A stretch of DNA of 64,000 nt, taken from assembly GCA_002788675.1 (NCBI GenBank), contig PFRS01000001.1, forward strand, positions 106,204 to 170,203. The letters run 5' to 3'. This document shows positions 1 through 64,000 of the stretch, piece after piece. Both the position numbers and the translations under genes were made by a program. Each line of letters begins with the position of its first letter. Within the stretch, counting starts at the first letter, position 1. The stretch comes from Candidatus Pacebacteria bacterium CG_4_9_14_0_2_um_filter_40_15. GTDB lineage: Bacteria; Patescibacteriota; Microgenomatia; UBA1400; PJMF01. Below the pieces are notes generated by a model that did not search any database, was not told where the DNA came from, and saw only the letters and a list, made by a program, of their open reading frames with translations.

Positions 1-886
1 TGCCTTGATGAATAGTCCAAGCTCGAACTTCGAGCTCTCCTGCTGTTAAGTAGGTTTGCAATCCTAGCTGAGTAAACGCTCTGGAAATAAGTCGTTCCAG
101 TCCACTGGTCTTAAGTCCCAGCTCTTCTAAAAAGAGTGCTGCGTCTTCCTGAGCAAGTGTGGCAACTTCTGCTTCAATTTTTGCAGAAACTATCACCACC
201 TGATCGGCGTGCACTTCAAGCATATCGGCGTATTTAGTTATTTCAGCATCCTGATTGCCCACCACACTTTCGTCGACGTTAATCACGTAAATACTTTTCT
301 TGGCAGTAAGCAAACCTAGTTCTCGTCCTACTTTTTGTTTTTCTGGAGTGTCGAGCACGGTAGCTACAGGAATTCCCTCTCGGGCTGCTGTTAGCATGGC
401 TTCGATAACGTCCCATCTAAAGAGCAAATCTTTATCTTTTGAAGCTTTCGGAGGACGCTGCTTTTCGAGTGTAGCCAAATCTGCTAACAGTAATTCGGTT
501 TCGATAATTTCTTTGTCTGAAAGTGGATCAACACTGCCCTCACGCAAAATAGAGTCGTCGGTAAATCCGCGCACTACATGGCAAATGAGGTCAACTTCGC
601 GAATATTGGCTAAAAATTTGTTGCCCAGGCCTTCACCTTGTGAAGCACCTTTTACCAGGCCAGCAATGTCAACAAACTCGACTGTGGCCGGTTTTATAAT
701 TGTTGTACCAACGTGCTTGGCTAAAACCTCTAAACGTTCATCGGGAACTGGCACCACGCCTGTGTTTGGATCGATGGTTGCAAACGGATAATTTGCGGCC
801 AGTGCAACTTGGCGCTTTAAAAGCGCATTAAAAAGTGTGGACTTGCCCACATTTGGTAAACCAACGATTCCTGCTGAAAGTGACAT
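1..886 (-). CDS. ychF: Ribosome-binding ATPase YchF (Obg-family GTPase). The C-terminal part runs off the window edge.
   Basis: The minus-strand translation from the ATG at 886 reads MSLSAGIVGLPNVGKSTLFNAL, which is a G1 P-loop. The reading frame stays open to position 1. The plus-strand ORF 300-791 is its antisense shadow. Confidence 0.85.
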   Translation of the reverse strand, partial: MSLSAGIVGLPNVGKSTLFNALLKRQVALAANYPFATIDPNTGVVPVPDERLEVLAKHVGTTIIKPATVEFVDIAGLVKGASQGEGLGNKFLANIREVDLICHVVRGFTDDSILREGSVDPLSDKEIIETELLLADLATLEKQRPPKASKDKDLLFRWDVIEAMLTAAREGIPVATVLDTPEKQKVGRELGLLTAKKSIYVINVDESVVGNQDAEITKYADMLEVHADQVVIVSAKIEAEVATLAQEDAALFLEELGLKTSGLERLISRAFTQLGLQTYLTAGELEVRAWTIHQG

Positions 887-937
887 ATGAGGAGTATTCT
901 ACCATCTTGCACCTAAAAAAGCCTTGAGAAGCTCAAA

Positions 938-1447
938 TTAAGTTCGCTTTGCTGCAAATAGTGGTCTAAGCACTTGAAAATTAAATCGTGCTATTGGTAT
1001 TTGACTCGTTATATTCAAATCTTGTTCAGGACTCATCTTTTGAAGTAGTCCTCTATGAGAAAGTGCCATCAACACACAAAACGTTGCCGCAGCAGAGTTG
1101 CTAACTTCTATCTTTTGTGGAGTACTTGCTTCAGTTTGAAGTTGTTCATAGAACTTCAAATATACTTCGGGTAATAATCGCATTTGTTCAGGTGTATCTA
1201 AGGTGATGCTTTTTTGTTCAAGTTGCGCAAGCAGTTCAAAAAAATGTAGCAACTCTTCTTGATTATTTGAATGATTCAAAAAAATGTTAGTTATGTCAGC
1301 AAAATCGGAGATTAGTTTAGGAGTCAATTCACACTCCGGAAAAGCGTCAAGCGCTCGCTGAATTTCGGTTGTTATTTGCGGTTGAATAGTTTCAGACTGC
1401 TCAAATTCAGAAGCATTCATTACTCCGTAGAACTCATTGAATGACAT
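938..1447 (-). CDS. Hypothetical protein
   Basis: A 169 aa ORF with no recognisable motifs. Confidence 0.4.
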   Translation of the reverse strand: MSFNEFYGVMNASEFEQSETIQPQITTEIQRALDAFPECELTPKLISDFADITNIFLNHSNNQEELLHFFELLAQLEQKSITLDTPEQMRLLPEVYLKFYEQLQTEASTPQKIEVSNSAAATFCVLMALSHRGLLQKMSPEQDLNITSQIPIARFNFQVLRPLFAAKRT

Positions 1448-1482
1448 AGATATTTCTAGTATGTAGTACTACTTAGCAGTAT

Positions 1483-1520
1483 ATACAAAAAAAGAGGCCG
1501 GGAACAGATGTGTTCTCGGC
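1483..1520 (-). terminator. Rho-independent terminator for the lipoprotein gene
   Basis: A 12 bp hairpin, aggccgggaaca/tgttctcggcct, is followed by a T-run on the minus strand (seen as caaaaaaag on the plus strand). Confidence 0.55.
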
Positions 1521-1583
1521 CTACTATATAGAAAAGTTACAAAAGCGCGTAATGTACTAGGTAACTCGTGACGGATAAATTAG

Positions 1584-2411
1584 TTAAGTTCTGGGTCCAG
1601 TTGAATTCTCTGGCTGTGGCATGACGGGAACCACCCAGGTGTTAGCTGGGGGAATTTGAAATTCCCCTGCTCCTGGAGCCGGTGGGGATTGGTAGTACGT
1701 CTGATTTGGGTTGTACTTCGTATAAGGAAGTTGTTCCCCATTATCATTTAACGTACCATGCTGAGCATTCCGCGACCAAAAGCACTTGTAACCTAATGCG
1801 TTTTTGTCTGCAAAGGTTATCAAAGTTTGTGCTTTGTCAGGGTAGAACCTTGCAAAGTCTGTGATAGAGTTCTCAATTAAGTGGGTTGCAATTCCCCGGC
1901 CTTGAAAGGCCGATTCAACTTGCATCCAATGGATAACCGTCTCCTGTCCGTTGACATTCATCAACGCTGACTGAATAAAACCAATCTTCTGTCCGTCGGC
2001 CGTGTAGACCGTACGGGTGATGGTATTATCGGCAGCGTCATGATGGACTGTTGACCGTGCATTCGGCGGATACCCAGGCTTGTTTGAGCATGGGTCATTC
2101 GGATCCTGGTTAGGATCCCCAGTCGTCGTTCCTGCCTGATCGTAGTCAGCAGTCAGTGTTGTAGATTCGCCTTCTGAAATACGCATCACCTGCTCAGAAA
2201 AATCTGCAGGCAAAGGCATTGTAACAAAGGTTGGAAAATACGGAATACTTGCCGGTATCGTGATGTTTGGCATCACGAAACTCGTACTTGGCGGGAGCGC
2301 CAGCGTTCCTGCATCACCCAGAACTGGCATTGAGCTTCCTGTCCCACAGGAAGTCAATATAAATGCAAAAAACGGAATCAAAAATGGCCAAAATGGTCTT
2401 AATACCTTCAT
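1584..2411 (-). CDS. Lipoprotein with a C-terminal GNAT acetyltransferase-like domain
   Basis: The N-terminus carries a signal peptide and a lipobox (ILTSC). The C-terminal half has a QGRGIATHL motif that resembles the GNAT acetyl-CoA binding Q/RxxGxG/A signature. Confidence 0.5.
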   Translation of the reverse strand: MKVLRPFWPFLIPFFAFILTSCGTGSSMPVLGDAGTLALPPSTSFVMPNITIPASIPYFPTFVTMPLPADFSEQVMRISEGESTTLTADYDQAGTTTGDPNQDPNDPCSNKPGYPPNARSTVHHDAADNTITRTVYTADGQKIGFIQSALMNVNGQETVIHWMQVESAFQGRGIATHLIENSITDFARFYPDKAQTLITFADKNALGYKCFWSRNAQHGTLNDNGEQLPYTKYNPNQTYYQSPPAPGAGEFQIPPANTWVVPVMPQPENSTGPRT

Positions 2412-2570
2412 GTTTTTTCTCCTGGACTCAACAAAAAATTAAAGATCACAATACTATGCAGATTGCATAGCAAGCCCATAATATATCATAGGGCGATATT
2501 TTTTTCAAGCTGCAATACTACCTTTTAATCGAGGTATCATCAGTGTATTGATATAAAAAAAATGATTATT

Positions 2571-3161
2571 TTATGCGGCTGGTTTAACCATTCGCTTCTG
2601 AGTGATGACATACTGTATTGTTTTTAAAATAATAAATGAACCAGTAATCAAAATGAATTTTGCGTACTCGCCTTCTGCTTTTGATGCATGGAAACTTGCA
2701 ATTGGCAAAACTGCATACGCAACCATCTGAACTTTTTTCCAATTTCGCTTTAAAAGTCTTTGTGATAAATTATTTGATGTTAAGCCCAAGATCCACATGC
2801 CCATACTGGCAACCGCTCCCCAAATTATGAAGCCTTGAGGGTTGTAGACCATATCAAGCGACAAACCTCGACCCAAAAACATTCCCATAGCATGAAAAAG
2901 GTACATCCAAAAACTGGCAACTCCCAACTCTCTTCTAAAAGTCAGCGCTAGCGCAAATAATGGATGAGGATAAATAACTGAAACTGGCTTAATAAAGAGA
3001 TTTGCTGTCACAGCTAAAAGTGCTGCTTGCCCCAGAAGAACAAAAACGCTATCTGTTACCCAAGTTACTGCTGAAACAGCCAGTAAGATTGGCAATACAT
3101 AATAACTAAGGATTTGAATTGCTTTGCGTTGGGTTGGTGAAATCGTAAACATATACGACAT
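2571..3161 (-). CDS. Polytopic membrane protein, possibly a ferric-reductase/MsrQ-like haem-binding domain
   Basis: About six hydrophobic helices with conserved His residues in the transmembrane segments (YLFHAMG, ASFHAS). Confidence 0.35.
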   Translation of the reverse strand: MSYMFTISPTQRKAIQILSYYVLPILLAVSAVTWVTDSVFVLLGQAALLAVTANLFIKPVSVIYPHPLFALALTFRRELGVASFWMYLFHAMGMFLGRGLSLDMVYNPQGFIIWGAVASMGMWILGLTSNNLSQRLLKRNWKKVQMVAYAVLPIASFHASKAEGEYAKFILITGSFIILKTIQYVITQKRMVKPAA

Positions 3162-3769
3162 AGTTTACCACCTCCTTCACTCAAGAAAAAGCCAAAAAAA
3201 ATGGGCCCCGTAGGGCCCAGTTGTGCGCATTGTTTAGCCCCGTGTCACCTAGGTGACATCTGATCGGGCTTGTTTTTTCGCGCAAAGAAAATATTTAGTT
3301 TGTTTTTATAAACATAAGCGGGTGTTATTTCCACCCAATAGTGGTGTTTTTAATGAAAAATCCACCAGTCTGTTTCTTAAACAAACGTTTTCCTCCTTTG
3401 GTACTCATTTCGGCCATTCAGTATTGCTGCAGTGTACCTGCTGCTCTTTCAGCTTGAAAGAAGAATACTGAATTCTAGTCACTGCCCTCTTCACTTTTTC
3501 CATCCACTCTAGATTCGGGATGGTGTTGCTTGCGGGCTCTACCAATTCTGGGTTGTAAATCCAGAATACGATAGCAAGCAGCCAATTCGGACCACATACT
3601 TAGAGTTGTACATGATCCGAATTGGCCACTCACTCACGTGACTGACCAAAAGTAGTAAATGTGCAATTGGAATTACTTCCAATAAGACAGATAGTATAAC
3701 ATATATTATGGGATTAGTCAAGTTAAGTATAAAATGACATAAAAAAATCTCCAAAATGGAGATTAAAAG

Positions 3770-3817
3770 AGAAAGAGGGGGCCAAGGATTGAACCTTGGA
3801 CCCCCTCATTGGGTGTT
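3770..3817 (-). terminator. Intrinsic terminator of the ncRNA locus
   Basis: A 13 bp stem, gagggggtccaagg/ccttggccccctc, is followed on the minus strand by tttctctttt. Confidence 0.6.
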
Positions 3818-4254
3818 ATGGAGTTTTAGATGTTGGGTGCTCGCGTAGCACTCCACAACATCCAAAACTCCTCTGTCTCGCTCCGCGATGCGAGACCAGT
3901 GGGCCGCTCTCATGCGTGCCCATGTGTGTGCCGGTTTGCGCAAACCGGCTCAAAGAAGTTAGACTCACGACCATCTTTGGGCCTTTATTGTCTAACTTGG
4001 TTAGGGAGTTTGACTCAAGCTGGCTAATCTCCCAAGTAGAGCCACAAAGGCGCTTGCAGGGCGCCTGGCATGCCCCTCAACGGGGCGACAAGGCGAAAGC
4101 CACACTTATGGTGACTATCGCTCCGAATAGACATTCAGTATCTACTCAGAGCGACAGTCACACTTCCTAACTTTGGATGTGTGTTGTATCTAAAACTTTT
4201 AACGATCGTGTTTAGTGCAGTTGCGACTTAAAAGCCACGCTGAACTGAACAACT
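3781..4254 (-). ncRNA. Candidate structured non-coding RNA of about 470 nt, identity unresolved
   Basis: This is a GC-rich island inside an AT-rich genome and has no ORF of 60 aa or more on the minus strand. It sits between a perfect sigma70 consensus promoter (4257-4290) and a strong hairpin with a T-run (3785-3817). It contains internal hairpins such as ccggtttgcgcaaaccgg. Confidence 0.5.
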
Positions 4255-4256
4255 AA

Positions 4257-4292
4257 TAGCTATTATAACCTATTATTATAAGCTTGTCAACA
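4257..4292 (-). promoter_or_regulatory. Sigma70 consensus promoter, TTGACA-17 nt-TATAAT
   Basis: The minus strand reads TTGACAagcttataataataggtTATAAT, with an exact -35, an exact -10 and a 17 nt spacer. Confidence 0.65.
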
Positions 4293-4356
4293 CTTATTGG
4301 CCCCTAAAATAGCATCTCTCGAGGAAATTGGTCCTAAATTGCTCCGTAAAAAAGCG

Positions 4357-5433
4357 TTATTTGGGTGAAATTAGAACGGTTTTACCCGTTCCTTCAAGGT
4401 ATATGGGCTGCTCTTCAATTGTAATCGGACTGCCCTTTTTAAAGGTAACCTTCAGTAATAAACCGCGTCTCACGTTCTCTTCAAAGTACTGATCAAACAC
4501 AAAATTTCCTAAAGAATAGTACACAGGTACCCCATTAATACTCTCATGCTGTTGCACTACATGTGGGTGCGAACCAATGATAATATCTGCCCCAGCTGCA
4601 ACAAACTGACCAGCTAATGCCCTGTAGTACTCGCTGGCAATGGGTTGGTACTCAGTACCCCAATGGGTATAGACCACAACAAAATCTGGCTGCAAAGCAG
4701 CTTTTCTTCGAGTAAGTTCAGCAAGTAACTCATCAACGTCACCCCATAGAAACTGATTGTAGTTTACAAACAAGAACTTCATACCATTCTTTTCATATTC
4801 AACAAATGAATCATCCAGCCAAGAATCGCCACCCACACTTCCCCAGTGAGCCAGACCAGCTTGATTAAGTGTAGCTCGCGTCTGAGCCAAACCTTCTGCT
4901 CCAAAATTAAGAATGTGGTTATTTCCAAGATTGAGTAACACAAACCCTAAATCTTTAAGTACAGGTACAACTTCGGGACTAAAGGTAAAAATATAGTTAT
5001 TACTACTACCAACTGCAGAGCCAGAACTGATTGAGTCAAAATCGGTAATGGGACCTTCTAGGTTTGCAACAAAGCCATCAGCTGACTGTGAAAGCGTCTC
5101 AAAGCCCTCAAAAAGTTTGTCATACCCACCCATCACCGCTGCGCGCTGACGAATAAACCTATCAAACTGCAAATCACCACCAAAAACGAGCGTAACTTCT
5201 TGAGACTTAGGAACTTCTTGGGGGGGTACTGCTACAGCAGGTTCAACTTCCTGAAAAATTTCTTCTGGATCAGGTGTGACCAGTTCTTGATTACTTGTGT
5301 ATGCGGAATTAATTGTGAGCGCAATAGCGGTAATGATGACTGCTAGGAGTAGCCATTTTTTAGGTTCGCTAGAAGCTAATTTAGTGTGTAGCATTTCGTG
5401 AACAAGCATCACATATACCAAAAAGAGTGACAT
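4357..5433 (-). CDS. capA: CapA/PGA_cap family metallophosphatase (poly-gamma-glutamate capsule synthesis-like), N-terminally membrane anchored
   Basis: Motifs GGDLQFDR, LGNNH, THWGTEY and GSHPHVVQ are typical of the calcineurin-like CapA family. An alternative start near 5409 would reduce the overlap with zur. Confidence 0.7.
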   Translation of the reverse strand: MSLFLVYVMLVHEMLHTKLASSEPKKWLLLAVIITAIALTINSAYTSNQELVTPDPEEIFQEVEPAVAVPPQEVPKSQEVTLVFGGDLQFDRFIRQRAAVMGGYDKLFEGFETLSQSADGFVANLEGPITDFDSISSGSAVGSSNNYIFTFSPEVVPVLKDLGFVLLNLGNNHILNFGAEGLAQTRATLNQAGLAHWGSVGGDSWLDDSFVEYEKNGMKFLFVNYNQFLWGDVDELLAELTRRKAALQPDFVVVYTHWGTEYQPIASEYYRALAGQFVAAGADIIIGSHPHVVQQHESINGVPVYYSLGNFVFDQYFEENVRRGLLLKVTFKKGSPITIEEQPIYLEGTGKTVLISPK

Positions 5434-5758
5434 GGTGATGCTTAAGTGTATACCCTTCTGGCAGCTTACTTCTGTCTATCATACACTCAAGGTGGTCAAT
5501 TTTTTTACAAGACTCGCAGACAAAATGGTCATGATGTTCATTTTCCAAGCTGCGCAGTTCATAATATACTTTATCGCTACCAAAAGAATGACGGCACACT
5601 TGGTTTTCTGTCAGCATCTTTTCAAGATTTCGATACACGCTGGTTTTATTTACCATTGTACCTTTTTTTGCAAGGAATTCGAGAATTTCTGGAGCAGTAA
5701 GAAAATGTTTCTTCTCTAATAGTTGAATCAATATTTCTCGAAGATTTCTTTTTTTCAT
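5381..5758 (-). CDS. zur: Fur-family metalloregulator, probably Zur
   Basis: A winged-helix N-terminus is followed by HHDHFVCESCKK and CDAC metal-binding motifs. The gene lies directly downstream of znuACB. Confidence 0.75.
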   Translation of the reverse strand: MKKRNLREILIQLLEKKHFLTAPEILEFLAKKGTMVNKTSVYRNLEKMLTENQVCRHSFGSDKVYYELRSLENEHHDHFVCESCKKIDHLECMIDRSKLPEGYTLKHHHVTLFGICDACSRNATH

Positions 5759-6612
5759 AGTAGAACCGCAATCTGCTCTTTCACTTTTTTAAGTACGACA
5801 CTGAGCAAAAATAAAAACCCAGCAAAAACGGCTATCACCGCACCAGTGGGTAAATCGAGTCCAATGGACAAACCAATACCACCCACTACTGAAACTAGCG
5901 CAATGATTGGTGAATAGATAAATAGTTGTTTTATCGACTTGGCATGTAAACTCACTACTAGTGGAGGTATTACTAAAAATGCATTTATAAGCACCACTCC
6001 AACAAGACGTACACCTGAAACCACAGTAAGTGCCAAAATAAAATGATAGATCATTTCATGCAATGGAATGTTAATTCCTAGCAATCGAGCCTGATCTTCA
6101 TCAAGAGAAACCAACAGAAGTTTCTTAGCAATAAATGGCAGCAAGATGCTCACAGATATAAAAAGTACTCCCAAAAAAATAAGATCAGAAGAAGTTACCG
6201 CTAGCAAATTTCCAAACAAAAAACTTAATAAATTAGGCTGATACCCTGGTAACAGTGAAAAAGCGATCACCCCAATACCCATCGAAACTGGCAAAAGCAA
6301 TGCTAAAAGTGAATCAAATGAAAATCCAGTCTGTTTTCTGAACCAAGGTAGAAACAATGAAATAAGTACTGCGTAAATAGCAGCTGAAATAAGTGGGTCA
6401 ATTGCAAAAAAAAGTCCAATGGCCACACCAGCCAATGCAGAATGCGCAACAGCATCACCAAAAAAAGATGCTTTTCTAATCAGCGTAAATACTCCAACTA
6501 TTCCTGCCAAAATTGCCAAAAGCAAACCTGCTATCAGTGCTCTCTGAAAAAAAGTATAAGCTAGGAGCTCAGTAAAATCTTGTAGCATAGTGTATTGTGT
6601 ATCTGTCCACAC
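5755..6612 (-). CDS. znuB: Zn/Mn ABC transporter permease
   Basis: An ABC-3 family polytopic permease positioned between the ATPase gene and zur. Confidence 0.75.
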   Translation of the reverse strand: MWTDTQYTMLQDFTELLAYTFFQRALIAGLLLAILAGIVGVFTLIRKASFFGDAVAHSALAGVAIGLFFAIDPLISAAIYAVLISLFLPWFRKQTGFSFDSLLALLLPVSMGIGVIAFSLLPGYQPNLLSFLFGNLLAVTSSDLIFLGVLFISVSILLPFIAKKLLLVSLDEDQARLLGINIPLHEMIYHFILALTVVSGVRLVGVVLINAFLVIPPLVVSLHAKSIKQLFIYSPIIALVSVVGGIGLSIGLDLPTGAVIAVFAGFLFLLSVVLKKVKEQIAVLL

Positions 6613-6614
6613 AG

Positions 6615-7346
6615 TTACGTGTGATGTGCGTGTCCAAATAATTGTATTCCTTCACCATAGAGTTGCTTAAAAACTTCAGCCGTTAACACTTGTTCCGGTT
6701 TCCCCGCACATACTACGTTTTTTTTGATACAAAAAACAGTATCTGCAAATTGGCGAACCAACGCTATTTCGTGTGAAGCTAAGAGTACTGTTACATTGTC
6801 CTCTTTGGCTAATTTAGTCAGTAGTTCATAAAAAATTCGCTCGCCTTCAACGTCAACTCCTGCTTCAGGTTCATCGAGCATCAGAATTTCTGGTTCATGC
6901 ACCAGAGCGCGGGCCAGTAATAGTCGTTGTACTTGTCCACCAGAAATGTCTGCGATTCGTTCGTTCTTTTTATCAATTAAATCTACCTTTTTAAGAACAC
7001 TTAAAATCATTTTTTCTTTTTCTTTTGAAGAGTGATCACAATTAAGCAATCCAAGTTCTAAAAACTCATGAAGCGTAATGGGTATTGATCGATCAATAGG
7101 ATATCGTTGGGGAACATAACCAATATGACCATGAGTATTCTTCCGATGTTTGCCCACAATACTCACTGTTCCTTCGTACTCAACAAGTCCTAGCAGTGCT
7201 TTAATAACGGTTGACTTTCCTGATCCATTTGGACCGAGCAATACACCAACAGTCCCCTTTTTCATCGAGAAAGAAACATGCTCAATTGCATAGGAATTCT
7301 CGGTTGGATAGCGGACAGAAAGGTTTGTGACTGTTATTGCTGTCAT
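6615..7346 (-). CDS. znuC: Zn/Mn ABC transporter ATP-binding protein
   Basis: Walker A GPNGSGKST, signature LSGGQ and Walker B LLDEP. Confidence 0.8.
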   Translation of the reverse strand: MTAITVTNLSVRYPTENSYAIEHVSFSMKKGTVGVLLGPNGSGKSTVIKALLGLVEYEGTVSIVGKHRKNTHGHIGYVPQRYPIDRSIPITLHEFLELGLLNCDHSSKEKEKMILSVLKKVDLIDKKNERIADISGGQVQRLLLARALVHEPEILMLDEPEAGVDVEGERIFYELLTKLAKEDNVTVLLASHEIALVRQFADTVFCIKKNVVCAGKPEQVLTAEVFKQLYGEGIQLFGHAHHT

Positions 7347-7354
7347 ACTTTTTT

Positions 7355-8287
7355 TTACTTTTCTGAGTTAGAAAATCCTTCAGCTAAGTGCATTGCAAAT
7401 TCCTGGAGCGTGCCAAAGTAATCACTTGATAATGGATTTACATACTCAATTGGTACCTGTAATTCCTGAGCCAATGACTCGGCTGTTCTTGTGGAAAATT
7501 GCTTTTCTAAATAGATTGCAGAAATCTGCTCAGACGCAACCAGCTGCAAACTATCTTTGATTTGAGTAGCAGATGGTTCTTTACCTTCAATTTCAATAAA
7601 GCGTTGGGTCAGGTTAAACTCCTGTGCAAAATAGCCAAAAGCTGGATGGTACACTAAGAAACTTCTTCCCCAATGTTTATCAAGCATTTCATGCAAATCA
7701 GCAGATACTTTTTCAAGTTCTGCAACCACTGTTACGGCATTTTGGACATACCTATCGGTATAATCAGGATCTATCTTCTGTAACGCCATCACAATACTTG
7801 GTAATTGTTGAATCATGAGACGAGGTGAAAGCCATGTGTGAGGATCAGGTTGTTCTTCATCATGATCATCAGTGGCATCATGTTCATCCTCTTCGTCGTG
7901 GTGATGCTCTCCTAATGGCAAAAAGTCTGTTTCTTGTAGTGCTTCATTCAATTTTATAACAACAGTATCTTGACCACTTTCACTTAAAACAGTCTCAATA
8001 TTCTGCTCATACGGTAAATTTCCATTAAGCACAACAAGTTTTGCACTAGATAATCGCTTCATTTCTTGAGGAGAAGGTTCATAGGTTTCTGGGTTATACC
8101 CTTCAGGTACAATACTAAAAACGGTAACATCATCGCCAACAATCCGCTCCACAATATCTTGATACGGTAAAATACTCACCCCTATCTCAAAACGAGCATC
8201 ATTTTTTTGTTGAACAACACCGGGCAGTGAACAACCACCTAGTAAAATGGCTGTTGCAGTTAACAGCAATGACTTAAAAATTTTCAT
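7355..8287 (-). CDS. znuA: Periplasmic metal-binding lipoprotein ZnuA
   Basis: A signal peptide with GGCS and a His/Asp/Glu-rich loop (EHHHDEEDEHDATDDHDEE) characteristic of ZnuA. Confidence 0.75.
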   Translation of the reverse strand: MKIFKSLLLTATAILLGGCSLPGVVQQKNDARFEIGVSILPYQDIVERIVGDDVTVFSIVPEGYNPETYEPSPQEMKRLSSAKLVVLNGNLPYEQNIETVLSESGQDTVVIKLNEALQETDFLPLGEHHHDEEDEHDATDDHDEEQPDPHTWLSPRLMIQQLPSIVMALQKIDPDYTDRYVQNAVTVVAELEKVSADLHEMLDKHWGRSFLVYHPAFGYFAQEFNLTQRFIEIEGKEPSATQIKDSLQLVASEQISAIYLEKQFSTRTAESLAQELQVPIEYVNPLSSDYFGTLQEFAMHLAEGFSNSEK

Positions 8288-8340
8288 ATCGGTACTATAT
8301 CACGAGTAAATAAATAATGCAACAATGTTGCATTAATGGG

Positions 8341-8532
8341 CTACTCTTTTTCTGGAATAAGTAACCAACAGACAAAATAAGGAATAATTCCTGGAAGTCC
8401 ACCAGGCAATAAAAGAAGCACCCAGACAATTCTAATAATGGTCACATCAACATCAAAATACTTTGCTATTGCTGCGGCAACACCAAGAAATACTTTGTCG
8501 TGCTTTGGAATAAACAGTTTTCGTTTTGGCAT
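8341..8532 (-). CDS. PspC-domain small membrane protein
   Basis: A 63 aa protein with a VFLGVAAAIAKYFDVDVTIIRIVWVLL PspC-like motif. Confidence 0.55.
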   Translation of the reverse strand: MPKRKLFIPKHDKVFLGVAAAIAKYFDVDVTIIRIVWVLLLLPGGLPGIIPYFVCWLLIPEKE

Positions 8533-8650
8533 ACGGTAGTAGTATCACAAGAACCGCATCTCATTTCAAGCCACAGGAACAATTAATCGTTATAAGCATA
8601 TGATCAGATCTGCCTTCAATAAAAAAATGTGCATGTCGTATAATACTCAT

Positions 8651-9505
8651 ATGCAAATCAAGAAAGCCCTCATCACCGCAGCTGGACTCGGTACACGATT
8701 CCTCCCAATCACAAAAACTCTTGAAAAAGAAATGCTGCCAGTCTACAACAAACCTGTTATCGACTACTTAATTGACGACTGTATTCATGGTGGCATCACA
8801 GAATTTGTTATTGTTGTTAATCACCGCAGTACTCAAATTCAGGATTACTACACTCAAAATCCTGGGATTGAAGCCGAACTCAACCGGCTAGGAAAGCATG
8901 CTGCAGTTAAGACTATTGAAAGATTGCATCAGAAAGCCACTATTACTTTTGTAGTTCAACAACCTGACCAAGGCTATGGAACAGCCGTTCCACTTAAAGT
9001 TGCAAAAAATCACTTGATTGATGAAGATGCCTTTCTAGTACTTATGGGAGACGATTTCTTGTATAACGGCGAAAAATTTAGTGAAGCTAACCTTATGATA
9101 GCCCACTTTAAAGAAGCTCACGCTGCAAATGCAGCAACTGGCTTAGTTACCTGTTTGGAACGACCTGAAGAAGATCTCTACAAATACGGTATTGCCAAAA
9201 TGCACACCGAAAAAGGTCTTCCCTACTTAGATGCACTGGTTGAAAAACCTGCTCCTGGGACTGCTCCATCAAATTTAGCCAACATTAGCAAATATATTTT
9301 TACCCCTAAAGTTTTTGAACTACTTGAAACTCAGACTATTAATTCTGAATCTGGTGAACTCTACATTACTGACACAGCCACCGCCCTAGCAGAAATTTCA
9401 CCGGTAACCATTTATACTCCACAAAGTGAGTACCTTGATTGTGGCACGCCGCAATCTTGGTTTCATGCGAACTCTGTGGTAGCAAAACACAAAGAACTTA
9501 GTTAA
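8651..9505 (+). CDS. galU: UTP-glucose-1-phosphate uridylyltransferase (copy 1)
   Basis: KALITAAGLGTRFLPITKTLEKEMLPVYNKPVIDYLIDDC matches the GalU N-terminal nucleotide-binding motif. The ORF track starts at 8600, but the MQIKKAL start at 8651 is the likely one. Confidence 0.75.
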   Translation: MQIKKALITAAGLGTRFLPITKTLEKEMLPVYNKPVIDYLIDDCIHGGITEFVIVVNHRSTQIQDYYTQNPGIEAELNRLGKHAAVKTIERLHQKATITFVVQQPDQGYGTAVPLKVAKNHLIDEDAFLVLMGDDFLYNGEKFSEANLMIAHFKEAHAANAATGLVTCLERPEEDLYKYGIAKMHTEKGLPYLDALVEKPAPGTAPSNLANISKYIFTPKVFELLETQTINSESGELYITDTATALAEISPVTIYTPQSEYLDCGTPQSWFHANSVVAKHKELS

Positions 9506-10938
9506 GCAGTCGCTTTCTTCACCTCTTGGCCTGTTGAAGTATCCTCAACTAAATAGCCTTGAGCTTGTAATACATCACGAAGTCTATCCGACTCGGCCCA
9601 GTTTTTTTCTTCACGAGCTCGTTTGCGTTCTGCCACAAGTCCCCGAATATTTTCTGGAAGATCTTCTACTGCAAGCACACTTGCACCGAGTCCCTCACTG
9701 GAAAGTGCTTCAAAATTAAACCCTAAAACAGAATCGATACGTTTAAGTAACTGCACTTTCTGAGAATCTGGGAGTGTCGACTTCAAGACTTCCCAAAGTA
9801 CTGCCACAGCTTCTGAGGTATTAAGATCATCGGCAATTGCTGCTTCGAAACGATCTTTCAACTTAGTTGCTTGTTCTGATACTGCAACGTCCGCAGACCC
9901 AGCTGCAAAGAGTTCTGTTGTTTGGTGAACCAATCGCTCGAAGGCTTTTTGTGCTCCTGCAAGAGCTTCCCAAGTGAAATTCAACTCACTACGATAGTGA
10001 GATCCGAGGAAAAGTAAACGCATCGCCTTAGGATGAAAGCCTCGCTGAGTCACATCATCAATAGTAAAGAAATTCCCGAGGGATTTACTCATTTTTTCGT
10101 TATCAACTCGCAAGAAATTATGATGCACCCAGTATTTTACGAATGGTTTTTCTCCGGTCACAGCTTCAGCTTGTGCAATTTCATTAGTGTGATGGACTGG
10201 AATGTGATCTATGCCACCGGTATGAATATCAATCTGATTTCCCAAATACTTCATGCTCATCGCACTACATTCAATGTGCCAGCCAGGGAAACTGCGCTTG
10301 CTCCAAGGACTTGGCCATACCATGGCGCGATTTTCGCCTTCGCGTTCGAATTTCCAGAGGGCGAAATCCGTAGGATTTCGCTTCCCCTCCACAATGCCCA
10401 GACGAGCACCTTCTTTTAATTTTTCAAGATCTAAGCGGGCCAATTTGCCGTAATCATCAAGTTTTGACGTATCGAAATACACCCCATCACCTTCAATTAC
10501 ATACGTATAGCCTTTTTTTTCAAGCTCAAGCACCATATCAAGTTGTTCCCTAATATGTTCAGTTGCACGGCAGCTTACCGTTGGTCGCAGATTTCCCATT
10601 GCGTCCATGCTCTCGAAGAAATACTTCTCGAACTTTAGAGCAACGTCATACACTGTTTGGCCGTATTTTTTAGCACCTTTTTCAAGTTTATCTTCACCAC
10701 TATCGGCATCAGACGCTAAATGGCCAACATCGGTAACATTCTGAACAAACTGCACACTGTAGCCAAAGTACTGAAGCGCTCTAATCAGCACATCATCCAT
10801 AGTGTACTTTCGCAGATGACCTAAATGAGTGAAATCGTAGACCGTGAGTCCACACGCATACAATCCCACAGTTGGAGATGAAAATGGTTCAAACTCCTCT
10901 ATTTTTCTGCTCATGGTATTGTATAAATGAAATTTCAT
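9502..10938 (-). CDS. cysS: Cysteine-tRNA ligase
   Basis: HIGH-type motif HLGHLRKY, KMSKS motif KMSKSLGN and a CysRS zinc-binding core. Confidence 0.9.
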   Translation of the reverse strand: MKFHLYNTMSRKIEEFEPFSSPTVGLYACGLTVYDFTHLGHLRKYTMDDVLIRALQYFGYSVQFVQNVTDVGHLASDADSGEDKLEKGAKKYGQTVYDVALKFEKYFFESMDAMGNLRPTVSCRATEHIREQLDMVLELEKKGYTYVIEGDGVYFDTSKLDDYGKLARLDLEKLKEGARLGIVEGKRNPTDFALWKFEREGENRAMVWPSPWSKRSFPGWHIECSAMSMKYLGNQIDIHTGGIDHIPVHHTNEIAQAEAVTGEKPFVKYWVHHNFLRVDNEKMSKSLGNFFTIDDVTQRGFHPKAMRLLFLGSHYRSELNFTWEALAGAQKAFERLVHQTTELFAAGSADVAVSEQATKLKDRFEAAIADDLNTSEAVAVLWEVLKSTLPDSQKVQLLKRIDSVLGFNFEALSSEGLGASVLAVEDLPENIRGLVAERKRAREEKNWAESDRLRDVLQAQGYLVEDTSTGQEVKKATA

Positions 10939-11125
10939 GCTTGTCCTATCTTTCGTGCGTTGTCTTTGTTATAGAGCACTTTGGCTCTGTACTTCAAGAT
11001 ATAAAAAAACCGACTTGGAGTCGGTTTGCACGTTCACACACTCCAAGTATTTTTTACTTAGTTGTACAACAACAATTGAGTGATGTGAGATGCTTCTTCA
11101 TAGTGAAAGTATAACATCTCTCTGC

Positions 11126-11734
11126 TTAATTAATATCCCCAGGCCCACCTAAAGTCTTGCGTTTATCTTGAAGTCGCTGGGTCGTTTGCTGTTTTTGACT
11201 GCCGCCTTGTTTTGCTCCTTTTTGAGGACTTGAAGGCATAATAACCTGGCTTTGGGCAGCCTCTTCTTGCTGTTTGCGTTGAGCTGCTTCTTGTTCGAGC
11301 ATTTTTTTACGTTGCTGCTCTTCTTGATATTTTTGACGAGCGTATGCCTGCTGCTCCTGGTCGAGTTTTTGGTAATTCTGATGAATAATTTTAAGTTTTT
11401 CCTTTTCTTCAGGACTAAGCGTTGAAGGTTCAATACCAAACAACGTGGCAAAACTAAATAACGCTTTCATTTCTTTAAGAAGATCACCCCCCATGCGTTT
11501 TACTTCATCACCAATCGTTCCCATTTCCCTCGGTTGTTGGGTTGCCTGTTTCTGAGCAGCGGCCTGCGCCATCTGCTGTGGTGAAATTTGAGATGCTTGT
11601 TGAGAAGTTGCCTTTTGAGATGCTGCTTGCTGCATTGCAGCTTCATCCATGTGCTCGGACATTCCGCCCGGGCTAGCATTAAAACCACCACTTGGGCGCA
11701 TTTGAGTTCCACTGGGTTTCGGTCCACCGGGCAT
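11126..11734 (-). CDS. Low-complexity Gln/Glu/Ala-rich hypothetical protein
   Basis: A 202 aa ORF with long Q/A/E-rich stretches that look coiled-coil. Confidence 0.4.
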   Translation of the reverse strand: MPGGPKPSGTQMRPSGGFNASPGGMSEHMDEAAMQQAASQKATSQQASQISPQQMAQAAAQKQATQQPREMGTIGDEVKRMGGDLLKEMKALFSFATLFGIEPSTLSPEEKEKLKIIHQNYQKLDQEQQAYARQKYQEEQQRKKMLEQEAAQRKQQEEAAQSQVIMPSSPQKGAKQGGSQKQQTTQRLQDKRKTLGGPGDIN

Positions 11735-11755
11735 TATTGCTCTCTCTTCTATTAA

Positions 11756-12142
11756 TTAAATTTTGTCGTGATCAAGCTGAGTAATCTCAAAACCTGCTGA
11801 CGCCTCTTCAGCCGTTTTTGTTTCTACTACCTTTTCTTCTTCTTGCTGCACTCTTGCTTGGTAGGCAGGGGTTTGTGTAAGTGTCTTTAACAACTCTTTT
11901 TGCTTGACCAATTGCTCTGCATCTTCGATATTTTGTTCAGCTTTGATTTCTTCAAACTCTGCACGCTTTTGAGCGAGTTCCTCTTCGGTTAGTTCACCTG
12001 GTTTTGAAGGCTCTGCCGCCGGCTTACTTCCACCTGCTGCTCCACCACCCCCAGAATCTTTAAGAAGTTCTTCCAGAATATCTAGCGGGTTTTTATCATC
12101 GGCAGCTGGTGCTGCTGTTGGTTGTTGGGTATCGTCTGTCAT
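11756..12142 (-). CDS. Acidic hypothetical protein
   Basis: A 128 aa E/D-rich ORF with a Gly run. Confidence 0.4.
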   Translation of the reverse strand: MTDDTQQPTAAPAADDKNPLDILEELLKDSGGGGAAGGSKPAAEPSKPGELTEEELAQKRAEFEEIKAEQNIEDAEQLVKQKELLKTLTQTPAYQARVQQEEEKVVETKTAEEASAGFEITQLDHDKI

Positions 12143-12235
12143 TTTCTGCTTTCTACTTATTCATACAAAGGAAGGACGATGGAAACGTCCTACCTTCAAG
12201 ATACTCTAGATACACTATAGAAATCAAGGTCGAGA

Positions 12236-12604
12236 CTACATAATCGGCTCAACTGCTTCAACTTCTAGTACGTCTAAAACTTCATTTCTTCTGTGTCTCT
12301 GCACAGTCTTTCTCTTTTCATATCGCTTGCGCAGCTGACGCGCTGCGCTTTCGGTAGCAGCAACAATTGCATCGTACATATTGACTGCATGTTTTTTAAT
12401 AACAATGTTCCTTCCCGGAATTTCAACTAAAAAGGTAACTACGTTTGAGAGTGGGTCGTTAGACTTTTTCTCAATTGTCTCGAGGTGAACACGAACATTT
12501 TTGGCATTCTTGTTCAGTTTGACAATTTTGCGAGTTTGTTTTTCGATAAAGGAACGAAGTGCTTTCGTTACTTTCATGCGTTTGGACTCGACAATGACTG
12601 TCAT
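12236..12604 (-). CDS. hpf: Ribosome hibernation promoting factor / RaiA family
   Basis: MTVIVESKRMKVTKALRSFIEKQTRKI followed by YDAIVAATESAARQLRKRYEKRK matches the HPF/YfiA fold pattern. The likely start is 12604 rather than 12625. Confidence 0.7.
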   Translation of the reverse strand: MTVIVESKRMKVTKALRSFIEKQTRKIVKLNKNAKNVRVHLETIEKKSNDPLSNVVTFLVEIPGRNIVIKKHAVNMYDAIVAATESAARQLRKRYEKRKTVQRHRRNEVLDVLEVEAVEPIM

Positions 12605-12651
12605 AGGTGCCCCTTTCCATCTCACAAAGTGAGATTGTTACTTGAACAAGC

Positions 12652-12692
12652 CAAATTACAAAAAACCGCCCTTCCTCTAAGAGGAATTGCGG
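12652..12692 (-). terminator. Probable intrinsic terminator downstream of recR
   Basis: An imperfect hairpin, ccgcaattcctc...gaggaagggcgg, is followed by tttttt on the minus strand. Confidence 0.4.
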
Positions 12693-12827
12693 TTTGAAAA
12701 CTATGTAATTTGACTTGCGTCATCTACCTTTAATACTACCGAATAAAACCAAAATGTCAAGAAATCATACTAGACCCAAAGACGTCAAAAGAGTGAGCTA
12801 CTTTGTTCCATTTATATAGAGAAAATA

Positions 12828-13445
12828 TTAGAGTTTGCGTCTGCCTTCAAGTGCTCGAGTAAGCGTCATACCATCAGCATACTCAATGTCGGCACCAATC
12901 GGTAATCCGTGACCAATACGACTAATTGATGTGCCCTCAGCGCCAAGTTTACCCTGTTGTTGCAAATATTCAGTAATGTAGAGTGCTGTGGCCTCACCCT
13001 CCATGGTTGGATTCGTTGCTAAAACAACTTCTTCAACAAATTCAAGACGTTTAGAAATATCATGTAAATACAGTTGATCCGGACCAATGTTGCTTAAGGG
13101 AGCAATAACGCCATGCAATACATGGTATCGGCCATTAAAAGCCCCAGACCGTTCAATTGCTAAGACATCAAGAGGTTGCTCAACCACGCAAAGAAGTGTG
13201 TCATCACGTGAATGATCCGCGCACACCGGACAGGGATTTGACTCACTTACGTTGTGGCAAATTTCACAGAGAATCGTATTTTTTTTAAGCTTCAGCAAGT
13301 TGGCAGCAAAGGTTTCTAGTTCATGATCTGGATTATGTAACAAATAAAAAACTAACCTTTGTGCCGATTTTGGACCCACACCAGGTAGTTTCTCAAAACT
13401 GGTAACTAAATCACTGACTGCTCGAGGAAGTTTCATGCCACTCAT
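12828..13445 (-). CDS. recR: Recombination protein RecR
   Basis: An HhH motif LPGVGPKSAQRL, a C4 zinc finger CEICHNV...CPVC and a Toprim domain. Confidence 0.9.
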   Translation of the reverse strand: MSGMKLPRAVSDLVTSFEKLPGVGPKSAQRLVFYLLHNPDHELETFAANLLKLKKNTILCEICHNVSESNPCPVCADHSRDDTLLCVVEQPLDVLAIERSGAFNGRYHVLHGVIAPLSNIGPDQLYLHDISKRLEFVEEVVLATNPTMEGEATALYITEYLQQQGKLGAEGTSISRIGHGLPIGADIEYADGMTLTRALEGRRKL

Positions 13446-13495
13446 AGATATTCTTTGTTTGCTTGCGTTCGATCTTCACATCCTACAAGGAAAAA

Positions 13496-15166
13496 TTATG
13501 TTCGCCTAGAACCAATCCATTTTTTTAATAATGAAAGTTTGCTTTTCTGGGCTGCAACACGATCCTTCAGGCTTGCCGCTTTGTTTCGAGCCGAATCGAA
13601 CGCCATACCTCCCAAAACACGACCTACAACTTTACTACCAACTAAGGTATCTTTGAGATATTGTCCTGGTGACCGGCGTGGCGTCTCTGGCACTTCACCT
13701 TCTTTATTGTATGCATACAACTCAAAGGTATCGAGTGCTTTTTCAAACTCAATTTGTCCTTTATCAAGAATCTCATCGAGATTCACACCAACTGGACCTA
13801 ATAATCCTGGTATAGCAGCCTGACCATCATCTGGTTTTGCACATCTCCCAAAGAATGGCAAAATTGCTCGTAAGAATTGAATTTCGCGTTTACAAAATTG
13901 TGCCATCCGAGGGTCCTTTGAGTTTTTTAGTTCCTCAAATGCTTTGGCAATTTTGACTTCAATATTAGCTGACTTTGACTCGGGCGATTCTAAAAACGCC
14001 TTGAGCGCACCATTATATCCAGCTGCTCTCACAATTGCATGTTCAACCAGTTGGTCTAAACTTCTAATCTCTGAGGATTTCAAATCATCTTCTTTTGCTC
14101 GTTTTGCTGCAAAATCTATCAAATGAAACGTAGATTCTTCAATGGGAATATTATTTGGATGTAGCAGTGAATCCTCTGACAACTGTATTACCGTTTCTTT
14201 TGTGGAAATAGTATCGGGATCTACTTGCGCATCAACCTCTTCAGCATCATTCTCAGAAAAATATCTAAATTCATGATCAAACTCGAACTGAATCAGCGGT
14301 GGTTCAATTCCTAAAAAATGGGCAATCAAATCTGGCATACTCTCGTGCAGATACTGATGGTGAGTCGCCCACCGTCCGATATCATGCAGCAGCATGCGTA
14401 CCTTCATTCGATTCACATCAATCGTTCGATAGTTGCCATCTTCTTGCTTCAAGTAACCAAAAACTTTCGGTGGTAGTTCCTCACCATTCCGATTAGCAAG
14501 CTCAATTCGCTTATTAAGGGGAAGTACCATTTCCTCAACAAAAATTGGCGTAAAAAGCACATGCGTAATCAAACGATGATAGAAGTTTAATTCTTGAGGA
14601 GTGCCAGCGAATGTATCTGGGTTTTCATATCGTGCGACTTGATCCCACGCAGGATAACTATAGATCTGCGCATCTGCACCATACCCATACCTTTTCGCCA
14701 TGTCCCTTTCTCGCTGACGGACACTTTCGGGATATTTTTTCCACACTTCTTCAGGAACTGCCCCACCAAGTGGAGTAAGTCTGAGCACTAACTTTCGCAC
14801 TGCTTCAACCGTTTCATCCGAGACAAGGTGAATACCACCGGAGTCTAGAATATTTGTTTCGTCGAGGACTTTTTTGAGTTCAATTGCAATATATTCTGTC
14901 CGAGCTAAGACACGCAGGCACTCATCTTCACCATAGTATTTCAGGAGATCTCGACCTTCTGAGTCTTTGATTTTCCGTTTTTCTGAACCAGAAAAAATTT
15001 CTGGCAAATGGTCTTGAGAAGCTTTGAATGTTTCTTCAGGTGAAACACCATCCAGAAAAGTAAATGTCTCACGAACGTGCTCGCCAACAGCATGCTCTAC
15101 GGGGACATGTGCATCATCACCGCCAAAAAAATCTTCACCAATCTGGGTAATCTCATGATTATGCAT
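13496..15166 (-). CDS. Large HD-domain phosphohydrolase-like protein
   Basis: A 556 aa ORF with an H...HDIGRW HD motif. No other recognisable domains. Confidence 0.45.
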   Translation of the reverse strand: MHNHEITQIGEDFFGGDDAHVPVEHAVGEHVRETFTFLDGVSPEETFKASQDHLPEIFSGSEKRKIKDSEGRDLLKYYGEDECLRVLARTEYIAIELKKVLDETNILDSGGIHLVSDETVEAVRKLVLRLTPLGGAVPEEVWKKYPESVRQRERDMAKRYGYGADAQIYSYPAWDQVARYENPDTFAGTPQELNFYHRLITHVLFTPIFVEEMVLPLNKRIELANRNGEELPPKVFGYLKQEDGNYRTIDVNRMKVRMLLHDIGRWATHHQYLHESMPDLIAHFLGIEPPLIQFEFDHEFRYFSENDAEEVDAQVDPDTISTKETVIQLSEDSLLHPNNIPIEESTFHLIDFAAKRAKEDDLKSSEIRSLDQLVEHAIVRAAGYNGALKAFLESPESKSANIEVKIAKAFEELKNSKDPRMAQFCKREIQFLRAILPFFGRCAKPDDGQAAIPGLLGPVGVNLDEILDKGQIEFEKALDTFELYAYNKEGEVPETPRRSPGQYLKDTLVGSKVVGRVLGGMAFDSARNKAASLKDRVAAQKSKLSLLKKWIGSRRT

Positions 15167-15195
15167 AGACAGACCTCATTTTACCAATGTGATTG

Positions 15196-15837
15196 CTAGA
15201 TACCAAGGACCGTCTTTACCTTTGTCCAAAGTTCTTCTTGCACTTCTTCAAGCGACTGAGAAGCATCAATAATGTGCCAACGATCATGTGTGTCTGCTTT
15301 TGCTAACTCCAAATAGGCGTCACGGACCTTCACATGGAAATCCATTCCTTCCATGTCCAAGCGATCCATCTTACCAGACTCCACTCTTCTTTGTAGTCCT
15401 AATTCCACTGGTAAATCAAGTAAAAATGTTGCATCTGGGTATGTTTCTTTGGTTGATAAATCGTTGAGTTTCTCAACCATATCTTTCCCGAATCCTCGCA
15501 CCATTCCTTGGTAGACAACAGAACTATCTCGTGAGCGATCGAGAATCACAATTTTTCCAGCTTCAAGTGATGGCAACACAATTTCACGATAAATTTGTGC
15601 GCGAGCAGCTTGAAACAACAAAACTTCAGCCGTAAAGGCAATACCAATGTTTTTAGCCGAAAGAACAACATCGCGAATTTGTTCACTAATCACCGTTCCG
15701 CCTGGTTCACGAAGAACAACCACATCTTTACCAGCCTTTGAGAGACGATCACGTAGCCGCACTATTTGAGTAGTCTTGCCACCACCCTCACCACCTTCTA
15801 AGGTAATAAGCAGTCCCTTATGTTTTTTCTCTGACAT
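15196..15837 (-). CDS. tmk: Thymidylate kinase
   Basis: P-loop LITLEGGEGGGKTTQ plus a DRSRDS lid region. Confidence 0.85.
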   Translation of the reverse strand: MSEKKHKGLLITLEGGEGGGKTTQIVRLRDRLSKAGKDVVVLREPGGTVISEQIRDVVLSAKNIGIAFTAEVLLFQAARAQIYREIVLPSLEAGKIVILDRSRDSSVVYQGMVRGFGKDMVEKLNDLSTKETYPDATFLLDLPVELGLQRRVESGKMDRLDMEGMDFHVKVRDAYLELAKADTHDRWHIIDASQSLEEVQEELWTKVKTVLGI

Positions 15838-15881
15838 ACCAATCCTTCATTTTTGTATGTGATACGTTTCTTTTGGTTAGC

Positions 15882-16679
15882 CTAGTTAGTATACAGATTT
15901 CCCTTTGCTTTCTCTAATTCAGTTGTGAGTCCACCTGCCGCACCACTAGCTTTTAATGCACCTTCTATCACAGCTAAATTATCGGCAGAGTTTGTCCAGT
16001 CAACTAATTGTCGATAGTGGGGTTGCCAATCTGATGGCACTAATGTTCTATTAACTGCTTTACGAATCATGCGAGTGCCTCTTTCAAGGTGTTGGTACTT
16101 TAACACCAACTCTTCATCAACCAGTTTTCTGCCTAATACAGGACAATCTTCTGAATACAAAACTGGATTCCTATTTGAGAGTACTTTATCCACGGTAACA
16201 GACATACTTCCAAATGTTACATACGGAACCGGCATGTGCATACCAATTGAAGCTAATCTATTCATTACCTCTGGCACCGCTGAAACTGGAGTATCTATTG
16301 AATCCATGATAACTGGTTCAAGATTCTCAAGAGCTGCAGAGTGACTCCCATACCCATTTGCAGTATGAATGGTCGAAAGCATATCGACATTTGGCGCGTA
16401 TGTTTCTAACCATGAAAAATAAAACACAGCAATATCATTAAACTCACCTTGTGTGTCTGCCAAGTTATAGTTAGGGGTACCATGCTTTTCCTGTTCATCG
16501 GCATACTCAATCAACTCACCAATAGCGAGTTGTAACAAAAATTCCGGGGGAGCAAAACGATCAACTGCCTCAAGCAGATTTGCTTGCTTACGCATTGCCG
16601 TTACTCTGTTTCTAGCTTGTTCAAATGGATGTGGCATGTTGCTGATTCTCCCTATCAAAAAGTGTAATTGAGTACCCAT
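15882..16679 (-). CDS. Hypothetical protein
   Basis: A 265 aa ORF of unknown function. Its true start is probably MPHPF near 16636 to avoid the overlap. Confidence 0.4.
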   Translation of the reverse strand: MGTQLHFLIGRISNMPHPFEQARNRVTAMRKQANLLEAVDRFAPPEFLLQLAIGELIEYADEQEKHGTPNYNLADTQGEFNDIAVFYFSWLETYAPNVDMLSTIHTANGYGSHSAALENLEPVIMDSIDTPVSAVPEVMNRLASIGMHMPVPYVTFGSMSVTVDKVLSNRNPVLYSEDCPVLGRKLVDEELVLKYQHLERGTRMIRKAVNRTLVPSDWQPHYRQLVDWTNSADNLAVIEGALKASGAAGGLTTELEKAKGNLYTN

Positions 16680-17667
16680 GTTGCGCTGCTAACACATCAA
16701 TCTCTTGCCGTTGTGCACCAACAAGCAGCTCTAAAAATGCCAATACTTGTACCCCTACCATATGTGCATAGGCAAACTGCTCCAGTGTTTGTTGCTCGAC
16801 TGTCTCCTCCGGTGCTGTTTCAACAGCAATAATAAGTTCTGTTGGAATAATATCTTCTACGGCATCTGATAATAACGTCAATGTATCTTGGAAATACTCC
16901 TGCATCTGTTGCCAAGCCCCGCCTAAACCTGCATCCATATATACTTCTAAATGTTGGTGTAAATCTTCAACTATTTGTTGCACTAACTCAAGTTGAGCCG
17001 TATACAGAAGTTGATCCTGCAAGTTTAAAACAGCAATTCCAGAAATATGACCCAGTTCTGCTCCGACTTGAAATACTGACTCTTTATACCAGGCTGTAAA
17101 CTCACCTTCAGATGACCAAGAAAGCTCCGAGGGATCAGCCGATGCCTCTAGCTGACGCTTGAAATTCGTAGGCTTACCCATCTTAATCATAGAATCAACT
17201 GATGAGTAAGCCGAAGAAGTTCCCACCACATCACTTGATATAACTAGAACATTTTCACCATCAAAGGCATCACTAAATGATTCTACTTTATTCACAGATT
17301 CAATAACAGGATTTTCATTACTTTCAGTTTCACCTATCTGAGGATATGCCCAGACAGGTACTCCCTCGTACTCACCAATAAAAACAGGCTCTTTGAGAGC
17401 CATGTCACCATTATAAATATACGCATTAAAATACTCTTGAATCTCTTCTGGTGTTGATACGCCTTCAAGGCCAGGCCCTTTAAGATCAAAACTAAGTTCA
17501 CTCATATGAGCAAATGAAAAGTCGTTCAATGCCCAAGAAAAAATTACGGCCTTCCTAACACTTGAGGTTGCAAAAACAATTCTGTCAGGTTGCTCGCCCT
17601 TCCACACAGATTCTTCTGTTGAAAGACCAAAATGATTCCGGATTTCTCTACTCGCTAAGGTTGACAT
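16621..17667 (-). CDS. Hypothetical acidic protein
   Basis: A 348 aa ORF of unknown function that lies between tmk and dut. Confidence 0.45.
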   Translation of the reverse strand: MSTLASREIRNHFGLSTEESVWKGEQPDRIVFATSSVRKAVIFSWALNDFSFAHMSELSFDLKGPGLEGVSTPEEIQEYFNAYIYNGDMALKEPVFIGEYEGVPVWAYPQIGETESNENPVIESVNKVESFSDAFDGENVLVISSDVVGTSSAYSSVDSMIKMGKPTNFKRQLEASADPSELSWSSEGEFTAWYKESVFQVGAELGHISGIAVLNLQDQLLYTAQLELVQQIVEDLHQHLEVYMDAGLGGAWQQMQEYFQDTLTLLSDAVEDIIPTELIIAVETAPEETVEQQTLEQFAYAHMVGVQVLAFLELLVGAQRQEIDVLAAQHGYSITLFDRENQQHATSI

Positions 17668-17845
17668 ACTTGTCTATGAAACCACAACATGTAGTGCTTT
17701 ATCAACCCGTAAGTAACCACATTTTGCGCTAACCATACAATGAAAAAATGCAGCACGGGTATAAAAAGCAAAATTGAGTACTAAATATGTATTTTAAGAA
17801 AAAAGAGCTCATGCAAATACTTGAGAAAACGAAAAAATCAGAAAT

Positions 17846-18289
17846 TTATTTTCGACCAGTAGTACCGAAACCTCCGCGATCGGCATCTTCAAATGAATCA
17901 TTTTCCGATAACTCAACCACCGGACGTTTAAGAATAATCATCTGAACTACACGTTCAGCCCTTTCAATAACCACATCTTCACCTGTAAAATTAAAAACCG
18001 CTGCCTTGTATTCGTCATTTGGACCACGATAGTCATAGTCACCTACTCCAATACCATTCGCTAACATAAGTCCACGTTTGTGCAATGAACTACGTGCAGA
18101 TACCAGCGCCCAATGATCTTCGGGTAATTGTAGGGCAATATTGAGTGGGATGTAGCCGATTGAGCTTGCCTTAATGACTGTTTCTTCTCGCGCATAGAGA
18201 TCAAATGCAGCAGCGCCCTTCGTTTTATATTCAGGGACTGGTAACGAAGTATCAAATCGTTTAAATGTTACTTTTAGAGACTGTTTCAT
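17846..18289 (-). CDS. dut: dUTP diphosphatase
   Basis: dUTPase motifs AAFDL, RSSL and GVGDYDYRG. Confidence 0.85.
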   Translation of the reverse strand: MKQSLKVTFKRFDTSLPVPEYKTKGAAAFDLYAREETVIKASSIGYIPLNIALQLPEDHWALVSARSSLHKRGLMLANGIGVGDYDYRGPNDEYKAAVFNFTGEDVVIERAERVVQMIILKRPVVELSENDSFEDADRGGFGTTGRK

Positions 18290-18795
18290 TGCATGACCTC
18301 ATACTCAAAAACTTTTGTTTGGTCTGACAAATTATGGACAAGTGAAAGTTGAAGCTTAGCGGAAACAGCTTCGTTAAACAACGTAACACCGGTGCCAAAA
18401 ATAACTGGTTCATGGGTAAGTAGGAGTGTATCTATAACTCCTGCATTCATAAAAAGTGTGTAAATAGATGATCCGCCAGTAATTAAGACTTCTTCAATTC
18501 CTCTTTTTGCGAGGTCGGCAATTAATTCCTTTGGAGCAAGAGAAACTACCTCAATATCATTGTTGTACGCATTTTCAACTTCTAAACTGCGTGAGTACAC
18601 ATACATCTTTCGACCTTTCATCTGCCTGTTAAAGGTAGCAAATGTTTTTGAGCCAACAATCATATGTCCTGCATGCTTGGCGCGTTCTCGAAAAAAGAGA
18701 GAGTCTTCTTTACTCGTCCACCGAGTAGAAAGATGAGCGTCATCTTTAGCTATAAATCCATCTGCAGTCAATGCTGCTATAAGTGTAACTTTCAT
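18286..18795 (-). CDS. folA: Dihydrofolate reductase family protein
   Basis: MKVTLIAALTADGFIA and GSKTF match the DHFR/RibD C-terminal family. The ORF overlaps dut by 4 nt. Confidence 0.65.
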   Translation of the reverse strand: MKVTLIAALTADGFIAKDDAHLSTRWTSKEDSLFFRERAKHAGHMIVGSKTFATFNRQMKGRKMYVYSRSLEVENAYNNDIEVVSLAPKELIADLAKRGIEEVLITGGSSIYTLFMNAGVIDTLLLTHEPVIFGTGVTLFNEAVSAKLQLSLVHNLSDQTKVFEYEVMQ

Positions 18796-18847
18796 ACGTG
18801 TACTCTACCATAAATTCTCTATCAAAACGATTTGAGGGTGTGTTAGG

Positions 18848-19417
18848 ATGGTTTCTATGAACGAAGAAAAAATGATCTCAAGCTATGCTCAGATTGCAGA
18901 TCTAGTTACCACTTACCGGAAAGCACATAAAAAAATTGTGCTCACACAAGGCTCTTTCGACATGCTCCACATTGGGCACGGTAGGTACTTAAGCACGGCC
19001 AAAACCTATGGTGATGTATTGTTTGTAGGAATAGATTCAGACGAGAAAATTCGCTCACGAAAAGGTCCGGATAGGCCAGTTGTTCCTGAAGATGAACGTC
19101 TGGAAATGGTCACCTATATCTCAGCAGTTGACCATGCGGTAATCAAGCAACTCGATAAACCAAAATGGGAACTAATCAAAATAATAAAACCCGATGTCCT
19201 TATTGCAACTCGTGAAACATATAGTCCAAAAAAAATTGCTGAACTTGAAAAAATCTGTGGGAAAGTAGTTGTTCTCGAGCCAATGGCCACTACCTCCACC
19301 AGCGCAAAACTGCGACTTGTCCAGTTAGGTATGGCAAAAAAAATAGGCAAAACGCTCTCAGACAGAATGATTGCTACTATGGAAGAAGTCATTGAAGAAT
19401 TAAAGGCGCTCCGGTAA
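18848..19417 (+). CDS. Cytidylyltransferase-like nucleotidyltransferase (TagD/RfaE domain II-like)
   Basis: HxGH motif in TQGSFDMLHIGHGRYL, plus ISAVDH and KPDVL motifs. Confidence 0.6.
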   Translation: MVSMNEEKMISSYAQIADLVTTYRKAHKKIVLTQGSFDMLHIGHGRYLSTAKTYGDVLFVGIDSDEKIRSRKGPDRPVVPEDERLEMVTYISAVDHAVIKQLDKPKWELIKIIKPDVLIATRETYSPKKIAELEKICGKVVVLEPMATTSTSAKLRLVQLGMAKKIGKTLSDRMIATMEEVIEELKALR

Positions 19418-20220
19418 TGCAACAACAAGCAACACTTGTATACGTTCCTGCTGTTCATGCTGGCATCGTTTCATATATATCTGAGACTAAAGGCGACATT
19501 TGGGTGCTCGGGTCTGAAGTTATCACCCTTATTGATGCCCAGTTTGATTATCTTCGTAAAGAAATTAGAGCATTAACCCCTAAACAAGCAGTTATATCCC
19601 TTAGTGCCCTCTTTCTCAAACGCACTGTCAAAGAACTCACACTCGCAGACCTCATTTCCTTAAATGCCAAAAAAACTGACTTAGTCTTACCGCGTGAAGA
19701 CATCTTTTATTGGCTTGCAAAAACACACCTTACAAAAGCAAAACTAACTTTTTCTCCCACTTTCTTACGATGGAATCGAGATAATAGCACTCAGAAAACT
19801 ACCTTAAACACACCTATGGCTACCGCATTTGAGGCAGCCAACCAAAGCAGTGACTGGTGGCGCCAAGTTGGCTGTGCCTTGGTAAAAAATGGCAAAATTA
19901 TTTCTACTGCCTTTAATCATCATCTGCCTTCTCCCTACACTCCATACATCGACAGTGATCCCCGCAATAGCTTTCATAAAGGGGAACATATTGAGCTTTC
20001 TACTGCCATTCATGCCGAGGCAGCACTCATTGCTGACGCAGCTAAAAAAGGCATTTCACTTGAGGGAACACAACTGTATGTTACTACATTTCCCTGTCCT
20101 GCTTGCGCAAAATTAATTGCCTGTAGTGGTATTACAAAGCTTTACTTTTCTGAAGGGTATAGCATGTTGGATGGGGAAAAAATTCTCAACGATGCTGGAG
20201 TACTTTTGAGTAAAATATAA
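19417..20220 (+). CDS. dCMP deaminase (ComEB/cytidine-deaminase family) with a roughly 130 aa N-terminal extension of unknown function
   Basis: The C-terminal half carries the zinc ligands HAEAALIA and FPCPACAKLI. The N-terminal domain matches nothing recognisable. Confidence 0.65.
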   Translation: MQQQATLVYVPAVHAGIVSYISETKGDIWVLGSEVITLIDAQFDYLRKEIRALTPKQAVISLSALFLKRTVKELTLADLISLNAKKTDLVLPREDIFYWLAKTHLTKAKLTFSPTFLRWNRDNSTQKTTLNTPMATAFEAANQSSDWWRQVGCALVKNGKIISTAFNHHLPSPYTPYIDSDPRNSFHKGEHIELSTAIHAEAALIADAAKKGISLEGTQLYVTTFPCPACAKLIACSGITKLYFSEGYSMLDGEKILNDAGVLLSKI

Positions 20221-20224
20221 AAAA

Positions 20225-20701
20225 TTATTTTTTTGATTTTCCAAGCTTAACTCGAACTGGCTCATAGGTATCAGACTCAATATCAGGCTGAATAAACTGT
20301 GCATGCAAGTGGTGTACACTTCCTGCTGAATAATTTGTATCTCCAAATCGCATCACAAATCCTCCACCAGGAACATCAAAATGTGCGGCCGCCCACTGAA
20401 ACACTTCTATAAGTTCTGTGCCTGCTTCTGGATTAACTTCAGAAAGATGCTCAGCATGCTCTTTGTAGATTGCAAGCAAATGCACTTTTGTGTGTTTATA
20501 TGGCCAACGATTATACGTAAGCAACCAAAATTTTCCATCAAAAAGAGTCTCTTCCTCTTGATGTGCGGCAAAATTTTCCATGCAAAAAGGACAATCTCCT
20601 GTTTCAGCAATTTCTTGCATCGCCTTAAGTTGATCATCAAAGCGATAATTATCTAAATCAACAACTGGTTTTTTCTTCATAGTTCTCTCATTTATTAACA
20701 C
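20225..20701 (-). CDS. HIT-superfamily protein of the GalT / Ap4A-phosphorylase branch (HxHxQ)
   Basis: An N-terminal CPFC zinc motif and the histidine triad variant VHHLHAQF (H-x-H-x-Q). Confidence 0.6.
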   Translation of the reverse strand: MLINERTMKKKPVVDLDNYRFDDQLKAMQEIAETGDCPFCMENFAAHQEEETLFDGKFWLLTYNRWPYKHTKVHLLAIYKEHAEHLSEVNPEAGTELIEVFQWAAAHFDVPGGGFVMRFGDTNYSAGSVHHLHAQFIQPDIESDTYEPVRVKLGKSKK

Positions 20702-20704
20702 AAG

Positions 20705-21616
20705 CTAAATAGCGACGGGAATATCCCACATGCCCTTGTGCGGAGTGTAGTCAGATAGTTTAAAATCTTCAACACGGAAGTCAAAAAGATTCGTTTTTTC
20801 TGCATTCATCTTCATCGTGGGAAGTGCCCGAGGTTCGCGAGAAAGCATTTCTTTTACGTGATCAAGCTGATCAACATAAATGTGTGCATCACTAAAGCTA
20901 TGCACATATTCATAGGCTTCATAGCCAGTTGCCTGCGCAATCATCATGGTTAAGGCAGCATACTGTGCCAGATTCGCCGGTAATCCGACTGGCGTGTCAC
21001 TGCTTCGCTGGAACATGTGTAACGTCAATTTGCCATCAATTATCCTGATATGAATCCATCCATGACAAGGACAGACAACAAATTTTTGCTGCTTTCCTGT
21101 AACTCGAATAGTATATTGAGGAATCCAGGGTGAAATGAAGTGAGTGCGCAGCTGCGGCCGCTCTTTAATTTGCTGGATGATGTTTTCAAACTGGTTAAAC
21201 GTGGGACCTTCGGCAGTTGGGAAATCATGAAAGGCCGCACCATAGCTACCTGGGCCCATGTCACCAGATTCGAGTCCACGCTTATGACATTTTGAATCCG
21301 TCACCCATGAACTCCACCAATTGCAGCCATAGCTTTCAAGTTCTTCTTGGGTGCGAGCACCATTAATAAAACCGATTATTTCGCCAATAGCTTGGCTCCA
21401 AATTTTTTTACTTATTTTGCGTTCAGTAATAATGGGAAAACCATTGGAGAGTTTAAAATGCAGTGGATTTGGCCCCATAAGGGTCAATGCATCTACACCT
21501 TGCTGTGAAGGAGTTTTTATTCCTCTATCAAGAATTGATTGAAGTAGTTCTCGATATTGAGTGTCTGGAGTCTTAGTTGTGAGTTCAACTGAAGGAGTAT
21601 ATATTTTAGTCATCAC
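20705..21616 (-). CDS. thyA: Thymidylate synthase ThyA
   Basis: The PCH nucleophile motif (VVCPCHGW), the QRSSDTPVGLPANLAQYAAL block and the ThyA C-terminus PVAI. Confidence 0.85.
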   Translation of the reverse strand: MMTKIYTPSVELTTKTPDTQYRELLQSILDRGIKTPSQQGVDALTLMGPNPLHFKLSNGFPIITERKISKKIWSQAIGEIIGFINGARTQEELESYGCNWWSSWVTDSKCHKRGLESGDMGPGSYGAAFHDFPTAEGPTFNQFENIIQQIKERPQLRTHFISPWIPQYTIRVTGKQQKFVVCPCHGWIHIRIIDGKLTLHMFQRSSDTPVGLPANLAQYAALTMMIAQATGYEAYEYVHSFSDAHIYVDQLDHVKEMLSREPRALPTMKMNAEKTNLFDFRVEDFKLSDYTPHKGMWDIPVAI

Positions 21617-21676
21617 CCACAGTTATAACGCATCGCGCGTAATCAGAAAAGTCCAAACTCACCTATGCAGTGAAAA

Positions 21677-22252
21677 TTATCGAGTTTGTGTATATAAAGC
21701 ATGTTCATGAATATACTCAAGAACCGCTGGCTCAACAAACGCATCAAGATCTGCACCTGAAAGCACGGTGTCTCTTACTAAAGTAGACGAGACGGCTACC
21801 TCTGTCATACCAAATAATCCAACCATATTTGGAAAGAGATTGTCCAGTGGATAACCCTTACGTGGATACATATAAAAAGTATAGTTTGCTAGTTGAGGAT
21901 GCCCCTCTAAGAAGGCATCAAATCGAGAAATATACTCAGAACCCATGATCCATGAAAAATGAGTGTCGGGATACTTTTCTTCAAAATACTGCAATGTGGG
22001 GTAGGTATAACCTACTTCTTTGTACTCAGCAATTTTCTGATTTTTCCCTAGAATCAACTCTAACATGGCTTTGCGATCCTCATACGGAGCCATGACTTCT
22101 TTTCCATATTTTGCTGCCCAAGGATGTTTAAAAACTGGAACAAACCAAACTTCGTCAATAAAGTCTTGTGTAACTACCGTCGCAACTTGTGAATGTCCTT
22201 TGTGTGGAGGATCAAATGCACCTCCAAACAAGGCCACCTGTTTTTTTTTCAT
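21677..22252 (-). CDS. nadD: Nicotinate-nucleotide adenylyltransferase
   Basis: VALFGGAFDPPHKGH, an HxGH motif. Confidence 0.8.
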   Translation of the reverse strand: MKKKQVALFGGAFDPPHKGHSQVATVVTQDFIDEVWFVPVFKHPWAAKYGKEVMAPYEDRKAMLELILGKNQKIAEYKEVGYTYPTLQYFEEKYPDTHFSWIMGSEYISRFDAFLEGHPQLANYTFYMYPRKGYPLDNLFPNMVGLFGMTEVAVSSTLVRDTVLSGADLDAFVEPAVLEYIHEHALYTQTR

Positions 22253-22255
22253 AGG

Positions 22256-24463
22256 TTATTTTGTTGCTTTAGTTGGCTTTTTTTTGGGTGCCTTTTTCGC
22301 AGTGGCCTTCTTAGCCGTGGTTTTTTTTGCAGCTGGTTTCTTTGCTCTACTCTCTAGCCACTTTTTTTTGCGTTCGGCTCTCTCAGCCTGTTTCTTTGCC
22401 CATTCTTCTTTGGTAACTGTCATACCAAGTTCTGGTTTTTTCCAGTCTGCCCAATCGCAGTCAGGATATCTGCCACAACCAAAGAATGCCTTACCCCATC
22501 GTGAATTCTTGACAATAACAGCACCTTCATGACAGAGAGGACACTTAACACCATCAACCGTTTCATTAATATTTTCCGTGAATTTACACTCAGGAAACTT
22601 ATTGCAACTCTTAAACTTGCCAAACTTACCTGAGCGAATAACAATCTTACCACCTTCTGTGTCACCACATTTTGGACACTTTTCGCCTGTTTCTTCAACT
22701 GGAATTTGCTTGCGCTCAGCAGAATCTGTCACCTTTTCAATCTTTTTGCTCAGCGGTGTATAAAAAGATCGTACAACTGCTTTCCACTCTTTCTTACCTA
22801 GAGCTATTCTGTCTAAATCCTCTTCCATCTCTGCGGTAAACTCATACTCCATAAATTCTGGAAAATTTTCTATGAGAAAATCACTTACCGTTAAGCCCAC
22901 AGCTGTTGTAAAGAAGCGTTTTTCTTTTCGTTCGATATATCCTCGATCAACAATAACCGAAATAATTGATGCATAGGTACTTGGGCGACCAATGCCTCTC
23001 TTCTCGAGTTCTTTAATAAGTGAAGCATCATTGTATCTTGATGGTGGTTGAGTGAATTTTTGCGCAAAGAAACTGTCGGTGTGGAACAGCGTTTCACCTT
23101 CAGAAACCTCTGGTAAAAGCACGTCTTCTCTGTTTGGGAAAAGCCTTGTCCAACCATCAAACTTCAGTATTGAACCATTAACTTTCACCTCACCATTTTT
23201 AACAGTTGCTGATGCAATTGTAGGTTGAAACTCAATTGAAATGGCAGTCTGTTCATACAAAGCATGCGTCATTTGACTTGCAACATAGCGATTCCAAATT
23301 AAAGAATATATTTTTACATGTTGCTCAGAGAACTTAGTGCTTTTGGCAATAATATCTGAACCGATAATTGATATGTCGGTCACACGAATTGCCTCATGAG
23401 CCTCTTGTGCATTCTTACTTTTAGTACTAAATGATCGGACCTGAGTAGGCAAATATGGTTTACCAAATCCAGCCAAAATATAATCGCGAGCCATGTCCGT
23501 TGCTTGAGTAGAAAGGTTCGTTGAGTCAGTTCTATGATAGGTAATCAAACCTTCTTCGTAGAGATTCTGCGCTAACTGCATTGTTTTTTTACCACTATAT
23601 CCAAAAGATGTCGCAGCTTTTTGTTGCAAAGATGAAGTCGTAAATGGAGGCAAACTTTGACGCTTTCTTTCTTTTCTCTCAACTGTTGAAATAGTATATG
23701 CTGCTGTTGGCATAACCTCTTGAAGATCAGTAATATCTGCTTCTTTTTTAGGTTCAAATTTTTTGCCATTAAGCGTATGCACTTTGCCTAATACTGTACC
23801 CTCAGGCAAACTTTCACTAGCCTTGCCATCAACAAAAATGGTTTCACTCCGTTGATCCTTGGCAAGCGCAACATCTACTTCCCAATACTCTTCGGGAATA
23901 AATGCCTCAATCTCTCGTTCTCTTTCTGCTAACAATCTGAGTGCAACTGATTGGACTCGACCAGCAGATAATCCACGACGAACTTTTTTCCAGAGAACTG
24001 GTGAAACTTTGTAACCCACCAATCTATCAAGCACTCGACGAGCTTGTTGGGCATCAACTAGATCCATATTTATAGTACTCGGATTGTCGATTGCTTTTGT
24101 TACAGCAGTCTTTGTAATTTCATGAAAGGTTGCGCGTTTATACTCGATTTTTTTCTTCTTCAGGGAAGTATCATTTTCAAGAACATGCTGTATATGCCAT
24201 GCAATTGCCTCACCTTCTCGGTCAGGGTCAGTCGCAAGATAAATAATGTCAGCATTCTTTGCTTCACTTTTAAGTTTAGAAATTACTTTCTTCTTATCGG
24301 CATTCACTTCGTACGTTGGTTCGAGAGATTCTTCATCAACACCGAGTCCACTTTTTGGTAAATCCCGGATATGACCGACAGAAGCTTCGACTCTAAAATC
24401 CTTGCCTAAGTATCCACTTAACTTTCGTGCTTTGGTTGGTGACTCAACAATAACTAACTGCAT
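22256..24463 (-). CDS. topA: DNA topoisomerase I
   Basis: A Toprim N-terminus (IVESPTKARKL), the active-site region with YxRTDS, C-terminal C4 zinc ribbons and a Lys-rich tail. Confidence 0.9.
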   Translation of the reverse strand: MQLVIVESPTKARKLSGYLGKDFRVEASVGHIRDLPKSGLGVDEESLEPTYEVNADKKKVISKLKSEAKNADIIYLATDPDREGEAIAWHIQHVLENDTSLKKKKIEYKRATFHEITKTAVTKAIDNPSTINMDLVDAQQARRVLDRLVGYKVSPVLWKKVRRGLSAGRVQSVALRLLAEREREIEAFIPEEYWEVDVALAKDQRSETIFVDGKASESLPEGTVLGKVHTLNGKKFEPKKEADITDLQEVMPTAAYTISTVERKERKRQSLPPFTTSSLQQKAATSFGYSGKKTMQLAQNLYEEGLITYHRTDSTNLSTQATDMARDYILAGFGKPYLPTQVRSFSTKSKNAQEAHEAIRVTDISIIGSDIIAKSTKFSEQHVKIYSLIWNRYVASQMTHALYEQTAISIEFQPTIASATVKNGEVKVNGSILKFDGWTRLFPNREDVLLPEVSEGETLFHTDSFFAQKFTQPPSRYNDASLIKELEKRGIGRPSTYASIISVIVDRGYIERKEKRFFTTAVGLTVSDFLIENFPEFMEYEFTAEMEEDLDRIALGKKEWKAVVRSFYTPLSKKIEKVTDSAERKQIPVEETGEKCPKCGDTEGGKIVIRSGKFGKFKSCNKFPECKFTENINETVDGVKCPLCHEGAVIVKNSRWGKAFFGCGRYPDCDWADWKKPELGMTVTKEEWAKKQAERAERKKKWLESRAKKPAAKKTTAKKATAKKAPKKKPTKATK

Positions 24464-24585
24464 GCAATTCTGTTTCTTTCTGTGCTATTTCTCAGGACCA
24501 CTTCTACTCTATCAAAGGTTAGTGCCATATTTACAAGGCACCATCCTTATTCTAACAATACTATAGTATGTCGACGCGAATTCCA

Positions 24586-25707
24586 CTACCGCGGATACCA
24601 GAGTATACCATCTTTGACAAGTCTACCCTGCAATTCTAATGCTGATAACGCAACAAGTACATCCGAAATACTACAATTGAGTTCTGCTACAAGCATTTCA
24701 ACTGAGGCAGGACCCGATGTTACATACTCTACTATTTTTTCTTCCATTTTTGAATCGTCGGATATAGTTTTTGATGTTTCAGCTTGACTTAAGTTAGACT
24801 CTAAACCAAGATATGATCCAACTTCAAAGCCCGAGCTTATAAGTGTCGCTCCTTGATTAACCAGCCATTTTGTTCCTTCACTATAAGGGTTACTTATTGG
24901 ACCAGGTACAGCAAAAACTGCACGACCATTTGTAGTAGCAAACAGTGCTGTACCATGACTACCACTCTTTTGGGCAGCCTCTGTAACTATGACTGAATGG
25001 CTTAGCCCTGCAATTATTCTATTTCTGGCTACAAAATATGCTGGAATCGGCTCATCCTCTGGGAAATACTCGGAGACTACCGCACCACCATTTTGAATAA
25101 TTCTATCAAGTAGCGGTTGCATTCTTGCTGGATACACCTTGTTAAAACCATATCCTAAAACTGCAATTGTTGCACCATTGTTCTCGAGGGTTACCTTATG
25201 AACGACTTCGTCAACCCCATACATACAGCCTGAAACGGTACTGATTCCATCAAGCACAAGTTCTCTTGTTATTTTCTCTGTCACAAACCTGCCATAGGCT
25301 GTGATCTTCCGGGTACCAACAACTCCTACACCTGGAGTTTGTAACAAAGATGCATCGCCCTTACAAAAGAGAAAAACTGGAGGATCCTCAATAGTAAGGA
25401 GCGATGGTGGATACTCCTTTTCACTAATAAAGATAACCGAAATACCTTGTGACTCATACTGATCATTTTTTGAATTAAAAAAGTTTTCAATTTCATTTAT
25501 ATCAATTGATATATCATTTTTTATAAATATAGATTGTAATGTTGAATGCAACAGCAATTGCGACCGAATCATATCGGGTTTAATTTGTTTTTCTGAAATG
25601 TGTGTTAGAACTGCATGCACAGTCCTCCGTCCAATTCCTGGTCGCGAAAGTAAATAGAATGCAAGCTTTTTCTCCCATGGAGAATTTGAGTACTGTGTCA
25701 CAACCAA
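24586..25707 (-). CDS. dprA: DNA processing protein DprA/Smf
   Basis: A Rossmann-like DprA core (GVVGTRKITAYG, VVSGCMYGVDE, GTALFATTNGRAVFAVPG) with an N-terminal SAM-like domain. Confidence 0.85.
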   Translation of the reverse strand: MVVTQYSNSPWEKKLAFYLLSRPGIGRRTVHAVLTHISEKQIKPDMIRSQLLLHSTLQSIFIKNDISIDINEIENFFNSKNDQYESQGISVIFISEKEYPPSLLTIEDPPVFLFCKGDASLLQTPGVGVVGTRKITAYGRFVTEKITRELVLDGISTVSGCMYGVDEVVHKVTLENNGATIAVLGYGFNKVYPARMQPLLDRIIQNGGAVVSEYFPEDEPIPAYFVARNRIIAGLSHSVIVTEAAQKSGSHGTALFATTNGRAVFAVPGPISNPYSEGTKWLVNQGATLISSGFEVGSYLGLESNLSQAETSKTISDDSKMEEKIVEYVTSGPASVEMLVAELNCSISDVLVALSALELQGRLVKDGILWYPR

Positions 25708-25752
25708 AGCATACCTTGTAACACTGACACCAATCTGACATCAATTTATTGA

Positions 25753-27693
25753 TTATTTCTGTGAAATTTCGCCGGACATCCAATCATATATTGCCTTGGC
25801 AATTGGCGCAGCATCTCTGGATCCTTCTTTAAATGGCTGGGCTTCATCACTCTCTACAAGCGTAACTATTACCAGTTTTTTGGGATAGCCATCTTTTTGA
25901 ACTCTTTTGCCCCACTGCAGATAAAGCTCTTCAAGTGAATAATCTTCTGCACTCGTTTTTTTAGTAGTTTGATCTTCAACCACTATTTCAGATTCAACTG
26001 TTGCTGATTCAGTTGCCTGTTCTTCAGCTGCAGGTTCTAACATACTTGAACCACCTTGACTAGCATTCTTAGCTGCCTCTCGCATCTCTGGAGTCACCGC
26101 AAAAATAGTTGCAAACCAGCCATGTGTTTTTCTATACCCTTGTCCATCAGCAGCGCCAAACTCTGAGGTGCCAGTTTTGCAGGCAATTGCTCCATTTTGA
26201 ATCTCATCAAATGGGTCGAGTGTTGTGTCGCGGGCAGTTTCATTAGCCTCAAAAAATGGATATGCCGTACCACCCGTCGAACAAGCTTCAAGCATGCCTC
26301 TAACCACTAATGCTAGATTTTGTTCAGTAAATCCCAATTCAGTACAATTTGATTCATTTTTCTGTTGCTGAGTGGTTGTTCGCGGGGCACATCGTGCCCC
26401 GCGCTTCGCAATTGCTTGCACAGCGCTAGCCAATTGAATTGGTGAAACAAGAACATCGCCCTGGCCAATACCCATATGAAACGTATTACCTAAAAACCAT
26501 TTTTCACCTATGGACTCTTCTTTCCACTCTGGTGTTGGAATAAGACCTGCTGTTTCACCAGGTAATTCAACTCCTGTTCTCTCTCCTAAACCAAATAGCC
26601 GTGCATACTCACCCAATTTAATAGGTCCAAGCCACTCAGCAGTCTTGTAAAAAAAGATATCGTTACTTCTAGCTAGTGATCGAACCACATTAATATCGCC
26701 TTCAACCCGTCCATATTGGGTAAAATACCAGTTTGCATAACTATATTCGCCCACATCAAGCACCCCTTCATCACGCACCGTAGTACTTTCTTCGAGCACC
26801 TCTTGCTCTAACCCCGCCATGGCCGTAATAAGCTTAAAAACTGAGCCCGGAGGATACGATCCTGCCACAGCTCTATCAAAAAATGGCTTGAGTGGGTTGG
26901 TAAAATAGGCTGCTACTTTTTGCCGCCTTTGTAATTCATCAGCTGAGGTTATTCCGGTCTTACTGAGTAACGTAGCATTATACGTTGGTGCATTTACAAG
27001 GCTGAGTACTCGGCCTGTTTCAGCATCAAGAATTACTACTGAACCCCGTTGATCACCCAATGCTCTAAAGGCAACCTCAGACAAAAATGGATCAAGTGAT
27101 GTTTGAATATTGGCACCTGAAATTCCCGGCACTTCCTCGACAGTTCTCTGTTTTTTACCCAGAGCATTAATCTCATACGTCACAGTACCTCCTGAACCTC
27201 GAACTGTGTCATCAAACACTTTTTCAAGTCCCATCTTTCCAATTTTTGAGGACACCGGTATATCTGGGTTTGCTTCAATTTCATCTGCAGTCACACTACT
27301 TACATAGCCCAACACATGAGCTGTCGATTCTGGAAATAAATAGTGGCGCTCAATATCGTACTCAACTGCATCCGCATCGATAACCATTTCCTCTAGAGCT
27401 GTTTGATGCGAGATTGACTCGCGCTGTGAATAGAGTGAACTTCTATCTTCTAATTTATAGTACTTGGGAACATTAACCACTAAAGGTTCGCCAAAACGAT
27501 CAAAAAAAATGCCTCGCTGTGCTGCAAGATGCCGAGTGTAAAATCTATTTCCATCAGCTTTTGATCTATAAAAAGCACCTTTCACCACTTGCAGGTCATA
27601 CAACCTCACCAGAAGGAGTGCAAAAAAACAACTTGCTACTCCTAAAAAGAGCAGTTGTTGAAAATGTTGTGGTGTTCTAAATACTTTTCTCAT
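25753..27693 (-). CDS. mrdA: Penicillin-binding protein 2 (transpeptidase)
   Basis: SxxK motif SVFK, SxN motif and KTGT motif (ACKTGTSE). The ORF track starts at 27777 and overlaps mreD, so an internal start near 27693 is likely. Confidence 0.85.
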   Translation of the reverse strand: MRKVFRTPQHFQQLLFLGVASCFFALLLVRLYDLQVVKGAFYRSKADGNRFYTRHLAAQRGIFFDRFGEPLVVNVPKYYKLEDRSSLYSQRESISHQTALEEMVIDADAVEYDIERHYLFPESTAHVLGYVSSVTADEIEANPDIPVSSKIGKMGLEKVFDDTVRGSGGTVTYEINALGKKQRTVEEVPGISGANIQTSLDPFLSEVAFRALGDQRGSVVILDAETGRVLSLVNAPTYNATLLSKTGITSADELQRRQKVAAYFTNPLKPFFDRAVAGSYPPGSVFKLITAMAGLEQEVLEESTTVRDEGVLDVGEYSYANWYFTQYGRVEGDINVVRSLARSNDIFFYKTAEWLGPIKLGEYARLFGLGERTGVELPGETAGLIPTPEWKEESIGEKWFLGNTFHMGIGQGDVLVSPIQLASAVQAIAKRGARCAPRTTTQQQKNESNCTELGFTEQNLALVVRGMLEACSTGGTAYPFFEANETARDTTLDPFDEIQNGAIACKTGTSEFGAADGQGYRKTHGWFATIFAVTPEMREAAKNASQGGSSMLEPAAEEQATESATVESEIVVEDQTTKKTSAEDYSLEELYLQWGKRVQKDGYPKKLVIVTLVESDEAQPFKEGSRDAAPIAKAIYDWMSGEISQK

Positions 27694-28162
27694 TAAGCTC
27701 TTTGGAAAATACTTGTTTTTGCCAATGAAACACTTGGCTAATGCCGTTAAAAACGACTCGTCTAAGCAACAGGACAATAAGAAGTACTTGAATACACAAA
27801 CTAGCTAATACAGAACTACTGATCACCAGCCCAGATACAAACGCAACTGCCGCAGCTTGCACTAATGACACATACACGTAACTCCAACTTTTAGATTGCA
27901 CAGTTGACGCATTTTGGAACTGCAGATACACAAAGCCCACAAGCACAATCAGAGCGATACTCATTGGATTTGCCAGATACACAGTCGCCAACAGTAAAAT
28001 AAAAATGGAAAGAGCTATTCCTTTAAAAATAATCTTTTGCAGCGAAAAAATATGGTAAAACAACAAAAAGGTTATGATAGGAATACCTACCACTCTCTCA
28101 ACACTCAAAACAAATAAAAGTGCGATTATTGCAAAGATATGTGATAGCTTAAATTGTTGCAT
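27677..28162 (-). CDS. mreD: Rod shape-determining protein MreD
   Basis: A small polytopic membrane protein located between mreC and mrdA. Confidence 0.6.
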   Translation of the reverse strand: MQQFKLSHIFAIIALLFVLSVERVVGIPIITFLLFYHIFSLQKIIFKGIALSIFILLLATVYLANPMSIALIVLVGFVYLQFQNASTVQSKSWSYVYVSLVQAAAVAFVSGLVISSSVLASLCIQVLLIVLLLRRVVFNGISQVFHWQKQVFSKELNEKSI

Positions 28163-28165
28163 TGC

Positions 28166-28978
28166 CTACCAAATTTCTACTAATACAGCGTCATAAAATG
28201 ATACATACTGCTGGATAACGGCTACTTTTGTTGGAGCACTTGGATCTGCGGTCACTCGGCCAATTTTGCCCACAAACATATTCTTTCTAATTCCTTCTTG
28301 ACCAAGCGTAAACACTCTCTCACCTTCAGTAATTTCAATCTCTCGAGGAATATGCTTCATCAATACTGACCGTCCATCACCTACTACCACACCTTCAACA
28401 CCAGATTCTGTACGAACAAGGACTGGCTTAAGTTGACTCTGCGAGAGGAGCGTTACTCGTGATTGTTCAGGAAATACTTCCGTAATTATTCCTATCAAGG
28501 TGCCAGACAATACTACTGCTCTATTTTGTTGTATACCATCCAATGAACCTACGCTCACCGCCGGATATGCTAAAGAAACAATTGGAGTCGTAATATGTAC
28601 CTCACTTAAAGTTCGATCAGAGTTTTCAAGCAGTGCTCGAAGCGCTTTGTTTTCCGATTCTACATACTCAAGAGCCGCAACTCGGGATTGAAGTGAACTC
28701 ACTTCAAGCGATAAATTTTGTATTTTTTCTTCTTTTTTGACACCAGAAAAAACACTTCGCAATGGAACAGTCAGCACCGAAATAATTTCAGCATTTTTTT
28801 GAACAACCGGAGTACTAATAATAAGAACTTTCGATTGAAAATGAGCGAAAAGTCCAGTGGTTACCAGCAAAAAGACTGTACCTAGTACACTGCCAAACAA
28901 CATAACGAGCTGTTTTATCTTGCTCGACTCCGATAGATATGATGACTGTTTACGCATCTTTAGCAACTTTTTGTGCAA
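28166..28978 (-). CDS. mreC: Rod shape-determining protein MreC
   Basis: An N-terminal transmembrane segment, a coiled coil and a C-terminal beta domain, sitting in the mreB-mreC-mreD-pbp2 gene order. Confidence 0.7.
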   Translation of the reverse strand: MHKKLLKMRKQSSYLSESSKIKQLVMLFGSVLGTVFLLVTTGLFAHFQSKVLIISTPVVQKNAEIISVLTVPLRSVFSGVKKEEKIQNLSLEVSSLQSRVAALEYVESENKALRALLENSDRTLSEVHITTPIVSLAYPAVSVGSLDGIQQNRAVVLSGTLIGIITEVFPEQSRVTLLSQSQLKPVLVRTESGVEGVVVGDGRSVLMKHIPREIEITEGERVFTLGQEGIRKNMFVGKIGRVTADPSAPTKVAVIQQYVSFYDAVLVEIW

Positions 28979-29990
28979 GCCCTTTTATACTATCTAGTCT
29001 TGGCTTAGTACTCATTTTTACGGGAGCCGAAAATGTATTTTCAATTAGTTCACGCACTCCAGCCATTTCACTCATGCCTCCAGTAATGAAAAGTCCAGAT
29101 TCAAGTGTTGCTGCAACTAAATGCGCAGGAACTACTGAAAAAAAGAATTGCAGTTCATCAAGAAGCTCTTCAACAACTGAGCTAAAAGCCTGAGTGAAAT
29201 CATCTGAAGAAACAACCACAGTTTTGCCTGCTTGAGTAACTACATCTTTACCTCGAACAGCGATTTTCGTTGCTTTTATACGCTTTCCTCCAGGAATAAA
29301 AGTTGCCAACGTGCAAGCTTCAATCTTAACTTTTTCTGCAATATGCCAGCTGATCTCCAAATTATGTTGCAGACGCACTTCCCGCTGCACCAGTTCAGTC
29401 AAATGCACGCCCCCAATTCTAAATTGCCTACTTTCAATATTTTCATCTAAAGTAAAAATGGAGCATTCACTTTTTTGGCCACCCAAGTCGAAGTAACAAA
29501 AGCTCTCATTTTTTCCCGAGTCACCAAGTCCTGTTAGGAGTGCTTGAGCCTGGGATACCAGAGTTACGCTGCGAAAACCAGCCTTAGAAAAGACATCTTC
29601 ATACACAGTCTTTTGAACGGGTGAAAGATTTGTAGGAACTACCACAACAGCCGCAAAACCCAAAAGTTTTGAGATTGTTTCAGTTTCAATTTTTTCAAGC
29701 AGCGCTTCTAAAAATGCTCTGCAGAGAGAGTCACTTATAATAGTACCGTCACGTACGGGGAAAACAACATCAAATTTATTGGACACTTTTCCCAATAATG
29801 AAACTGCCTTGGCACCTATAGCAACTACGCTTTTTGTTTCTCTATGAGTAGTAATGCAAGTTGGTTCTTCAATAATAAGTTTACCGCCATGCATGACTCG
29901 GGTTGTCGTTGAACCCATGTCAAAAAAAACAGGTTCTTTTGCAGATGAAAAAAAAGAAAAGGTTTTCAATACCGATTGTACTCTACTCAT
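28950..29990 (-). CDS. mreB: MreB-like actin homologue
   Basis: An actin/Hsp70-fold ATPase with FDMGSTTTRV, VRDGTIISD and ITGGMSEMAGV phosphate and adenosine motifs. Confidence 0.7.
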   Translation of the reverse strand: MSRVQSVLKTFSFFSSAKEPVFFDMGSTTTRVMHGGKLIIEEPTCITTHRETKSVVAIGAKAVSLLGKVSNKFDVVFPVRDGTIISDSLCRAFLEALLEKIETETISKLLGFAAVVVVPTNLSPVQKTVYEDVFSKAGFRSVTLVSQAQALLTGLGDSGKNESFCYFDLGGQKSECSIFTLDENIESRQFRIGGVHLTELVQREVRLQHNLEISWHIAEKVKIEACTLATFIPGGKRIKATKIAVRGKDVVTQAGKTVVVSSDDFTQAFSSVVEELLDELQFFFSVVPAHLVAATLESGLFITGGMSEMAGVRELIENTFSAPVKMSTKPRLDSIKGLAQKVAKDA

Positions 29991-30062
29991 GAGCGTAGAA
30001 TACCTTACTCACCCTAGAGAACACAAGCCCAGTACCGGAACTAAAAAAACTTGGAAATAAAA

Positions 30063-30593
30063 TTATAAACTGTTGAGTGTGCGAGCAGCTGTGGCCCACA
30101 TACCTTCATTCATTTGAGAACTTGCTTGCAACACAGCTTCAAGCTTGGCTGCATCGTTCATATGAATGGATTTAAGACTCTCAACACGCTCCCGCATTAA
30201 ATCTGCTTTGAGTCGAACGGCTTTATCAACCATTATTTCTTCAAGATCGGGAATAATTTCCTCAAGATACTCAATTATCTTTTCTTGTGTTTCAATAGAT
30301 AGATTTGCTGTTGAAGGTCCAATAAGCTCAGTAAGTTTTTGGTGTTCAGAATCAAGAATGAGTAAAGACACATCATTTTCGAGAAAATCCTCCCATATAA
30401 CCTGTTGTAGATCATCCAAGAACTGAGATTTTTCTGAGTCTGTCCCATCAGCAACACCTAAAAGAAAGAAAATGTTTTGATCTTCAAGTAATTCATCAGC
30501 TTTAGCTTCTGGTTGTACTGTCTGAGGTGAAGCAACTGGGGCATCACTTGACTGTGCTGGGGGTGTGTAATCGTTAACGTAAGAATCGTTCAT
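30063..30593 (-). CDS. Acidic hypothetical protein
   Basis: A 176 aa D/E-rich ORF. Confidence 0.4.
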   Translation of the reverse strand: MNDSYVNDYTPPAQSSDAPVASPQTVQPEAKADELLEDQNIFFLLGVADGTDSEKSQFLDDLQQVIWEDFLENDVSLLILDSEHQKLTELIGPSTANLSIETQEKIIEYLEEIIPDLEEIMVDKAVRLKADLMRERVESLKSIHMNDAAKLEAVLQASSQMNEGMWATAARTLNSL

Positions 30594-30723
30594 AATGGCA
30601 GGCTAGTATATTATAGATAACTACATACTATAGTATAGCTTTTTTGAACGGAGTGCAAGCGTTTCTCGCACATTTGTGACTCGGCTGATTGCAAATTTGT
30701 ATTTCACAGTCGTATAGTATACT

Positions 30724-32934
30724 GTGATCATGCCTTTTTCAAAGATTACATTTAGTTTTAAAACAGCCTTACTGCTCCTTTTCTACTCACTTTTCTTTTT
30801 TACACCTCTGTATTTCCGCTTCTCAACTGAAGAACTTTTTGAGTTCAACAAAATGATTCTTGTGTACGGATTTACTTTGGTTATCACTACAACCTGGATG
30901 TTAAGAATGATTTTTGAAAAGCGTGTTATTTTAAGTCGTTCTAAATTAGATACACCAATTTTATTATTTGTTTTGGTCCAATTCTTGGCTTCTATTATTT
31001 CAATCCACCCAAGGACTTCCTTCTTGGGTTACTATTCAAGATTTCATGGGGGTTTCCTTTCCACTCTTTCTTATGCTTTTTTATATTATGCGTTTATTAG
31101 CAACATTGAAAAAAAACACCTCAGACAGTTACTGGTGGCCTTCTTTAGTAGTCTCAGTTTAGTCTCTCTCTGGGGAATCTTTGAACACTTTGGTCACTCT
31201 TTGAGTTGTGTTGCTCTAACTGGTTCATTTTCAGTTAATTGCTGGGTGCAAGATGTACAAAATAGAGTCTATGCTTCGTTTGGACAACCAAACTGGATGG
31301 CTGCTTTTATTATTGGTCTTATTCCCGTACTTATTTCTGAAACCATTGCTAAAAAAAGGCACTCAATTGAAAAAGTTTTGTACTTTACTACACTGATACT
31401 TGGGTTGGCAGCTCTCTATTACACAAAATCACGTTCCGGATTTCTTGGACTCGCTGGAGGTCTTACCGTCTTCTACGGAGCGTTGGTAGTTGTCTGGCTG
31501 AGTGCGAAAAAATCTGCAACAAAGTTCTTAGGACACATCCCCGCAATTGCTACCGGAATCGCACTCTTACTCGGTGTATCATTACTTACTGGCACACCTT
31601 ATTCACCATCTCTGAGTGAACTAATCAGCAGCTCTACTCAAACCAATGATGAACCTGCCGCCACAGTGACAGAAACTGATCAAGTTGTAAATCGACTTGA
31701 AATTGGAGGCACAGATTCAGGTGAAATAAGAAAAATTGTCTGGGAAGGCGCTATCGATGTTTGGAAACGCTATCCACTCCTCGGATCAGGAGTTGAGACT
31801 TTTGCCTACAGTTACTATAAAGATAGACCTGCGGCCCACAACCAAGTTTCCGAATGGGATTTTTTATATAACAAAGCTCACAATGAACTCCTTAATTTCT
31901 TAGCAACAACAGGAATTGCTGGCTTACTCACCTACTTAAGTATGTGGGTTGCAGCTGGTGCCCTTGCGTTTTCAGCAGTCTTTCTCCGCAAGGAAACTGA
32001 TTTTGAGGATAAAGTCACACTTATCGGTGTCTCCGCCGGACTCGTAGCTCTCATGATCTCAAATTTCTTCGGTTTTTCTACTGTAACAATTGCTCTACTC
32101 ATGTTTGTGTATTTCGCTTTGATTGCACTTATCACAAACTCTGTTACCGCTACAACAACGATTGCTCAAACAAGCAACAAAAAGAACAAAAAACAGAAAA
32201 CACAAGAACTGCTGGCTTGGCAGTACATGGTGGGTACACTCACGCTGCTCTGTTCAATTTTTCTGCTGACAAAACTGTATACCTACTGGAGTGCCGACGT
32301 TAACTATGCCACAGGAAAAACATATATTAGAAGTGGTAACTATGAAAAAGCAATCCAGTCTTTCCAAACCGCAATATCCAAATCTCCAAAGGAAGCTCTC
32401 TTTTATGACACTTTTTCAGTCGAGCTTGGCAGAATTGCCGTCAGTCTCGCCGAACAACAAGAAGCCACCGCAGCAGCTCAGATAGCGCAAACTGCCATTG
32501 CCTTAAGTGACACTGCACTCTCACTCAACGACGTGCATCTTAACTTCTATAAAACACGCACCCGACTCTTTATCACACTGTCTCAACTCGAACCGCAACT
32601 TCTCTATAACGCTAAAGAAACACTTACAGCTGCTATTGAACGCGCACCAAATGATCCAAAGCTCTTCTATAACCTTGGCGTAGTTGAAACAAGTATTGGT
32701 AACACCGATCAAGGTATCCAACTTCTAGAAACAGCTGTAGCACTCAAACCGAACTATGCAGTTGCTCGCCTCCAGCTTGGACGAGAGTATGCGGAACAAA
32801 ACCGCCTTACTGATGCTCGTGAACAACTCATGTTTATCCTGGATTCCATTGATCCCAAAAATGAAGCTGCTTGGGCAGAATTAGACTCAATTTCTGCCGT
32901 CGAAGCAACTGCTTCTGACAGAAAAAACAAGTAG
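30724..32934 (+). CDS. O-antigen ligase (Wzy_C)-family polytopic membrane protein with C-terminal TPR repeats
   Basis: About 10-12 transmembrane helices, a YNKAHNELLNFLATTGIAGLL motif in the Wzy_C loop and TPR-like repeats after residue 520. Confidence 0.65.
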   Translation: MIMPFSKITFSFKTALLLLFYSLFFFTPLYFRFSTEELFEFNKMILVYGFTLVITTTWMLRMIFEKRVILSRSKLDTPILLFVLVQFLASIISIHPRTSFLGYYSRFHGGFLSTLSYAFLYYAFISNIEKKHLRQLLVAFFSSLSLVSLWGIFEHFGHSLSCVALTGSFSVNCWVQDVQNRVYASFGQPNWMAAFIIGLIPVLISETIAKKRHSIEKVLYFTTLILGLAALYYTKSRSGFLGLAGGLTVFYGALVVVWLSAKKSATKFLGHIPAIATGIALLLGVSLLTGTPYSPSLSELISSSTQTNDEPAATVTETDQVVNRLEIGGTDSGEIRKIVWEGAIDVWKRYPLLGSGVETFAYSYYKDRPAAHNQVSEWDFLYNKAHNELLNFLATTGIAGLLTYLSMWVAAGALAFSAVFLRKETDFEDKVTLIGVSAGLVALMISNFFGFSTVTIALLMFVYFALIALITNSVTATTTIAQTSNKKNKKQKTQELLAWQYMVGTLTLLCSIFLLTKLYTYWSADVNYATGKTYIRSGNYEKAIQSFQTAISKSPKEALFYDTFSVELGRIAVSLAEQQEATAAAQIAQTAIALSDTALSLNDVHLNFYKTRTRLFITLSQLEPQLLYNAKETLTAAIERAPNDPKLFYNLGVVETSIGNTDQGIQLLETAVALKPNYAVARLQLGREYAEQNRLTDAREQLMFILDSIDPKNEAAWAELDSISAVEATASDRKNK

Positions 32935-32994
32935 CGGCATCACAACTTGAAAAAAACGCATCTATAGGAGAAAATACTGCATTCAAAGAATATT

Positions 32995-33561
32995 ATGAAA
33001 ATCGTCACTATACCCCACGAATCCCTCCGAGCTGAAGCTGAGCTTGTTACTGCAGTTGACAAAAAAATTCTCAATTTTATTCAAGAACTAGAGAAAACTT
33101 TAAAAAATAAACAAAATCCACAAGGTGTTGGTCTAGCTGCTCCACAGGTTGATAAAAACTGGGCCATTTTTACCACTCTCCTTGAGAATGATCAAGGTGC
33201 TCTGATTCAAAGAGTCTTTATTAATCCGCAACTTTCTGATGCTTCGGACGATCTTATTCTTGGTCCAAATGACGATGAAACACAGCTTGAAGGTTGCCTT
33301 TCTATGCCAGGACTGTATGGTCCAGTGTTCAGACATGAGTGGGCAAAGTTTCGCTTTCACGCCATTGAAGGAACTGAATTGGTTGAAAAAGAAGAAGTCT
33401 TTACTGACTTTGCAGCACGAGTAATGCAACATGAAATTGATCATCTCCATGGAATACTCTTCACTGATAGAGCTCTAGAAGATAACTTGCCAGTATACAA
33501 AGAAAGTAAGATTACAAAAAAACTTGAAGAAGTTGATCCCGAACTCCTCTCTTTTTTCTAA
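32995..33561 (+). CDS. def: Peptide deformylase
   Basis: Motifs GVGLAAPQV, EGCLS and HEIDHLHG. Confidence 0.9.
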   Translation: MKIVTIPHESLRAEAELVTAVDKKILNFIQELEKTLKNKQNPQGVGLAAPQVDKNWAIFTTLLENDQGALIQRVFINPQLSDASDDLILGPNDDETQLEGCLSMPGLYGPVFRHEWAKFRFHAIEGTELVEKEEVFTDFAARVMQHEIDHLHGILFTDRALEDNLPVYKESKITKKLEEVDPELLSFF

Positions 33562-33588
33562 GAAGAACTGCTTATCGGAAACAATCAC

Positions 33589-34566
33589 ATGAATACACTT
33601 AAAATAGCTCTCGCGGGAACAACACACAGAACCGCCCAATGCGCAGAAGCACTGCAGGCTTCTAGTGATTTTTCTATTGCTTGGGTCCTAACGCCAGAGC
33701 CAAAACCAATTGGTCGAAAAAAAATCATTACTGCCAATCCTATGCAACTCTTCGCCGAGTCAAACGCTATTCCTATTGTTACCATAAAAAATAAAATATC
33801 TTCGAAAATAAAAGAATCAGTACTTGATTTTGGAAATATTGACCTCCTTCTTGTAGTTGATTTTGGCTATATTGTTCCTGAATGGTTACTTGATCTACCA
33901 AGCATCGCTCCCATTAATATTCATCCATCCGAGTTACCTAAATGGAGAGGTAGTTCGCCTGGACAATTTGTACTGCTTCATGGAGAAAAATCTTCAGCGA
34001 TCACCTTGATAAAAATGAACTCTAAACTCGATCAGGGGCCTATTCTTGCAGCTATTCCATTTACCGTCGATCCATCTTGGACTGCAGAAGACTACTACTC
34101 CCACAGTTTTGACTTGCTCTGCCCGCAGCTAGCATCACTCATTATGAAATATACAAATGATCGTTTCGAGACTGAGCAACCGCAACTCTCCCCAACACCT
34201 ACTGCCGAAAAAATTGCTAAAAATGACGCGTTTATCCCCTGGGAATTAATTCTCAAAGCCACAAAGAATCCCAACATGATGCTAAGCGAAACAGAAAATG
34301 CAGTACTTTCCCCAATACTTTCTAAAGCAACCAAGGCTCATCAAACCTTTGCGGCACTAGTTGCAGCTGCCACTCGAGCCTTCTCACCTTGGCCAAAAGT
34401 GTGGACTCGTATTCCAACAAAACAGGGAGAGAAACGAATGCAGTTACATTCTGTCTGGATAGATACCACGGCAAATGGGGACATTCTTTCATTAGGGGTG
34501 GTGCAAATTGAAGGGCAATCCCCTGCACAGTTTAACCAAATACGTACGAGCATACTCAACCAGTAG
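33589..34566 (+). CDS. fmt: Methionyl-tRNA formyltransferase
   Basis: A formyltransferase N-domain with HPSELPKWRGSSP and an Fmt C-terminal domain, placed directly after def. Confidence 0.8.
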   Translation: MNTLKIALAGTTHRTAQCAEALQASSDFSIAWVLTPEPKPIGRKKIITANPMQLFAESNAIPIVTIKNKISSKIKESVLDFGNIDLLLVVDFGYIVPEWLLDLPSIAPINIHPSELPKWRGSSPGQFVLLHGEKSSAITLIKMNSKLDQGPILAAIPFTVDPSWTAEDYYSHSFDLLCPQLASLIMKYTNDRFETEQPQLSPTPTAEKIAKNDAFIPWELILKATKNPNMMLSETENAVLSPILSKATKAHQTFAALVAAATRAFSPWPKVWTRIPTKQGEKRMQLHSVWIDTTANGDILSLGVVQIEGQSPAQFNQIRTSILNQ

Positions 34567-34687
34567 TTACTGACACAACTCATTAATATCTTTCAAAAGA
34601 GAGTCTTAAAATCCCAAAAAACCCGATCAATTCGGGCTTTCTAGATTTATAGATCAGTACAATACTGCAAAGAAAATAAAGCGAAGA

Positions 34688-34906
34688 CTATTTAGTCTCT
34701 TCTTTTTTCCAATGCGTGGTCAATCCTGATTTCTTAAGCATACGAAGCACCTTTGTAGGTACACGTAGTCGTTGCTTAATACCATCAGTAACAACCGTCA
34801 CAGTGTGAAGGTTATACTTAAAGGTTCTCTTGCTTCTATTCTTAGCATGAGATACTTTATTACCGATATGTGCTGTTCTTGGGTATTTGAACGTAAAACT
34901 TGACAT
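34688..34906 (-). CDS. rpmB: 50S ribosomal protein L28
   Basis: GNKVSHAKNRSKRTFKYNLH and RLRVPTKVLRML match the L28 pattern. Confidence 0.7.
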   Translation of the reverse strand: MSSFTFKYPRTAHIGNKVSHAKNRSKRTFKYNLHTVTVVTDGIKQRLRVPTKVLRMLKKSGLTTHWKKEETK

Positions 34907-35083
34907 AATAGACTGTGATTATATCACTCAACATCAGTATTTCCAAAGGGGAAAAAGAGGGCATGTATTTAAGATACTTATTTTCCCCTCAAAAATAATT
35001 GCTTCGTGACATCATTTTTTGATCTTCCAGGCTACATTAGCCCTATGATGCTAGTATGCTCGTTGGTATAATGCAGACTAAAT

Positions 35084-35713
35084 ATGCTACTAACATTACT
35101 CTTTGAAAGTCCCCTCCTTTTTGTTCTCGCCGCAGGTGGTCTAATCATCGCCCTGACTATTCATGAATTTGCGCATGCCTTTATAGCAGATAAACTTGGC
35201 GATCCTACACCAACCTATCAAGGACGTGTCACACTCAATCCATTAGCACATCTGGATCCACTTGGAACACTCGCTATTTTGGTTGTTGGCTTTGGCTGGG
35301 GAAAGCCAGTGCAATTTGATCCGTTTAACCTCAAGGATCCTAAACGTGACACTGCGCTGATTGCTCTAGCTGGCCCTGCCAGTAACATTTTGCTCGCCAT
35401 TGCCCTAGCAGTTGTGTACCATTTGCTTCCAGGCACGACATTCTTTTTGGGAATTGTTGCCCCGGTACTTCAATACATTATTTCAATTAACGTAATGTTA
35501 GCAATTTTTAATCTGGTGCCAGTGTATCCACTAGATGGTTCAAAAATATTCCAGGCACTCTTACCTGCTGAAAACGCCCTCGCCTACGAACAATTTATGC
35601 AGCGATATGGTTCAATTGTCTTGCTTATGCTGATTGTGCCTTGGTCTGGAAGTTCCCCTGTGCAGGCGTTAATTAGCCCAATTATTTCATTTGTGGTAAA
35701 TCTGCTCGTCTAA
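35084..35713 (+). CDS. Site-2 protease family (M50) zinc metalloprotease
   Basis: HEFAHA, an HExxH motif located in a transmembrane helix, and the NLVPVYPLDGSKI motif. Confidence 0.8.
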   Translation: MLLTLLFESPLLFVLAAGGLIIALTIHEFAHAFIADKLGDPTPTYQGRVTLNPLAHLDPLGTLAILVVGFGWGKPVQFDPFNLKDPKRDTALIALAGPASNILLAIALAVVYHLLPGTTFFLGIVAPVLQYIISINVMLAIFNLVPVYPLDGSKIFQALLPAENALAYEQFMQRYGSIVLLMLIVPWSGSSPVQALISPIISFVVNLLV

Positions 35714-35720
35714 TCTTAGA

Positions 35721-36359
35721 TTAAGATAGATACGCAACTATTTCTTCAAGTGAGTGAATGATTTTCACTCCTTCAGTGACTGTTTCCTCTGTTTGTCTGT
35801 TAATCATTAAGGGCGTAATAACTTCTGGTAAGCCGGTTAGGTACTCAAGTTTGTCATCTACTATAATTGCTTCAAACTCTAATTTTGAAAGCACTTCTGG
35901 AGTCTTCTTTCTTCGAGAAATATGGATATGTTCAGGTTCAAAATACTCCAAAATATCAGTAAAAACGAGCTTATTTCTCTGAAAATCTTCAAAACCTTCA
36001 GAATACACACCCATGGGAATACCTCGAAGTTTGAGTTCGGAGAAAATTGGTACTACATCTGGATAGAGCATGTCGGTGTAGAGTGCTGGATTCTCAAAAA
36101 GCGTAATTAGCTGTGCTACGGTCACCTGATTTGATGAAGTAACTTTTTCCGCTAAAAAAGCAACATACTCTTGATACTTAAAATCAGTTCCTTTTGTCAA
36201 ACCAGTGAAGTACTGCTTCTCTATTTTTGTAATTACTTCAACAGGAACAGCTAACAATTCACTCAGCGCGGGATCAATACGAGTTTTCTTGAACAAATCT
36301 GTGGTAAATACGGTAGAATCAATATCGAAGTAAACTATCATATACCTATTGTACCTCAT
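35721..36359 (-). CDS. HAD-superfamily hydrolase
   Basis: An N-terminal IVYFDIDSTVF DxD-type motif and a C-terminal IIVDDK motif. Confidence 0.55.
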   Translation of the reverse strand: MRYNRYMIVYFDIDSTVFTTDLFKKTRIDPALSELLAVPVEVITKIEKQYFTGLTKGTDFKYQEYVAFLAEKVTSSNQVTVAQLITLFENPALYTDMLYPDVVPIFSELKLRGIPMGVYSEGFEDFQRNKLVFTDILEYFEPEHIHISRRKKTPEVLSKLEFEAIIVDDKLEYLTGLPEVITPLMINRQTEETVTEGVKIIHSLEEIVAYLS

Positions 36360-37005
36360 GACTCAAAAACATCCCAAAGTAGTTGCACTTACCCTTGGTG
36401 AACTTGATACCAATTGCTATATAGCCTGGTGCCCTGACACGCTTGAAGCCGTTATAATTGATCCTGCTGATGCTGGGGATTTTATATCTGAAGAAATTCT
36501 GCGGCGCAAACTACAGCCGACGGCAACACTTCTAACGCACGGCCACTTCGACCACGTACTTGGCGTGCTAGAGTTACGCTTAAACTTTGATGATATGCCT
36601 ATTTTTATGCACCAAAAGGATCTCTTCTTGATTACACAGGCGCAAAAAAGTGCTGAACACTGGTTAAAACGAACCGTTGATCCGGTGCCAAAGCCAACAA
36701 ACTACCTCAAGGCAGGCTCAGTCTTCTCATTTGGAAACTGCACGCTTACTACTATTGAAACACCTGGCCATACGCCAGGTAGTGTCTGTTTTGTATCTGA
36801 GGTTTCAGATGGCGACATCCATATTTTTTGTGGAGATACAATTTTTAAGGCAGGAGTTGGGCGAACTGATTTCTCTTACTCGAGCGCAGTGAACCTTGAA
36901 AAGTCATTGGCAGCTCTCATGCAGTATGCTCCTACTACTTTGCTGTATCCTGGGCATGGTGAAACTACCACCGTTGCTGCAGAGCGAATCAATTTGGGAT
37001 TTTAA
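36349..37005 (+). CDS. MBL-fold metallo-hydrolase (glyoxalase II-like)
   Basis: THGHFDHVLG, which is the HxHxDH motif, plus GHTPGS. Confidence 0.75.
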   Translation: MYLMTQKHPKVVALTLGELDTNCYIAWCPDTLEAVIIDPADAGDFISEEILRRKLQPTATLLTHGHFDHVLGVLELRLNFDDMPIFMHQKDLFLITQAQKSAEHWLKRTVDPVPKPTNYLKAGSVFSFGNCTLTTIETPGHTPGSVCFVSEVSDGDIHIFCGDTIFKAGVGRTDFSYSSAVNLEKSLAALMQYAPTTLLYPGHGETTTVAAERINLGF

Positions 37006-37280
37006 AGTCCCAAAACATATACCTTTTATTGCATTTTTTTCTGAATAAAACACGAAATAATACACTATTATTAGGTCGTTGCCAAGCAAAAAACAACTAA
37101 TAAAATCACTATTGGTGGAATATATTAGCACATATTTTGATACATTAGCTTAGATATTTATATTTATAAATCAATTTAAAATGCAGATATTGAACAATTT
37201 TGCTATCCAATACAATCTGTTGAAATACACTTGGCTAAAACCGAATAAAACACAAACGCATGTCTAACAACTAAACTAGC

Positions 37281-37311
37281 AAAAAGCCGAGAGGAATGCT
37301 CTCGGCTTTTC
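37281..37311. terminator. Bidirectional intrinsic terminator
   Basis: A hairpin, gccgaga-ggaatgc-tctcggc, flanked by an A-run and a T-run. Confidence 0.55.
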
Positions 37312-37339
37312 ATAGATATTCTTTTGTTACCTACTGGTT

Positions 37340-37906
37340 TTATCCAGTAGGCGTGCTGCTTTTTTTGCGCCGGTCATTGATGAATCGTCTCCCCCAAGGA
37401 CTCAACGCAAAGGATATCGCCATCAAGACCACCAGAGAGCCTATCACAACTCCCAGATGTATGCTCTGCCCTGATTGTTGTGCTGATACTGTTCCCAGTG
37501 AAACAGCAGTTGGCGCACACTGCCACTCACCATTTGAACTGGTAACCTGTTGTGGCAGGTTCTCGATCGGATACGCTGCATCGATAACCCACCCTGAGGT
37601 AACCATATACGGCACGGTAATTGTGATCGGCAATGTGGCCGTGAAATGGGCTGTCGGCCCAGTCCACCGGTCCCAGTTAACAACAACTGTCTGAGTTGTG
37701 CCAGAAAAAGAAATCTCCATCTCCCCAACAGCGTTTTCTGCAATTTGAGGAGCATTCGGCATAACTATTTCAGCCACTAAAGGCGGTTGCCCGTCTGTGT
37801 CACAAATGTGCGACAGCCGAGCCCCAGCCGGTGTGTCAGCGAACACACTTCCTACTGTACTCAATAAAAAAATCAAAATAAACGAAACTCTTACAGCTAC
37901 TTTCAT
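37340..37906 (-). CDS. Secreted/cell-surface hypothetical protein with a C-terminal membrane anchor
   Basis: An N-terminal signal peptide, with a C-terminal hydrophobic segment followed by RRFINDRRKK. Confidence 0.45.
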   Translation of the reverse strand: MKVAVRVSFILIFLLSTVGSVFADTPAGARLSHICDTDGQPPLVAEIVMPNAPQIAENAVGEMEISFSGTTQTVVVNWDRWTGPTAHFTATLPITITVPYMVTSGWVIDAAYPIENLPQQVTSSNGEWQCAPTAVSLGTVSAQQSGQSIHLGVVIGSLVVLMAISFALSPWGRRFINDRRKKSSTPTG

Positions 37907-38209
37907 GGTGGTATTTCTCCCAATGTTTGGATTACTCCCAGCCGGATTGCTGGAAGGGGCACGCGCATCAATGTAAGTAATTCGCGTGCGCCTTCCAGCA
38001 AAAAATATCTATGTTAATGAACTGTGCACGAGTTCCGAGCGCTACTGCTCTTCTTCAGGCACAATAAGAGAGATAGTATATAAGTAATACATCTATAAAT
38101 CAATCTAATATATCAATATTTTTTTGAAGTATACCTGAATCGCGAGAGATATCTCTACTCGGCAAAATGCATCACAAATGGTACAATTCGATAGTTAAAA
38201 CATAAAAGT

Positions 38210-38281
38210 AGGGCCGTAGTTCAGCGGTAGAATAGAGGTCTCCAAAACCTTTGACGGGGGTTCGATTCCCTTCGGCCCTGC
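38210..38281 (+). tRNA. trnW: tRNA-Trp (anticodon CCA)
   Basis: A cloverleaf with a perfect 7 bp acceptor stem, agggccg/cggccct, an anticodon loop ctCCAaa and a T-loop ttcgatt. Confidence 0.85.
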
Positions 38282-38333
38282 AGAATCCCATAGTATTCAT
38301 ACTATCTCCCTTTTCATATGATAAAATCAATAT

Positions 38334-38753
38334 ATGCAAAAAAAAGTAGATAAAGAATATTTAAATATTAGCTTTGTTGTTATTATTTTGGGCACACTTC
38401 TTCTGGGTGGTTACTATTTTAATAGCAAAAAGGTTGCGAGAATTATAAAAAACCCTGAAACAAAGATTTCTGACACAGAGTGGATATTCAATGAACCTAA
38501 AAATCTAGCAGTCTTTACAACGAAATCAATATTGAATTCTAAAGAAGACATTTTGTATGTAACACATGATTTTGATGATGGAGCTTGGCAATTTTTGCCT
38601 GGCTCTGTTGTTTCCACTGATGACAGCGCCATTATATCTTTAGAGGAGGCCGTAGCAATAGATCCAAGTATTCAAGAGCTGAATTTACTTCCTTTAGGTT
38701 CTAGTGCTCGAAGAGAATCAATCAATTCAAATTGGATCCTGTCTAACAACTAA
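38334..38753 (+). CDS. Hypothetical membrane-anchored protein (island cargo)
   Basis: A 139 aa ORF with an N-terminal transmembrane segment. Confidence 0.45.
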   Translation: MQKKVDKEYLNISFVVIILGTLLLGGYYFNSKKVARIIKNPETKISDTEWIFNEPKNLAVFTTKSILNSKEDILYVTHDFDDGAWQFLPGSVVSTDDSAIISLEEAVAIDPSIQELNLLPLGSSARRESINSNWILSNN

Positions 38754-38771
38754 AGCGTCAATTTCTTAGGC

Positions 38772-38806
38772 AGAAATAGGTTCTAACATCGTTCACTAGT
38801 CCCTGC
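38772..38806 (+). repeat. Island direct repeat, copy A (AAATAGGTTCTAACATCGTTCACTAGTCCCTGCAA)
   Basis: A near-identical roughly 33-35 bp sequence recurs after successive island genes. Its GGTTC...TTC...CCCTGCA core resembles the tRNA-Trp T-arm/acceptor 3' half. Confidence 0.7.
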
Positions 38807-38870
38807 AAAGTACACAACATAGCCTTCATTATCACTTGATAAATACTTTATTTAGCCTTATAATAACCTC

Positions 38871-39131
38871 ATGCAAACACAAACTACTCAAATTAGAGTC
38901 ACACTACCAGTGCAACTTCAAGGTTATTTACAGGCAAAAGCTAATAAATATGGACTTAGTCTGTCGGCCTACATCAGAAATTTAGTAATTAATGATGTTC
39001 AAGACGTTGAGCACCCTGTTTTTGAAATGTCTACTCAATCAGTTAATGATCTTCAGGAGGCTATTGCAGCCGAAAAAGCTGGAAAATTAGTTAGTACTGA
39101 TAATGTCAATCAGTTGCTCCAAGATTTGTAG
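38871..39131 (+). CDS. Ribbon-helix-helix antitoxin (RelB/ParD/CopG-like)
   Basis: An N-terminal RHH motif, IRVTLPVQLQGYLQAKANKYGLSLSAYIRNLV, in an 86 aa protein that sits 2 nt upstream of the toxin gene. Confidence 0.6.
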   Translation: MQTQTTQIRVTLPVQLQGYLQAKANKYGLSLSAYIRNLVINDVQDVEHPVFEMSTQSVNDLQEAIAAEKAGKLVSTDNVNQLLQDL

Positions 39132-39133
39132 CC

Positions 39134-39412
39134 ATGGAAATTTCGTTTTCCCCTAAATGTTTAAACCAATTGCAAAAGCTCAAGAAAGTAGATATCAAAT
39201 TGTTTACAAAAATCCAAAAGAAGTTAGCATTATTTGAGCAGAAATCAAATCATCCTTCATTACGGCTTCATAAGTTGAGCGGAGGACAAAGAGAAACCTG
39301 GAGTGTTTCTGTGGATATGTCATACCGACTACTCTTTTACTATAAACAAGATAAGAACCAGATGCAGGTTGTTTTTTTTAGTTTTGGAACTCATGATCAA
39401 GTGTATAAATAG
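39134..39412 (+). CDS. RelE/ParE-superfamily type II toxin
   Basis: A 92 aa protein whose HKLSGGQRETWSVSVDMSYRLLFYYKQDKNQMQVVFFSFGTHDQVY region matches the RelE/ParE core pattern (L.G....W..R....YR..Y.......i.vl.ig.H..Y). Confidence 0.65.
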   Translation: MEISFSPKCLNQLQKLKKVDIKLFTKIQKKLALFEQKSNHPSLRLHKLSGGQRETWSVSVDMSYRLLFYYKQDKNQMQVVFFSFGTHDQVYK

Positions 39413-39441
39413 GTTCTAACATCCTTCACTAGTCCCTGCAA
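39407..39441 (+). repeat. Island direct repeat, copy B
   Basis: taAATAGGTTCTAACATCCTTCACTAGTCCCTGCAA. The TAG inside the repeat is the toxin gene stop codon. Confidence 0.7.
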
Positions 39442-39446
39442 GATAG

Positions 39447-39474
39447 AAAACAACTCATTTGAGTTGTTTTTTTA
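39447..39474 (+). terminator. Intrinsic terminator after the toxin-antitoxin module
   Basis: A hairpin aacaactca-ttt-gagttgtt followed by ttttttt. Confidence 0.6.
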
Positions 39475-39584
39475 TCTTGAAGAATCGAGAGCGCATAACC
39501 CATGGTTCGCAATGCGAGTTATAAATAGTTCTTCCTCCAGTACGAGCATCTCACAGCACGCTCATCACAGATGAGTGTGCGAGA

Positions 39585-39603
39585 AGTCCCTCCGGCCCTG
39601 CAA
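39585..39603 (+). repeat. Near-exact copy of the tRNA-Trp 3' end (att-like core)
   Basis: AGTCCCTCCGGCCCTGCAA here matches the tRNA ATTCCCTTCGGCCCTGCAG at 16 of 18 positions. Confidence 0.6.
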
Positions 39604-39619
39604 AATATAAACTTCTGTA

Positions 39620-40027
39620 ATGAGCCAGAACAATGCTAAAATATCTTCTATGATGAAAATAATAAAAATCACACCTCTCTATTTCTCAGCCATATTCATG
39701 GCATCACTTCTAGTGAGTGGATGTACTACAAATAGTCCTAAAACTAACCCAACCACTCAAGAATACAATCTGCCTGTCGAAACGGAGGTTCAAGAAAATA
39801 TTGAAACTTCAATTGATACCGGTATGGTTGAATCGGATGCAACAGATTCTGGAACTGAGGTATCGCCAGAAAAAGTAGAAAATAGTTTTGAAGCATGTTC
39901 AAAAACCTACTATGACAGGTGTTATATTAATAACCCTAAAACAATAAATCAGCAACGATGTCTTGAGGGTATGAAAATAACAGTAAACATAAATTGCCCT
40001 GACACACCATATGGAACAAAGAAATAG
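39620..40027 (+). CDS. Small secreted lipoprotein (island cargo)
   Basis: A signal peptide with a LLVSGCTT lipobox, in a 135 aa Cys-containing protein. Confidence 0.5.
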   Translation: MSQNNAKISSMMKIIKITPLYFSAIFMASLLVSGCTTNSPKTNPTTQEYNLPVETEVQENIETSIDTGMVESDATDSGTEVSPEKVENSFEACSKTYYDRCYINNPKTINQQRCLEGMKITVNINCPDTPYGTKK

Positions 40028-40052
40028 GTTCAATTTATTCTTCCGCTACAGA
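40022..40052 (+). repeat. Island direct repeat, copy C (degenerate)
   Basis: AAATAGGTTCAATTTATTCTTCCGCTACAG. The stop codon TAG lies inside it. Confidence 0.45.
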
Positions 40053-40462
40053 AAACACCAGGGTTTCAAGCCTTGGGATGAATGGCAGTTGAGGCGAAAG
40101 CCGAAACTGCTATCTAGTATACTTGATGCATGACTAGAAAATATTGGACGGGAGCTCATACAACACATCGGTTGAGATTTCATATCGTACTTTTACCAAA
40201 ATATCGCAAATTTTAGGGACATATCAAAAGAAAAATTATTACATTTATTTGTGAAAAAAACGTATAGAAAATAGTGTGGGAAGATTTGGGACTGGTTGAC
40301 TACTCTACTGCCCCTCACTACAAATCAGATCACCCAGAATCAACATTTATTGATACATCTGTCGCCTATTTTGTAAAAAATAATATGCCGTTTAAGACTT
40401 TGCGAGATGGGGATGTTTTGATTTTGCAAGACTCTCAGTTAAAAAAGTAAGCATGCCTTTCA

Positions 40463-41065
40463 CTACTGCATAACTCGCTCAAAAAAAGAAATCGCAACAT
40501 CACTACTTTGCCTGGTGACCGCCGCGTACACGAATACACACATAAATATCAAATCAATAAATAAGCCAGCAATTGCATACGAAAACGTCACAAAAACAAT
40601 CCTCTTTACCCAAGGTGCAATCCACTGTCCAACTTTGTCGTACTTTCCTCTTAAAAAATAGACTATGTCGCTGACACCCGAGAGTGGTATTTGAAAAACA
40701 AAAAGTAAGTAGGCCAAGTTCCGAAACACTTTCCACCCCTCAATCAGATCTGGTCTAAAGTTGTAAGAACCAGAGTAAATGCTCGAGAGTCTAAAATGGA
40801 AAAAAATTGTTACCACAATCAGCGCTGGAGCAAAAAAGCCAGTTGCTTTCCCTAGTAAAAACCCAGGAAGTGTAAAAAATCGTTCTAAAGAAGCTTTACC
40901 ACTTTCTACTATAGATCGATTTTTATTAGCAGATTGTACCGTCAGGTACTCTCGATACTCAAGAAACTGTTTTTTTAACGAAAATGCTATCATGAATACT
41001 AGTATACCAGGGTTATAAAAAAATCTACCCGGAACAAAGGCCCGGCAGAGATCTAAATTATGCAC
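40463..41065 (-). CDS. Polytopic membrane protein, unknown function
   Basis: A 200 aa ORF with several hydrophobic helices. It is the only minus-strand gene in the island. Confidence 0.45.
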   Translation of the reverse strand: MHNLDLCRAFVPGRFFYNPGILVFMIAFSLKKQFLEYREYLTVQSANKNRSIVESGKASLERFFTLPGFLLGKATGFFAPALIVVTIFFHFRLSSIYSGSYNFRPDLIEGWKVFRNLAYLLFVFQIPLSGVSDIVYFLRGKYDKVGQWIAPWVKRIVFVTFSYAIAGLFIDLIFMCVFVYAAVTRQSSDVAISFFERVMQ

Positions 41066-41146
41066 ACCTTTCTGAAAAAACCTTACAAAAAAAAGATTAT
41101 TCTTGACTAGAATGATATACTATAGGTACTAAAAACAAATAGTTAT

Positions 41147-42022
41147 ATGAACACACAAGCAATTATCCGCGAAAATACACAAAGAACATACCTATACATG
41201 TTTCTTTTGATACTAATCCTTGGCACTATCGGACATGGTCTCTCTAGTTTTTTTGAAGTAGGGCTCACCGGAACAAGCACATTTATTATTACTTCTCTGC
41301 TTATAAACGTAGTTGCCTTCTTTTTTTCTGATAAAATCATTTTACGTACCGTCGGAGCAAAAAAATTAGACAAAACAGTTGCTCCAGACTTTGTAGAACT
41401 TGTTGCCAATCTGGCAAATAATCAGAATCTGCCCCAACCAAAACTCTACTACATGGATACTGATGCTATGAACGCGTTTGCCACTGGTAGAGATCAAAAA
41501 CATTCAGCAGTAGTAATCACCCGAGGATTACTCGAAAAAATGAAGCAAAATGAAGTTGAAGCAGTAGTTGCTCACGAACTTGCACACATCAAGTACCTTG
41601 ATGTTCGACTAATGACCATTGTTACCGTGCTTGCAGGGCTTCTTACTCTGCTATCTGATATGTTCTGGTACAGCAATGTTGCTCAAAAAGCATCTGAGAG
41701 AGATAACTCTGGCTCAGTACAGATGATTGGTATGGCCCTGGCACTTTTTGCTCCATTTACGGCACTCCTTATTCAAAATGCGATCTCTCGAAAAAGAGAA
41801 TATATTGCTGATGCGGCAGCATCAGACATGATTGGATCAAGTCACCCTCTTATCGAAGCACTCGAAAAGATCAGAAGAGATCAGATCCCTTTACCAGGAT
41901 CGCAGGCTGCAACAGCTCACTTGTTTTTCTCACAACCATCAAAAGATGGCTTTATTGAAAAGCTCTTCTCTACCCATCCTCCTCTAGAAGAACGTATTGA
42001 ACAGTTAAAGAAACTAGCTTGA
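41147..42022 (+). CDS. htpX: HtpX-like M48 zinc metalloprotease
   Basis: Transmembrane helices followed by the HExxH motif in VAHELAHIKYLD and a downstream glutamate (EYIADAAA). Confidence 0.75.
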   Translation: MNTQAIIRENTQRTYLYMFLLILILGTIGHGLSSFFEVGLTGTSTFIITSLLINVVAFFFSDKIILRTVGAKKLDKTVAPDFVELVANLANNQNLPQPKLYYMDTDAMNAFATGRDQKHSAVVITRGLLEKMKQNEVEAVVAHELAHIKYLDVRLMTIVTVLAGLLTLLSDMFWYSNVAQKASERDNSGSVQMIGMALALFAPFTALLIQNAISRKREYIADAAASDMIGSSHPLIEALEKIRRDQIPLPGSQAATAHLFFSQPSKDGFIEKLFSTHPPLEERIEQLKKLA

Positions 42023-42687
42023 AAGGGCATATGCCTAAAAAAGAAGCAGCAGTAAAAACTATACAAATGGGTAGCAAGGTTGAAGAAAAAGTCCCTTGCT
42101 CAGAATGCAAAAAAGAAGTTGGAGCCCAGGAGCGACATGTCTTCAAAGGAAAAAGTAATACTGATATCTATTATTGTGACAGTTGTGTAGAAAAAATTAA
42201 TGAAGCATTGGCAAATGAAACAAAAAATCCAAACATTATTAAAGCAGTGCTTGTCGGTGCAATGGCTGGATTCATCGGAACGATAGGATGGTATCTCTTT
42301 GTAATACTTACCCAATATCAAATTGGCTATATTGGCATCGCCCTTGGCTGGCTTATTGGTACAGCGTATGTCAAAGGTGCTGGCGAAAAACGTGGACACC
42401 AACTCCAGCTACTAGCTGCAATAACAACACTCATTTCCCTACTTGGAGCTGATTTATTCATTTTTACACATTTTAGTGCAGAATACTTTAATTCTGAATT
42501 TGGTATACAAGTTTCTAGCTTAGATATTATTCTGAGTTTCTTAGTTGATAATACTGAAGGTATGCGTTCACTATTTTTACAAGACTTTTTGTCTTCTGTA
42601 GCATCACCGATTGGATTACTTATCTGGGGAATTTCTATCTTCACTGCGTACAGCATTCCAAAGCCACGCGTGCTATCAACAAAATAG
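42019..42687 (+). CDS. Zinc-ribbon membrane protein, translationally coupled to htpX
   Basis: An N-terminal CSECKK...CDSC zinc ribbon and four or five transmembrane helices. The ATGA overlap with the htpX stop indicates translational coupling. Confidence 0.5.
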   Translation: MKGHMPKKEAAVKTIQMGSKVEEKVPCSECKKEVGAQERHVFKGKSNTDIYYCDSCVEKINEALANETKNPNIIKAVLVGAMAGFIGTIGWYLFVILTQYQIGYIGIALGWLIGTAYVKGAGEKRGHQLQLLAAITTLISLLGADLFIFTHFSAEYFNSEFGIQVSSLDIILSFLVDNTEGMRSLFLQDFLSSVASPIGLLIWGISIFTAYSIPKPRVLSTK

Positions 42688-42716
42688 GTTCGAACATCCT
42701 TCACTAATCACTGCAA
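42682..42716 (+). repeat. Island direct repeat, copy D
   Basis: AAAATAGGTTCGAACATCCTTCACTAATCACTGCAA. The stop TAG lies inside it. Confidence 0.65.
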
Positions 42717-42744
42717 AATCCTATAGTATAATTACTATATTTAC

Positions 42745-43386
42745 TTGATTTCTAGTACTACAGTAATAAGTATGAAAAAGAAAAACAAAATATCCTTATT
42801 AGTTCTACTAATTATTTCTTTGGTATCGATATCAACATATTTATTTTTTAATAGAGATAATACTAAGATAATAAACACAACAGTATCAAATTCAATTTAT
42901 AAAGAACATGATACTAGTTTTTCAATTCAATACCCAAAAATATGGACATATGTTTCATATTATTATGATACTCACATTAACTCAGGAAAAACTAAACGCA
43001 TTGCATTTAGACCCATAGATCTTGAATTAATTGATGAAGAGTATGGAACTATTTTGGTTAGTGAATTTACTAATGTAGAATAAAAAGATCTTTCAACATT
43101 TATAAGTAACTATTTTTGTTATGAACCAGGGAACTGTTTAGATATTGATAATTTCATTCCTCGATCAGTATCTAATTTACCTGCAGTATCAATTGAGAAT
43201 TTTGAAGGTCCACTTCCATCAGGAGACGTCGTGTTTATGGATGGAAATTCATTTTATATATTCTCAATAATATATGAAGGCAGTTATGACAAAGAAACTG
43301 GTGAATATGTGGGTAAATCAGAAGATGACATTGCTAATAAATTAGTATTCGAGGAAATGTTGTCTTCATTCATTAGAACAAAATAG
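42745..43386 (+). pseudogene. Secreted/membrane-anchored hypothetical gene interrupted by an in-frame TAA at 43081-43083
   Basis: The reading frame continues without a plausible restart for another 100 codons, ending at a TAG that is embedded in repeat copy E. The first part has an N-terminal transmembrane segment. Confidence 0.45.
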
Positions 43387-43414
43387 GTTCTAACTTCGTT
43401 CACTAGTCCCTGCA
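43381..43414 (+). repeat. Island direct repeat, copy E
   Basis: AAATAGGTTCTAACTTCGTTCACTAGTCCCTGCA. Confidence 0.7.
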
Positions 43415-43473
43415 TTTCCGTGATATATTTACTTAGAAATAAAATAAGTTGTTAATTATTACAGGAAGAAACT

Positions 43474-43791
43474 ATGAAACCCGAGGGAAATCCAATTAGT
43501 TCAGAGCAAGAGTATGTAAGTCAGAATTATCCAACTCTTAATTCTGCTGAATATGTTGTTGGATTTGAAGATGTACTTCCGATTTATTCAGCTCAAAAAT
43601 TTGGCGAAAAAATTGAAGTTAGTGGGCAAGGTATGAGTGGAGGTACATTCTATTTAAGTGATCACATGTTACCAGATCAATCCATTCCTGACGATTTTGT
43701 GGAAAATTTTCGTCAATATAAAGTAATTCAGCGTGTAGTAAAAGTGCAAGGAATTATGCGCTTTCATAAATATCGAATTGAAAAGGAATAG
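43474..43791 (+). CDS. Hypothetical protein (island cargo)
   Basis: A 105 aa ORF preceded by a GGAAG-type ribosome binding site. Confidence 0.45.
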   Translation: MKPEGNPISSEQEYVSQNYPTLNSAEYVVGFEDVLPIYSAQKFGEKIEVSGQGMSGGTFYLSDHMLPDQSIPDDFVENFRQYKVIQRVVKVQGIMRFHKYRIEKE

Positions 43792-43820
43792 GTTCAAATA
43801 TCTTTAAATTGTCCTATAAC
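43786..43820 (+). repeat. Island direct repeat, copy F (degenerate)
   Basis: GGAATAGGTTCAAATATCTTTAAATTGTCC, with the stop TAG inside. Confidence 0.4.
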
Positions 43821-43926
43821 TATTGATTTTTTACAAATTTCTCTATATAATACAATTGCCTTACTAATTAATAGCTCAATGAAGCATTGAATATATTAAT
43901 TAAATGTATAAGGCTGAGGCAGAGAA

Positions 43927-44007
43927 ATGAAAAAGCAAAGTCCAATCTTTTGGTGTTTTGTATTCATATTTTTCTTGAGTCTATGTATGCTTTTTTTGCC
44001 TGCATAG
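43927..44007 (+). CDS. Small hydrophobic peptide (26 aa)
   Basis: MKKQSPIFWCFVFIFFLSLCMLFLPA, followed by a hairpin at 44017-44044. Confidence 0.3.
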   Translation: MKKQSPIFWCFVFIFFLSLCMLFLPA

Positions 44008-44053
44008 ACTTATTTAGGGGCTAGAGATAGTACAATCTAGCCCCAATATTTTC

Positions 44054-44089
44054 AAAATAAGTTTTAACACGCTTCATTAGTCACTGCAA
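44054..44089 (+). repeat. Island direct repeat, copy G (degenerate)
   Basis: AAAATAAGTTTTAACACGCTTCATTAGTCACTGCAA. Confidence 0.5.
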
Positions 44090-44133
44090 TTACAACAAAA
44101 TGGTATACTCACTCTTAATTAAAGTGGGAAAGT

Positions 44134-44484
44134 ATGATTAAAAAGATTTTACAATTACTATTCTTTGTTCTCTCCCCATTTGCATCGCTCTTGTTTTTAA
44201 CTCCAATCACAATGATTCCTGCTGTTATGGTAGGTAAAATAGTAACTGCCAATGAGTGCGGGAATGCTGTGGGTGAAAGCCTCTGTGGTTTAGGAACAAT
44301 CGCACTGATAGTGTTTGGACTTAATGCCATTGTTGGCGTTATTGTTGTAATTTTATTACATTTAGAAATGAATAAGACATTCAGTTATAATAAGAAAGTT
44401 GCTAGCTCTTTAGTACTATTTACTTACTTTCTTATTGTCGCTGCAGCTTTTCTGTATTTTGTAGCAATTGATATATATACCTAA
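44134..44484 (+). CDS. Small polytopic membrane protein
   Basis: A 116 aa ORF with three hydrophobic helices. Confidence 0.45.
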   Translation: MIKKILQLLFFVLSPFASLLFLTPITMIPAVMVGKIVTANECGNAVGESLCGLGTIALIVFGLNAIVGVIVVILLHLEMNKTFSYNKKVASSLVLFTYFLIVAAAFLYFVAIDIYT

Positions 44485-44758
44485 GAAAACAAAATATAAA
44501 AGTTTGTTTGTGAAAAAGAGTATCTGAATCAAATCATGTTTTTAACGATGCAGTCTATTTAACTAGACTGATTCAGCTTAAGAACGTGTTAGAAGTTATC
44601 GACACAGCAAGAAATGGCATGCAGAATAACCCTTCACTTGAAACTGCTTGTCAAACGATATTGGGTATTGAGGGGGCAAGGCATGCTTTATCAGCTTTAT
44701 ATCCTTTGGGGGTTGGTCCCCTGAGTGATTATTTTGATATTCGTTGAAAACGTACTGT

Positions 44759-44795
44759 AAAAAGACTTTGGATTAATCCAGAGTCTTTTTTTTCT
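44759..44795. terminator. Bidirectional intrinsic terminator
   Basis: A hairpin agactttggatt/aatccagagtct flanked by aaaaa and tttttttt. Confidence 0.6.
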
Positions 44796-44819
44796 TTACT
44801 ACTCTGTAAAGAATTAACT

Positions 44820-45110
44820 TTAAACTAAAGTCGCAAGAATTCTTTTCAATTCAGTAACTTTTTCACTTGGCCCAGATACATTAAATCTGAACCTACTTGA
44901 ACGCGGAAATTCACGTTTGAAAGTTATTGCTAAACCATGTTCTTGAGCATAATCAGTTAACAATTGAATTGTCTCTGATCGCTTATTTCGAAGACCTTTT
45001 CCTTCTATAACAAAATCTTCTGTTCTTTCTGGTTTTATTAAATCTTCAATCCTAGCAGTTTGTTCCTCTAAAAATTGAGCAGCCTTTGCAGATAAATCAC
45101 CTTCTCTCAT
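44820..45110 (-). CDS. Hypothetical protein
   Basis: A 96 aa ORF. Confidence 0.4.
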   Translation of the reverse strand: MREGDLSAKAAQFLEEQTARIEDLIKPERTEDFVIEGKGLRNKRSETIQLLTDYAQEHGLAITFKREFPRSSRFRFNVSGPSEKVTELKRILATLV

Positions 45111-45398
45111 ACATTTTTCCTATCTAATTTATTTTAATTCTAACTCTATACTACCACGTACTGGAAAGTTTGCGGTAAATATAAATTTAAACGCCATACC
45201 GTTCCTCATGCTACAATCGCAAGTGCTCTAAAACTACTTATCTCGAATTTCTCACTCGTCATTCTTTAGACTTTTTTTAATCCCATAATATTTACTTTTT
45301 GTCTATTCCATGCTATAATTTCTCTGTCTCTATTCTGGCAGAATACAAATCATAGCGTTTTTTTTCTGCTAAATACGTGGAGACAAAGGAGAAACACT

Positions 45399-45494
45399 AT
45401 GTCCCGAGGAGTAGTATTACTTATTCTCTTTCTTATTTTCATTGGGCTAGTAGCCGCAACTTGGCTACTCACAAATATGTGGTGGCCCGCCTAA
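45399..45494 (+). CDS. Small hydrophobic peptide (31 aa) with a strong Shine-Dalgarno sequence
   Basis: AAGGAG lies 6 nt upstream of the ATG. The peptide is MSRGVVLLILFLIFIGLVAATWLLTNMWWPA. Confidence 0.4.
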   Translation: MSRGVVLLILFLIFIGLVAATWLLTNMWWPA

Positions 45495-45619
45495 ACAAAA
45501 AAGTCCTGAGCATGACTTCAAATAAAGGCTCACTTTTCCTTCAATACTGTGTACTAAAATGCTAAGCTTTCTTAGCTACACCTCATACTGCTGCAACTCT
45601 CCATGCTACAATCGTATGT

Positions 45620-46090
45620 ATGCAGAAACTACTTATCTCGGACTTTTCGCAGGTCCTTCTCTTCCCCAAGACAATTTCGTATTCTGGCTCACTCAACAAA
45701 CTCTACAATCAGGTAGTAGCCGAAAAACAGAACTTTGAAGATTTTTATATTCTTAATGAACCATTACTCACAGAGCTACAAAAATTAGAGGTAGAAAAAG
45801 TTATCTTTACTACTGGCACAGTTCAGAATGCCCCAGAAATTAGGAGCAAAGTACAGGCAGTCTTCAAAAAAATATTTACCGTGCCCATGATAGGAATCCA
45901 AAAAACTAACAGTGAGGCCTACACAAGAATTTGTGAAGAACTTAATACTGATCCGGCGAATGCACTCTTTATTGATGATACTCAGGCAAATGTCTCAGCA
46001 GCCCAGCAGGCAGGACTACAAGCAGTTGTCTACGAAAATAACGCTCAAATTCTAAGCGCAATTGAAAGTTGGATCCGCAATGATACATAA
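45620..46090 (+). CDS. HAD-like hydrolase (degenerate motif I)
   Basis: A C-terminal LFIDDTQANVSAAQQAGLQAVV HAD motif. The N-terminal motif I reads SDFS instead of DxDG. Confidence 0.5.
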   Translation: MQKLLISDFSQVLLFPKTISYSGSLNKLYNQVVAEKQNFEDFYILNEPLLTELQKLEVEKVIFTTGTVQNAPEIRSKVQAVFKKIFTVPMIGIQKTNSEAYTRICEELNTDPANALFIDDTQANVSAAQQAGLQAVVYENNAQILSAIESWIRNDT

Positions 46091-46505
46091 ATCTGTGGTT
46101 ACTGGCGTACTGGTCTCTAAAGATGACAAAGTTCTCTTGGTAAAAAAACCAGATGGTGTCGGTCCTTATGCCGGAATGTACCTAACCCCTGGCGGTGGTG
46201 TAAAGACAGGAGAACCAGCTGACAAAGCTGCACTTCGTGAACTCTATGAAGAAACTGGTGTTAACGTAACCGACTTACAGCGCCTAGGTTTTGATGACGC
46301 TGTCACTGCTAACTGGAAAGGCGTTGAGACCCACTACATCATGTTGCTGTATACAGCCAAGTATCTAGCTGGCGATCTGGCACCCACTGAAGGTGATGAT
46401 GATCACCTTGCAGTCATTAAATGGTTTTCTAAAGAAGAGCTACAGAAGTTACCACTCTCGCCTCCTCTTAAAAAACTACTACTTTCACTCGGATATCTGT
46501 CTTAG
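46080..46505 (+). CDS. NUDIX hydrolase
   Basis: Nudix box GGGVKTGEPADKAALRELYEETGV. Confidence 0.75.
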   Translation: MIHKSVVTGVLVSKDDKVLLVKKPDGVGPYAGMYLTPGGGVKTGEPADKAALRELYEETGVNVTDLQRLGFDDAVTANWKGVETHYIMLLYTAKYLAGDLAPTEGDDDHLAVIKWFSKEELQKLPLSPPLKKLLLSLGYLS

Positions 46506-46585
46506 TACTAGGTCCTAAAATTACGGGTGTATCTTTCAAAAAGCCAACTATTCCCAAAAGGGATGTACTATGCCTATAATGTGAT

Positions 46586-47056
46586 ATGATTTTACAACCA
46601 GAAACTCTTTCTCAAGATGTCTTAGCCTTCATGCGCAAAACCTCAATTATGTCAGCTGCCATTAATGGCGCTCCTCCTATTTCTACTGTGCTGCTCTTTA
46701 CAGTCGATGATGACTTCACAATGTATTTTGCTACCTTAGAAGGTAGCTATAAAGTACGTGGACTCCAAAAGGACGGTCAAATGTCGATTGCTATTTGGGA
46801 ACATCATGAGCTCTACTTACAGGGATCTGGCGTTGCGAGTATTGTTGCAGACCCAAACAAAGTAACCAAAATTGTTGATCGCCTCGCCGACTCTGCGGTA
46901 AATATTGCAGACTTTTGGCCACCAGTACTGCAAATAAAAGGTCATGACTATGTAGTCTTTGAGCTCAAACTGTCCTGGCTTCGAGCGCGTGACCTTTCAG
47001 ATACTACAATAGTAGAAAAGACAACAAAATTTATGGAGGTACCTCTAGATGAGTAA
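46586..47056 (+). CDS. Pyridoxamine 5'-phosphate oxidase-like FMN-binding protein
   Basis: A split-barrel family pattern of about 150 aa, with general-stress-protein-26-like motifs. Confidence 0.5.
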   Translation: MILQPETLSQDVLAFMRKTSIMSAAINGAPPISTVLLFTVDDDFTMYFATLEGSYKVRGLQKDGQMSIAIWEHHELYLQGSGVASIVADPNKVTKIVDRLADSAVNIADFWPPVLQIKGHDYVVFELKLSWLRARDLSDTTIVEKTTKFMEVPLDE

Positions 47057-47420
47057 AATTCTAATCGCCGAAGACGATCTTTTCCTAGGAAAAATTGCTG
47101 TCAAGAAACTAGAAAAAGAAAATTTTGAAGTCAACTTCTTAATATCAGGTGAAACTGTCCTTGAGCAAGCAAAGTTATTTAAACCAGATGCTATTGTTCT
47201 CGATCTTATCATGCCAGAAAAAGATGGGTTTGAGGCTCTAGTTGAACTCAAAAGTGAGAGTTTAACAAAGGACATTCCTGTTATTATTCTTACAGCATTA
47301 AGTTCACCCGAAGATCAAGAAAAAGTTAAAAAAATTGGGGCTGAACACTTTTTCATTAAGTCTGATATAGAACTTTCTGATCTTACTGCTTACTTACATA
47401 AGCTAGTTGATACTAAATAG
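47049..47420 (+). CDS. Stand-alone response-regulator receiver domain
   Basis: ILIAEDD, a phospho-acceptor Asp in VLDLIMP and ILTA...K motifs. There is no output domain. Confidence 0.75.
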   Translation: MSKILIAEDDLFLGKIAVKKLEKENFEVNFLISGETVLEQAKLFKPDAIVLDLIMPEKDGFEALVELKSESLTKDIPVIILTALSSPEDQEKVKKIGAEHFFIKSDIELSDLTAYLHKLVDTK

Positions 47421-47466
47421 AGTCTCCGCTATCACTGATTCGAAAAAATGAGTATACTGACAGTAT

Positions 47467-48783
47467 ATGCCAGAACTTTTTGACCAATTCCTCATAAAAT
47501 CGCTTAAAGAAGACAAGCAATTTCTTGAAAAAACTGCATTACCCATCATAACGGTGTCCAGTTCATATAAAGAAGACCTCAAAGAAATGCATGGATTTCC
47601 AGGAAGAGATGATACGCCAGATATTGTATTCTCACGAGCTCACTACTCGATGGCTCTAGCTATTGGCATGCAAGCATGGGGTACAAAAATTGATCATGCA
47701 AAAGCTTGGATCCTCGATCCCACAAACTACGTTTCAAAAAAAGATTGGAAATCGATTGTCTTTACCGAAGAAGTTGGTAAAGTTATCGCTCGCCATGGCA
47801 TTCTAAGAACCATTAAATCTATCATCGACAAATTTGGTAGAAGCAAGTTACCCATTCTTGATAGCATCACCCCACCTCTCTTGTACGTCACTAAAGACAT
47901 ATCCCAACCGATTCTGTCTTTTCACATTGCTGCAGGAAATATTCTCGGCCCCCAAGGTAAGACTGTGGTGCAAGTCGTGACCGACCCACATGTTCGAGAT
48001 GAATACGTCACCAACGCTTTTAGAAAAAATATGTATTTCTGTGTTTTTGATGAAATAACTAAAACTGAGTTCCTCGAAAAAGCCGCAATTATGAATATAA
48101 AAGCTGATCCACAACGCATTTTTGTGACTGGAGCACCAATCGATCCACGCACACTTAAGGCTGGTGCCAAAAAAGTGCCACACCGCAGCGGCGTACTGAA
48201 ACTCTGCATCACGACCGGTGGGTTGGGAACAAACAAAAATGAACTGCTCGAGATACTAACACAACTGCTTCCTGAGCTTCGTCGAAAAACACAAAAGTAT
48301 GCTTTGGTCGTATACTGCGCAACACACGACGACATTTTTGAAGCTGTACTCAAGCTTGCAAAAGAGAACCATATATCAGTAGGAATTGAAACTGACACAA
48401 AGGCTCCACTCCGCGTGCTCTATCATCCACAAATTGTTGACGCAAATGAAAAACTTCAGAAATATGGCTTTCCATGGGCTGATGGATTTATAACTAAACC
48501 TTCCGGAGATATGGCCTATGATGCCACTGCAGCTGGTAGCTTTGTGCTTACTTTGGCTGAATGGGGTCCATGGGAGGAACGCATTCGAGAAATTTTTGAA
48601 CAAAAACAAATTAGCAGGCAGCTCGTGCTTGAATCAGTAGTTCCACAGTTGGAAAGTCTTATGGACAGCAGAAACCAACCACACTCATGGATCGAACAAG
48701 CAATGCGGAATGCTCAGTCACTCCCAACGTCACTTACTCACGGGGCTCAACACATCATTGATGTGATGAAAAAGGTAAAATAA
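47467..48783 (+). CDS. Putative GT28-family (MGDG synthase/MurG-like) glycosyltransferase
   Basis: A two-domain Rossmann-like organisation with VTGAPIDP and ITTGGLG motifs, at low confidence. Confidence 0.4.
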   Translation: MPELFDQFLIKSLKEDKQFLEKTALPIITVSSSYKEDLKEMHGFPGRDDTPDIVFSRAHYSMALAIGMQAWGTKIDHAKAWILDPTNYVSKKDWKSIVFTEEVGKVIARHGILRTIKSIIDKFGRSKLPILDSITPPLLYVTKDISQPILSFHIAAGNILGPQGKTVVQVVTDPHVRDEYVTNAFRKNMYFCVFDEITKTEFLEKAAIMNIKADPQRIFVTGAPIDPRTLKAGAKKVPHRSGVLKLCITTGGLGTNKNELLEILTQLLPELRRKTQKYALVVYCATHDDIFEAVLKLAKENHISVGIETDTKAPLRVLYHPQIVDANEKLQKYGFPWADGFITKPSGDMAYDATAAGSFVLTLAEWGPWEERIREIFEQKQISRQLVLESVVPQLESLMDSRNQPHSWIEQAMRNAQSLPTSLTHGAQHIIDVMKKVK

Positions 48784-48910
48784 CACCTTACAGTGAGTTT
48801 TCTTGAGAAAAACAAACAGTTCTTACTTGAATCGTTTGAATCCATGGTACTGATGCTATTAAAAATGGCCGCACGAAGTGCGGCCATTCCAAAATACATT
48901 CCAAAAAAAA

Positions 48911-49111
48911 TTATTTTAGCTTTTTAGATTGTACGTGTGAAGTGTGCTTACGACACTTACTACAATACTTACTCAGTGGGAAAGTTGTTTCGCCACCTTG
49001 CTTCTTTAGAAGCTCATTATTTTTGTTCATTGAAGTCACATATCCAAAGGTGCTGCATTCGCTACACTTTAATCCGATATGTTGTCGTGGACCTTTTTTC
49101 TTGCTTGCCAT
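48911..49111 (-). CDS. rpmG: 50S ribosomal protein L33
   Basis: Zinc ribbon motifs CSEC...KYCSKCRKHTSH. The likely start is MASKKKG, whereas the ORF track extends to 49180. Confidence 0.7.
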   Translation of the reverse strand: MASKKKGPRQHIGLKCSECSTFGYVTSMNKNNELLKKQGGETTFPLSKYCSKCRKHTSHVQSKKLK

Positions 49112-49185
49112 ACTTACTTTCTTATCTTTTTCCAAGATGCGTATTATATCAAAATTTATAGAGGACGTAAATACGCCCATTCTTG

Positions 49186-49258
49186 AGCCACCTCGGGGAT
49201 TCGAACCCCGGACCTACGGTTTACAAAACCGTCGCTCTAACCAGCTGAGCTAAGGTGG
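49186..49258 (-). tRNA. trnT: tRNA-Thr (anticodon TGT)
   Basis: The minus strand reads GCCACCTTAGCTCAGCTGGTTAGAGCGACGGTTTTGTAAACCGTAGGTCCGGGGTTCGAATCCCCGAGGTGGCT, with an anticodon loop ttTGTaa. Confidence 0.85.
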
Positions 49259-49426
49259 CATTAGACTTCTTGCGAAATAAGCTTTGTAGCAATTTTGACA
49301 TATATTTGAGTACTTTTGAAGGCACTTACATGCGATAGTAGCCTGTGCTACTTGAGTATGTAAGTAACGCTCAAAAGTGCCAAATAGATGTCAAAGTACT
49401 GCGAATGTTATTTCGCAAAAAGTCTA

Positions 49427-49511
49427 TGGTGCCAGGTGTAGGATTCGAACCTACGAAGGCGAAGCCAGCAGATTTACAGTCTGCCCTCGTTGACCACTTG
49501 AGTAACCTGAC
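49427..49511 (-). tRNA. trnY: tRNA-Tyr (anticodon GTA) with a long variable arm and an encoded CCA
   Basis: The minus strand reads GTCAGGTTACTCAAGTGGTCAACGAGGGCAGACTGTAAATCTGCTGGCTTCGCCTTCGTAGGTTCGAATCCTACACCTGGCACCA. Confidence 0.8.
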
Positions 49512-49592
49512 AGTATCCTGTTTCAGATGAAACAGTGTCGTTTGAATTATATCATCTCCTCTGCAGGAGCCTAAATGCAATTTCAAACACTG

Positions 49593-49664
49593 AGCCGAAG
49601 ACGGGAATCGAACCCGTGACCCCCATCTTACCAAGATGGTGCTCTACCACTGAGCCACTTCGGC
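49593..49664 (-). tRNA. trnT: tRNA-Thr (anticodon GGT)
   Basis: The minus strand reads GCCGAAGTGGCTCAGTGGTAGAGCACCATCTTGGTAAGATGGGGGTCACGGGTTCGATTCCCGTCTTCGGCT. Confidence 0.85.
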
Positions 49665-49871
49665 ACAAAAAACAGTATTAAAAAACAAATACGCAAAGCG
49701 CAAGGCTTGTAGTTTACTACACTGCCCTCTAAATCTCAATCTAAGAAAACTGCAGAATTCTATTCTACTAGAGTCTCTATCACTCCTTCAAGTGGTACAG
49801 CTCTTCAAATATGAAAATGGGCGACCCTCCAGGCCGCCCATTACTTGTGTTACGTTTTAAATTTCTAACTG

Positions 49872-50672
49872 CTACCAGTCGTTTTCAACATCCCAGAATG
49901 AAACCCTGGCCATGACCCCAAGGGAGTACTGACGTTGGTCAGTCATAAAGAATGAGCCAACTGGATCATTTGGCTCACTATCACCCCATAGGGTTGGTTG
50001 CCGCTTGTAAGCTGCAGCAACAAACCGCAAAAAACCAACCGGGTCTGGGGTGCAAACATCAATATGCTCCACTCCACTCCAAGGAGCCGAAGGATCATAT
50101 TGAACTTCCTGGTAATACACCCAGGGAGCAAACGGGACCGGGACGGGGATGTAGATACGTTCATGATCATCTGCTGGACGCACCAACTGATATGAATCAT
50201 GATACATTGCCAATCGCTTGGCTTCCTTTCGCATCGCTTTCTTGCTGTGAAAACGGCGGCCAATATGGTGCAGCTGGATGTCGTTTCCCTTGAAAGCATA
50301 CAGGCCTATTAGGGCCATCATCAGATCAAATTCCTGGGAAAGTTTGGATACTGTAACAATTTCGTTACCAGAACGAACTCCCCCCTGCCAGCCCAATGAC
50401 CTTTTGTAGGTCGCAACTGGCGTTGTGCAAATCCCATATGGATCACCGCGGGAAACAAGTTCCCCATACTTCGCCCAGGCGACTCCCCCTGCCTCAGAGG
50501 CTGGGTCTGGGTAGGATGTTCCCAACCAGGCGCCGAACGCGCCTGATGTCTGGGTATCATAATTTGCGATACCCATTACCGCATAAAACGGTTGCCGTCT
50601 CGCAACGGCAATTTGATCCATTAGTCTTACAGCACCAACAGTCTGTGGTGGTGACATGTTAACATCTATCAT
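49872..50672 (-). CDS. Hypothetical protein encoded by a GC-rich (about 55%) segment, likely horizontally acquired
   Basis: A 266 aa ORF with a GGAGG ribosome binding site. Local GC is about 15 percentage points above the surrounding DNA, and many overlapping six-frame ORFs appear here as a consequence. Confidence 0.55.
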   Translation of the reverse strand: MIDVNMSPPQTVGAVRLMDQIAVARRQPFYAVMGIANYDTQTSGAFGAWLGTSYPDPASEAGGVAWAKYGELVSRGDPYGICTTPVATYKRSLGWQGGVRSGNEIVTVSKLSQEFDLMMALIGLYAFKGNDIQLHHIGRRFHSKKAMRKEAKRLAMYHDSYQLVRPADDHERIYIPVPVPFAPWVYYQEVQYDPSAPWSGVEHIDVCTPDPVGFLRFVAAAYKRQPTLWGDSEPNDPVGSFFMTDQRQYSLGVMARVSFWDVENDW

Positions 50673-50844
50673 TTCTGATCAACCTCCTCGGCCACTGGCC
50701 GAATAAAAAAAGTTAAAACGTTATTAAAGAAGAAGTGCGGGTTTAGCGCGCAAAAAATGCACTAAAATCACACAGTAGCAGGCATTTTACCACAAAAATA
50801 TAAATATGAGACGCTAATATAGGCAAAAATAAAAAATAGAAAGT

Positions 50845-51004
50845 TTCAAAAAACAAAAACAGCCCTGCGTGAGAGGCTTCCGATTCCCGCAGGAACCATG
50901 TGGGTAGAATGCTCATTACTCCTCGGAGCAACAAGACGCTTCATAAACCCGTTATCAAAGTGTTCAGGAAAACTCTTCGACCTCTCACGCAGGGCTGTCT
51001 TTTA
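50845..51004. repeat. Long inverted-repeat element
   Basis: A 22 bp inverted repeat, aaaaacagccctgcgtgagagg / cctctcacgcagggctgtctttt, encloses a roughly 115 nt GC-rich loop. Confidence 0.6.
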
Positions 51005-51070
51005 ATGTTCAGTTGTAGATTCAGTATACAACGATTCTTTTCAACTCAAAAGATGACGTAAAACGTCAAA

Positions 51071-51955
51071 CTAACTCAGTTCTTTGACCCATTCTGCTAC
51101 CTTTGAACCATATTTTTCGTGATCTAGCACGAATTTCAGATGGGCCTTAAAGTAGTTTTCTGGATCACCCGTGGTCATCCACTCGCCTTTTGTTTTTCCA
51201 ACTAATACTCGTTTTGTTTTTGCAACTTGAGTAATTGAGTCAACGGTCCAAAGTTCATTATCTTTGCCAGTATTACCAGGAACTAAATATTGAAGCACAT
51301 CTGGTGTTAAAAGATAACGACCATAGGAACCCAATCGTGAAGGCTCGGTGCCTTGGTCTGGCTTTTCAACAATATAATCAAGATCTGTGTCAGATCCATC
51401 TTTAAACTTTATGATTCCATATTTATCAACCACATCTGCACTCACTTCCTGAGACATGATAATTCCTGAAACATCAGGATTGGCTTCATACAGATCAACC
51501 ATAGTCTTTGCATCTCCCTGAGCGCCAAAAACAACGTCATCACTATAGATAACCAAGAATGCTTCTTCACCATCAACAAACCGTTGAGCTGATGCAACTG
51601 GAGAGCCATTACCATAAGGCAAACTCTCATCTTGAGTAATCACAACAATCTTTGGAAAGTTGAGTACATGCTGTACAGGTTCGTAACGATCTTCTTTACC
51701 CTGAGAAGCAAGCTGTTTGCGTATACGGTTTACATTATTATTAAAGTAATCCTCGTATACTGGTTTACCTTCAGGTGTGGCAACAATAATAATTTCCTCA
51801 ATTCCTGCCTCAGCGCATTCCTCGACCATAAACTGCATAATTGGTTTGTTACCTAGTGGCAGCATTCCTTTTGGAACCGTTTTTGTTACAGGCAAGTAAC
51901 GACTTGCGAAACCAGCATCTGTAATAATTGCTTTTCTTACTCGTTTTTCGTTCAT
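51071..51955 (-). CDS. galU: UTP-glucose-1-phosphate uridylyltransferase (copy 2)
   Basis: KAIITDAGFASRYLPVTKTVPKGMLPLGNKPIMQFMVEEC. Confidence 0.75.
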   Translation of the reverse strand: MNEKRVRKAIITDAGFASRYLPVTKTVPKGMLPLGNKPIMQFMVEECAEAGIEEIIIVATPEGKPVYEDYFNNNVNRIRKQLASQGKEDRYEPVQHVLNFPKIVVITQDESLPYGNGSPVASAQRFVDGEEAFLVIYSDDVVFGAQGDAKTMVDLYEANPDVSGIIMSQEVSADVVDKYGIIKFKDGSDTDLDYIVEKPDQGTEPSRLGSYGRYLLTPDVLQYLVPGNTGKDNELWTVDSITQVAKTKRVLVGKTKGEWMTTGDPENYFKAHLKFVLDHEKYGSKVAEWVKELS

Positions 51956-52215
51956 AGGATCTCCTTAGTGATCTTATTTACATTCGTGTGACACACTCAT
52001 TGTACACGTTAGTGTATACCTATCTGTAATATCTCTGTTTTATCGAGAGAAACGAAAAAAATATCACACTATTTCATACATTGTATCATTTTTTATTTAC
52101 TGATACTCAATTAGTAAGTATATTGGCAATCAATACTCAAGAATACTAAAACCTGCAACTCATAAATTCAGACTAAACAACTACAAAAAAATCAGGTACT
52201 ATAGTTACAACAGTA

Positions 52216-53196
52216 TTGTTATTTACTATGACAAAAAAAACCACTTCTCTCTCTCCTACAAAAAAATTAATTCAAGCTTTTAGCGATTTTCTCATCGGTT
52301 TTAGCATATTCCTTATAATTGCAGGACTCATAGGAACGGCTTTTGTGATTCAAGACTTGCAAAATAATACCTCTCAGGATGTCCGCTCAGACGCGAGTAC
52401 TGAAACTACCGAACTCATACCGGACCCAGACATAACTTGTGACACCATGCCTGTGTGTACCGATCCGATTGCTGCTACCGGTGTTCTTGATTCTTGTATT
52501 GCCGAAGAAATCTGTGAAATTCCTCCTGGATGTTACTACGAGGACATCAACTGTGTAACTTCCCCTTGTCCTATGGCGCCAGGAGTAGTGATTTGCCCTG
52601 AAAAAATTGATGATATTTTCTTTTCAGATCCTACAGGACTAGACTCCCCCACCTACTCTCTGGATGAGGAAGGAAAAGCAATTGTCCCAGAATCAGAACT
52701 AAAAGCTGGACAAAATTACTATTTCTCAGTACCCGTTCAACTACAAAACATACTTAAAGATCCAATGACCGGATCCACTCCATTCTTCTTTTTAGGACTT
52801 ACCAGTAATGTACGCCAATATACAGCCGATCTGATCTCATACCCAATGATTGTGAATCATCGCGATGGATTCAACTCAACACTAAAAGGTTCTTTCGTTG
52901 CTGAAGCCCAGAATACATTCGAGTACACTATCCGCACAATCGATCCTCAAGGAAGTGTTATTATTGCTGAGACAAACTACGAAAATAACACTCACGTCCA
53001 CACCTTTGAAGCTCAGAAGTGCAGTAATAATCCAGATCTAAATGCCGACGACAAGGTTGACCTGCGAGACTTTTCAATACTTAGTAGAGAATTTTTAAGT
53101 CGGCGCTCTACTTTTACTGCCGATATCAACTGTGACAATTCTGTAGACATGCGCGATTACTCAATCATGGCATCACACTTTACTGTGGCTCAATAA
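52216..53196 (+). CDS. Secreted/membrane-anchored protein with a C-terminal type-I dockerin-like domain
   Basis: An N-terminal transmembrane segment or signal peptide, and a C-terminal duplicated Ca-binding loop: DLNADDKVDLRDFSILSREFL and DINCDNSVDMRDYSIMASHF. Confidence 0.6.
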   Translation: MLFTMTKKTTSLSPTKKLIQAFSDFLIGFSIFLIIAGLIGTAFVIQDLQNNTSQDVRSDASTETTELIPDPDITCDTMPVCTDPIAATGVLDSCIAEEICEIPPGCYYEDINCVTSPCPMAPGVVICPEKIDDIFFSDPTGLDSPTYSLDEEGKAIVPESELKAGQNYYFSVPVQLQNILKDPMTGSTPFFFLGLTSNVRQYTADLISYPMIVNHRDGFNSTLKGSFVAEAQNTFEYTIRTIDPQGSVIIAETNYENNTHVHTFEAQKCSNNPDLNADDKVDLRDFSILSREFLSRRSTFTADINCDNSVDMRDYSIMASHFTVAQ

Positions 53197-53208
53197 GGAA
53201 TATAAAAT

Positions 53209-55014
53209 ATGAAAAAAAGCACTCGATCATTCCTACAAAAACCATCAACAACTGGCGTCCTCATTGGAGTACTCGCCGTTGCATTTAGTGTGGTTGGACT
53301 CTTACTTGTCCAAACTCCTCTCGAAAAACCACAAGACGTTCGCCGCCAAGCCTCTATAGATAATGGCGAAGTTACTGTTTCACATACTGTCACACCAGAT
53401 AACAGTGTTGTTGGCACAGAATCAACAATACTTTTTGCTGTAAATACTGCTGGAATCCCAACTGATGGAATTCAAGTGCTCTTTAATGTGGTCACAGATA
53501 CCTTTGACACCATGACAGCCGACATCGAGACTGGCACAGGTTTACAAAGTGCAGGTACTCAAGTTGAGCGAACTGCAGATGGCTTCCTCGTGCAAGCACT
53601 CGCACTTCCAGCTCAGATTGGTCAACCTTTTATAACAACAGATGCTGTTTCACCAGTCTTTTTACGAGTGAAGTTCACTCCAACTAAAGCAGGAACAGTG
53701 GCCTTTAACTTTGACCGTGAGGAATCAATTTCAATTCTGCATGACAGTAATCCTCTCGAGGATAAACTGAATCATATTGCTGCCTTCCAGATTGCAGTTG
53801 CTACACAACCTGGCACCAGCCCAAGCCCGTCACCATCGACAAGCCCATCTCCAACCCCAGCAGTAACTCCTAGCCCAAGTCCAACCCCCGCTGTTGGAGG
53901 CATCAATGTAGTGAGCTGTAATGCTGTCTGCTCGAGCAATGCTGAGTGTGGCATTAACCAACGCTGTTACAGTGTTGATGGCACAAATCGTTGCCGCTTA
54001 GCTGTAAATCCAACCAATGACCGCTGTATCACTGCTGAAACTGGACCTAACTATAGTTGTAATCATGGTTGTGCAGATACTCACGAGTGTAGTACCGGTC
54101 TCACCTGTTGGTACAACAAGTGTCGAGAACCACTTAATGTTGAAAGTACCAGTTGTGCTTCTCTCACAACAACTCAGACAGCAAGTCTAGTTGCTAGTTG
54201 TAATGTTACCTGTAGTGCAAATGCAGACTGTGACATCAACCTTCGCTGTTACCAAGGTGCCTGTCGTCTCGCTACAAATCCAAGTAGTTCTACTTGCAGT
54301 GCTGCTACAGCACCTACTATTTCGAAAACCTATACGGCACCAAAGGGTGGAGCCGCTGCCAACGATACAACTAAGAAAGCTGCAAGTGCTCAACTTCCAT
54401 CTGATGCAAAAGATGCAAGCACATCAGCTGGAGCTGTCGGAGCCACCGCTTCTGCTAAACCTTCAGCTGCAACCACCATTCAGGATCAAATGAAGGAAAA
54501 CACAGAAAAAATTGCTCAGGAAGAAGCAATTGTTGCAAACGAAAGTGCCCTGGATGTACTCCTAAAAATGCTGAAAACTCCAGACTCAGCTCTGCCACTC
54601 ATAATTATTGGGGCAGGCATTGGACTCCTCATCCTCGCTCTCATCATTATTTTCATCCGCAGAATGATGGCAGGATCTGACAAACCAACTTCACAATCAG
54701 GTGGTTCTACAAGCACCCCAACTGTACAACCTAAACCAGAGCCTGTGGTTTCTCGAACAGATCTAGGTACACCACTTACTACTGCTCGCAGCATGACCAC
54801 GCCAACTGCAAGTATGCCAACACAGCATACACTGCAACAGCAGTCGGCCAGATCTCAAGCAGCCACACCATTAGCCCAAGCTGCTAGTCCTCATGCTATG
54901 CCACCAGCTACAACACAACCGGCCGCCAGTGGTGATTCGAGCATGCTCCAACGAATGAAAAACAAAGGAATAGCGCTACCAAATAGTTCAACTGAGCCAC
55001 CAAAACAATCGTAA
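53209..55014 (+). CDS. Type-I membrane surface protein with a Pro/Ser/Thr linker, three Cys-rich repeats and a long low-complexity C-terminal tail
   Basis: A signal peptide is followed by a roughly 190 aa beta-rich domain and a TSPSPSPSTSPSPTPAVTPSPSPTP linker. Three repeats of about 40 aa each, with 6-8 Cys (CNAVCSSNAECGINQRCY...), come next. They are followed by a transmembrane helix (LIIIGAGIGLLILALIIIF) and a roughly 130 aa S/T/P/A/Q-rich tail. Confidence 0.6.
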   Translation: MKKSTRSFLQKPSTTGVLIGVLAVAFSVVGLLLVQTPLEKPQDVRRQASIDNGEVTVSHTVTPDNSVVGTESTILFAVNTAGIPTDGIQVLFNVVTDTFDTMTADIETGTGLQSAGTQVERTADGFLVQALALPAQIGQPFITTDAVSPVFLRVKFTPTKAGTVAFNFDREESISILHDSNPLEDKLNHIAAFQIAVATQPGTSPSPSPSTSPSPTPAVTPSPSPTPAVGGINVVSCNAVCSSNAECGINQRCYSVDGTNRCRLAVNPTNDRCITAETGPNYSCNHGCADTHECSTGLTCWYNKCREPLNVESTSCASLTTTQTASLVASCNVTCSANADCDINLRCYQGACRLATNPSSSTCSAATAPTISKTYTAPKGGAAANDTTKKAASAQLPSDAKDASTSAGAVGATASAKPSAATTIQDQMKENTEKIAQEEAIVANESALDVLLKMLKTPDSALPLIIIGAGIGLLILALIIIFIRRMMAGSDKPTSQSGGSTSTPTVQPKPEPVVSRTDLGTPLTTARSMTTPTASMPTQHTLQQQSARSQAATPLAQAASPHAMPPATTQPAASGDSSMLQRMKNKGIALPNSSTEPPKQS

Positions 55015-55094
55015 TCTACCTAATAAAAGGGTAAAAAAAGACCGAGAAGTTAGGGTATTTCAAAATTCACGGTTATTTGTTACAATACTTGCCT

Positions 55095-55274
55095 ATGTTC
55101 AAACCTGCACAGTACTTTACCGAAGTTGCGCGCGAAATTAAAAAAGTCACGTGGCCTTCTAGAGAACAGACACAAGAAAAGACAGTACTTGTTCTCGCAG
55201 TAAGTATAATTATTGGTTTGTACATTGGAGTACTCGACTTTGTCTTTTCAAAATTACTCGCAGTATTGGTATAA
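55095..55274 (+). CDS. secE: Preprotein translocase subunit SecE
   Basis: KKVTWPSREQ followed by a single transmembrane helix, and positioned before nusG. Confidence 0.75.
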   Translation: MFKPAQYFTEVAREIKKVTWPSREQTQEKTVLVLAVSIIIGLYIGVLDFVFSKLLAVLV

Positions 55275-55332
55275 AACGACAGATAAAATGGTATAACGAC
55301 TGCCCGCCGCACGTTGGCACGAAAAGAAAAAT

Positions 55333-55944
55333 ATGACAGATAACACACCAACACCACCAGAAATTCAAGAAGTTAAGGTCCAAACCCCAAACTTGATTAC
55401 TGTTTCTGAAGCCGAAAACCGCAAGTCTCGCTGGTACGTGGTCCATGCCTACTCTGGTCATGAGAACAAAGTTGCCGAAGCACTCAAGCAACGTGCCGAA
55501 ACGCTTAACCTCACCGACAAAATTTTAGGAATCCTTATCCCTACCCAAGAAAAAATTCAAATCAAGCGCGGAACCCGCAAAACCGTCAGTGAAAAGATTT
55601 TCCCTGGATACATGCTCGTAAACATGGAACTTACCGACGATTCATGGCTCGCAGTTCGCACAACACAAGGTGTGACCGGCTTCGTAGGCGTTGGTAACAA
55701 GCCAACCGCTCTTCCAAAACATGAAGTTCAAGCAATTATGAAGTACATGACTCAGTCTGCTCCTTCATACAAAGCTGACTACGTCGAAGGTGAAGCAGTT
55801 CGCATCGTGGAAGGTCCTTTCAATGACTTCCTCGGTACTGTTAACTCAATTAATGAAGAAAAAGGCCAAGTTGAAGTCTTGGTTAACATTTTTGGTCGCG
55901 AAACCCCAGTGTTCCTCGACTTCTTACAAGTAAAGAAAGTATAA
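55333..55944 (+). CDS. nusG: Transcription termination/antitermination factor NusG
   Basis: An NGN domain (RWYVVHAYSGHENKV) and a C-terminal KOW motif (GEAVRIVEGPFNDFLGTV). Confidence 0.9.
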   Translation: MTDNTPTPPEIQEVKVQTPNLITVSEAENRKSRWYVVHAYSGHENKVAEALKQRAETLNLTDKILGILIPTQEKIQIKRGTRKTVSEKIFPGYMLVNMELTDDSWLAVRTTQGVTGFVGVGNKPTALPKHEVQAIMKYMTQSAPSYKADYVEGEAVRIVEGPFNDFLGTVNSINEEKGQVEVLVNIFGRETPVFLDFLQVKKV

Positions 55945-55975
55945 GCACCATACACAAAACAGAAAACAAACACAT

Positions 55976-56401
55976 ATGGCAAAAAAAATAATTAACGTCC
56001 TCAAACTCAACCTCCCAGCAGGTACAGCAACTCCAGCTCCTCCAGTCGGACCTATTCTTGGTCAAGCTGGTATCAACATGATGGACTTCCTTAAGCAATA
56101 TAATGCTGCTACTCAAGATAAAAAAGGTCAAACCATTCCTGCTGAAATCACTGTCTACGCAGACCGTTCATTTACCTATGAACTCAAACTGCCTCCAGTT
56201 TCAGCCATGATCAAACAAGTACTTAAACTTAAATCTGGAAGTAAGACTCCTGGTCAAGGTAGTGTTGGTACCCTCACAAAAGAGCAAGTCCGCGCGATCG
56301 CAACCGAGAAGATGCCAGACCTCAACACTAACGATATTGAAGCAGCAATGCGCAGTGTCGAAGGTGCAGCTCGAAGTATGGGAGTTGCAGTTGCTGAATA
56401 A
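55976..56401 (+). CDS. rplK: 50S ribosomal protein L11
   Basis: KLNLPAGTATPAPPVGPILGQAGINMMDF, which is the L11 N-terminal signature. Confidence 0.9.
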   Translation: MAKKIINVLKLNLPAGTATPAPPVGPILGQAGINMMDFLKQYNAATQDKKGQTIPAEITVYADRSFTYELKLPPVSAMIKQVLKLKSGSKTPGQGSVGTLTKEQVRAIATEKMPDLNTNDIEAAMRSVEGAARSMGVAVAE

Positions 56402-56439
56402 TTTCAGTAAATGTATTAGAAGAAGTTAAAAACCAATGT

Positions 56440-56613
56440 GAAACATTCTCTTTTTGCTCAGCCTGATGCTAGTAGATGAGAAAAGTAGTTGCGTTGAGCG
56501 ATATATACAACAATATATGTTCTGCTCAGCCTGACGATAGTAGATGAGAAGAACATATATTGTTGTATATTATTAGTTACTTATGCCCCGCTTGACGGGA
56601 TTAAGGAGATATA
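56440..56613 (+). promoter_or_regulatory. Structured rplK-rplA spacer: a duplicated 28 nt motif and a 20 bp perfect inverted repeat, a candidate r-protein autoregulatory or attenuator leader
   Basis: tgctcagcctgatgctagtagatgagaa appears at 56455-56482 and again at 56523-56550. The second copy forms the loop of the stem atatacaacaatatatgttc/gaacatatattgttgtatat (56503-56522 with 56551-56570). Upstream is a small hairpin with a T-run at 56434-56457. Downstream is a cccg-cttga-cggg hairpin and the SD sequence AAGGAG. Confidence 0.45.
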
Positions 56614-57333
56614 ATGGGATCAAAGAAAAACGTCGACATGTCTGTCAACAATGATGTTGTCAAAATCGTCGAAAATACCCAACAAGTAGTAGAAGAAGGC
56701 AAGACGGCAGAAGCTGATGTTGTTGCAGCTCCTAAGAAAGAAGCTCGTGTTCGTAGCAAAAAATATGTTGCTGTACGTTCACAAGTAGATAAAACAAAAA
56801 TCTACGACGCTTTTTCAGCTATTGAGCTCGTCAAAAAGCTCTCTTACTCAAAATTTGATGGAACTATTACCGTTGACGTAGTAGTCAAAGATACCGGAAC
56901 ACTCGGAAAAATTACTCTTCCCTATTCAACTGGTAAATCAGTAAAAGTAGCTATCGTTGATGATGCAGTCATTGCTGAAATCGCCGCTGGAAACATCGAT
57001 TTTGACTTCCTGGTTACTACCCCACAGTTCATGCCAAAGTTAGCTAAACACGCTCGTGTTTTGGGACCTCGCGGCCTTATGCCAAACCCAAAGAACGGCA
57101 CAGTCACTGCTAACCCAGAACAAAAGAAATCTGACCTCGAAAAAGGTGAACTTAACATCAAAACCGAGAAAAAACGCCCAGTTATTCACGTGAGCTTAGG
57201 AAAAGTCTCACAAGATACCAAAGAACTCGTTGAGAACTTTAAAGCACTTATGACTTTCCTTACCGGAAAAGTGGTGAAGTCTGCAGTATCTGCAACTATG
57301 AGTCCAGGAGTTAAAGTTGATTTTAAGGTCTAA
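56614..57333 (+). CDS. rplA: 50S ribosomal protein L1
   Basis: L1-family pattern (KKYVAVRSQVDK, VLGPRGLMPNPKNGTVT). Confidence 0.85.
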   Translation: MGSKKNVDMSVNNDVVKIVENTQQVVEEGKTAEADVVAAPKKEARVRSKKYVAVRSQVDKTKIYDAFSAIELVKKLSYSKFDGTITVDVVVKDTGTLGKITLPYSTGKSVKVAIVDDAVIAEIAAGNIDFDFLVTTPQFMPKLAKHARVLGPRGLMPNPKNGTVTANPEQKKSDLEKGELNIKTEKKRPVIHVSLGKVSQDTKELVENFKALMTFLTGKVVKSAVSATMSPGVKVDFKV

Positions 57334-57362
57334 TTAAAAATAGCAATCAAACTGACAATAGA

Positions 57363-57388
57363 AAGCAGCCTTTAGAGGCTGCTTTTTT
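57363..57388 (+). terminator. Intrinsic terminator after rplA
   Basis: A hairpin agcagcct-ttag-aggctgct followed by tttttt. Confidence 0.6.
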
Positions 57389-57466
57389 GTATCTAATTTA
57401 AACTTGATACATAGTAACTATGTATTATAATTACATACTAATAATTTTGTAACTCTTTGTAACTCT

Positions 57467-58192
57467 ATGAATTTTGAATATCTTCACTATTTGCATCTTG
57501 AGATGATAGAAAAACAGCCCGGCATAGTTGTTGCAAACACACTCCCTATTCAAGCTATTTCACACAAAAGCCAGGTAAGACTCAAACTCCACGAAATGGG
57601 ACTCTGCTCTCTTCCAACTGCAATTCTCTCTGCTGATGACAAGACTACTGAAGCTATTCTCAATGGGAAACTTAAGCAACAACTTGACTCACTTCTCACA
57701 ACACATAACCCTGATCTAGAAGAACATCCGGGTTTAGTATTCAGAGTGGTTACTAATGATGGACACAGAAATACATCTCTGCCTTGGCTTCAAATCGGGG
57801 ATGTTAATACCAATGCGGTTGAAGAAAAAATTTCAACATTTTTTTCTCAGCAAGCAGGGAAACAACTCATGGTACATCTTGAACACCCTGAATTACAAAA
57901 AAAAGTTCAGCATATTAGAATCCTGTATGCTGCTAATGATTTTTACTCAGTTCAAATTCGTCAATCATCACATGCCCGTCAGCTAGAAAATATGCAGGAT
58001 CAATATCAATCACGTCACCTAAGTCGTATTAAAGAGTATCTTTCTCTGCATCTTCCTCAATCAAGTGCCATTACTGATCCTGTGAGACTTGACCATATCA
58101 TAGCAACTTTAAATACTCATTTTTCGAATAACTCGGTTTGCGAAATTCGTGTGTATCCAAATGGAAACACACAGGTACTTGCAGCAGACTAA
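57467..58192 (+). CDS. Hypothetical protein
   Basis: A 241 aa ORF with no motifs recognised. It occupies the position where rplJ/rplL would normally follow rplA. Confidence 0.4.
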   Translation: MNFEYLHYLHLEMIEKQPGIVVANTLPIQAISHKSQVRLKLHEMGLCSLPTAILSADDKTTEAILNGKLKQQLDSLLTTHNPDLEEHPGLVFRVVTNDGHRNTSLPWLQIGDVNTNAVEEKISTFFSQQAGKQLMVHLEHPELQKKVQHIRILYAANDFYSVQIRQSSHARQLENMQDQYQSRHLSRIKEYLSLHLPQSSAITDPVRLDHIIATLNTHFSNNSVCEIRVYPNGNTQVLAAD

Positions 58193-58248
58193 GTAGTTCA
58201 AAAAAGCCCCTGATTCATTATCAAGGGCTTTTCACAAAAAGTGATTTT

Positions 58249-59244
58249 TCATCTGCTTAGCTGGGCAAAGGTTGTTGCGCGCAACTGTCCACACGCGAAA
58301 CCACCTTTTCCAGTTACTGGATCAATCTCAATGCCACTTCCTTTGAATGTCTTAATTGTTGTCACACCTTCGTGTGCCAATGTTTCCAGGAATAAAGTCT
58401 TAGTTTCCTCAGCCGGTCCGTAGAATGGCAGTTTGGGAACCGGATTATACGCTGACAACTTGAGGCGTCGAGGCGCCGCCAACTGTCGTCCTGAATAAAA
58501 ACTTGGAGCTTGCAACAGAGCGGCCAATTGCTTGGCATCCTTAATAGATGCGTTCGTAAACCCATCTTTTTCCATCAACACCACGTTGAATTTAACCGGA
58601 ATTCCGGTTACTTCAGCGTAGTAATCGACGTCAGGCATTATTTCGGCAATCGACCGCTTTCCTGGGATAATCAGGCGCCGTTTGACCTCGTCAGCCACAT
58701 GTAGACTAAACTGCAGTGCAACCGGTACTTCTAACCCTGCAAAGACTTTAGTAAAGGCAAAAATGCCTTTTTGGTTCTCACCAATTGTTGACAGCGTGAC
58801 CCGATCAATATCAATTGTCGGATCATTAATCACTGCCATCAATCCTGCGATGACATTCTTGGCATTATCTGGTGGTTCACCATTACCCATCATGCCAACG
58901 ACATTGGGTAAGGTCCCATCAGGATTCCGCAGAGCGACCGAATATCGAATTTGATATGCGATCTCCTCTGCCGTCAACAAGCGCTCAAAACCTAATGCAG
59001 CGCTTGGCACGGAACAGAACTCACAACGCCGGGTACATCCGCCAGCGGTACTGACGCATATATCATGCTTTGGAGACATTGCCTCATCATTATTGTTATC
59101 AAAGAAAGTGCCGGTCTCAAACGTTGCCAGCTTTCCATTGCCATTTCTGGCAGAAAAAACAATTTTGCAACCTTTCTCATCATCGGCGAATTCAATATCA
59201 AGTACCGAAAAAACTGCATTTCCAACAACTGGTAAGTTAATCAC
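58249..59244 (-). CDS. rlmN: Radical-SAM RNA methyltransferase of the RlmN/Cfr family (short form)
   Basis: A CTRRCEFC Cx3Cx2C cluster and a C-terminal GGFACGQL motif, which matches the RlmN AACGQL signature. Confidence 0.65.
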   Translation of the reverse strand: MINLPVVGNAVFSVLDIEFADDEKGCKIVFSARNGNGKLATFETGTFFDNNNDEAMSPKHDICVSTAGGCTRRCEFCSVPSAALGFERLLTAEEIAYQIRYSVALRNPDGTLPNVVGMMGNGEPPDNAKNVIAGLMAVINDPTIDIDRVTLSTIGENQKGIFAFTKVFAGLEVPVALQFSLHVADEVKRRLIIPGKRSIAEIMPDVDYYAEVTGIPVKFNVVLMEKDGFTNASIKDAKQLAALLQAPSFYSGRQLAAPRRLKLSAYNPVPKLPFYGPAEETKTLFLETLAHEGVTTIKTFKGSGIEIDPVTGKGGFACGQLRATTFAQLSR

Positions 59245-59401
59245 TAGTTATACCTCCTAGTATAAACATTTGATCTTTGAAAAAAAACTTAATGTGCGCA
59301 CGCATAACAATCACAGCTATACGCACTTTATTAAGTATGCGTAACTGTTACACATTAATTCATATTATAACCTATAAAAGAATTATGGCAACTAAATATT
59401 C

Positions 59402-59917
59402 TCAAATTAACTGATCCGAATACTTATCGAGAGCCGATTCCAGCTGAGAATGCAATGGAAAAGGTAAATCTGATAAAGAAAACCACTCAACAGCTTCAAA
59501 TTTTTCTGGTTCCCCATTCTTAACCTCATTTGGATCAACCATTACTTTAAAATCGAGTGTAACCCAGTGAGATTTCTTACCATCTGCGATTCTATGAGTA
59601 TCTCGGTATCCCAAAAACTTAATCTGTTGCGGTATCACCCTGTACTCTTCCGCAACTTCTCGAAACAAGCCTGTCTCAACTGACTCACCAAACTTCAATG
59701 CTCCCCCACCTGGATCCCACCGTCCATGTTCATCACGGCAAAATTCACTTCTTTTATTAAGCAGGTATTTTCCCGCACCATCATGGCAAAAAAATATAAG
59801 TGTTATTCCAATGCAATCAATTCCATTTTCAATCATATCTCTCAATTTTATCATTTTTTTCATTAACGGTAAAAAAACATTATGATATAATATGGGACAT
59901 TCTTTAACATAGATCAT
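59402..59917 (-). CDS. NUDIX hydrolase
   Basis: Nudix box GGGALKFGESVETGLFREVAEEYRV. Confidence 0.7.
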   Translation of the reverse strand: MIYVKECPILYHNVFLPLMKKMIKLRDMIENGIDCIGITLIFFCHDGAGKYLLNKRSEFCRDEHGRWDPGGGALKFGESVETGLFREVAEEYRVIPQQIKFLGYRDTHRIADGKKSHWVTLDFKVMVDPNEVKNGEPEKFEAVEWFSLSDLPFPLHSQLESALDKYSDQLI

Positions 59918-59938
59918 ATAATTTTTGTCCCCACGGAG

Positions 59939-60346
59939 GTGGCAATGAAAAAATCTAAAAAACTTGAGCCCATCCTATGGGCAATTATTTTTTTTGGCCT
60001 GGGGTATATTTTCCAGGCAACGGTAAGTTACGTCGTGGTTACAGTGCATCCAATCTCCCACGAGCATGCACAAGAACTCTTCAACCAAGAGATTGAACAT
60101 ACCTGGCTTGGAGCAGACGTTGTTACGCATGTGATCCCAACGTCAAAACTTACGTGTAAACCAGAACTTTTTCGCACCGTTGAAAAACAGTGTGAAGAGA
60201 ACATCGTCGTAGTTTTCTTTGATGGCGCTGTTCTCTATGGCACCTGTACTACCTGGAGCTATAGAGATTTTATATGTGAAATTCACCAACCGCCTGTCAG
60301 GAGAACCGATGGTATCCTGGCGCAACTTCCTGAGGAGGAATCATGA
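59939..60346 (+). CDS. Small membrane-anchored hypothetical protein
   Basis: A 135 aa ORF with an N-terminal transmembrane segment. Confidence 0.4.
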   Translation: MAMKKSKKLEPILWAIIFFGLGYIFQATVSYVVVTVHPISHEHAQELFNQEIEHTWLGADVVTHVIPTSKLTCKPELFRTVEKQCEENIVVVFFDGAVLYGTCTTWSYRDFICEIHQPPVRRTDGILAQLPEEES

Positions 60347-60711
60347 GCAGAAAATTAACACCTGTCCTTTGTACGTATCGGCTCGAAATTACTCTAGCCA
60401 TTGTTTTTTTGCTTGCTTTAGCTGTTGGAATACTATCTGTGGGTTCAGTTGCAAATAATTACTTTAGTAATGTTGCAACTGAAGAGCGCGTCTTCGAACT
60501 TGTTAAAGACGATGTTGAGCTCACTGAGTTTGCATTTACCGCAAATAATATATTCCTGAGCAACCAAAAATCTTTCGAGGTTGCTGGCGGAGCTCAGTAC
60601 TCTGTTGATTTTGTTATCAACACCCAGTCAGTCAAAGTTACTGGCACCTACATCTGGGGAACCAGAATGAAAAATGCCAGGTACATACTTACTGGCATTG
60701 ACAAAAAATGA
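60343..60711 (+). CDS. Small membrane-anchored hypothetical protein
   Basis: A 122 aa ORF with an N-terminal transmembrane segment, overlapping the upstream gene by 4 nt. Confidence 0.4.
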   Translation: MSRKLTPVLCTYRLEITLAIVFLLALAVGILSVGSVANNYFSNVATEERVFELVKDDVELTEFAFTANNIFLSNQKSFEVAGGAQYSVDFVINTQSVKVTGTYIWGTRMKNARYILTGIDKK

Positions 60712-60780
60712 CCTATGAAAAGCCCCGGCAGATACTTGCCGGGGCTTTCTTTTACTTAAAATCAAAGATAACAGGAGAAG

Positions 60781-62571
60781 TTACTTCTTTTCAGCAATCT
60801 CAGACACTACTTGAGCAACAAAATCATTCAGTGCAAGAACTGTTTGCTCTCCAGTATCTCTGCTGCGCACAGCAACAGTGCCTTCCGCCTGTTCTTTTTC
60901 ACCCACAACAAGCATATACGGAACTTTATCCATCTGCGCCTGACGTATCTTTGCTTGCAGCCGCTCTGAACGATCATCTAAGGTAACTCGAACGTTGTGA
61001 CGCTGCAGTTCTTCTTTTACCTGCTGAGCATACTCGAGGTATTTATCAGAAATTGGCAAAACACTCACCTGAATTGGAGATAACCAAACAGGGAATTTGC
61101 CAGCGTAGTGTTCAATCAAAAATGCAATACTGCGCTCAATGGCACCAATAGATGAACGGTGCACAACCACAGGCTGCTCCTGCTCGCCAGCTTCATTAAT
61201 AAACTTAAGGTCAAAACGTTGTGGCATGACAAAGTCATACTGCACAGTGAATGCCGTATCTTCCTTACCGTTCACGTTGCGCATCTGCACATCGATCTTT
61301 GGACCGTAGAATGCAGCTTCACCTTCGGCTTCAACATAGATGGCATCGCGTTCAATTAATACTTGTCGCAACACATCTTCTGCAAAGTCCCAAGCGGCGT
61401 CATCTTTGAAGTATTTCTTTTCGTCGGAGCGATCTCCGAGGGATAAACGGTACGAATAATTCTTTCCCTTCTCTAACCCGAACACATCGGAAGAAATGTA
61501 CTCAATAAGATCCAAAACGCCATTAATTTCAGACTTAGCCTGCTCATTACTACAGATGATGTGAGAATCGGCTAAACAAAAACTACGCACACGAATTAGG
61601 CCAGATAACTCACCAGAGCGTTCGTAGCGATACAGCTTCGCAAGTTCTGCGATACGCATTGGAAGTTCGCGATATGAGTGTGGTGCTGAAGAATAGAGCT
61701 CAAAATGATGCGGACAGGTCATTGGACGAAGCATGTATTCTTCATCTTCAATCTTAATTGGCGCATACATACTGTCTTTGTAGTAAGGATAGTGACCTGA
61801 CTTCTTGTAGAGGTCTAAATTAGCAATATCGGGCGTCATCACGTGCATGTAGCCACGGCGAATTTCTTCATCTGTAATAAAGCGCTCAAGTTCGCGACGA
61901 ATTGTTGTACCCTTCTCTGTCCAGAGTGGCAATCCCTTTCCAATAATGTCAGAAAAAACAAATAGCCCAAGATCCTTACCAATTTTCCGGTGATCTCGCT
62001 CTTTTGCTTCTGCGCGCATGGCAAGATTCTCTTTGAGTTCTTCTTTTGAAGGGAATGCTGTGCCGTAAATACGTGTGAGCATCTTATTCTCTTCACTACC
62101 GCGCCAGTAGGCACCTGCCAAAGAGAGCAACTTAAAGTAACGGAGCTCTTTGCTTGGGTGTTTACAGTGCCCGCCTCTACACAGATCGGTAAAATTACCC
62201 GATGTGTAGAGTGTAAGCGTGCGATTTTCGCCTGCAAACTCTCGGATCAGCTCTGATTTGTATTCATTATCTTTGAAAAATTCAAGTGCTTCCTCTGCTG
62301 AAACAGCCTTGTGCTCAAATGTCTCCCAGCTTTTTACTATCTCTTTCATTTTTTGCTCAATTTTTTGCAGATCATTTTCCGAAATTGGCTGCGCAAAATC
62401 AAAATCATAGTAAAAACCATCATCTGTGGATGGTCCAATGGTTGGTTTCGCATCTGGATAGAACTCCAGTACCGCAGCTGCCAATAAATGTGCTGCTGAA
62501 TGACGCAAAGCAGCTAAAGATTCTAACGCTTCCTGGTGCTCCTGTGCGTGTGTATGAGTGTGTGATGACAT
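60781..62571 (-). CDS. thrS: Threonine-tRNA ligase
   Basis: A class II aaRS core with the HRKIGKDLGLF motif, a second additional domain and a C-terminal anticodon-binding domain. Confidence 0.9.
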   Translation of the reverse strand: MSSHTHTHAQEHQEALESLAALRHSAAHLLAAAVLEFYPDAKPTIGPSTDDGFYYDFDFAQPISENDLQKIEQKMKEIVKSWETFEHKAVSAEEALEFFKDNEYKSELIREFAGENRTLTLYTSGNFTDLCRGGHCKHPSKELRYFKLLSLAGAYWRGSEENKMLTRIYGTAFPSKEELKENLAMRAEAKERDHRKIGKDLGLFVFSDIIGKGLPLWTEKGTTIRRELERFITDEEIRRGYMHVMTPDIANLDLYKKSGHYPYYKDSMYAPIKIEDEEYMLRPMTCPHHFELYSSAPHSYRELPMRIAELAKLYRYERSGELSGLIRVRSFCLADSHIICSNEQAKSEINGVLDLIEYISSDVFGLEKGKNYSYRLSLGDRSDEKKYFKDDAAWDFAEDVLRQVLIERDAIYVEAEGEAAFYGPKIDVQMRNVNGKEDTAFTVQYDFVMPQRFDLKFINEAGEQEQPVVVHRSSIGAIERSIAFLIEHYAGKFPVWLSPIQVSVLPISDKYLEYAQQVKEELQRHNVRVTLDDRSERLQAKIRQAQMDKVPYMLVVGEKEQAEGTVAVRSRDTGEQTVLALNDFVAQVVSEIAEKK

Positions 62572-62714
62572 GTGTGGTTCCTTCTTGCTGATACGACTAT
62601 TATAGTCTATATCTACTTATTTTTCGAATGTGTTAGCAGAATCTTTTCAGATTCTGCATATTTCGTACCTACGCTTTTTTCACTCGCTTCGCTCGTAAAA
62701 AAGCGGGTCCGAAA

Positions 62715-62745
62715 GAAAAAAAACTCCCCCATGTGGGAGAGCTGT
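62715..62745 (-). terminator. Intrinsic terminator
   Basis: A hairpin ctccc-ccatgt-gggag with a T-run on the minus strand. Confidence 0.45.
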
Positions 62746-62857
62746 TTGGCATTTGTAACACTAAACCACTCTTCCCTACATGGGGATGCTAGTAGTGGTT
62801 GTGGTGGTTTGTACCAAAATTTGATTCATTACAGACTCATAGTATATCATACTCATT

Positions 62858-63085
62858 TTATCTAAGAGCTCGTACCTTCTTCAAAAATTGAGGATCATCT
62901 TCATCATTGACTCGAATACCCAAGACAACTCCTTTATTCATTAAAGAAGTGACAATCCCAGCAGCCATAAAATCGTCAGTGACGTATCCAGCAACCCCAG
63001 CAAAAAGTGGGAAAATTGTTCCGTCCTGCTTTTGACTGAGCAGTGCATACTCAATTCCTGGTCTTAAATCTTCTAATTCTTTCAT
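62858..63085 (-). CDS. Small hypothetical protein
   Basis: A 75 aa ORF. Confidence 0.4.
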   Translation of the reverse strand: MKELEDLRPGIEYALLSQKQDGTIFPLFAGVAGYVTDDFMAAGIVTSLMNKGVVLGIRVNDEDDPQFLKKVRALR

Positions 63086-63454
63086 ATTTTTTTCTAGCGA
63101 TCACTGTCAGAATACTGGTATACCACATTACCTCTCAAACGAAGTTGGGTTGCGCCAAGCCTCTTGCCTGGCGCAACTCATCTAACCGACAGTTTCTCCT
63201 TTCATACTTACTACTCATTTACTAACAATACTCTGTGAGCCTACTCTTCTTCCTCTTCGAGATAATTACTCGGCTCTTGGACTGGAAGTTGCTTAAAGGA
63301 CATGCGGCTATTGGTAGCATCAAACCACAAAAGATCCTTATGAATCTTGAGGGTTGAGGCCAATGCCCGTAATCCTTCAGCTGAGTATGGCAATTCGTCG
63401 CCAACTTTCATACTTCCTTTCCAAACGCGCGCTTTTTTGTACTTATTACTTTTA

Positions 63455-63490
63455 TATATAAAAAAACCTCCTTGTTTAGGAGGTTGCGCG
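63455..63490 (-). terminator. Intrinsic terminator
   Basis: A hairpin aacctcct-aaaca-aggaggtt followed by ttttttt on the minus strand. Confidence 0.5.
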
Positions 63491-63675
63491 TTTATTTCTT
63501 TTTGTTTGTCTTATGTTAGACGTCAACAGCGCAACCTACCGTATTGGTGAGTTGAATCATTTGGCGCTTGGTAAAACAAACATATTTATACATACTTTTT
63601 GAACTATATCGCAGATATTCTAAAAAAACAATGTGTATTGAATACATATGGAGATATTATAACTGAACTCCTCGA

Positions 63676-63939
63676 TTAACCACCAACAAATATAATTGAT
63701 CCACTACGGCGTTGCTCAAATGATCTTTGCTGATCCGTCCCCACTATCTGATAGTGTGTTTGACTTACAACCTTTATATATACTGCCCCTTCTGAAACAT
63801 GTACCTTCGCATGAAGACTACCATCTTCATCATAACAAGCACTATAATGCAGTCCCCATGAAGGCATGATCACTCCTGGCAACCAATTTGCACGAGCTGG
63901 TAACACTTTCTCTTCACGTTCAACTGTAGTTGGGATCAT
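63676..63939 (-). CDS. Hypothetical protein
   Basis: An 87 aa ORF. Confidence 0.35.
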   Translation of the reverse strand: MIPTTVEREEKVLPARANWLPGVIMPSWGLHYSACYDEDGSLHAKVHVSEGAVYIKVVSQTHYQIVGTDQQRSFEQRRSGSIIFVGG

Positions 63940-64000
63940 CTTACCAGATAAATTTTCTCGTACAGATTCTACAACTCTACTCGTGCTACTACAACTTGAA

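Follow-up and report, generated by a model that had tools for sequence, protein, structure and literature searches.

A predicted stand-alone RNA gene downstream of capA in a Candidatus Pacebacteria genome, with a highly structured non-coding product of about 500 nt

Analysis of the window (the whole stretch of 64,000 nucleotides from Candidatus Pacebacteria bacterium CG_4_9_14_0_2_um_filter_40_15) showed a locus on the minus strand with the sequence features of an independent RNA gene, here designated RNA1, whose non-coding product would be highly structured and measure about 485–515 nt. It is directly adjoined downstream by a second predicted RNA gene, RNA2, and both have a Fur-family regulator and a metal-uptake operon (znuABC-zur-capA) as neighbours. 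The coordinates of all features are given in Table 1. RNA1 is preceded by an exact sigma-70 consensus promoter (TTGACA-17-TATAAT), as claimed in an earlier note on this DNA. The near-consensus pattern TTGAC[AT]-N16-18-TA[TC]A[AC]T occurred only twice in the 64-kb window: at this promoter and, 570 nt downstream of it, at that of RNA2. Transcription of RNA1 is expected to start near 4254–4257, and the transcript measures about 485 nt to the first terminator (T1) and about 515 nt to the second (T2), which together form a tandem terminator. The 13-bp GC terminator hairpin described earlier was recovered as T1. The length of about 400 nt that had been proposed was too short, while the GC-rich character was confirmed: the RNA1 stretch has a GC content of 51% vs. 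about 40%, with values of 0.54–0.565 over positions 3801–4100 against about 0.40 in the flanks. The T2 hairpin with its U7 run, the second RNA gene, the lineage-restricted, dispensable distribution and a length nearer 500 nt had been overlooked.

Table 1. Positions, in window coordinates, of the features at the RNA1 and RNA2 loci and nearby.
Feature	Position	Strand	Basis
Upstream element: direct repeat GAGCAATTT / GACCAATTT with 11-nt spacing, then CCTCGAGA	4315..4344	-	in 5/5 orthologous promoters
RNA1 sigma-70 promoter	4262..4290	-	12/12 consensus matches (4290..4262); kept in L001, L030, L032, L033 including spacer motif (C/T)ATAA(T/C)
Hairpin P1, 17 bp, three stacked segments	4209..4251	-	RNAalifold and pair counts on alignment A3
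Single-stranded linker, conserved motif (C)NUUAAMAG at about 4196..4204	4163..4208	-	invariant columns in A1, A3
Hairpin P2, near-perfect, 23 bp in window MFE fold, 25 bp in consensus	4110..4162	-	MFE and A3
Central variable region, 4 or 5 short GC-rich hairpins	3997..4109	-	per-orthologue MFE folds
Hairpin Ha: outer stem 7 bp, conserved internal loop AAUAA / UGA, inner stem 4 bp	3958..3996	-	hand alignment A5
Hairpin Hb: perfect 20-nt palindrome GCCGGUUUGCGCAAACCGGC, apex GCGC	3930..3949	-	fold and orthologues
Hairpin Hc: stem 6-7 bp, UGA in loop	3901..3921	-	A5 helix 4
Hairpin Hd: 7 bp, loop AUCGCGGA, CGCG core	3875..3896	-	A5 helix 5
Hairpin He: two-part, 22 bp (14 outer + 8 apical in window MFE), apical loop UACGCGAG, CGCG core	3818..3873	-	A5 helices 6, 7
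Terminator T1: 13-bp GC hairpin (7+6 bp; 3807..3775), then interrupted U-tract UUUCUCUUUU	3765..3807	-	sequence and fold
Terminator T2: short hairpin (CCUCC/GGAGG in most orthologues) and U7 run	3739..3764	-	in every orthologue
RNA2 gene, structured, about 490 nt (RNA 3195..3686)	3195..3721	-	promoter, terminator, fold, relatives
RNA2 promoter TTGACT-17-(TG)TATACT	3721..3693	-	
RNA2 terminator	3219..3202	-	
Antisense ORF, 124 aa	3796..4170	+	
Palindrome AATGCAACATTGTTGCATT upstream of znuA, likely local Zur operator (predicted)	8316..8334		

The direct repeat sits about 25–55 nt upstream of the −35 hexamer and is conserved although it lies in non-coding DNA past the capA stop codon. Judged from its sequence, it may bind a regulator or work like an UP element, and its conservation upstream of the promoter suggests that transcription of RNA1 would be regulated. 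A TG-extended −10 was present in three of the four RNA1 orthologue promoters. A Zur or Fur operator was looked for at both RNA promoters and rejected, the znuA-type palindrome being absent from each.

On the transcribed strand the longest ORFs reached 52 and 45 aa, and no reading frame was conserved among the RNA1 orthologues, in line with the earlier statement that this strand holds no credible ORF. That the region encodes a protein, be it through the 124-aa antisense ORF or a small sense-strand product, has scarcely any probability. The antisense ORF does exist, and gene callers have placed ORFs here in several assemblies, but it matched only itself among 5.8 billion proteins and had no Pfam match. 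Between orthologues the stop-free segments shift in frame, strand and position, and the substitutions are compensatory in RNA helices. The homologous protein gene that the earlier note had set against an RNA gene was thus not found, and a homologue search via the spurious ORFs overlapping RNA1 and RNA2 likewise returned self-matches only.

RNA1 folded with a minimum free energy (MFE) of −211.9 kcal/mol (z = −10.35, about −10 to −11), and none of 100 dinucleotide shuffles was as stable. The fold is a string of 12–13 local hairpins, with no pairing between the 5′ and 3′ ends, and comprises a conserved 5′ domain (hairpin P1, a UUAAMAG linker and hairpin P2) and a fast-evolving 3′ domain of 8–10 GC-rich hairpins. 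P1, the most sequence-conserved part of RNA1, is interrupted by conserved internal loops and capped by a U-rich one; in A3, 95% of its cells were paired and 6 of 17 pairs had changed on both sides. The linker was unpaired in both the MFE and the consensus folds. P2 combines a conserved core (GUCGCU...AGCGAC) with conserved G·U pairs (89% of cells paired, both-sided changes in 13/25 pairs), and its modelled helix would be long enough for an RNase III substrate. The central variable region aligned poorly in A1 and could not be aligned beyond the closest relatives. Further 3′, Ha and Hd were each 100% paired with two pairs changed on both sides, Hd also keeping the loop UCGCGRA; Hc was 95% paired, again with two such pairs, and in He 11 of 23 pairs had changed on both sides. 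Hb keeps its GCGC(A) loop in both L030 and L037; its stem differs by one compensatory and one G·U change. The search for conserved multi-helix junctions, pseudoknots and long-range helices in RNA1 was negative; its elements are mostly simple hairpins, which makes it less “ornate” than known large functional RNAs. A K-turn in Ha was rejected as non-canonical by eye: the 3′ strand fits, with GA by the stem, and the 5′ one does not, carrying AA in place of GA. Inspection of the window and of L030 had also suggested that the linker pairs with the region preceding T1 and so closes the 3′ domain. This helix was discarded; the predicted duplexes were weak (−4 to −6 kcal/mol) and lay at non-homologous positions.

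Downstream of a capA orthologue and with the same promoter, the RNA1 gene was found in four related lineages (L001, L030, L032 and L033). The sequences of these orthologues have diverged and the hairpins are retained: fold z-scores ranged from −7.5 to −11.2 across all of them despite the divergence, and the capA products of the RNA1-bearing lineages are only 56–66% identical. Counted over three to five sequences (four independent lineages plus one truncated copy), 91.3% of cells in the 5′ domain were paired, compared to 32–49% with slid partners, and 19 of 42 pairs had changed on both sides. The corresponding values for the 3′ domain, from alignment A5 that was hand-fitted to the structure, were 98.1%, 30–40% and 18 of 54 pairs. 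None of 500 shuffles reached either count of both-sided changes. A5 replaced a MAFFT-only alignment, which had moved stems by 1–2 nt and thereby masked the covariation. The 3′ domain contained nine G·U cells and no A·C cells, and therefore the minus strand is the RNA strand. Since promoter, terminators and fold are all kept in orthologous loci, the feature is far beyond chance. The covariation analysis with homologous loci that had been proposed earlier was thus positive, and the claim of a stable structured RNA gene is upheld by the conserved promoter, the tandem terminators, the covariation with its G·U asymmetry and the lack of a conserved frame.

RNA1 was missing at the capA locus of L034, L035/L036, L040/L041 and L046, and in L037–L039 it was 5′-truncated: promoter, P1 and P2 are deleted and the 3′ hairpins persist, a pattern hard to square with the 5′ domain as the functional core. 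Because close relatives lack RNA1 or carry it 5′-truncated, it was classed as an accessory gene, lineage-specific rather than housekeeping. Members of the family come only from a small clade of Pacebacteria-like CPR bacteria, represented by few MAGs. A covariance model built on the 5′ domain of RNA1 gave no further matches in 491 kb of related loci, and a scan of metagenome contigs with a conserved 20-mer of RNA2 yielded one contig, identical to L001. In viral contigs, the RNA1 pattern gave four chance matches without covariance-model support and the RNA2 pattern gave none. Within the 64-kb window, no segment of RNA1 or RNA2 recurred. REP, MITE or other dispersed palindromic repeats were rejected, RNA1 being single-copy in the window with no extra matches in the 491 kb.

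RNA1 could be without a function of its own: a duplicate of RNA2 that is decaying or neutral, or what is left of an inserted element, still transcribed from a strong promoter. The narrow clade that carries it, the near identity of the two promoters, the fast evolution of the 3′ domain, the deletion or truncation of RNA1 in several close relatives and the degenerate, partly duplicated RNA2 of L034 are in agreement with such decay. We nevertheless consider it unlikely: 91–98% of the pairs are kept by compensatory changes though the capA products are only 56–66% identical, promoter, upstream element and both terminators are conserved, and the lack of extra copies in the window or the 491 kb of related loci indicates that RNA1 is not a repeat family. 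The fixed position downstream of capA could also point to a role in cis, as a structured 3′ UTR or stabiliser of znuABC-zur-capA or as an insulator of, or roadblock to, transcription from capA into the genes downstream. No obvious terminator separates capA from RNA1, and in L037–L039 the 3′ domain, lacking a promoter, comes straight after capA and would share its transcript. Such a role is improbable, however, given that RNA1 has its own conserved consensus promoter and upstream element, that relatives manage with a gap of 36 nt from capA to the next gene, and that about 500 nt of covarying hairpins far exceeds the needs of a terminator or stabiliser.

RNA1 belongs to no described RNA family. 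With all 4227 families of Rfam 15, neither the window nor six orthologous loci gave a match, whether at the gathering threshold or at E ≤ 10. In the region of RNA1, hits were limited to sub-threshold chance matches, mostly to miRNA-precursor hairpin models and far below gathering scores; a spurious match to mir-3047 is explained by hairpin He, and a weak antisense match was to HPnc0260 (E = 8.9). ARAGORN found four tRNAs only and no tmRNA. The earlier note had left the choice between a divergent member of a known family and an unknown RNA; the second option is supported, and the first is not for RNase P RNA, tmRNA, 6S RNA and SRP RNA, as none of the models it had named (RF00010, RF00011, RF00023, RF00013 and RF00169) matched the window or the orthologues. 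A literature search on large or structured non-coding RNAs in CPR returned nothing relevant.

Several families were also rejected on structural grounds. For tmRNA (RF00023), whose paired ends build a tRNA-like domain with G3·U70, the putative acceptor GAGGGGG/CCCCCUC closes locally and lacks a G·U at position 3, and the T-loop-like loop region of T1 (GGUUCAAUCC) has 6 nt instead of 7 and is absent from the orthologues; a tag frame with a resume codon and a hydrophobic C-terminal end was excluded in that no reading frame is conserved among them. The T-loop likeness is a chance resemblance, and the 3′ hairpin is only a terminator. For RNase P RNA (RF00010 / RF00011), which is marked by a conserved P4 helix and by CR-I and CR-V, besides the lack of an Rfam match, the absence of RNA1 from close relatives is incompatible with an essential RNA. 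The rod of 6S RNA (RF00013), of about 180–200 nt with paired ends and a large central bubble, differs from RNA1 with about 490 nt and ends that do not pair, and no match was obtained. SRP RNA (RF00169 and the large bacterial SRP model), recognised by a domain IV hairpin that carries a GNAR tetraloop and conserved loops, both symmetric and asymmetric, had no match at E ≤ 10, and OLE, ROOL, GOLLD, raiA and HEARO had no covariance-model match in the scan of all Rfam 15 families. A riboswitch or cis-regulatory 5′ leader does not fit two terminators followed by an independent ncRNA promoter, with no ORF for about 600 nt. A group I or group II intron was discounted, RNA1 having its own promoter and terminators, no flanking exon halves and no Rfam intron match at E ≤ 10.

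Group I introns of Patescibacteria can evade both RF00028 and ARAGORN (PMC13011429). An intron-interrupted tRNA or tmRNA, considered in view of that report, was likewise dismissed, exon halves being absent and the promoter and terminators being RNA1's own. More generally, RNA1 could be a very divergent or interrupted universal RNA (RNase P RNA, tmRNA, 6S RNA, SRP RNA, or a tRNA or tmRNA with an intron) that present models overlook in CPR genomes. Such evasion by introns and the T-arm-like 3′ hairpin would speak for this, but it is most improbable and largely refuted by the negative Rfam and ARAGORN searches, by a T-like arm that has a 6-nt loop, closes locally and is not conserved, by the lack of pairing between the two ends of RNA1, and by its loss or truncation in close relatives, which no essential RNA would tolerate.

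Self-complementary GCGC/CGCG cores occurred in three of the 13 apical loops of the window, a number reached by none of 60 shuffles, and in 2/13 loops of L001 (p about 0.02); in L032 and L033 the enrichment was not significant. Kissing between these loops, within one copy or from copy to copy, would be expected if RNA1 were a self-assembling RNA or RNP scaffold like OLE, ROOL or GOLLD, i.e., a structural particle and not a regulator. A particle would be in keeping with the size (about 500 nt), the promoter strength, the stability and the enrichment of self-complementary 4-nt loop cores, and known orphan large RNAs are lineage-restricted as well. Like OLE, ROOL, GOLLD and raiA, RNA1 is an unusually large, highly structured bacterial ncRNA, GC-rich relative to its genome and confined to few lineages. 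Its distribution is far narrower than theirs, however, covering a handful of MAGs; it matched none of their models, its sequence is far less conserved, and no complex junctions or pseudoknots were recognised. Conservation of sequence beyond the 5′ domain is low, with no conserved junctions or tertiary motifs detected, which loops hold GCGC and which CGCG differs even among close relatives, and RNA1 has been lost in some of them. We assign the particle a minor but real probability.

RNA1 also resembles the CsrB / RsmZ RNAs in being stand-alone, strongly promoted, non-essential and composed of fast-evolving hairpins with a short recurring loop motif. It differs from them in the lack of the GGA loop motif (by eye), in having 1–3 motif loops compared to 5–20, and in the lack of an Rfam match. 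A CsrB/RsmZ sponge was rejected, as none of the 13 apical loops of the window presented a CsrA-type GGA, judged by eye and not formally counted. RNA1 could still work like a sponge through its GCGC/CGCG loops. The GGA triplets of RNA1 lie, by eye, mostly in stems, and it is GCGC/CGCG that recurs in the loops instead.

RNA2 is more widely conserved than RNA1. It is 77% identical to L001 over 230 nt, with both-sided changes in 17 of 53 predicted pairs, and in L034 it is degenerate and partly duplicated. The near identity of the RNA1 and RNA2 promoters extends to the spacer and to the bases transcribed first, and the layout of the 5′ part is similar. From these sequences, RNA2 is probably a tandem paralogue of RNA1, and the two would have arisen by tandem duplication. 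The case for paralogy comes mainly from promoter similarity because the RNA1 5′-domain covariance model did not match RNA2; no similarity was detected past the promoter and the first bases. In their head-to-tail arrangement, near-identical promoters and proximity to a Fur-family regulator and metal-uptake operon, the two genes resemble PrrF1/PrrF2 or 6S-1/6S-2. Unlike those pairs, they are 4–5 times longer, show no detectable mutual similarity past the promoter region and have the Zur-operator-like palindrome at neither promoter. RNA2 further contains a conserved Shine-Dalgarno mimic without an ORF. A duplexfold prediction of pairing between RNA1 and RNA2 returned global duplexes and was uninformative.

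Our best guess, held tentatively and with appreciable room for the alternatives, is that RNA1 is a stable RNA of many hairpins with a regulatory or scaffold function in trans. It would accumulate as an abundant, nuclease-resistant RNA and serve as a trans-acting platform of hairpins, much as Staphylococcus RNAIII or the CsrB-type RNAs do. The 5′ domain and the GCGC/CGCG apical loops may contact a protein, other RNAs or other copies of RNA1, and processing by RNase III seems likely because two perfect helices of 22–25 bp are present. Its role would be accessory and lineage-specific. RNAIII of the Staphylococcus aureus agr system is about 500 nt long, folds into about 13–14 hairpins and is transcribed from its own promoter, with direct repeats upstream, to a terminator hairpin. 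It occurs in one lineage, diverges fast in sequence with its hairpins kept, and acts through its apical loops, whose motifs pair directly with target mRNAs, under a dedicated regulator. RNA1 shares the size, hairpin number, own promoter with upstream direct repeats, terminator, lineage restriction and hairpins that outlast sequence. Unlike RNAIII, it has no conserved hld-type small ORF and no agr-like genes nearby, the two are not homologous, and the loop cores are GCGC/CGCG vs. the C-rich UCCC of RNAIII. The likeness to an RNAIII-like regulator is one of architecture only.

Bacterial ncRNAs of about 500 nt under clear structural selection are, to our knowledge, rare, and OLE, ROOL, GOLLD, raiA and RNAIII each opened new biology. 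CPR/Patescibacteria genomes are roughly 1 Mb with little spare sequence, and about 1.2 kb is here given to two strongly promoted RNA genes. If expressed as predicted, RNA1 and RNA2 would be among the most abundant transcripts of uncultured CPR episymbionts and a handle on CPR-specific regulation or RNP biology. We see a small but real chance that both form a new two-RNA system of this episymbiont clade, each abundant and about 500 nt long, acting either as an RNA-only or RNP particle (through kissing GCGC/CGCG loops of RNA1 and the Shine-Dalgarno mimic of RNA2) or as master regulators of the symbiont lifestyle; were either true, the large bacterial ncRNAs would gain a functional class. Restriction to four MAG lineages, a simple hairpin-dominated architecture and loss in close relatives limit the significance.

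The gene under study (RNA1) opens with an exact TTGACA-17-TATAAT promoter and ends at a 13-bp GC hairpin followed by UUUCUCUUUU (terminator T1), both as the earlier note had described, and a short hairpin with a U7 run (T2) forms a second, tandem terminator. The pattern TTGAC[AT]-N16-18-TA[TC]A[AC]T occurs at two sites only in the 64-kb window, namely the promoters of RNA1 and of the neighbouring ncRNA gene, RNA2. From ~4255 onward the GC content is 0.54–0.565, vs. ~0.40 in the flanks, and the claim of a GC-rich stretch with no credible ORF on the transcribed strand held (longest ORFs ≤52 aa); the proposed length of ~400 nt was too short, RNA1 being nearer 490–515 nt. The predicted fold of the transcript (~487 nt) has −211.9 kcal/mol (z = −10.35 vs. 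dinucleotide shuffles) and consists of 12–13 hairpins in series, two of them nearly perfect (22–23 bp). Upstream of the promoter, a direct repeat with the units GAGCAATTT / GACCAATTT at 11-nt spacing, followed by CCTCGAGA, looks like a candidate transcription-factor site.

Features of the RNA1 locus and other elements of the window
Feature	Position	Strand	Description
Ferric-reductase-like membrane protein gene	2571..3161		follows RNA2
RNA2	3195..3721	-	second ncRNA gene, ~490 nt, own promoter and terminator
RNA2 terminator	3219..3202	-	
RNA2 AAGGAGG motif	3392..3398	-	conserved, Shine-Dalgarno-like
RNA2 promoter	3721..3693	-	near-consensus TTGACT-17-(TG)TATACT
Terminator T2	3764..3739	-	3' end of RNA1, in tandem with T1
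Terminator T1	3807..3775	-	3' end of RNA1, in tandem with T2
Hairpins Ha to He	3818..3996	-	3' domain of RNA1
Hairpin Hb	3930..3949	-	
Central hairpins	between hairpin P2 and Ha		variable
Hairpin P2	4110..4162	-	core GUCGCU/AGCGAC and G·U pairs, both conserved
Linker	between hairpins P1 and P2		conserved UUAAMAG
Hairpin P1	4209..4251	-	17 bp in the 5'-domain alignment (A3)
RNA1 promoter	4290..4262	-	TTGACA-17-TATAAT
Upstream direct repeat	4315..4344	-	GAGCAAWWT-N2-GASCAATTTCC; kept in 5/5 RNA1 loci, between capA stop codon and promoter
capA	4357..5433	-	CapA/PGA_cap protein
Fur-family (Zur) regulator gene	5381..5758		
Palindrome	8316..8334		directly upstream of znuA
tRNA-Trp(CCA)	38210..38281	+	
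tRNA-Thr(GGU)-Tyr(GUA)-Thr(UGU)	49185..49664	-	cluster

The gene upstream of RNA1, capA, is the last of the string znuA-znuC-znuB-fur(zur)-capA, and its product matches a protein from a Candidatus Pacebacteria MAG (CPR/Patescibacteria) at 100% identity. On the 3' side come 570 nt more in which no credible ORF is seen; they correspond to RNA2, and the ferric-reductase-like gene follows. The perfect 19-nt palindrome upstream of znuA, AATGCAACATTGTTGCATT, is absent from the RNA1 and RNA2 promoters and is probably the operator of the Zur regulator encoded in the same string.

Among 5.8 billion proteins, the one long antisense ORF (124 aa) returned a 99% self-hit only, and it had no Pfam domain. 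Stop-free segments differed in frame, strand and position between RNA1 orthologues, and cross-species peptide similarity was limited to stretches of 14–35 aa that reflect how the promoter and 5' domain are conserved as nucleotide sequence. Judged by reading frames and homology, the region is non-coding.

At gathering thresholds, the 4227 models of Rfam 15 matched four tRNAs and nothing else in the window. Even with permissive filters (E ≤ 10), the RNA1 region gave sub-threshold miRNA-precursor hairpin models and other chance matches only, so that the Infernal/Rfam scan suggested in the earlier note recovered no known family. RNA2 and the orthologous RNA1 loci were likewise without a match in Rfam, and ARAGORN detected no tmRNA in the window. 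A T-arm look-alike in the T1 hairpin (GGUUCAAUCC) was rejected: its loop has 6 nt, the "acceptor" stem is closed by local pairing, and the look-alike is missing from the orthologues, whose hairpin at this position is a different GC-rich terminator. Because of these negative searches and the unconserved look-alike, RNase P, tmRNA, 6S, SRP and the known large orphan RNAs, none of which had a model match in the window or orthologous loci, are excluded within the reach of sequence and structure models; of the two options left by the earlier note, a divergent known family was not upheld and an unknown RNA was. Full-text literature searches returned no description of RNA1, and the surveys of GC-rich intergenic regions examined did not cover CPR genomes. 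RNA1 is a new family within a familiar broad class, namely large, structured, stand-alone ncRNAs of bacteria. The tRNA-Trp and the Thr-Tyr-Thr cluster were the sole Rfam or ARAGORN matches in the window.

Related loci in other genomes (L-numbers) were gathered from GTDB genomes and an assembly collection with CapA as anchor. Four lineages had RNA1 at the same position and behind the same promoter: the window, L030 (CapA 66% identical), L032/L033 (61–62%) and L001 (same as L029 and L042–L044; 56%). Only its 3' two-thirds were found in L037–L039 (65%), where the promoter and hairpins P1 and P2 were deleted identically in three independent assemblies and the intact 3' hairpins directly followed the capA stop codon (L037:1897..2250; also L038, L039). 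RNA1 was absent from L034 (RNA2 only, degenerate and partly duplicated), L040 and L041 (RNA2 directly after capA, then mgtE on the opposite strand), L035 and L036 (ferric-reductase gene 36 nt after capA) and L046 (ychF directly after capA), and the more distant Patescibacteria loci L002–L028 contained neither RNA. Given its absence or truncation in relatives, RNA1 is dispensable and confined to certain lineages. RNA2, from its sequence context, is a gene in its own right and no leader sequence for the ferric-reductase gene.

Predicted folds of all RNA1 orthologues, including that of L001, which was missed by plain BLAST, had z from −7.5 to −11.2. The covariation analysis with homologous loci envisaged in the earlier note supported a structured RNA, with sequences that are few and mutually related. 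In the five-sequence alignment A3 of the 5' domain (hairpins P1, 17 bp, and P2, 25 bp), 91.3% of cells were paired vs. 32–49% after sliding partners by 1–3 columns, 19 of 42 pairs had both-sided changes, and 0/500 shuffles matched these values. Since MAFFT displaced the 3'-domain stems by 1–2 nt, Ha–He were aligned explicitly by hand (window, L030, L037); the rows were confirmed as true substrings of the loci, and N padding kept the alignment unchanged through the aligner. In this alignment, which was fitted to the structure, 98.1% of cells in 54 pairs were paired vs. 30–40% when slid, and 18 pairs had both-sided changes vs. 0–1 (0/500 shuffles as high). It contained nine G·U and no A·C cells, and the antisense fold of the orthologues was usually less stable than the sense fold; therefore the RNA strand is the minus strand, as the promoter predicts.

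GCGC or CGCG cores recurred in apical loops of the window (GCGC, AUCGCGGA, UACGCGAG) and of the orthologues in L030 (AAAGCGCAC, AAUCGCGAA, AUGCGCA), L037 (CCUCGCGAA, CUCGCGCA), L001 (AAGCGCA, AUCGCGCUG) and L032 and L033 (UAGCGCUG). Such loops made up 3 of 13 in the window (0/60 shuffles as high) and 2 of 13 in L001 (p ~0.02); enrichment over shuffles was not significant in L032 and L033. By analogy with ROOL, GOLLD and OLE, the self-complementary cores would allow a kissing-loop or self-assembly role. Hairpin Hb is also a perfect 20-nt DNA palindrome, GCCGGTTTGCGCAAACCGGC, with GCGC at its centre. It could be a protein-binding site at the DNA level; a role at the RNA level is favoured because the relatives' stem carries a G·U pair.

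At the level of sequence, the comparisons established that RNA1 is a conserved, non-coding RNA gene with a promoter and terminators of its own, under structural constraint and non-essential; it is very probably a true ncRNA gene whose family is undescribed. Among known systems its architecture is closest to RNAIII and CsrB, which it resembles in its size (~500 nt), many hairpins, conserved 5' domain, dispensability, fast turnover of stems with loop motifs kept, and an upstream repeat that hints at a dedicated regulator. From this architecture, RNA1 may act in trans as a multi-hairpin regulator or sponge, and its 22–25-bp helices would be long enough for RNase III. The combined claim of an undescribed family acting as a trans-acting multi-hairpin platform is proposed tentatively, the balance tipping slightly against it. 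The simple picture is opposed by L037–L039, where precisely the conserved 5' domain is missing while the 3' hairpins remain intact, with compensatory changes. RNA1 is real, new and from an understudied lineage, but narrow in distribution, simple in architecture and without a functional lead.

Conservation was higher in RNA2 than in RNA1: over 230 nt RNA2 shares 77% identity with L001, where CapA is 56% identical. It also occurred in more lineages (L034, L037 and L040); with both-sided changes in 17 of 53 predicted pairs, it is itself structurally conserved by this comparative measure. The two promoters have their hexamers and the spacer motif (C/T)ATAA(T/C) in common, a TG-extended −10 is found at the RNA2 promoter and three of four orthologous RNA1 promoters, and in L001 the likeness extends to the first transcribed bases (...UUGUUG...). 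Both RNAs carry a 5' hairpin, then (A)ACUGCAC, and ~60–90 nt further on a 25–27-bp hairpin. RNA2 was not hit by the covariance model built on the 5' domain of RNA1, and an origin of the pair by tandem duplication is therefore likely rather than certain. In L030 the AAGGAGG motif of RNA2 extends to AAGGAGGUGAU, which is presumably complementary to the conserved bacterial 16S 3' end. The short ORFs after AAGGAGG were different in each orthologue or had no start codon, which makes it an RNA-level motif; possible roles are anti-SD mimicry and pairing within the RNA. In L034 (5045..6230) the promoter and 5' end of RNA2 were lost, and its 3' half stands in a tandem duplication that also takes in the first ~75 nt of the ferric-reductase-like ORF, an arrangement suggesting that the RNA locus has locally decayed or been rearranged.

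What the first reader, a model, noticed from the sequence alone, without database searches (positions are those of the whole stretch)
15196..22252. Thymidylate/nucleotide-salvage supercluster with unusual members
The run reads tmk, two unknown acidic proteins, dut, folA, a TagD-like nucleotidyltransferase, a dCMP deaminase fused to an unknown 130 aa N-domain, an HxHxQ (GalT-branch) HIT protein, thyA and nadD. All are contiguous across two divergent operons. The unknowns and the HIT and nucleotidyltransferase pair are not standard dTMP-pathway components. They may add an extra nucleotide-processing step, such as salvage from a host or a modified pyrimidine.
Basis: inference. Interest (0 to 1): 0.5.

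Follow-up and report, generated by a model that had tools for sequence, protein, structure and literature searches.

The report
Conserved thymidylate module with HIT enzyme
The gene run is real, and its core (thymidylate synthase, a HIT nucleotide enzyme, a nucleotidyltransferase and a dCMP deaminase with a transferase-like extra domain) recurs as one block across the ultra-small Patescibacteria, sometimes fused into single proteins, which points to an undescribed extra step in making the DNA base thymine.

Summary
All ten genes are present at the stated coordinates, on a housekeeping chromosome stretch of a Patescibacteria (CPR) bacterium.

**The core is a conserved unit.**
- The core is thyA>HIT> convergent with <[N-domain-dCMP deaminase]<NTase, with DHFR nearby.
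- In 80 genomes picked by HIT: thyA 80/80, deaminase 78/80, NTase 76/80.
- In 80 metagenome loci picked by NTase, where enough DNA was held: deaminase 64/65, HIT 57/58, thyA 48/49.
- The block is inverted relative to its flanks in one group of genomes. It also sits in at least four unrelated flanks.
- Among the 150 best family representatives, 43 are at least 300 aa. All eight of these that I scanned are DHFR-HIT fusions. One Paceibacterota protein is a HIT-ThyA fusion.

- One unknown is MazG/DCTPP1-like. The other is probably Maf-like. Both are variable neighbours, as is nadD.
- "GalT branch" does not hold: Q and H alternate at that motif position within the family.

**Unexpected.** The linked ThyA proteins lack two of the four arginines that bind the dUMP phosphate.

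**Reading.** This is an undescribed thymidylate module. NTase pairs with the deaminase and HIT pairs with ThyA/DHFR. Their chemistry is inferred, not shown. I found no literature on it.

The parts
20705..21616 (-). thyA: thymidylate synthase of a distinct subfamily. It keeps Cys146, His147, Glu58, Tyr94, Arg166, Ser167, Asp169, Asn177 and His207. Phosphate-binding Arg21 is Gln and Arg127' is Thr (E. coli numbering).
   Evidence: Pfam 224 bits. Aligns to PDB thymidylate synthases at E 2.5e-53. Column counts over 81 block-linked ThyA: Q21 in 72, T127 in 80. The same pattern holds in four distant contexts.
20225..20701 (-). HIT-fold protein with a CPFC zinc knuckle and an HLHAQ triad. It lies directly downstream of thyA. 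The probable start is M8, at 20680.
19417..20220 (+). Two-domain protein. Residues 1-~130 form a cytidylyltransferase-like Rossmann domain with a degenerate HxGH motif (YxPVxHxGY). Residues ~132-267 form a zinc dCMP/dCTP-type deaminase (HAE, PCxxC).
18848..19417 (+). Stand-alone nucleotidyltransferase of the cytidylyltransferase / RfaE domain II / ECT type. It has intact HxGH and TSTS motifs and overlaps the deaminase gene by 1 nt.
   Evidence: 27 invariant positions across 29 diverse members. 76/80 loci. Its relatives are almost always followed by the deaminase, HIT and thyA.
18286..18795 (-). DHFR-like reductase (RibD_C / DHFR_1). Presumed to recycle the dihydrofolate produced by ThyA.
   Evidence: Within 10 kb in 70/80 loci. 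In other lineages DHFR is fused to the HIT domain.
17846..18289 (-). dut: dUTP diphosphatase. Overlaps dhfr by 4 nt.
   Evidence: Pfam dUTPase 71.7 bits. 64/80 loci.
16621..17667 (-). unk348: very acidic protein (pI 4.2), probably a divergent Maf-like nucleoside-triphosphate pyrophosphatase carrying insertions. A variable neighbour.
   Evidence: Family of 23 including the window. Invariant S36, K39, N86, K127, D146, K165, G250. hhalign against a Maf alignment: probability 47%, E 2e-4, aligning the K / DT / GKP motifs. One of 19 members hits Pfam Maf at E 0.049. No profile hit in the PDB.
15882..16679 (-). unk265: MazG/DCTPP1-like all-alpha NTP pyrophosphatase core (ExxE...ExxD) with a ~150-aa C-terminal extension. 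Probable start M15, at 16637. A variable neighbour.
   Evidence: Family of 27 including the window. Invariant E55, E58, E79, D82. Profile against the PDB: YpjD 2gta E 1e-4; RS21-C6 / dCTP pyrophosphatase 1 E 0.005-0.01.
15196..15837 (-). tmk: dTMP kinase.
   Evidence: TIGR00041 165 bits. 59/80 loci.
21677..22252 (-). nadD-like nicotinate-nucleotide adenylyltransferase. A neighbour, not part of the core: it travels with topA/dprA.
   Evidence: TIGR00482 104 bits, just under the cut-off. Gene maps. Absent from contexts L081-L089.

Best explanation
**What the region is.** It encodes the dTTP-precursor branch of a Patescibacteria bacterium.

**Standard steps.** These follow from the family assignments.
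- Dut, and the MazG-like and Maf-like pyrophosphatases, bring (d)NTPs down to monophosphates.
- The zinc deaminase converts deoxycytidine nucleotide to deoxyuridine nucleotide.
- ThyA methylates it, DHFR recycles the dihydrofolate, and Tmk phosphorylates dTMP.

**The conserved core.** It is thyA-HIT convergent with NTase-[NTase-like domain + deaminase], plus DHFR. HIT and NTase are integral to it.

**Pairing, shown by gene order and fusions.**
- NTase is translationally coupled to the deaminase, and the deaminase carries an NTase-fold domain. This pair sits at pathway entry.
- HIT is co-transcribed with ThyA, or fused to ThyA or DHFR. This pair sits at pathway exit.

**Inferred mechanism.** NTase and HIT make and break a pyrophosphate-linked nucleotidyl conjugate of the deoxypyrimidine nucleotide.
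- NTase would catalyse NTP + dCMP, or dCTP + a phospho-acceptor, to give a conjugate plus PPi.
- HIT would cleave the conjugate by a covalent His-NMP intermediate, releasing dTMP or dTDP.
- The deaminase N-domain would serve as the docking or nucleotide-binding site.

**How likely.** I put module membership of HIT and NTase at about 0.85. I put the make-and-break conjugate chemistry at about 0.25-0.3.
For: **Shown.**
- Family assignments.
- Block conservation in loci chosen by HIT: thyA 80/80, deaminase 78/80, NTase 76/80. Housekeeping flank genes score lower: topA 61, recR 50.
- The block is inverted as a unit between the same flanks.
- Reciprocal retrieval by NTase: deaminase 64/65, HIT 57/58, thyA 48/49.
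- The same block lies between SecA/GroEL, argS/L11-NusG and L10-L12/L1 flanks.
- An HMM search of 1.84 billion representatives finds 613 relatives at E<=1e-10. Of the 150 best, 43 are at least 300 aa. Eight sampled proteins are DHFR-HIT fusions (seven of at least 282 aa and one probably partial at 247 aa), and one further protein is a HIT-ThyA fusion.
- The HIT fold and an invariant His pair.
- The N-domain has a cytidylyltransferase fold.
- The NTase is under strong constraint, with an intact catalytic motif.
- ThyA lacks Arg21 and Arg127' in every block-linked copy.

**Inferred.**
- The entry/exit pairing fits a handle that is attached before deamination and removed after methylation.
- Enzymes of the NTase fold (NadD, PPAT, FAD synthetase) adenylylate phosphate monoesters, and HIT enzymes cleave such NMP-X compounds. 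This is established knowledge of both superfamilies.
Against: - No substrate was identified for either enzyme. Sequence and fold do not fix NTase or HIT specificity.
- From memory of the L. casei mutagenesis literature, Arg21 and Arg127' are the two phosphate arginines that tolerate substitution. PDB 1bo7, an L. casei thymidylate synthase entry that carries Thr at the Arg127' position, was the best-scoring L. casei chain for this protein. I recall it as the engineered R179T mutant. ThyA may therefore still use plain dUMP.
- tmk, dut and the pyrophosphatases in the same neighbourhood fit a conventional pathway through free monophosphates.
- Two to four of the 80 loci carry thyA-HIT without the deaminase or NTase nearby (L038, L063).
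- All evidence is comparative. Nearly all loci are Patescibacteria metagenome-assembled genomes (MAGs), so some of the conservation reflects shared ancestry.
Confidence: 0.5

Rival explanations
1. Regulatory or accessory reading. The pathway runs on ordinary free dCMP, dUMP and dTMP. The NTase-fold N-domain is an allosteric (d)CTP/dTTP sensor that replaces the usual allosteric site of dCMP deaminases. The NTase and HIT act on a side metabolite, such as a dinucleoside polyphosphate or a CDP-alcohol, which tunes or feeds the pathway. They do not act on its intermediates.
For: - The N-domain has a degenerate HxGH motif (HxGY) but keeps conserved basic residues K48, R51 and R118. That fits binding without catalysis.
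- The classical 'GYNG' stretch of dCMP deaminases reads AFNH here.
- tmk, dut and the pyrophosphatases fit a pathway through free nucleotides.
- The closest PDB relatives of the NTase make CDP-ethanolamine or ADP-heptose.
Against: - It does not explain why HIT is fused to DHFR or ThyA in many lineages.
- It does not explain why the catalytic NTase is so tightly conserved and almost never found away from the block.
- It does not explain the loss of two phosphate arginines in ThyA.
Confidence: 0.25
2. Two-step dCTP-to-dCMP route. NTase transfers dCMP from dCTP onto a recycled phospho-acceptor, and HIT hydrolyses the product to dCMP. This feeds the deaminase in place of a dCTP pyrophosphatase.
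For: - NTase and HIT chemistries add up to NTP -> NMP + PPi (established chemistry of both superfamilies).
- The deaminase core resembles anti-phage dCTP deaminases more than ComEB: NF041025 88 bits against 51 bits. That hints at dCTP-level metabolism.
Against: - HIT would then act before the deaminase. Yet HIT is coupled to ThyA/DHFR, not to NTase or the deaminase.
- MazG/DCTPP1-like genes that could do this in one step are often present as well.
Confidence: 0.1
3. Nothing special. It is an ordinary thymidylate operon, and the HIT and NTase neighbours persist only through the conserved synteny of small, slowly rearranging CPR genomes.
For: Unrelated housekeeping neighbours (topA, dprA, recR) are also found within 10 kb in 50-61 of the 80 loci.
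Against: - The block is kept when its flanks are inverted or replaced entirely.
- Retrieval works in both directions.
- There are two independent kinds of gene fusion.
- An NTase-fold domain is fused to the deaminase.
Confidence: 0.07
4. Modified-pyrimidine synthesis, or an anti-phage dCTP-depletion system.
For: - The deaminase core gives partial hits to PADLOC 'dCTPase' (95 bits) and to NCBIfam anti-phage dCTP deaminase (88 bits, cut-off 400).
- One distant ThyA, in L089, has N177D.
Against: - ThyA keeps Asn177 in 80/81 copies and is always linked to a DHFR, so it produces dihydrofolate.
- The defence enzymes' kinase-like N-domain is absent.
- No other PADLOC hit, and no relatives on viral contigs.
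- The chromosomal context is housekeeping.
Confidence: 0.04

Closest known systems
Bifunctional DHFR-TS of protozoa and plants, and the phage T4 dNTP-synthetase complex
   Same: Thymidylate-cycle enzymes are physically or genetically coupled (ThyA, DHFR, dCMP deaminase, dUTPase/dCTPase, dNMP kinase). Gene fusion serves as evidence of coupling.
   Different: Here the fusion partner is a HIT domain (DHFR-HIT, HIT-ThyA). The deaminase carries an NTase-fold domain and is paired with an NTase. Neither enzyme type is part of any described thymidylate pathway (from my own knowledge; literature searches found nothing).
Single-domain zinc HIT proteins: Hint/Fhit type and Ap4A phosphorylase Rv2613c
   Different: Only about 19% identity. 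The third triad residue alternates Q and H within the family. The family is fixed next to, or fused with, ThyA/DHFR. Substrate unknown.
Cytidylyltransferase family: RfaE domain II / HldC, ECT, TagD
   Same: The NTase has HxGH, RKGxxRP, PD and TSTS motifs, and matches ECT at E 8e-16. ECT has an active and a degenerate cytidylyltransferase domain in tandem. The pairing of this NTase with the degenerate N-domain of the deaminase resembles that arrangement.
   Different: It scores below the cut-offs of both the RfaE-II and TagD equivalog models. The second, degenerate domain is fused to a deaminase rather than to the NTase. It shows no significant sequence similarity to the NTase (hhalign E 0.32).
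dCMP deaminase (T4 Cd, human DCTD, ComEB) and anti-phage dCTP deaminase
   Same: HAE / PCxxC zinc deaminase core. Best PDB match is T4 dCMP deaminase at E 5e-15.
   Different: It has an extra N-terminal NTase-fold domain and a conserved insert (HLPSPxTPYIDxDPRNxFHKG). It scores far below the ComEB and anti-phage model cut-offs and lacks the kinase-like domain of the defence enzymes.
MazG/DCTPP1 and Maf house-cleaning NTP pyrophosphatases
   Same: unk265 has the ExxE...ExxD motif and hits YpjD and DCTPP1. unk348 shares the Maf S-R/K, K, DT and GKP motifs.
   Different: Both are much longer than the canonical enzymes and fall below Pfam thresholds. The Maf assignment is only probable.

Membership tests
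HIT superfamily | HIT alpha+beta fold | tested here: met
HIT superfamily | Histidine triad HxHxH/Q with an invariant nucleophile His | tested here: met
   HLHAQ at residues 131-135. H131 and H133 are invariant in 25 sequences.
HIT superfamily | Pfam PF01230 gathering score | tested here: not met
   The window protein scores 17.1 bits against a cut-off of 21.5. Fused relatives reach 22-34 bits.
GalT branch of HIT proteins | HxHxQ motif as a family character | tested here: not met
   Q is present in the window subclade (116 of 120 close homologues). Across the 150 best family representatives, H occurs in about 100 and Q in about 42.
GalT branch of HIT proteins | Two HIT-like repeats in one chain | tested here: not met
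   The window protein has a single domain of about 151 aa. Only a few relatives (P0292, P0364) have a tandem, degenerate second repeat.
GalT branch of HIT proteins | Nucleotidyl transfer to phosphate or sugar phosphate rather than hydrolysis | not testable with these tools
   Needs an enzyme assay.
Thymidylate synthase ThyA (EC 2.1.1.45) | Family models, and the catalytic residues Cys146, His147, Glu58, Tyr94, Asp169, Asn177, His207 | tested here: met
   Pfam 224 bits; TIGR03284 189 bits, cut-off 108. These residues are kept in 80-81 of 81 copies.
Thymidylate synthase ThyA (EC 2.1.1.45) | Four-arginine dUMP phosphate site (Arg21, Arg126', Arg127', Arg166) | tested here: not met
   Arg21 is Gln in 72/81 (Pro in 6). 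Arg127' is Thr in 80/81. Position 126 is Arg or Lys, and Arg166 is kept.
dCMP deaminase (ComEB / DCTD type) | Zinc motif HAE...PCxxC and the deaminase domain model | tested here: met
   PF00383 64.5 bits. H199, E201, C227 and C230 are conserved in at least 90% of copies.
dCMP deaminase (ComEB / DCTD type) | Equivalog score TIGR02571 | tested here: not met
   50.9 bits against a cut-off of 219.
Anti-phage dCTP deaminase | Full-length model NF041025, including the N-terminal kinase-like domain | tested here: not met
   88 bits against a cut-off of 400. Only the deaminase core matches. The N-domain here has an NTase fold.
Cytidylyltransferase-like NTases (PF01467): the stand-alone NTase | Domain model, HxGH motif and the C-terminal (I)STS motif | tested here: met
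   65 bits, cut-off 21. H41-I-G-H44 and T149-S-T151 are invariant.
Heptose-1-phosphate adenylyltransferase (RfaE domain II) and TagD | Equivalog scores TIGR02199 and TIGR01518 | tested here: not met
   106.7 bits against 181.5, and 31.9 bits against 165.4.
Cytidylyltransferase-like fold: the deaminase N-domain | Five-stranded Rossmann-like NTase fold with an HxGH motif | tested here: inconclusive
MazG / DCTPP1 all-alpha NTP pyrophosphatases (unk265) | ExxE...ExxD metal-binding motif, and similarity to solved members | tested here: met
   E55, E58, E79 and D82 are invariant. Profile against the PDB: 2gta E 1e-4, DCTPP1 E about 0.01. Pfam thresholds are not reached.
Maf nucleotide pyrophosphatases (unk348) | Maf motifs (S-x-R/K, K, D-T, G-K-P, G-x-Q) and fold | tested here: inconclusive
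   Motif residues are invariant. hhalign probability 47%, E 2e-4, over 49 columns. No profile hit in the PDB. No structure model was made.
Dihydrofolate reductase | DHFR_1 / RibD_C domain models | tested here: met
   50.2 bits (cut-off 25) and 70.8 bits (cut-off 24.1). No NCBIfam equivalog cut-off is reached.

The most novel reading that the evidence does not exclude
Patescibacteria make thymidylate on a nucleotide 'handle'.

1. The NTase caps dCMP, much as NadD caps NaMN, to give a dinucleoside 5',5'-diphosphate (or dCDP-X).
2. The deaminase holds the cap with its NTase-fold domain and converts C to U.
3. A ThyA that has lost two phosphate-binding arginines methylates the capped dU.
4. The HIT enzyme, docked on or fused to ThyA/DHFR, removes the cap, possibly by phosphorolysis straight to dTDP.

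Free dUMP would then never accumulate. This would be a previously unknown logic for deoxynucleotide metabolism in a very large bacterial radiation.
Probability: 0.2. Interest if true: 0.9.

Novelty: new variant of a known kind. Interest (0 to 1): 0.68.

Why it matters
Thymidylate synthesis is one of the best-understood and most drug-targeted pathways in biology, and its enzyme set is considered closed. In a radiation that makes up a large share of bacterial diversity, two extra enzyme types are locked to it. One is a HIT nucleotide transferase/hydrolase. The other is a cytidylyltransferase-type NTase, together with an NTase-fold domain on the deaminase. The lock shows up as gene order, as operon coupling and as repeated gene fusions. 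It comes with a thymidylate synthase whose phosphate site is altered.

At the least, this defines three uncharacterised protein families with a precise and testable functional context. At most, it reveals a new route for pyrimidine deoxynucleotide processing in organisms that live by scavenging nucleotides. It also gives a concrete set of four or five small soluble proteins for reconstitution in vitro.

Tried and rejected
**Searches that found nothing.**
- The N-domain alone against the 5.8-billion-protein index gave no hit and cost one search.
- The unk348 profile against the PDB gave nothing meaningful. Pfam on single members gave only one weak Maf hit.
- PHROGs had nothing for HIT or the unknowns, apart from a weak hit on the C-terminal part of the N-domain.
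- PADLOC matched only the deaminase core, so I rejected a defence system.
- Viral contigs held no HIT relatives, so I rejected a phage origin.
- The 556-aa protein between tmk and recR has no Pfam or PDB similarity. I left it out.
- Six literature searches found no paper that links HIT proteins to CPR bacteria or to DHFR/ThyA.

**Tests that were uninformative or unavailable.**
- hhalign of NTase against the N-domain was not significant. A recent duplication is therefore not supported; only the fold is shared.
- The promoter and terminator scan found no more sites than shuffled sequence.
- The AFDB fold library was not available.

**Ideas considered and dropped.**
- ThyA as a hydroxymethylase. 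I dropped this because of the DHFR linkage and the retained Asn177.
- NadD as part of the module. I dropped this because it moves with topA and is absent from the other contexts.

Full report
**1. The observation.** The window is a housekeeping chromosome segment of a small-genome bacterium. It carries cysS, hpf, recR, topA, dprA, PBP2, mreBCD and four tRNAs. It has about 41% GC and a uniformly negative GC skew.

Pfam and NCBIfam confirm tmk, dut, a DHFR-like reductase, a cytidylyltransferase-like NTase, a dCMP-type deaminase domain preceded by about 130 unassigned residues, thyA, and a nadD-like gene. Two ORFs have no hit.

The layout is three units, not two:
- (-) topA-nadD-thyA-HIT;
- (+) NTase-deaminase, overlapping by 1 nt;
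- (-) dhfr-dut-unk348-unk265-tmk.

**2.

*Retrieval by HIT.* HIT homologues are common in Patescibacteria. An alignment of them retrieved 80 genome loci with 10-kb flanks. The counts by tblastn with the window proteins are below.

| Gene | Loci of 80 |
|---|---|
| thyA, always immediately upstream of HIT | 80 |
| deaminase | 78 |
| NTase | 76 |
| dhfr | 70 |
| dut | 64 |
| topA | 61 |
| tmk | 59 |
| nadD | 56 |
| dprA | 56 |
| recR | 50 |

By phmmer with the N-domain alone, the deaminase N-domain is present in 78.

*Inversion.* Gene maps show two arrangements. In them, [thyA>HIT> <deaminase<NTase] is inverted as a unit between the same two flanks: dhfr-dut-tmk-recR on one side and nadD-topA-dprA on the other.

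*Other flanks.* General synteny is also high in this set. I therefore looked for the block in other contexts. It lies between:
- SecA-hpf-GtrA-LemA and GroEL/ES (L081-L084);
- argS-dut-DUF1599 and L11-NusG-SecE (L085);
- L10/L12 and tmk-L1-L11 (L087);
- argS-tmk and L11 (L089).

*Reciprocal test.* I chose 80 metagenome loci by the NTase alone. Wherever enough DNA was held downstream, the deaminase core followed in 64/65, the N-domain in 66/72, HIT in 57/58 and thyA in 48/49.

The core is therefore a unit. The two unknowns are not: they occur in 22 and 26 of the 80 loci, and both together only in L001, L002, L020 and the window. nadD is not part of the unit either.

**3. Fusions.** An HMM search of 1.84 billion cluster representatives with the HIT alignment found 1184 relatives at E<=1e-3 and 613 at E<=1e-10.
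- Of the 150 best, 43 are at least 300 aa long, mostly with the HIT domain at the C-terminus.
- I scanned ten representatives. Eight have an N-terminal DHFR_1 domain (142-180 bits for seven of them; 74 bits for P0291, a shorter 247-aa protein with a truncated DHFR match).
- P0266/P0391 (HRH31222.1, Candidatus Paceibacterota) is HIT-ThyA, with HIT at the N-terminus.
- These are two independent fusion topologies. They tie this HIT family to the ThyA/DHFR pair.
- A few proteins carry a second, degenerate HIT repeat.

**4. What the unusual members are.**

*HIT.*
- The HxHxQ motif holds in the window's subclade. Across the family, H is about twice as frequent as Q at that position. The 'GalT branch' label is therefore not a family property.

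*Deaminase N-domain.*
- Its conserved residues are YxPVxHxGY, K48, R51, PxED and FLRW. This looks like a degenerate HxGH motif with retained basic residues.
- Sequence similarity to the adjacent NTase is not significant.

*NTase.* It is highly constrained and has a complete catalytic signature. It is nearest to RfaE domain II and ECT, and it is below every equivalog cut-off.

*unk265.* It has the invariant MazG-type ExxE...ExxD motif. As a profile it hits YpjD and dCTP pyrophosphatase 1.

*unk348.* It shares the Maf motif set. It aligns to a Maf alignment (1ex2, 4p0e, 2p5x; sequences verified) with hhalign probability 47% and E 2e-4. The assignment is probable, not proven.

**5. An unexpected feature of ThyA.** I aligned 81 block-linked ThyA proteins to E. 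coli ThyA.
- The catalytic residues are kept.
- Arg21 is Gln in 72 copies and Pro in 6. Arg127' is Thr in 80.
- The R-T-H motif, and the absence of Arg21, recur in the distant contexts L081, L085, L087 and L089.
- The four phosphate arginines are regarded as a hallmark of thymidylate synthases (established knowledge, from memory).
- From memory of the L. casei mutagenesis work, the same two positions are the ones that tolerate substitution. The best-scoring L. casei chain for this protein was PDB 1bo7, which carries Thr at the Arg127' position and which I recall as the engineered R179T mutant.
- The change is therefore a clear subfamily marker. It is compatible with either weaker dUMP binding or a substrate whose phosphate is substituted.

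**6. Mechanism.**

*Shown.* There is a conserved five-function module in which NTase is coupled to the deaminase and HIT is coupled to ThyA/DHFR.

*Follows from the family assignments.* The conventional steps are dCTP or dUTP to monophosphate (Dut, MazG-like, Maf-like), C-to-U deamination, methylation, DHF recycling and dTMP phosphorylation.

*Inferred.*
- Enzymes of the NTase fold attach an NMP to a phosphate monoester, and HIT enzymes remove an NMP from NMP-X through a His-NMP intermediate.
- One enzyme is tied to pathway entry and the other to pathway exit.
- The simplest reading that uses all the observations is therefore a make-and-break pair for a pyrophosphate-linked conjugate of the deoxypyrimidine nucleotide.
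- In its strong form, deamination and methylation happen on the conjugate. I give that form about 0.2.

*Rivals.*
- A regulatory reading, with the N-domain as an allosteric dCTP/dTTP sensor.
- A two-step dCTP-to-dCMP route.
- Plain synteny. This is disfavoured by sections 2 and 3.
- A defence or base-modification system. This is disfavoured by the DHFR linkage, the retained Asn177, the lack of PADLOC or viral relatives, and the housekeeping context.

**7. Comparison and novelty.** The nearest analogues are DHFR-TS fusions and the T4 dNTP-synthesising complex. Neither includes a HIT or an NTase.

Six full-text searches found no paper that connects HIT proteins with CPR bacteria or with DHFR/ThyA fusions. 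Database names for the family are generic or absent, for example 'Ap4A HIT family hydrolase', 'ATP adenylyltransferase' or 'hypothetical'.

I class this as a new variant of a known kind: a thymidylate gene cluster with two integral, uncharacterised enzyme families, a new deaminase architecture and a distinct ThyA subfamily.

**8. Caveats.**
- All evidence is comparative, and most of it comes from metagenome-assembled genomes.
- Many GenBank titles read 'uncultured Pseudomonadales', although the loci are syntenic with Patescibacteria.
- The sufficiency thresholds in the reciprocal count are approximate.
- unk348 was not modelled.
- No substrate is established for HIT or NTase.

Noticed in passing
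L089:3510-4406 (GCA_964513325.1, CAZEMF010000027.1): The ThyA next to a DHFR-HIT fusion has Arg166->Asp and Asn177->Asp, on top of the loss of Arg21 and Arg127'. N177D is the classical switch from dUMP to dCMP specificity, so this copy may act on a cytosine nucleotide.
   Followed up: no
L078:8258-9040, L018:12229-12984 and 23 other loci; absent from the window: A CofE-like F420-0:gamma-glutamyl ligase family gene (PF01996) sits next to dhfr in 25/80 relatives. In organisms not known to use F420, it might be a non-canonical folate polyglutamylase. This is an idea only.
   Followed up: partly
P0292 (272 aa), P0364 (429 aa; L087:6113-7402): Some family members carry a tandem second HIT-like repeat that has lost the histidine triad. 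The resulting pseudo-dimer architecture recalls GalT.
   Followed up: no
window 13496-15166 (-): A 556-aa acidic protein lies between tmk and recR in the same transcription direction. It has no Pfam, PHROG, PADLOC or PDB similarity and is found in only 4/80 related loci.
   Followed up: partly
L085:7286-7864: A DUF1599 (PF07659) gene sits directly upstream of the HIT-ThyA fusion, next to dut. It shows no BLASTP similarity to unk265. It may be another small nucleotide-handling protein recruited to the module.
   Followed up: no
window 38000-46000: GC drops to 0.32-0.38 just after tRNA-Trp (38210-38281), against about 0.41 elsewhere. This may be an inserted island. Not examined.
   Followed up: no
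loci L004-L074, record titles: Many of the public MAG records that hold this block are titled 'uncultured Pseudomonadales bacterium'. Their gene content and synteny match Patescibacteria, so this is probably a taxonomy mislabel in the source records.
   Followed up: no
L018:8176-8955, L078:11949-12725 and others: An NAD synthase (nadE) gene accompanies nadD beside the block in 36/80 relatives. It is missing from the window.
   Followed up: partly

Follow-up and report, generated by a model that had tools for sequence, protein, structure and literature searches.

The stretch of DNA that was analysed (the window, 64 kb) carries a tRNA-Trp(CCA) gene at 38210..38281 on the + strand, recognized from its sequence, by ARAGORN and by the Rfam tRNA model (65.7 bits). 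This gene is the anchor of an array in a GC-poor island, where the GC fraction drops from about 0.41 to 0.32-0.38 over 38-46 kb. After it seven copies of a repeat were found, exclusively on the + strand: five good, one degenerate and one truncated. Copies 1 (38774..38808; core at 38777-38798, tail GTCCCTGCAA), 2 (39407..39441), 4 (42682..42716; tail ATCACTGCAA) and 5 (43381..43415) had PWM scores of 52, 52.6, 47.9 and 49.4 bits, respectively. Those at 38774, 39407 and 43381 differ from the 35-mer by 0-2 mismatches, where none would be expected by chance. Copy 3 (40022..40033; 18 bits) consists of the first 12 nt only, AAATAGGTTCAA. Degeneration is apparent in copy 6 (43786..43820; 32 bits, eight mismatches with the class consensus) and also in copy 7 (44055..44089; 40 bits), the farthest from the tRNA gene. 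The tandem direct repeat described in an earlier note on this DNA is real, as the seven sites score 18-52.6 bits and no further copy was found on either strand in the rest of the 64 kb, where the best score was 6 bits. A copy had been claimed to follow each gene; however, the units hold one to four genes and some genes lack a copy.

Except where stated, the features of the array lie on the + strand, and in five of the seven copies the internal TAG of the repeat is the in-frame stop codon of the upstream ORF. Cassette 1 contains a gene (38334..38753) for a protein of 139 aa with an N-terminal membrane helix, a weak match to Imm33 and no assigned function. Cassette 2 (38836..39412) consists of a promoter-like site (38836-38864; 11/12 matches) and the toxin-antitoxin pair that had been noticed before. 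The antitoxin (38871-39131) gave a Pfam match to NikA-like ribbon-helix-helix (RHH) proteins, and the RelE/YafQ toxin (39134-39412), which terminates at the TAG of copy 2, matched RelE_StbE TIGR02385 with 29.0 bits (cutoff 27.9) as well as a HigB/ParE-like Pfam family. Next comes a terminator-X module (39447..39606), composed of a terminator hairpin (39447-39474), a conserved non-coding segment 'X' and, at 39587-39606, a copy of 16-20 nt of the tRNA-Trp 3' end, TCCCTCCGGCCCTGCAAAAT (family D13). This last sequence, identical to 38267-38286 at 18/20 positions, is a better tRNA-end copy than the one in the earlier note, from which it was absent, and represents another type of attachment-site remnant, longer than the first.

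Cassette 3 (39620..40033) encodes a lipoprotein-like protein of 135 aa and ends in the TAG of the truncated copy 3. This copy is interrupted by debris (40058..40450). First comes a hairpin (40058-40076) that resembles the left end of an IS200/IS605 element, then the N-terminal part of a TnpA (40130-40267), decayed and broken by two stop codons, and last a piece of the C-terminal part of a peptidase S51-like gene (40274-40450; S51 match, E = 0.0085). The TnpA fragment was recognized by BLASTP against the intact TnpA of another locus, L129 (E = 1e-4); Pfam and PDB searches with it gave no Y1 transposase. Unit 4 includes, on the strand opposite to the array, a gene for a membrane protein of 200 aa (40463..41065, - strand) without a match in family searches. 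Its further genes (41147..42687) encode an HtpX-type M48 protease (41147-42022; Peptidase_M48, E = 2e-34) and, in the adjoining ORF, a zinc-ribbon membrane protein (42019-42687) with the TAG of copy 4 as its stop codon. At 42700-42727 the hexamer TTCACT of the copy 4 core and a TATAGT 16 nt downstream form a promoter-like site. Unit 5 (42745..43386) has two ORFs that may be one gene broken in two, the first for 112 aa with an N-terminal membrane helix (42745-43083) and the second for 51 aa (43231-43386), ending in the TAG of copy 5. The gene of cassette 6 (43474..43791; 105 aa, no assigned function) ends likewise in the TAG of copy 6, and a promoter-like site (43823-43851), a tiny ORF and a hairpin are found 5' of copy 7.

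The repeat is a composite site of about 31 bp (31-35 bp), in which a 22-nt core, TAGGTTCnAACnTCnTTCACTA, with three free positions precedes a tail of 6-10 nt identical to the end of the upstream tRNA gene. Within the window its likeness to tRNA-Trp is limited to CCCTGCA and GGTTC (P = 0.03 for the whole repeat, 0.28 for the core alone). This is weak by itself and becomes convincing only through comparison with other genomes. The tie to the tRNA 3' end that had been proposed is supported, since in other genomes the tail changes with the resident tRNA; the core might be aligned to the T arm if an insertion of 5-6 nt is allowed. It is also not specific for tRNA-Trp, since the identical core occurs at several tRNAs. 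The sequence of the site forms no secondary structure or attC-type hairpin and can thus be neither an attC site nor a REP element nor a terminator. An Rfam search with the repeat gave no match.

When public genomes and metagenomes were scanned for the site, 149 loci with a total of 223 distinct copies were obtained, practically all of them from Patescibacteria. The arrays are unidirectional, with copies on a single strand in 148 of the 149 loci; they begin at the tRNA gene, and the longest has at least 13 copies. In at least 10 unrelated Patescibacteria with the tRNA within reach, the class A array directly follows the 3' end of tRNA-Trp and lies on its strand. Because the same design recurs across Patescibacteria at the genes for tRNA-Trp, -Gly, -His and -Asn, the tRNA-anchored arrays seem to be a means of gene collection that resembles integrons and has not been described before. 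The repeat is confined to one locus, both in the 64-kb window and in a contig of 1.08 Mb, where all seven reported exact pattern matches fall in two adjoining 8-kb stretches (840-856 kb). In viral contigs, plasmids and phages no match to the core was obtained. Among 96 non-redundant cassette ORFs five encode Fic/DOC proteins, five YafQ/RelE, three methyltransferases, three GNAT acetyltransferases and two glyoxalases; toxin-antitoxin cassettes homologous to cassette 2 of the window are present in six to seven other arrays.

These data bear on the possibility that the repeat is a regulatory or RNA element (a 3'-UTR signal, terminator, insulator, REP-like element or junction promoter) that by chance follows accessory genes. 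Upstream ORFs with 50 codons or more numbered 58, of which 33 reach the core and 27 have the first triplet of the repeat as their stop codon, a terminator hairpin often lies downstream of it, and TTCACT is followed by a -10 box 16-17 nt downstream at about 10% of the junctions. Nevertheless, we regard such a role as highly improbable, given the lack of structure and of an Rfam match and the occurrence at one locus per genome instead of after genes generally. Moreover, a regulatory role would not account for the copying of the adjoining tRNA by the tail.

While the core is constant, the tail tracks the type of the adjoining tRNA: gtCCCTGCA at tRNA-Trp, tCCCGCtC at tRNA-Gly, GCTCACCca at tRNA-His, cgCGGAGCc at tRNA-Asn and, in single cases, a corresponding tail at tRNA-Arg. 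A word of at least 6 nt was common to tail and tRNA in 34 of 57 non-redundant pairs, whereas pairing the tails with tRNAs of other types gave 2.7 on average and seven at most (1000 permutations). In the loci L027, L088 and L142 the part of the tail left of CCTGCA stays GTCCCTG, although the resident tRNA reads GGGCCTG or AGGCCTG. This cassette-like sequence fits a crossover inside an overlap of 6-7 bp and argues against target-site duplication.

The boundaries of the cassettes were seen by comparison of loci. In L011 the tRNA-Trp gene ends in ...CCCTGCAA and the terminator-X module follows directly, which represents the empty site. In L039 three cassettes are present between the tRNA gene and this module, which resumes after the third ...CCCTGCAA (occupied site); in L044, L030 and L013 it also follows core copies. 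The homology of a toxin-antitoxin cassette shared by four genomes starts directly after the upstream tail and ends at the downstream tail. The cassettes are shared horizontally: their proteins are 90-98% identical between species, whereas the flanking core protein of 440-470 aa is about 50-58% identical among the genomes that have arrays (e.g. L027 versus others). Mismatches in the site increase with rank from the tRNA gene (Spearman 0.52, P = 1.5e-4; 49 copies in 10 arrays), the counts in the window being 0, 0, 1, 0, 8 and 6. Together with the arrays of up to at least 13 copies and the lack of a linked integrase, the sharing between distant genomes, the tail-bounded homology and the distal decay favour a cassette array over a single island, as the earlier note had preferred. 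Variation of unit number or order among strains, which it had suggested looking for, was not seen: in two look-ups of 24 contigs each, the exact RelE and HtpX proteins were always found in the same gene order, i.e. the array is invariant in this population.

A phmmer search of the window ORFs of at least 60 codons with six seeds (XerD, IntI1, lambda Int, Cre, Tn3 resolvase and IS608 TnpA) detected neither a tyrosine nor a serine recombinase, nor an intact Y1 transposase, in line with the earlier note, in which no recombinase had been found. The same seeds gave only two matches in about 850 kb of related loci, a tyrosine integrase (L114/L156), which is part of another element, with a 92-nt repeat in tRNA-Arg/Lys at its boundaries, and the intact IS200-type TnpA of L129. 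Thus, no recombinase gene was linked to the arrays in about 150 loci, and a recombinase, if one is responsible, must act in trans.

We consider it reasonably likely that integrase-less cassettes were inserted serially at the tRNA-Trp 3' end by a site-specific recombinase that is encoded elsewhere and acts in trans. An attachment site would be brought along at the 3' end of every cassette. In it the core would be bound by the recombinase and may mimic the T arm of the tRNA, and the tail of 6-10 bp, the same as the end of the tRNA gene, would be the region of strand exchange (overlap). The proposed target, attB/attI-like, is CCCTGCA(g) at 38276-38282, the last bases of tRNA-Trp with their flank. 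Recombination of this end with the site of a free, presumably circular cassette would place the newcomer beside the tRNA gene and rebuild the tRNA end, and older cassettes would be displaced outward while their sites decay. No free or circular cassette was found. Neither dyad symmetry in the core nor a conserved partner sequence at the left ends of the cassettes was found, which is unusual for a classical tyrosine-recombinase core site.

Alternatively, the tRNA gene on one side and the 31-bp repeats on the other could act as portable homology. Once DNA had been taken up, they would anchor ordinary homologous recombination, by which cassettes are exchanged and added with no special recombinase, and the tails would go back to integrase events of the past. 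Natural competence is known from some Patescibacteria, and the roughly 150 loci without a linked recombinase, the conservation of only the repeats and the tRNA between distant genomes and the fixation of the array would suit such a process. It is unlikely in our view, as it leaves unexplained why one core has tails matching five different tRNAs, why insertion is exactly at the tRNA end and why decay is polar; also, a repeat of 31 bp in which three positions are free is of borderline length for RecA-dependent exchange when the genomes have diverged. The core could further be the right end of a tRNA-targeting transposon (DDE, Tn7-like or HUH), with the tail as target-site duplication or target motif and the arrays as nested or one-ended insertions of non-autonomous derivatives. 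A one-sided conserved end of 22 bp in fixed orientation, the short target repeat of 6-10 nt and the IS200/IS605 remnants adjoining two copies (window 40130-40267 and L129) would agree with this. We think it quite unlikely, however, because there is no conserved left end, inverted repeat or hairpin, the search for transposases, which covered the Y1 (IS200-type) family, gave an intact one only in L129 beside the decayed fragment of the window, and the tails of L027, L088 and L142 differ from the tRNA where a fresh duplication would copy it.

A further feature that counts against serial insertion by a recombinase in trans is a reverse-strand micro-ORF that overlaps the core in Gly-class copies. 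On the reverse strand the core reads GTG AAY GAC GTT AGA ACC TAT, i.e. V(N/K)DVRTY, in a frame that is open through the tail in all classes. In Gly-class copies it continues as a conserved ORF, which has 20-31 codons (commonly 28), ends in ...F[FY]IPSLSLEAAKIN before the stop, and shows period-3 variation and in-frame indels. The conservation of the core might then be protein-coding, the core being the remnant of an opposite-strand gene such as a recombinase spanning its own site, like the archaeal SSV-type 'partitioned' integrases. This is very unlikely, as the reverse ORF is almost always shorter than 40 codons among more than 220 copies, the longest (125 codons, in the window) is antisense to a real gene, and the three free positions are not all third codon positions. 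Furthermore, no matching N- or C-terminal partner lies by the tRNA, where cargo genes on the + strand start within 30-120 nt, and nothing related was found in viral contigs.

Serial insertion would work much like an integron, with the tRNA end corresponding to attI and core plus tail to attC, although the parts are different. Sedentary chromosomal integrons and CALINs (attC clusters lacking an integrase) also have unidirectional arrays of one- or two-gene cassettes each ending in a recombination site, a fixed proximal insertion site with older cassettes distal, a cassette pool common to several species and, in CALINs, no adjoining integrase. Their cargo, rich in toxin-antitoxin pairs, GNAT acetyltransferases, glyoxalases and methyltransferases, is resembled by that of the present arrays (RelE and Fic toxins, and the same enzymes). 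However, attC sites are hairpins of 55-140 bp of which only the structure is conserved, whereas the present sites are 31-35 bp, unstructured, conserved in sequence across phyla and matched in their tail to the target. In addition, the integron anchor is attI beside intI and not a tRNA 3' end. The absence of an attC-type hairpin and of IntI, and the promoters that many cassettes carry themselves, show that the array is not an integron. Xer-dependent pdif modules and IMEXs are similarly small and recombinase-less, with short conserved sites and the enzyme encoded elsewhere, but their dif-like sites, of 28 bp, are dyad-symmetrical and occur in alternating orientation, while the core lacks such symmetry and all copies are direct.

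The proposed integration at a tRNA 3' end that rebuilds the tRNA would be shared with genomic islands at tRNA genes, the tycheposon islands of Prochlorococcus (10.1101/2020.12.28.424599) and cis-mobilizable elements (CIMEs), which keep their att sites after loss of the integrase. In such accretion elements newcomers also displace older elements outward, partial tRNA repeats lie between units, and degenerate integrase-less remnants carry cargo. The present units differ in their size (0.4-2.7 kb), in that none in the examined arrays has its own integrase, and in their site, which is mostly a non-tRNA core of 22 bp with only 6-10 nt of tRNA, this same core being found at several tRNAs superphylum-wide. 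The tRNA-end copy at 39587-39606 and the integrase element of L156 with its 92-nt repeat, on the other hand, are examples of classical tRNA-gene accretion.

Downstream of tRNA-Trp(CCA) (38210-38281, + strand), which anchors the array, the repeat AAATAGGTTCnAACnTCnTTCACTAgTCcCTGCAA was found in seven copies, including one truncated copy, all on the + strand. This confirmed the array described in an earlier note made from the sequence alone. The copy starting at 38774 matched the 35-mer without mismatch, where no such match is expected by chance, and those at 39407 and 43381 had one and two mismatches, respectively. The copies at 42682 (48 bits) and, somewhat degenerate, 44055 (40 bits) were also good. 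The copy at 43786 was degenerate (32 bits) and that at 40022 was truncated to its first 12 nt (18 bits). Outside the array the top score was 6 bits over 64 kb on both strands, so the repeat occupies one locus in the window. The GC content fell from ~0.41 to 0.32-0.38 across 38-46 kb, and a TAG within the repeat terminates the upstream ORF at five of the seven copies. One to four genes were present per unit. The cargo consisted of a 139-aa membrane protein, a ribbon-helix-helix antitoxin with a RelE/YafQ toxin (TIGR02385, over the curated cutoff), a 135-aa lipoprotein-like protein, an HtpX M48 protease with a zinc-ribbon membrane partner and a membrane protein on the opposite strand, and, in three units, small proteins of unknown function. 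Gene order was identical in the NCBI (GCA_002790935.1), ENA and JGI assemblies of the Patescibacteria population from which the window derives. As these were made independently, the array is no assembly artefact.

The third copy is cut after 12 nt by debris at 40058-40450, which comprises a hairpin resembling an IS200/IS605 left end, the decayed N-terminus of a TnpA, interrupted by two stops (40130-40267; BLASTP E = 1e-4 against the intact TnpA of the related locus L129), and a fragment from the C-terminal end of an S51-like peptidase gene (40274-40450). The order tRNA-Thr-Tyr-Thr, L33, an opposite-strand protein of 440-470 aa, tRNA-Trp and array was seen in the related loci L010, L011, L017 and L027. 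Relative to these four, the block from tRNA-Trp and the array to the HAD/NUDIX/PNPOx/response-regulator genes (38210-47420) appears inverted in the window.

The distribution of the repeat was determined by scanning one genome per bacterial or archaeal species (596 Gb) with the pattern TAGGTTCNAACNTCNTTCACTA, which has 19 fixed bases and for which ~4 chance matches were expected. This returned 40 stretches, all from Patescibacteria genomes. A metagenome scan added 108 further stretches, and the two scans together gave 149 loci with 223 distinct copies. The copies were all on one strand in 148 of the 149 loci. On contigs of 320 kb to 1.08 Mb, matches to the exact pattern were confined to a single locus. 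A generic REP or terminator element, which the earlier note would have recognized by ubiquity of the repeat, is therefore not at hand. Eight of the genome records were titled Pseudomonadales or Gammaproteobacteria, and had patescibacterial flanking genes wherever these were comparable. The labels of these MAGs (L006, L017, L020, L023, L024, L037, L038 and L039/L044) look wrong, since their tRNA neighbourhoods and flanking proteins fit Patescibacteria (87% identity between L017 and the window).

In all loci a 22-nt core was constant and the sequence after it varied. These tails correspond to the end of the nearest same-strand upstream tRNA gene together with 1-3 nt of its flank: gtCCCTGCA for tRNA-Trp (74 copies), tCCCGCtC for tRNA-Gly (43 copies, and six more with aGGCGCTCA), GCTCACCca for tRNA-His (45 copies) and cgCGGAGCc for tRNA-Asn (11 copies). 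Other tails made up 44 copies, and tRNA-Arg was matched in single cases. A word of at least 6 nt was common to tail and tRNA in 34 of 57 non-redundant pairs; when tails were paired with tRNAs of other types, the mean was 2.7 and the maximum 7 matches (1000 permutations). The alignment to the 3' half of tRNA-Trp on which the earlier note had relied is weak in the window taken alone (P = 0.03 for the repeat, 0.28 for the core), and it is the covariation of tail and tRNA across genomes that makes the likeness significant. As proposed in the earlier note, the core itself may be aligned to the T arm, as GGTTCnA, an insertion of 5-6 nt, TTCnC... and the acceptor end; a T-arm counterpart of this kind would account for the use of a single core at several tRNAs. 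The base preceding AAC in the repeat can be any of the four. At L040 (~4686-4785) a tRNA-Gly gene is followed after 27 nt by core and tail with no cargo gene; this 'solo' site is a minimal or emptied cassette.

The interpretation of the copies as att sites delimiting cassettes was supported by this covariation and by the boundaries, the polarity and the horizontal sharing of the units. On the 1.08-Mb contig of HK-STAS-PATE-15 at least 13 copies follow tRNA-Trp over 14.4 kb, in two loci that are contiguous, and the exact pattern does not match elsewhere in that contig. Arrays of 5-8 copies were present in L031, L022/L112, L132, L125 and L078. In L011 the tRNA-Trp end ...GGCCCTGCAA is directly followed by a terminator and a conserved non-coding segment, X. 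In L039 three cassettes lie between tRNA-Trp and this terminator-X module, which restarts directly after the third ...GTCCCTGCAA. By sequence, L011 and L039 look like an empty and an occupied site, respectively, in a comparison between species. The window has the layout of L039, with two cassettes followed by terminator-X at 39447-39606.

One toxin-antitoxin cassette was common to four genomes. Its homology runs from the end of the upstream tail over promoter and genes to the downstream core and tail; the same genomes could not be aligned before the upstream core, nor again directly past the downstream tail. Between species, cassette proteins were 90-98% identical, as against ~50-58% for the flanking core protein of 440-470 aa in array-bearing genomes. 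The flanking genes of L023 are the closest to those of the window (proteins 72-78% identical), yet the two have no cassette in common. The farther a copy ranked from the tRNA, the more mismatches to the consensus it tended to have (Spearman 0.52, P = 1.5e-4), a polarity that entry of new cassettes next to the tRNA would produce. Even beside a resident tRNA with GGGCCTG or AGGCCTG, the tail kept GTCCCTG on its left side, leaving only about CCTGCA in common. This mismatch fits an overlap of 6-7 bp carried with the cassette and speaks against a target-site duplication. The cassettes carried Fic/DOC, YafQ/RelE and GNAT proteins, methyltransferases, glyoxalases and small kinases, which is cargo of the integron type. 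At the strain level, where the earlier note had proposed to look for cassette gain and loss, no variation was found among the contigs compared from the population, which had the same gene order.

The terminator-X module consists of a terminator hairpin, X of ~125-190 nt and a copy of 16-20 nt of the tRNA-Trp 3' end that starts in the T loop (39587-39606 in the window). It was also found in L011 (4770-4995), L039 (3175-3368), L044, L030 and L013, positioned either after tRNA-Trp itself or after a core-tail copy. The tRNA-end copy at 39587-39606 and its X arm are probably the scar of a classical element whose integrase targeted the T loop. Such a scar beside core-type cassettes implies two layers of integration at tRNA-Trp.

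The absence of a recombinase from the window, already reported in the earlier note, was borne out: phmmer with the tyrosine recombinases IntI1, XerD, lambda Int and Cre as seeds gave no match, and neither a serine recombinase nor an intact Y1 transposase was found among window ORFs of at least 60 codons. Among the related loci (~150, ~850 kb) only two enzymes were encountered, a tyrosine integrase (L114/L156) and an IS200-type TnpA (L129). The former has many CPR homologues, and one paralogue lies in an island with several integrases. In L156 it belongs to a 4.3-kb element bounded by perfect 92-nt direct repeats (9349-9440 and 13606-13697), which combine the 3' part of tRNA-Arg with the 5' part of tRNA-Lys up to GGTTC. 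The element contains the integrase, AbiEi/AbiEii and two core-bearing cassettes. The enzyme was rejected as the cognate one because it serves here a classical tRNA-Arg/Lys element with crossover near the T loop, of which the cores are cargo. Cores occur on both strands of this 20-kb locus. The TnpA of L129 is intact and encoded just past one core. The fragment at 40130-40267 was discarded as recombinase of the array, being a decayed insertion that was related to the L129 TnpA by pairwise BLASTP only and not recognized with Pfam or PDB. For a conserved 438-aa protein whose gene neighbours tRNA-Trp in several genomes, neither family nor structure searches gave a significant match; by eye its motifs look like those of a GT-B glycosyltransferase. 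It is not always next to the array, and was rejected as a recombinase candidate. We infer that the recombinase of the core-type cassettes must act in trans. L158 (Ga0209976_10000006, 18.5-39.5 kb) contains a defence-type island adjoining tRNA-Phe and tRNA-Gly, in a genome where core arrays occur at tRNA-His and tRNA-Arg. Three tyrosine recombinases are encoded in this island, along with a DNA methyltransferase, an ATPase (AAA_15/21), a TIR protein and Bro-N.

With integrons the arrays have in common that cassettes are arranged unidirectionally, that a site is present at each cassette end and that genomes draw on a common cassette pool. They differ in that no gene for an IntI-type tyrosine recombinase lies next to the array (one unrelated integrase in ~150 related loci) and in that, judging by consensus scans, the cassettes would not be promoterless genes driven by a common Pc promoter. 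Integron attC sites span 55-140 bp and are imperfectly palindromic; they contain an R'' box (RYYYAAC) and an R' box (GTTRRRY) and fold when single-stranded, whereas the repeat has 31-35 bp. As single-stranded DNA it had a minimum free energy of 0 to -1.1 kcal/mol, no better than shuffles, with no fold in either strand, and an inverted partner was not found in the window. The lack of a fold and of an inverted partner, together with the single locus, rules out attC. No fold and a single locus likewise rule out a DNA-uptake sequence and, given that genome-wide dispersal would be expected, REP/BIME elements or an intrinsic terminator. An IS200/IS605 element has a subterminal hairpin at either end and is served by a Y1 TnpA, encoded within it or acting in trans; the core has no hairpin, and TnpA near cores amounts to the one intact neighbour in L129 and the decayed fragment that interrupts the third copy in the window. 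In partitioned integrases of the SSV type the int(N) and int(C) fragments lie on either side of the integrated element and overlap the att sites, whereas here the reverse-strand ORF that crosses the core hardly ever reaches 40 codons, and no partner fragment was found at the tRNA side. The 28-bp dif site of Xer has XerC and XerD arms that flank a 6-bp spacer with dyad symmetry, whereas all copies here are direct. By inspection the only likeness to a XerD arm is ATGTTA.AA on the reverse strand, which has no symmetric partner, and the dif-like reading was rejected for this lack of symmetry.

Like tRNA-targeting elements and islands, the arrays show same-strand direct repeats of the tRNA 3' part, directly 3' of the tRNA, bounding units in five classes (Trp, Gly, His, Asn and Arg). 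The matching tails measure 6-10 nt, and the window has in addition the longer copy of 16-20 nt at 39587-39606. Autonomous elements of this type hold an integrase gene; the arrays have none, which is compatible only with a CIME-like, non-autonomous status. Neither the repeat nor segment X belongs to a family in Rfam at gathering or E-value thresholds, and searches of viral contigs, plasmids and phages did not recover the core. Among known systems, the arrays come nearest to integrons/CALINs and to tandem accretion at tRNA genes, as in CIMEs and tycheposon islands (10.1101/2020.12.28.424599). The array stands outside both, since their defining features were tested and found lacking. Full-text literature searches returned no earlier description of such arrays in Patescibacteria.

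The array in the window is thus anchored at a tRNA gene and made of cassettes that lack an integrase and share a composite attachment site; it exemplifies a Patescibacteria-wide design. The mechanism would be site-specific insertion at the tRNA 3' end by a trans-acting enzyme. The 3' ends of tRNA genes would be docking sites for cassettes in which a universal core of 22 bp, perhaps mimicking the T arm, is fused to a short tail that determines the targeted tRNA; the enzyme that moves them would be encoded elsewhere in these ~1-Mb genomes or on their mobile elements. That Patescibacteria own in this way a gene-capture platform, analogous yet unrelated to integrons, with docking at tRNA ends, a universal core with a targeting tail and a recombinase encoded elsewhere, is a serious possibility to which we would give slightly less than an even chance.

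Patescibacteria (Candidate Phyla Radiation) account for a large part of bacterial diversity. Their genomes are tiny, and their acquisition of accessory genes is poorly understood. If real, the platform would rank as a major route by which genes are exchanged in the superphylum. The integron 'design' would then exist in a second, independent form, built on another site and with tRNA genes as anchors. The conserved, easily searched 22-bp signature would make it simple to chart the group's flexible genes, including toxins, defence genes and surface proteins likely relevant to host-attached life. It would also provide a defined DNA substrate for finding the recombinase, and possibly a natural docking site for gene insertion in the few cultivable members.

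Consensus scans suggest that many cassettes may have their own promoter: the shared toxin-antitoxin cassette carries TTGACA-17-TAAAAT, and promoter-like sites occur in the window at 38836-38864 and 43823-43851. Besides, at 21 of 216 junctions over all loci (~10%) the core hexamer TTCACT is followed 16-17 nt downstream by a TATAAT-like -10 box, as at 42700-42727 in the window. This spacing is about four times commoner than other offsets, and the pair may act as a junction promoter for the next cassette. Of the upstream ORFs that reach the core, 27 stop at its first triplet, as opposed to 5 and 1 that stop in the remaining two frames. Such a bias would follow from selection against C-terminal extensions; a precise joining mechanism is a possible alternative.

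A peptide encoded on the reverse strand of the repeat had no match in a peptide scan of viral contigs, and its reading as the start of a long gene was dropped because no long ORF occurred among >220 copies. In Gly-class copies, those with a tRNA-Gly tail, it forms an ORF of 20-31 codons that starts in the core, MNDVRTY[FW]x6F[FY]IPSLSLEAAKIN, and is conserved at the protein level in dozens of loci (for example L025 5059-5143, L091 525-611, L055 and L069, starting VNDVRTY... in the core region). The variation in this ORF has a period of 3 and indels are in frame. Trp-class copies retain just its first 8 codons.
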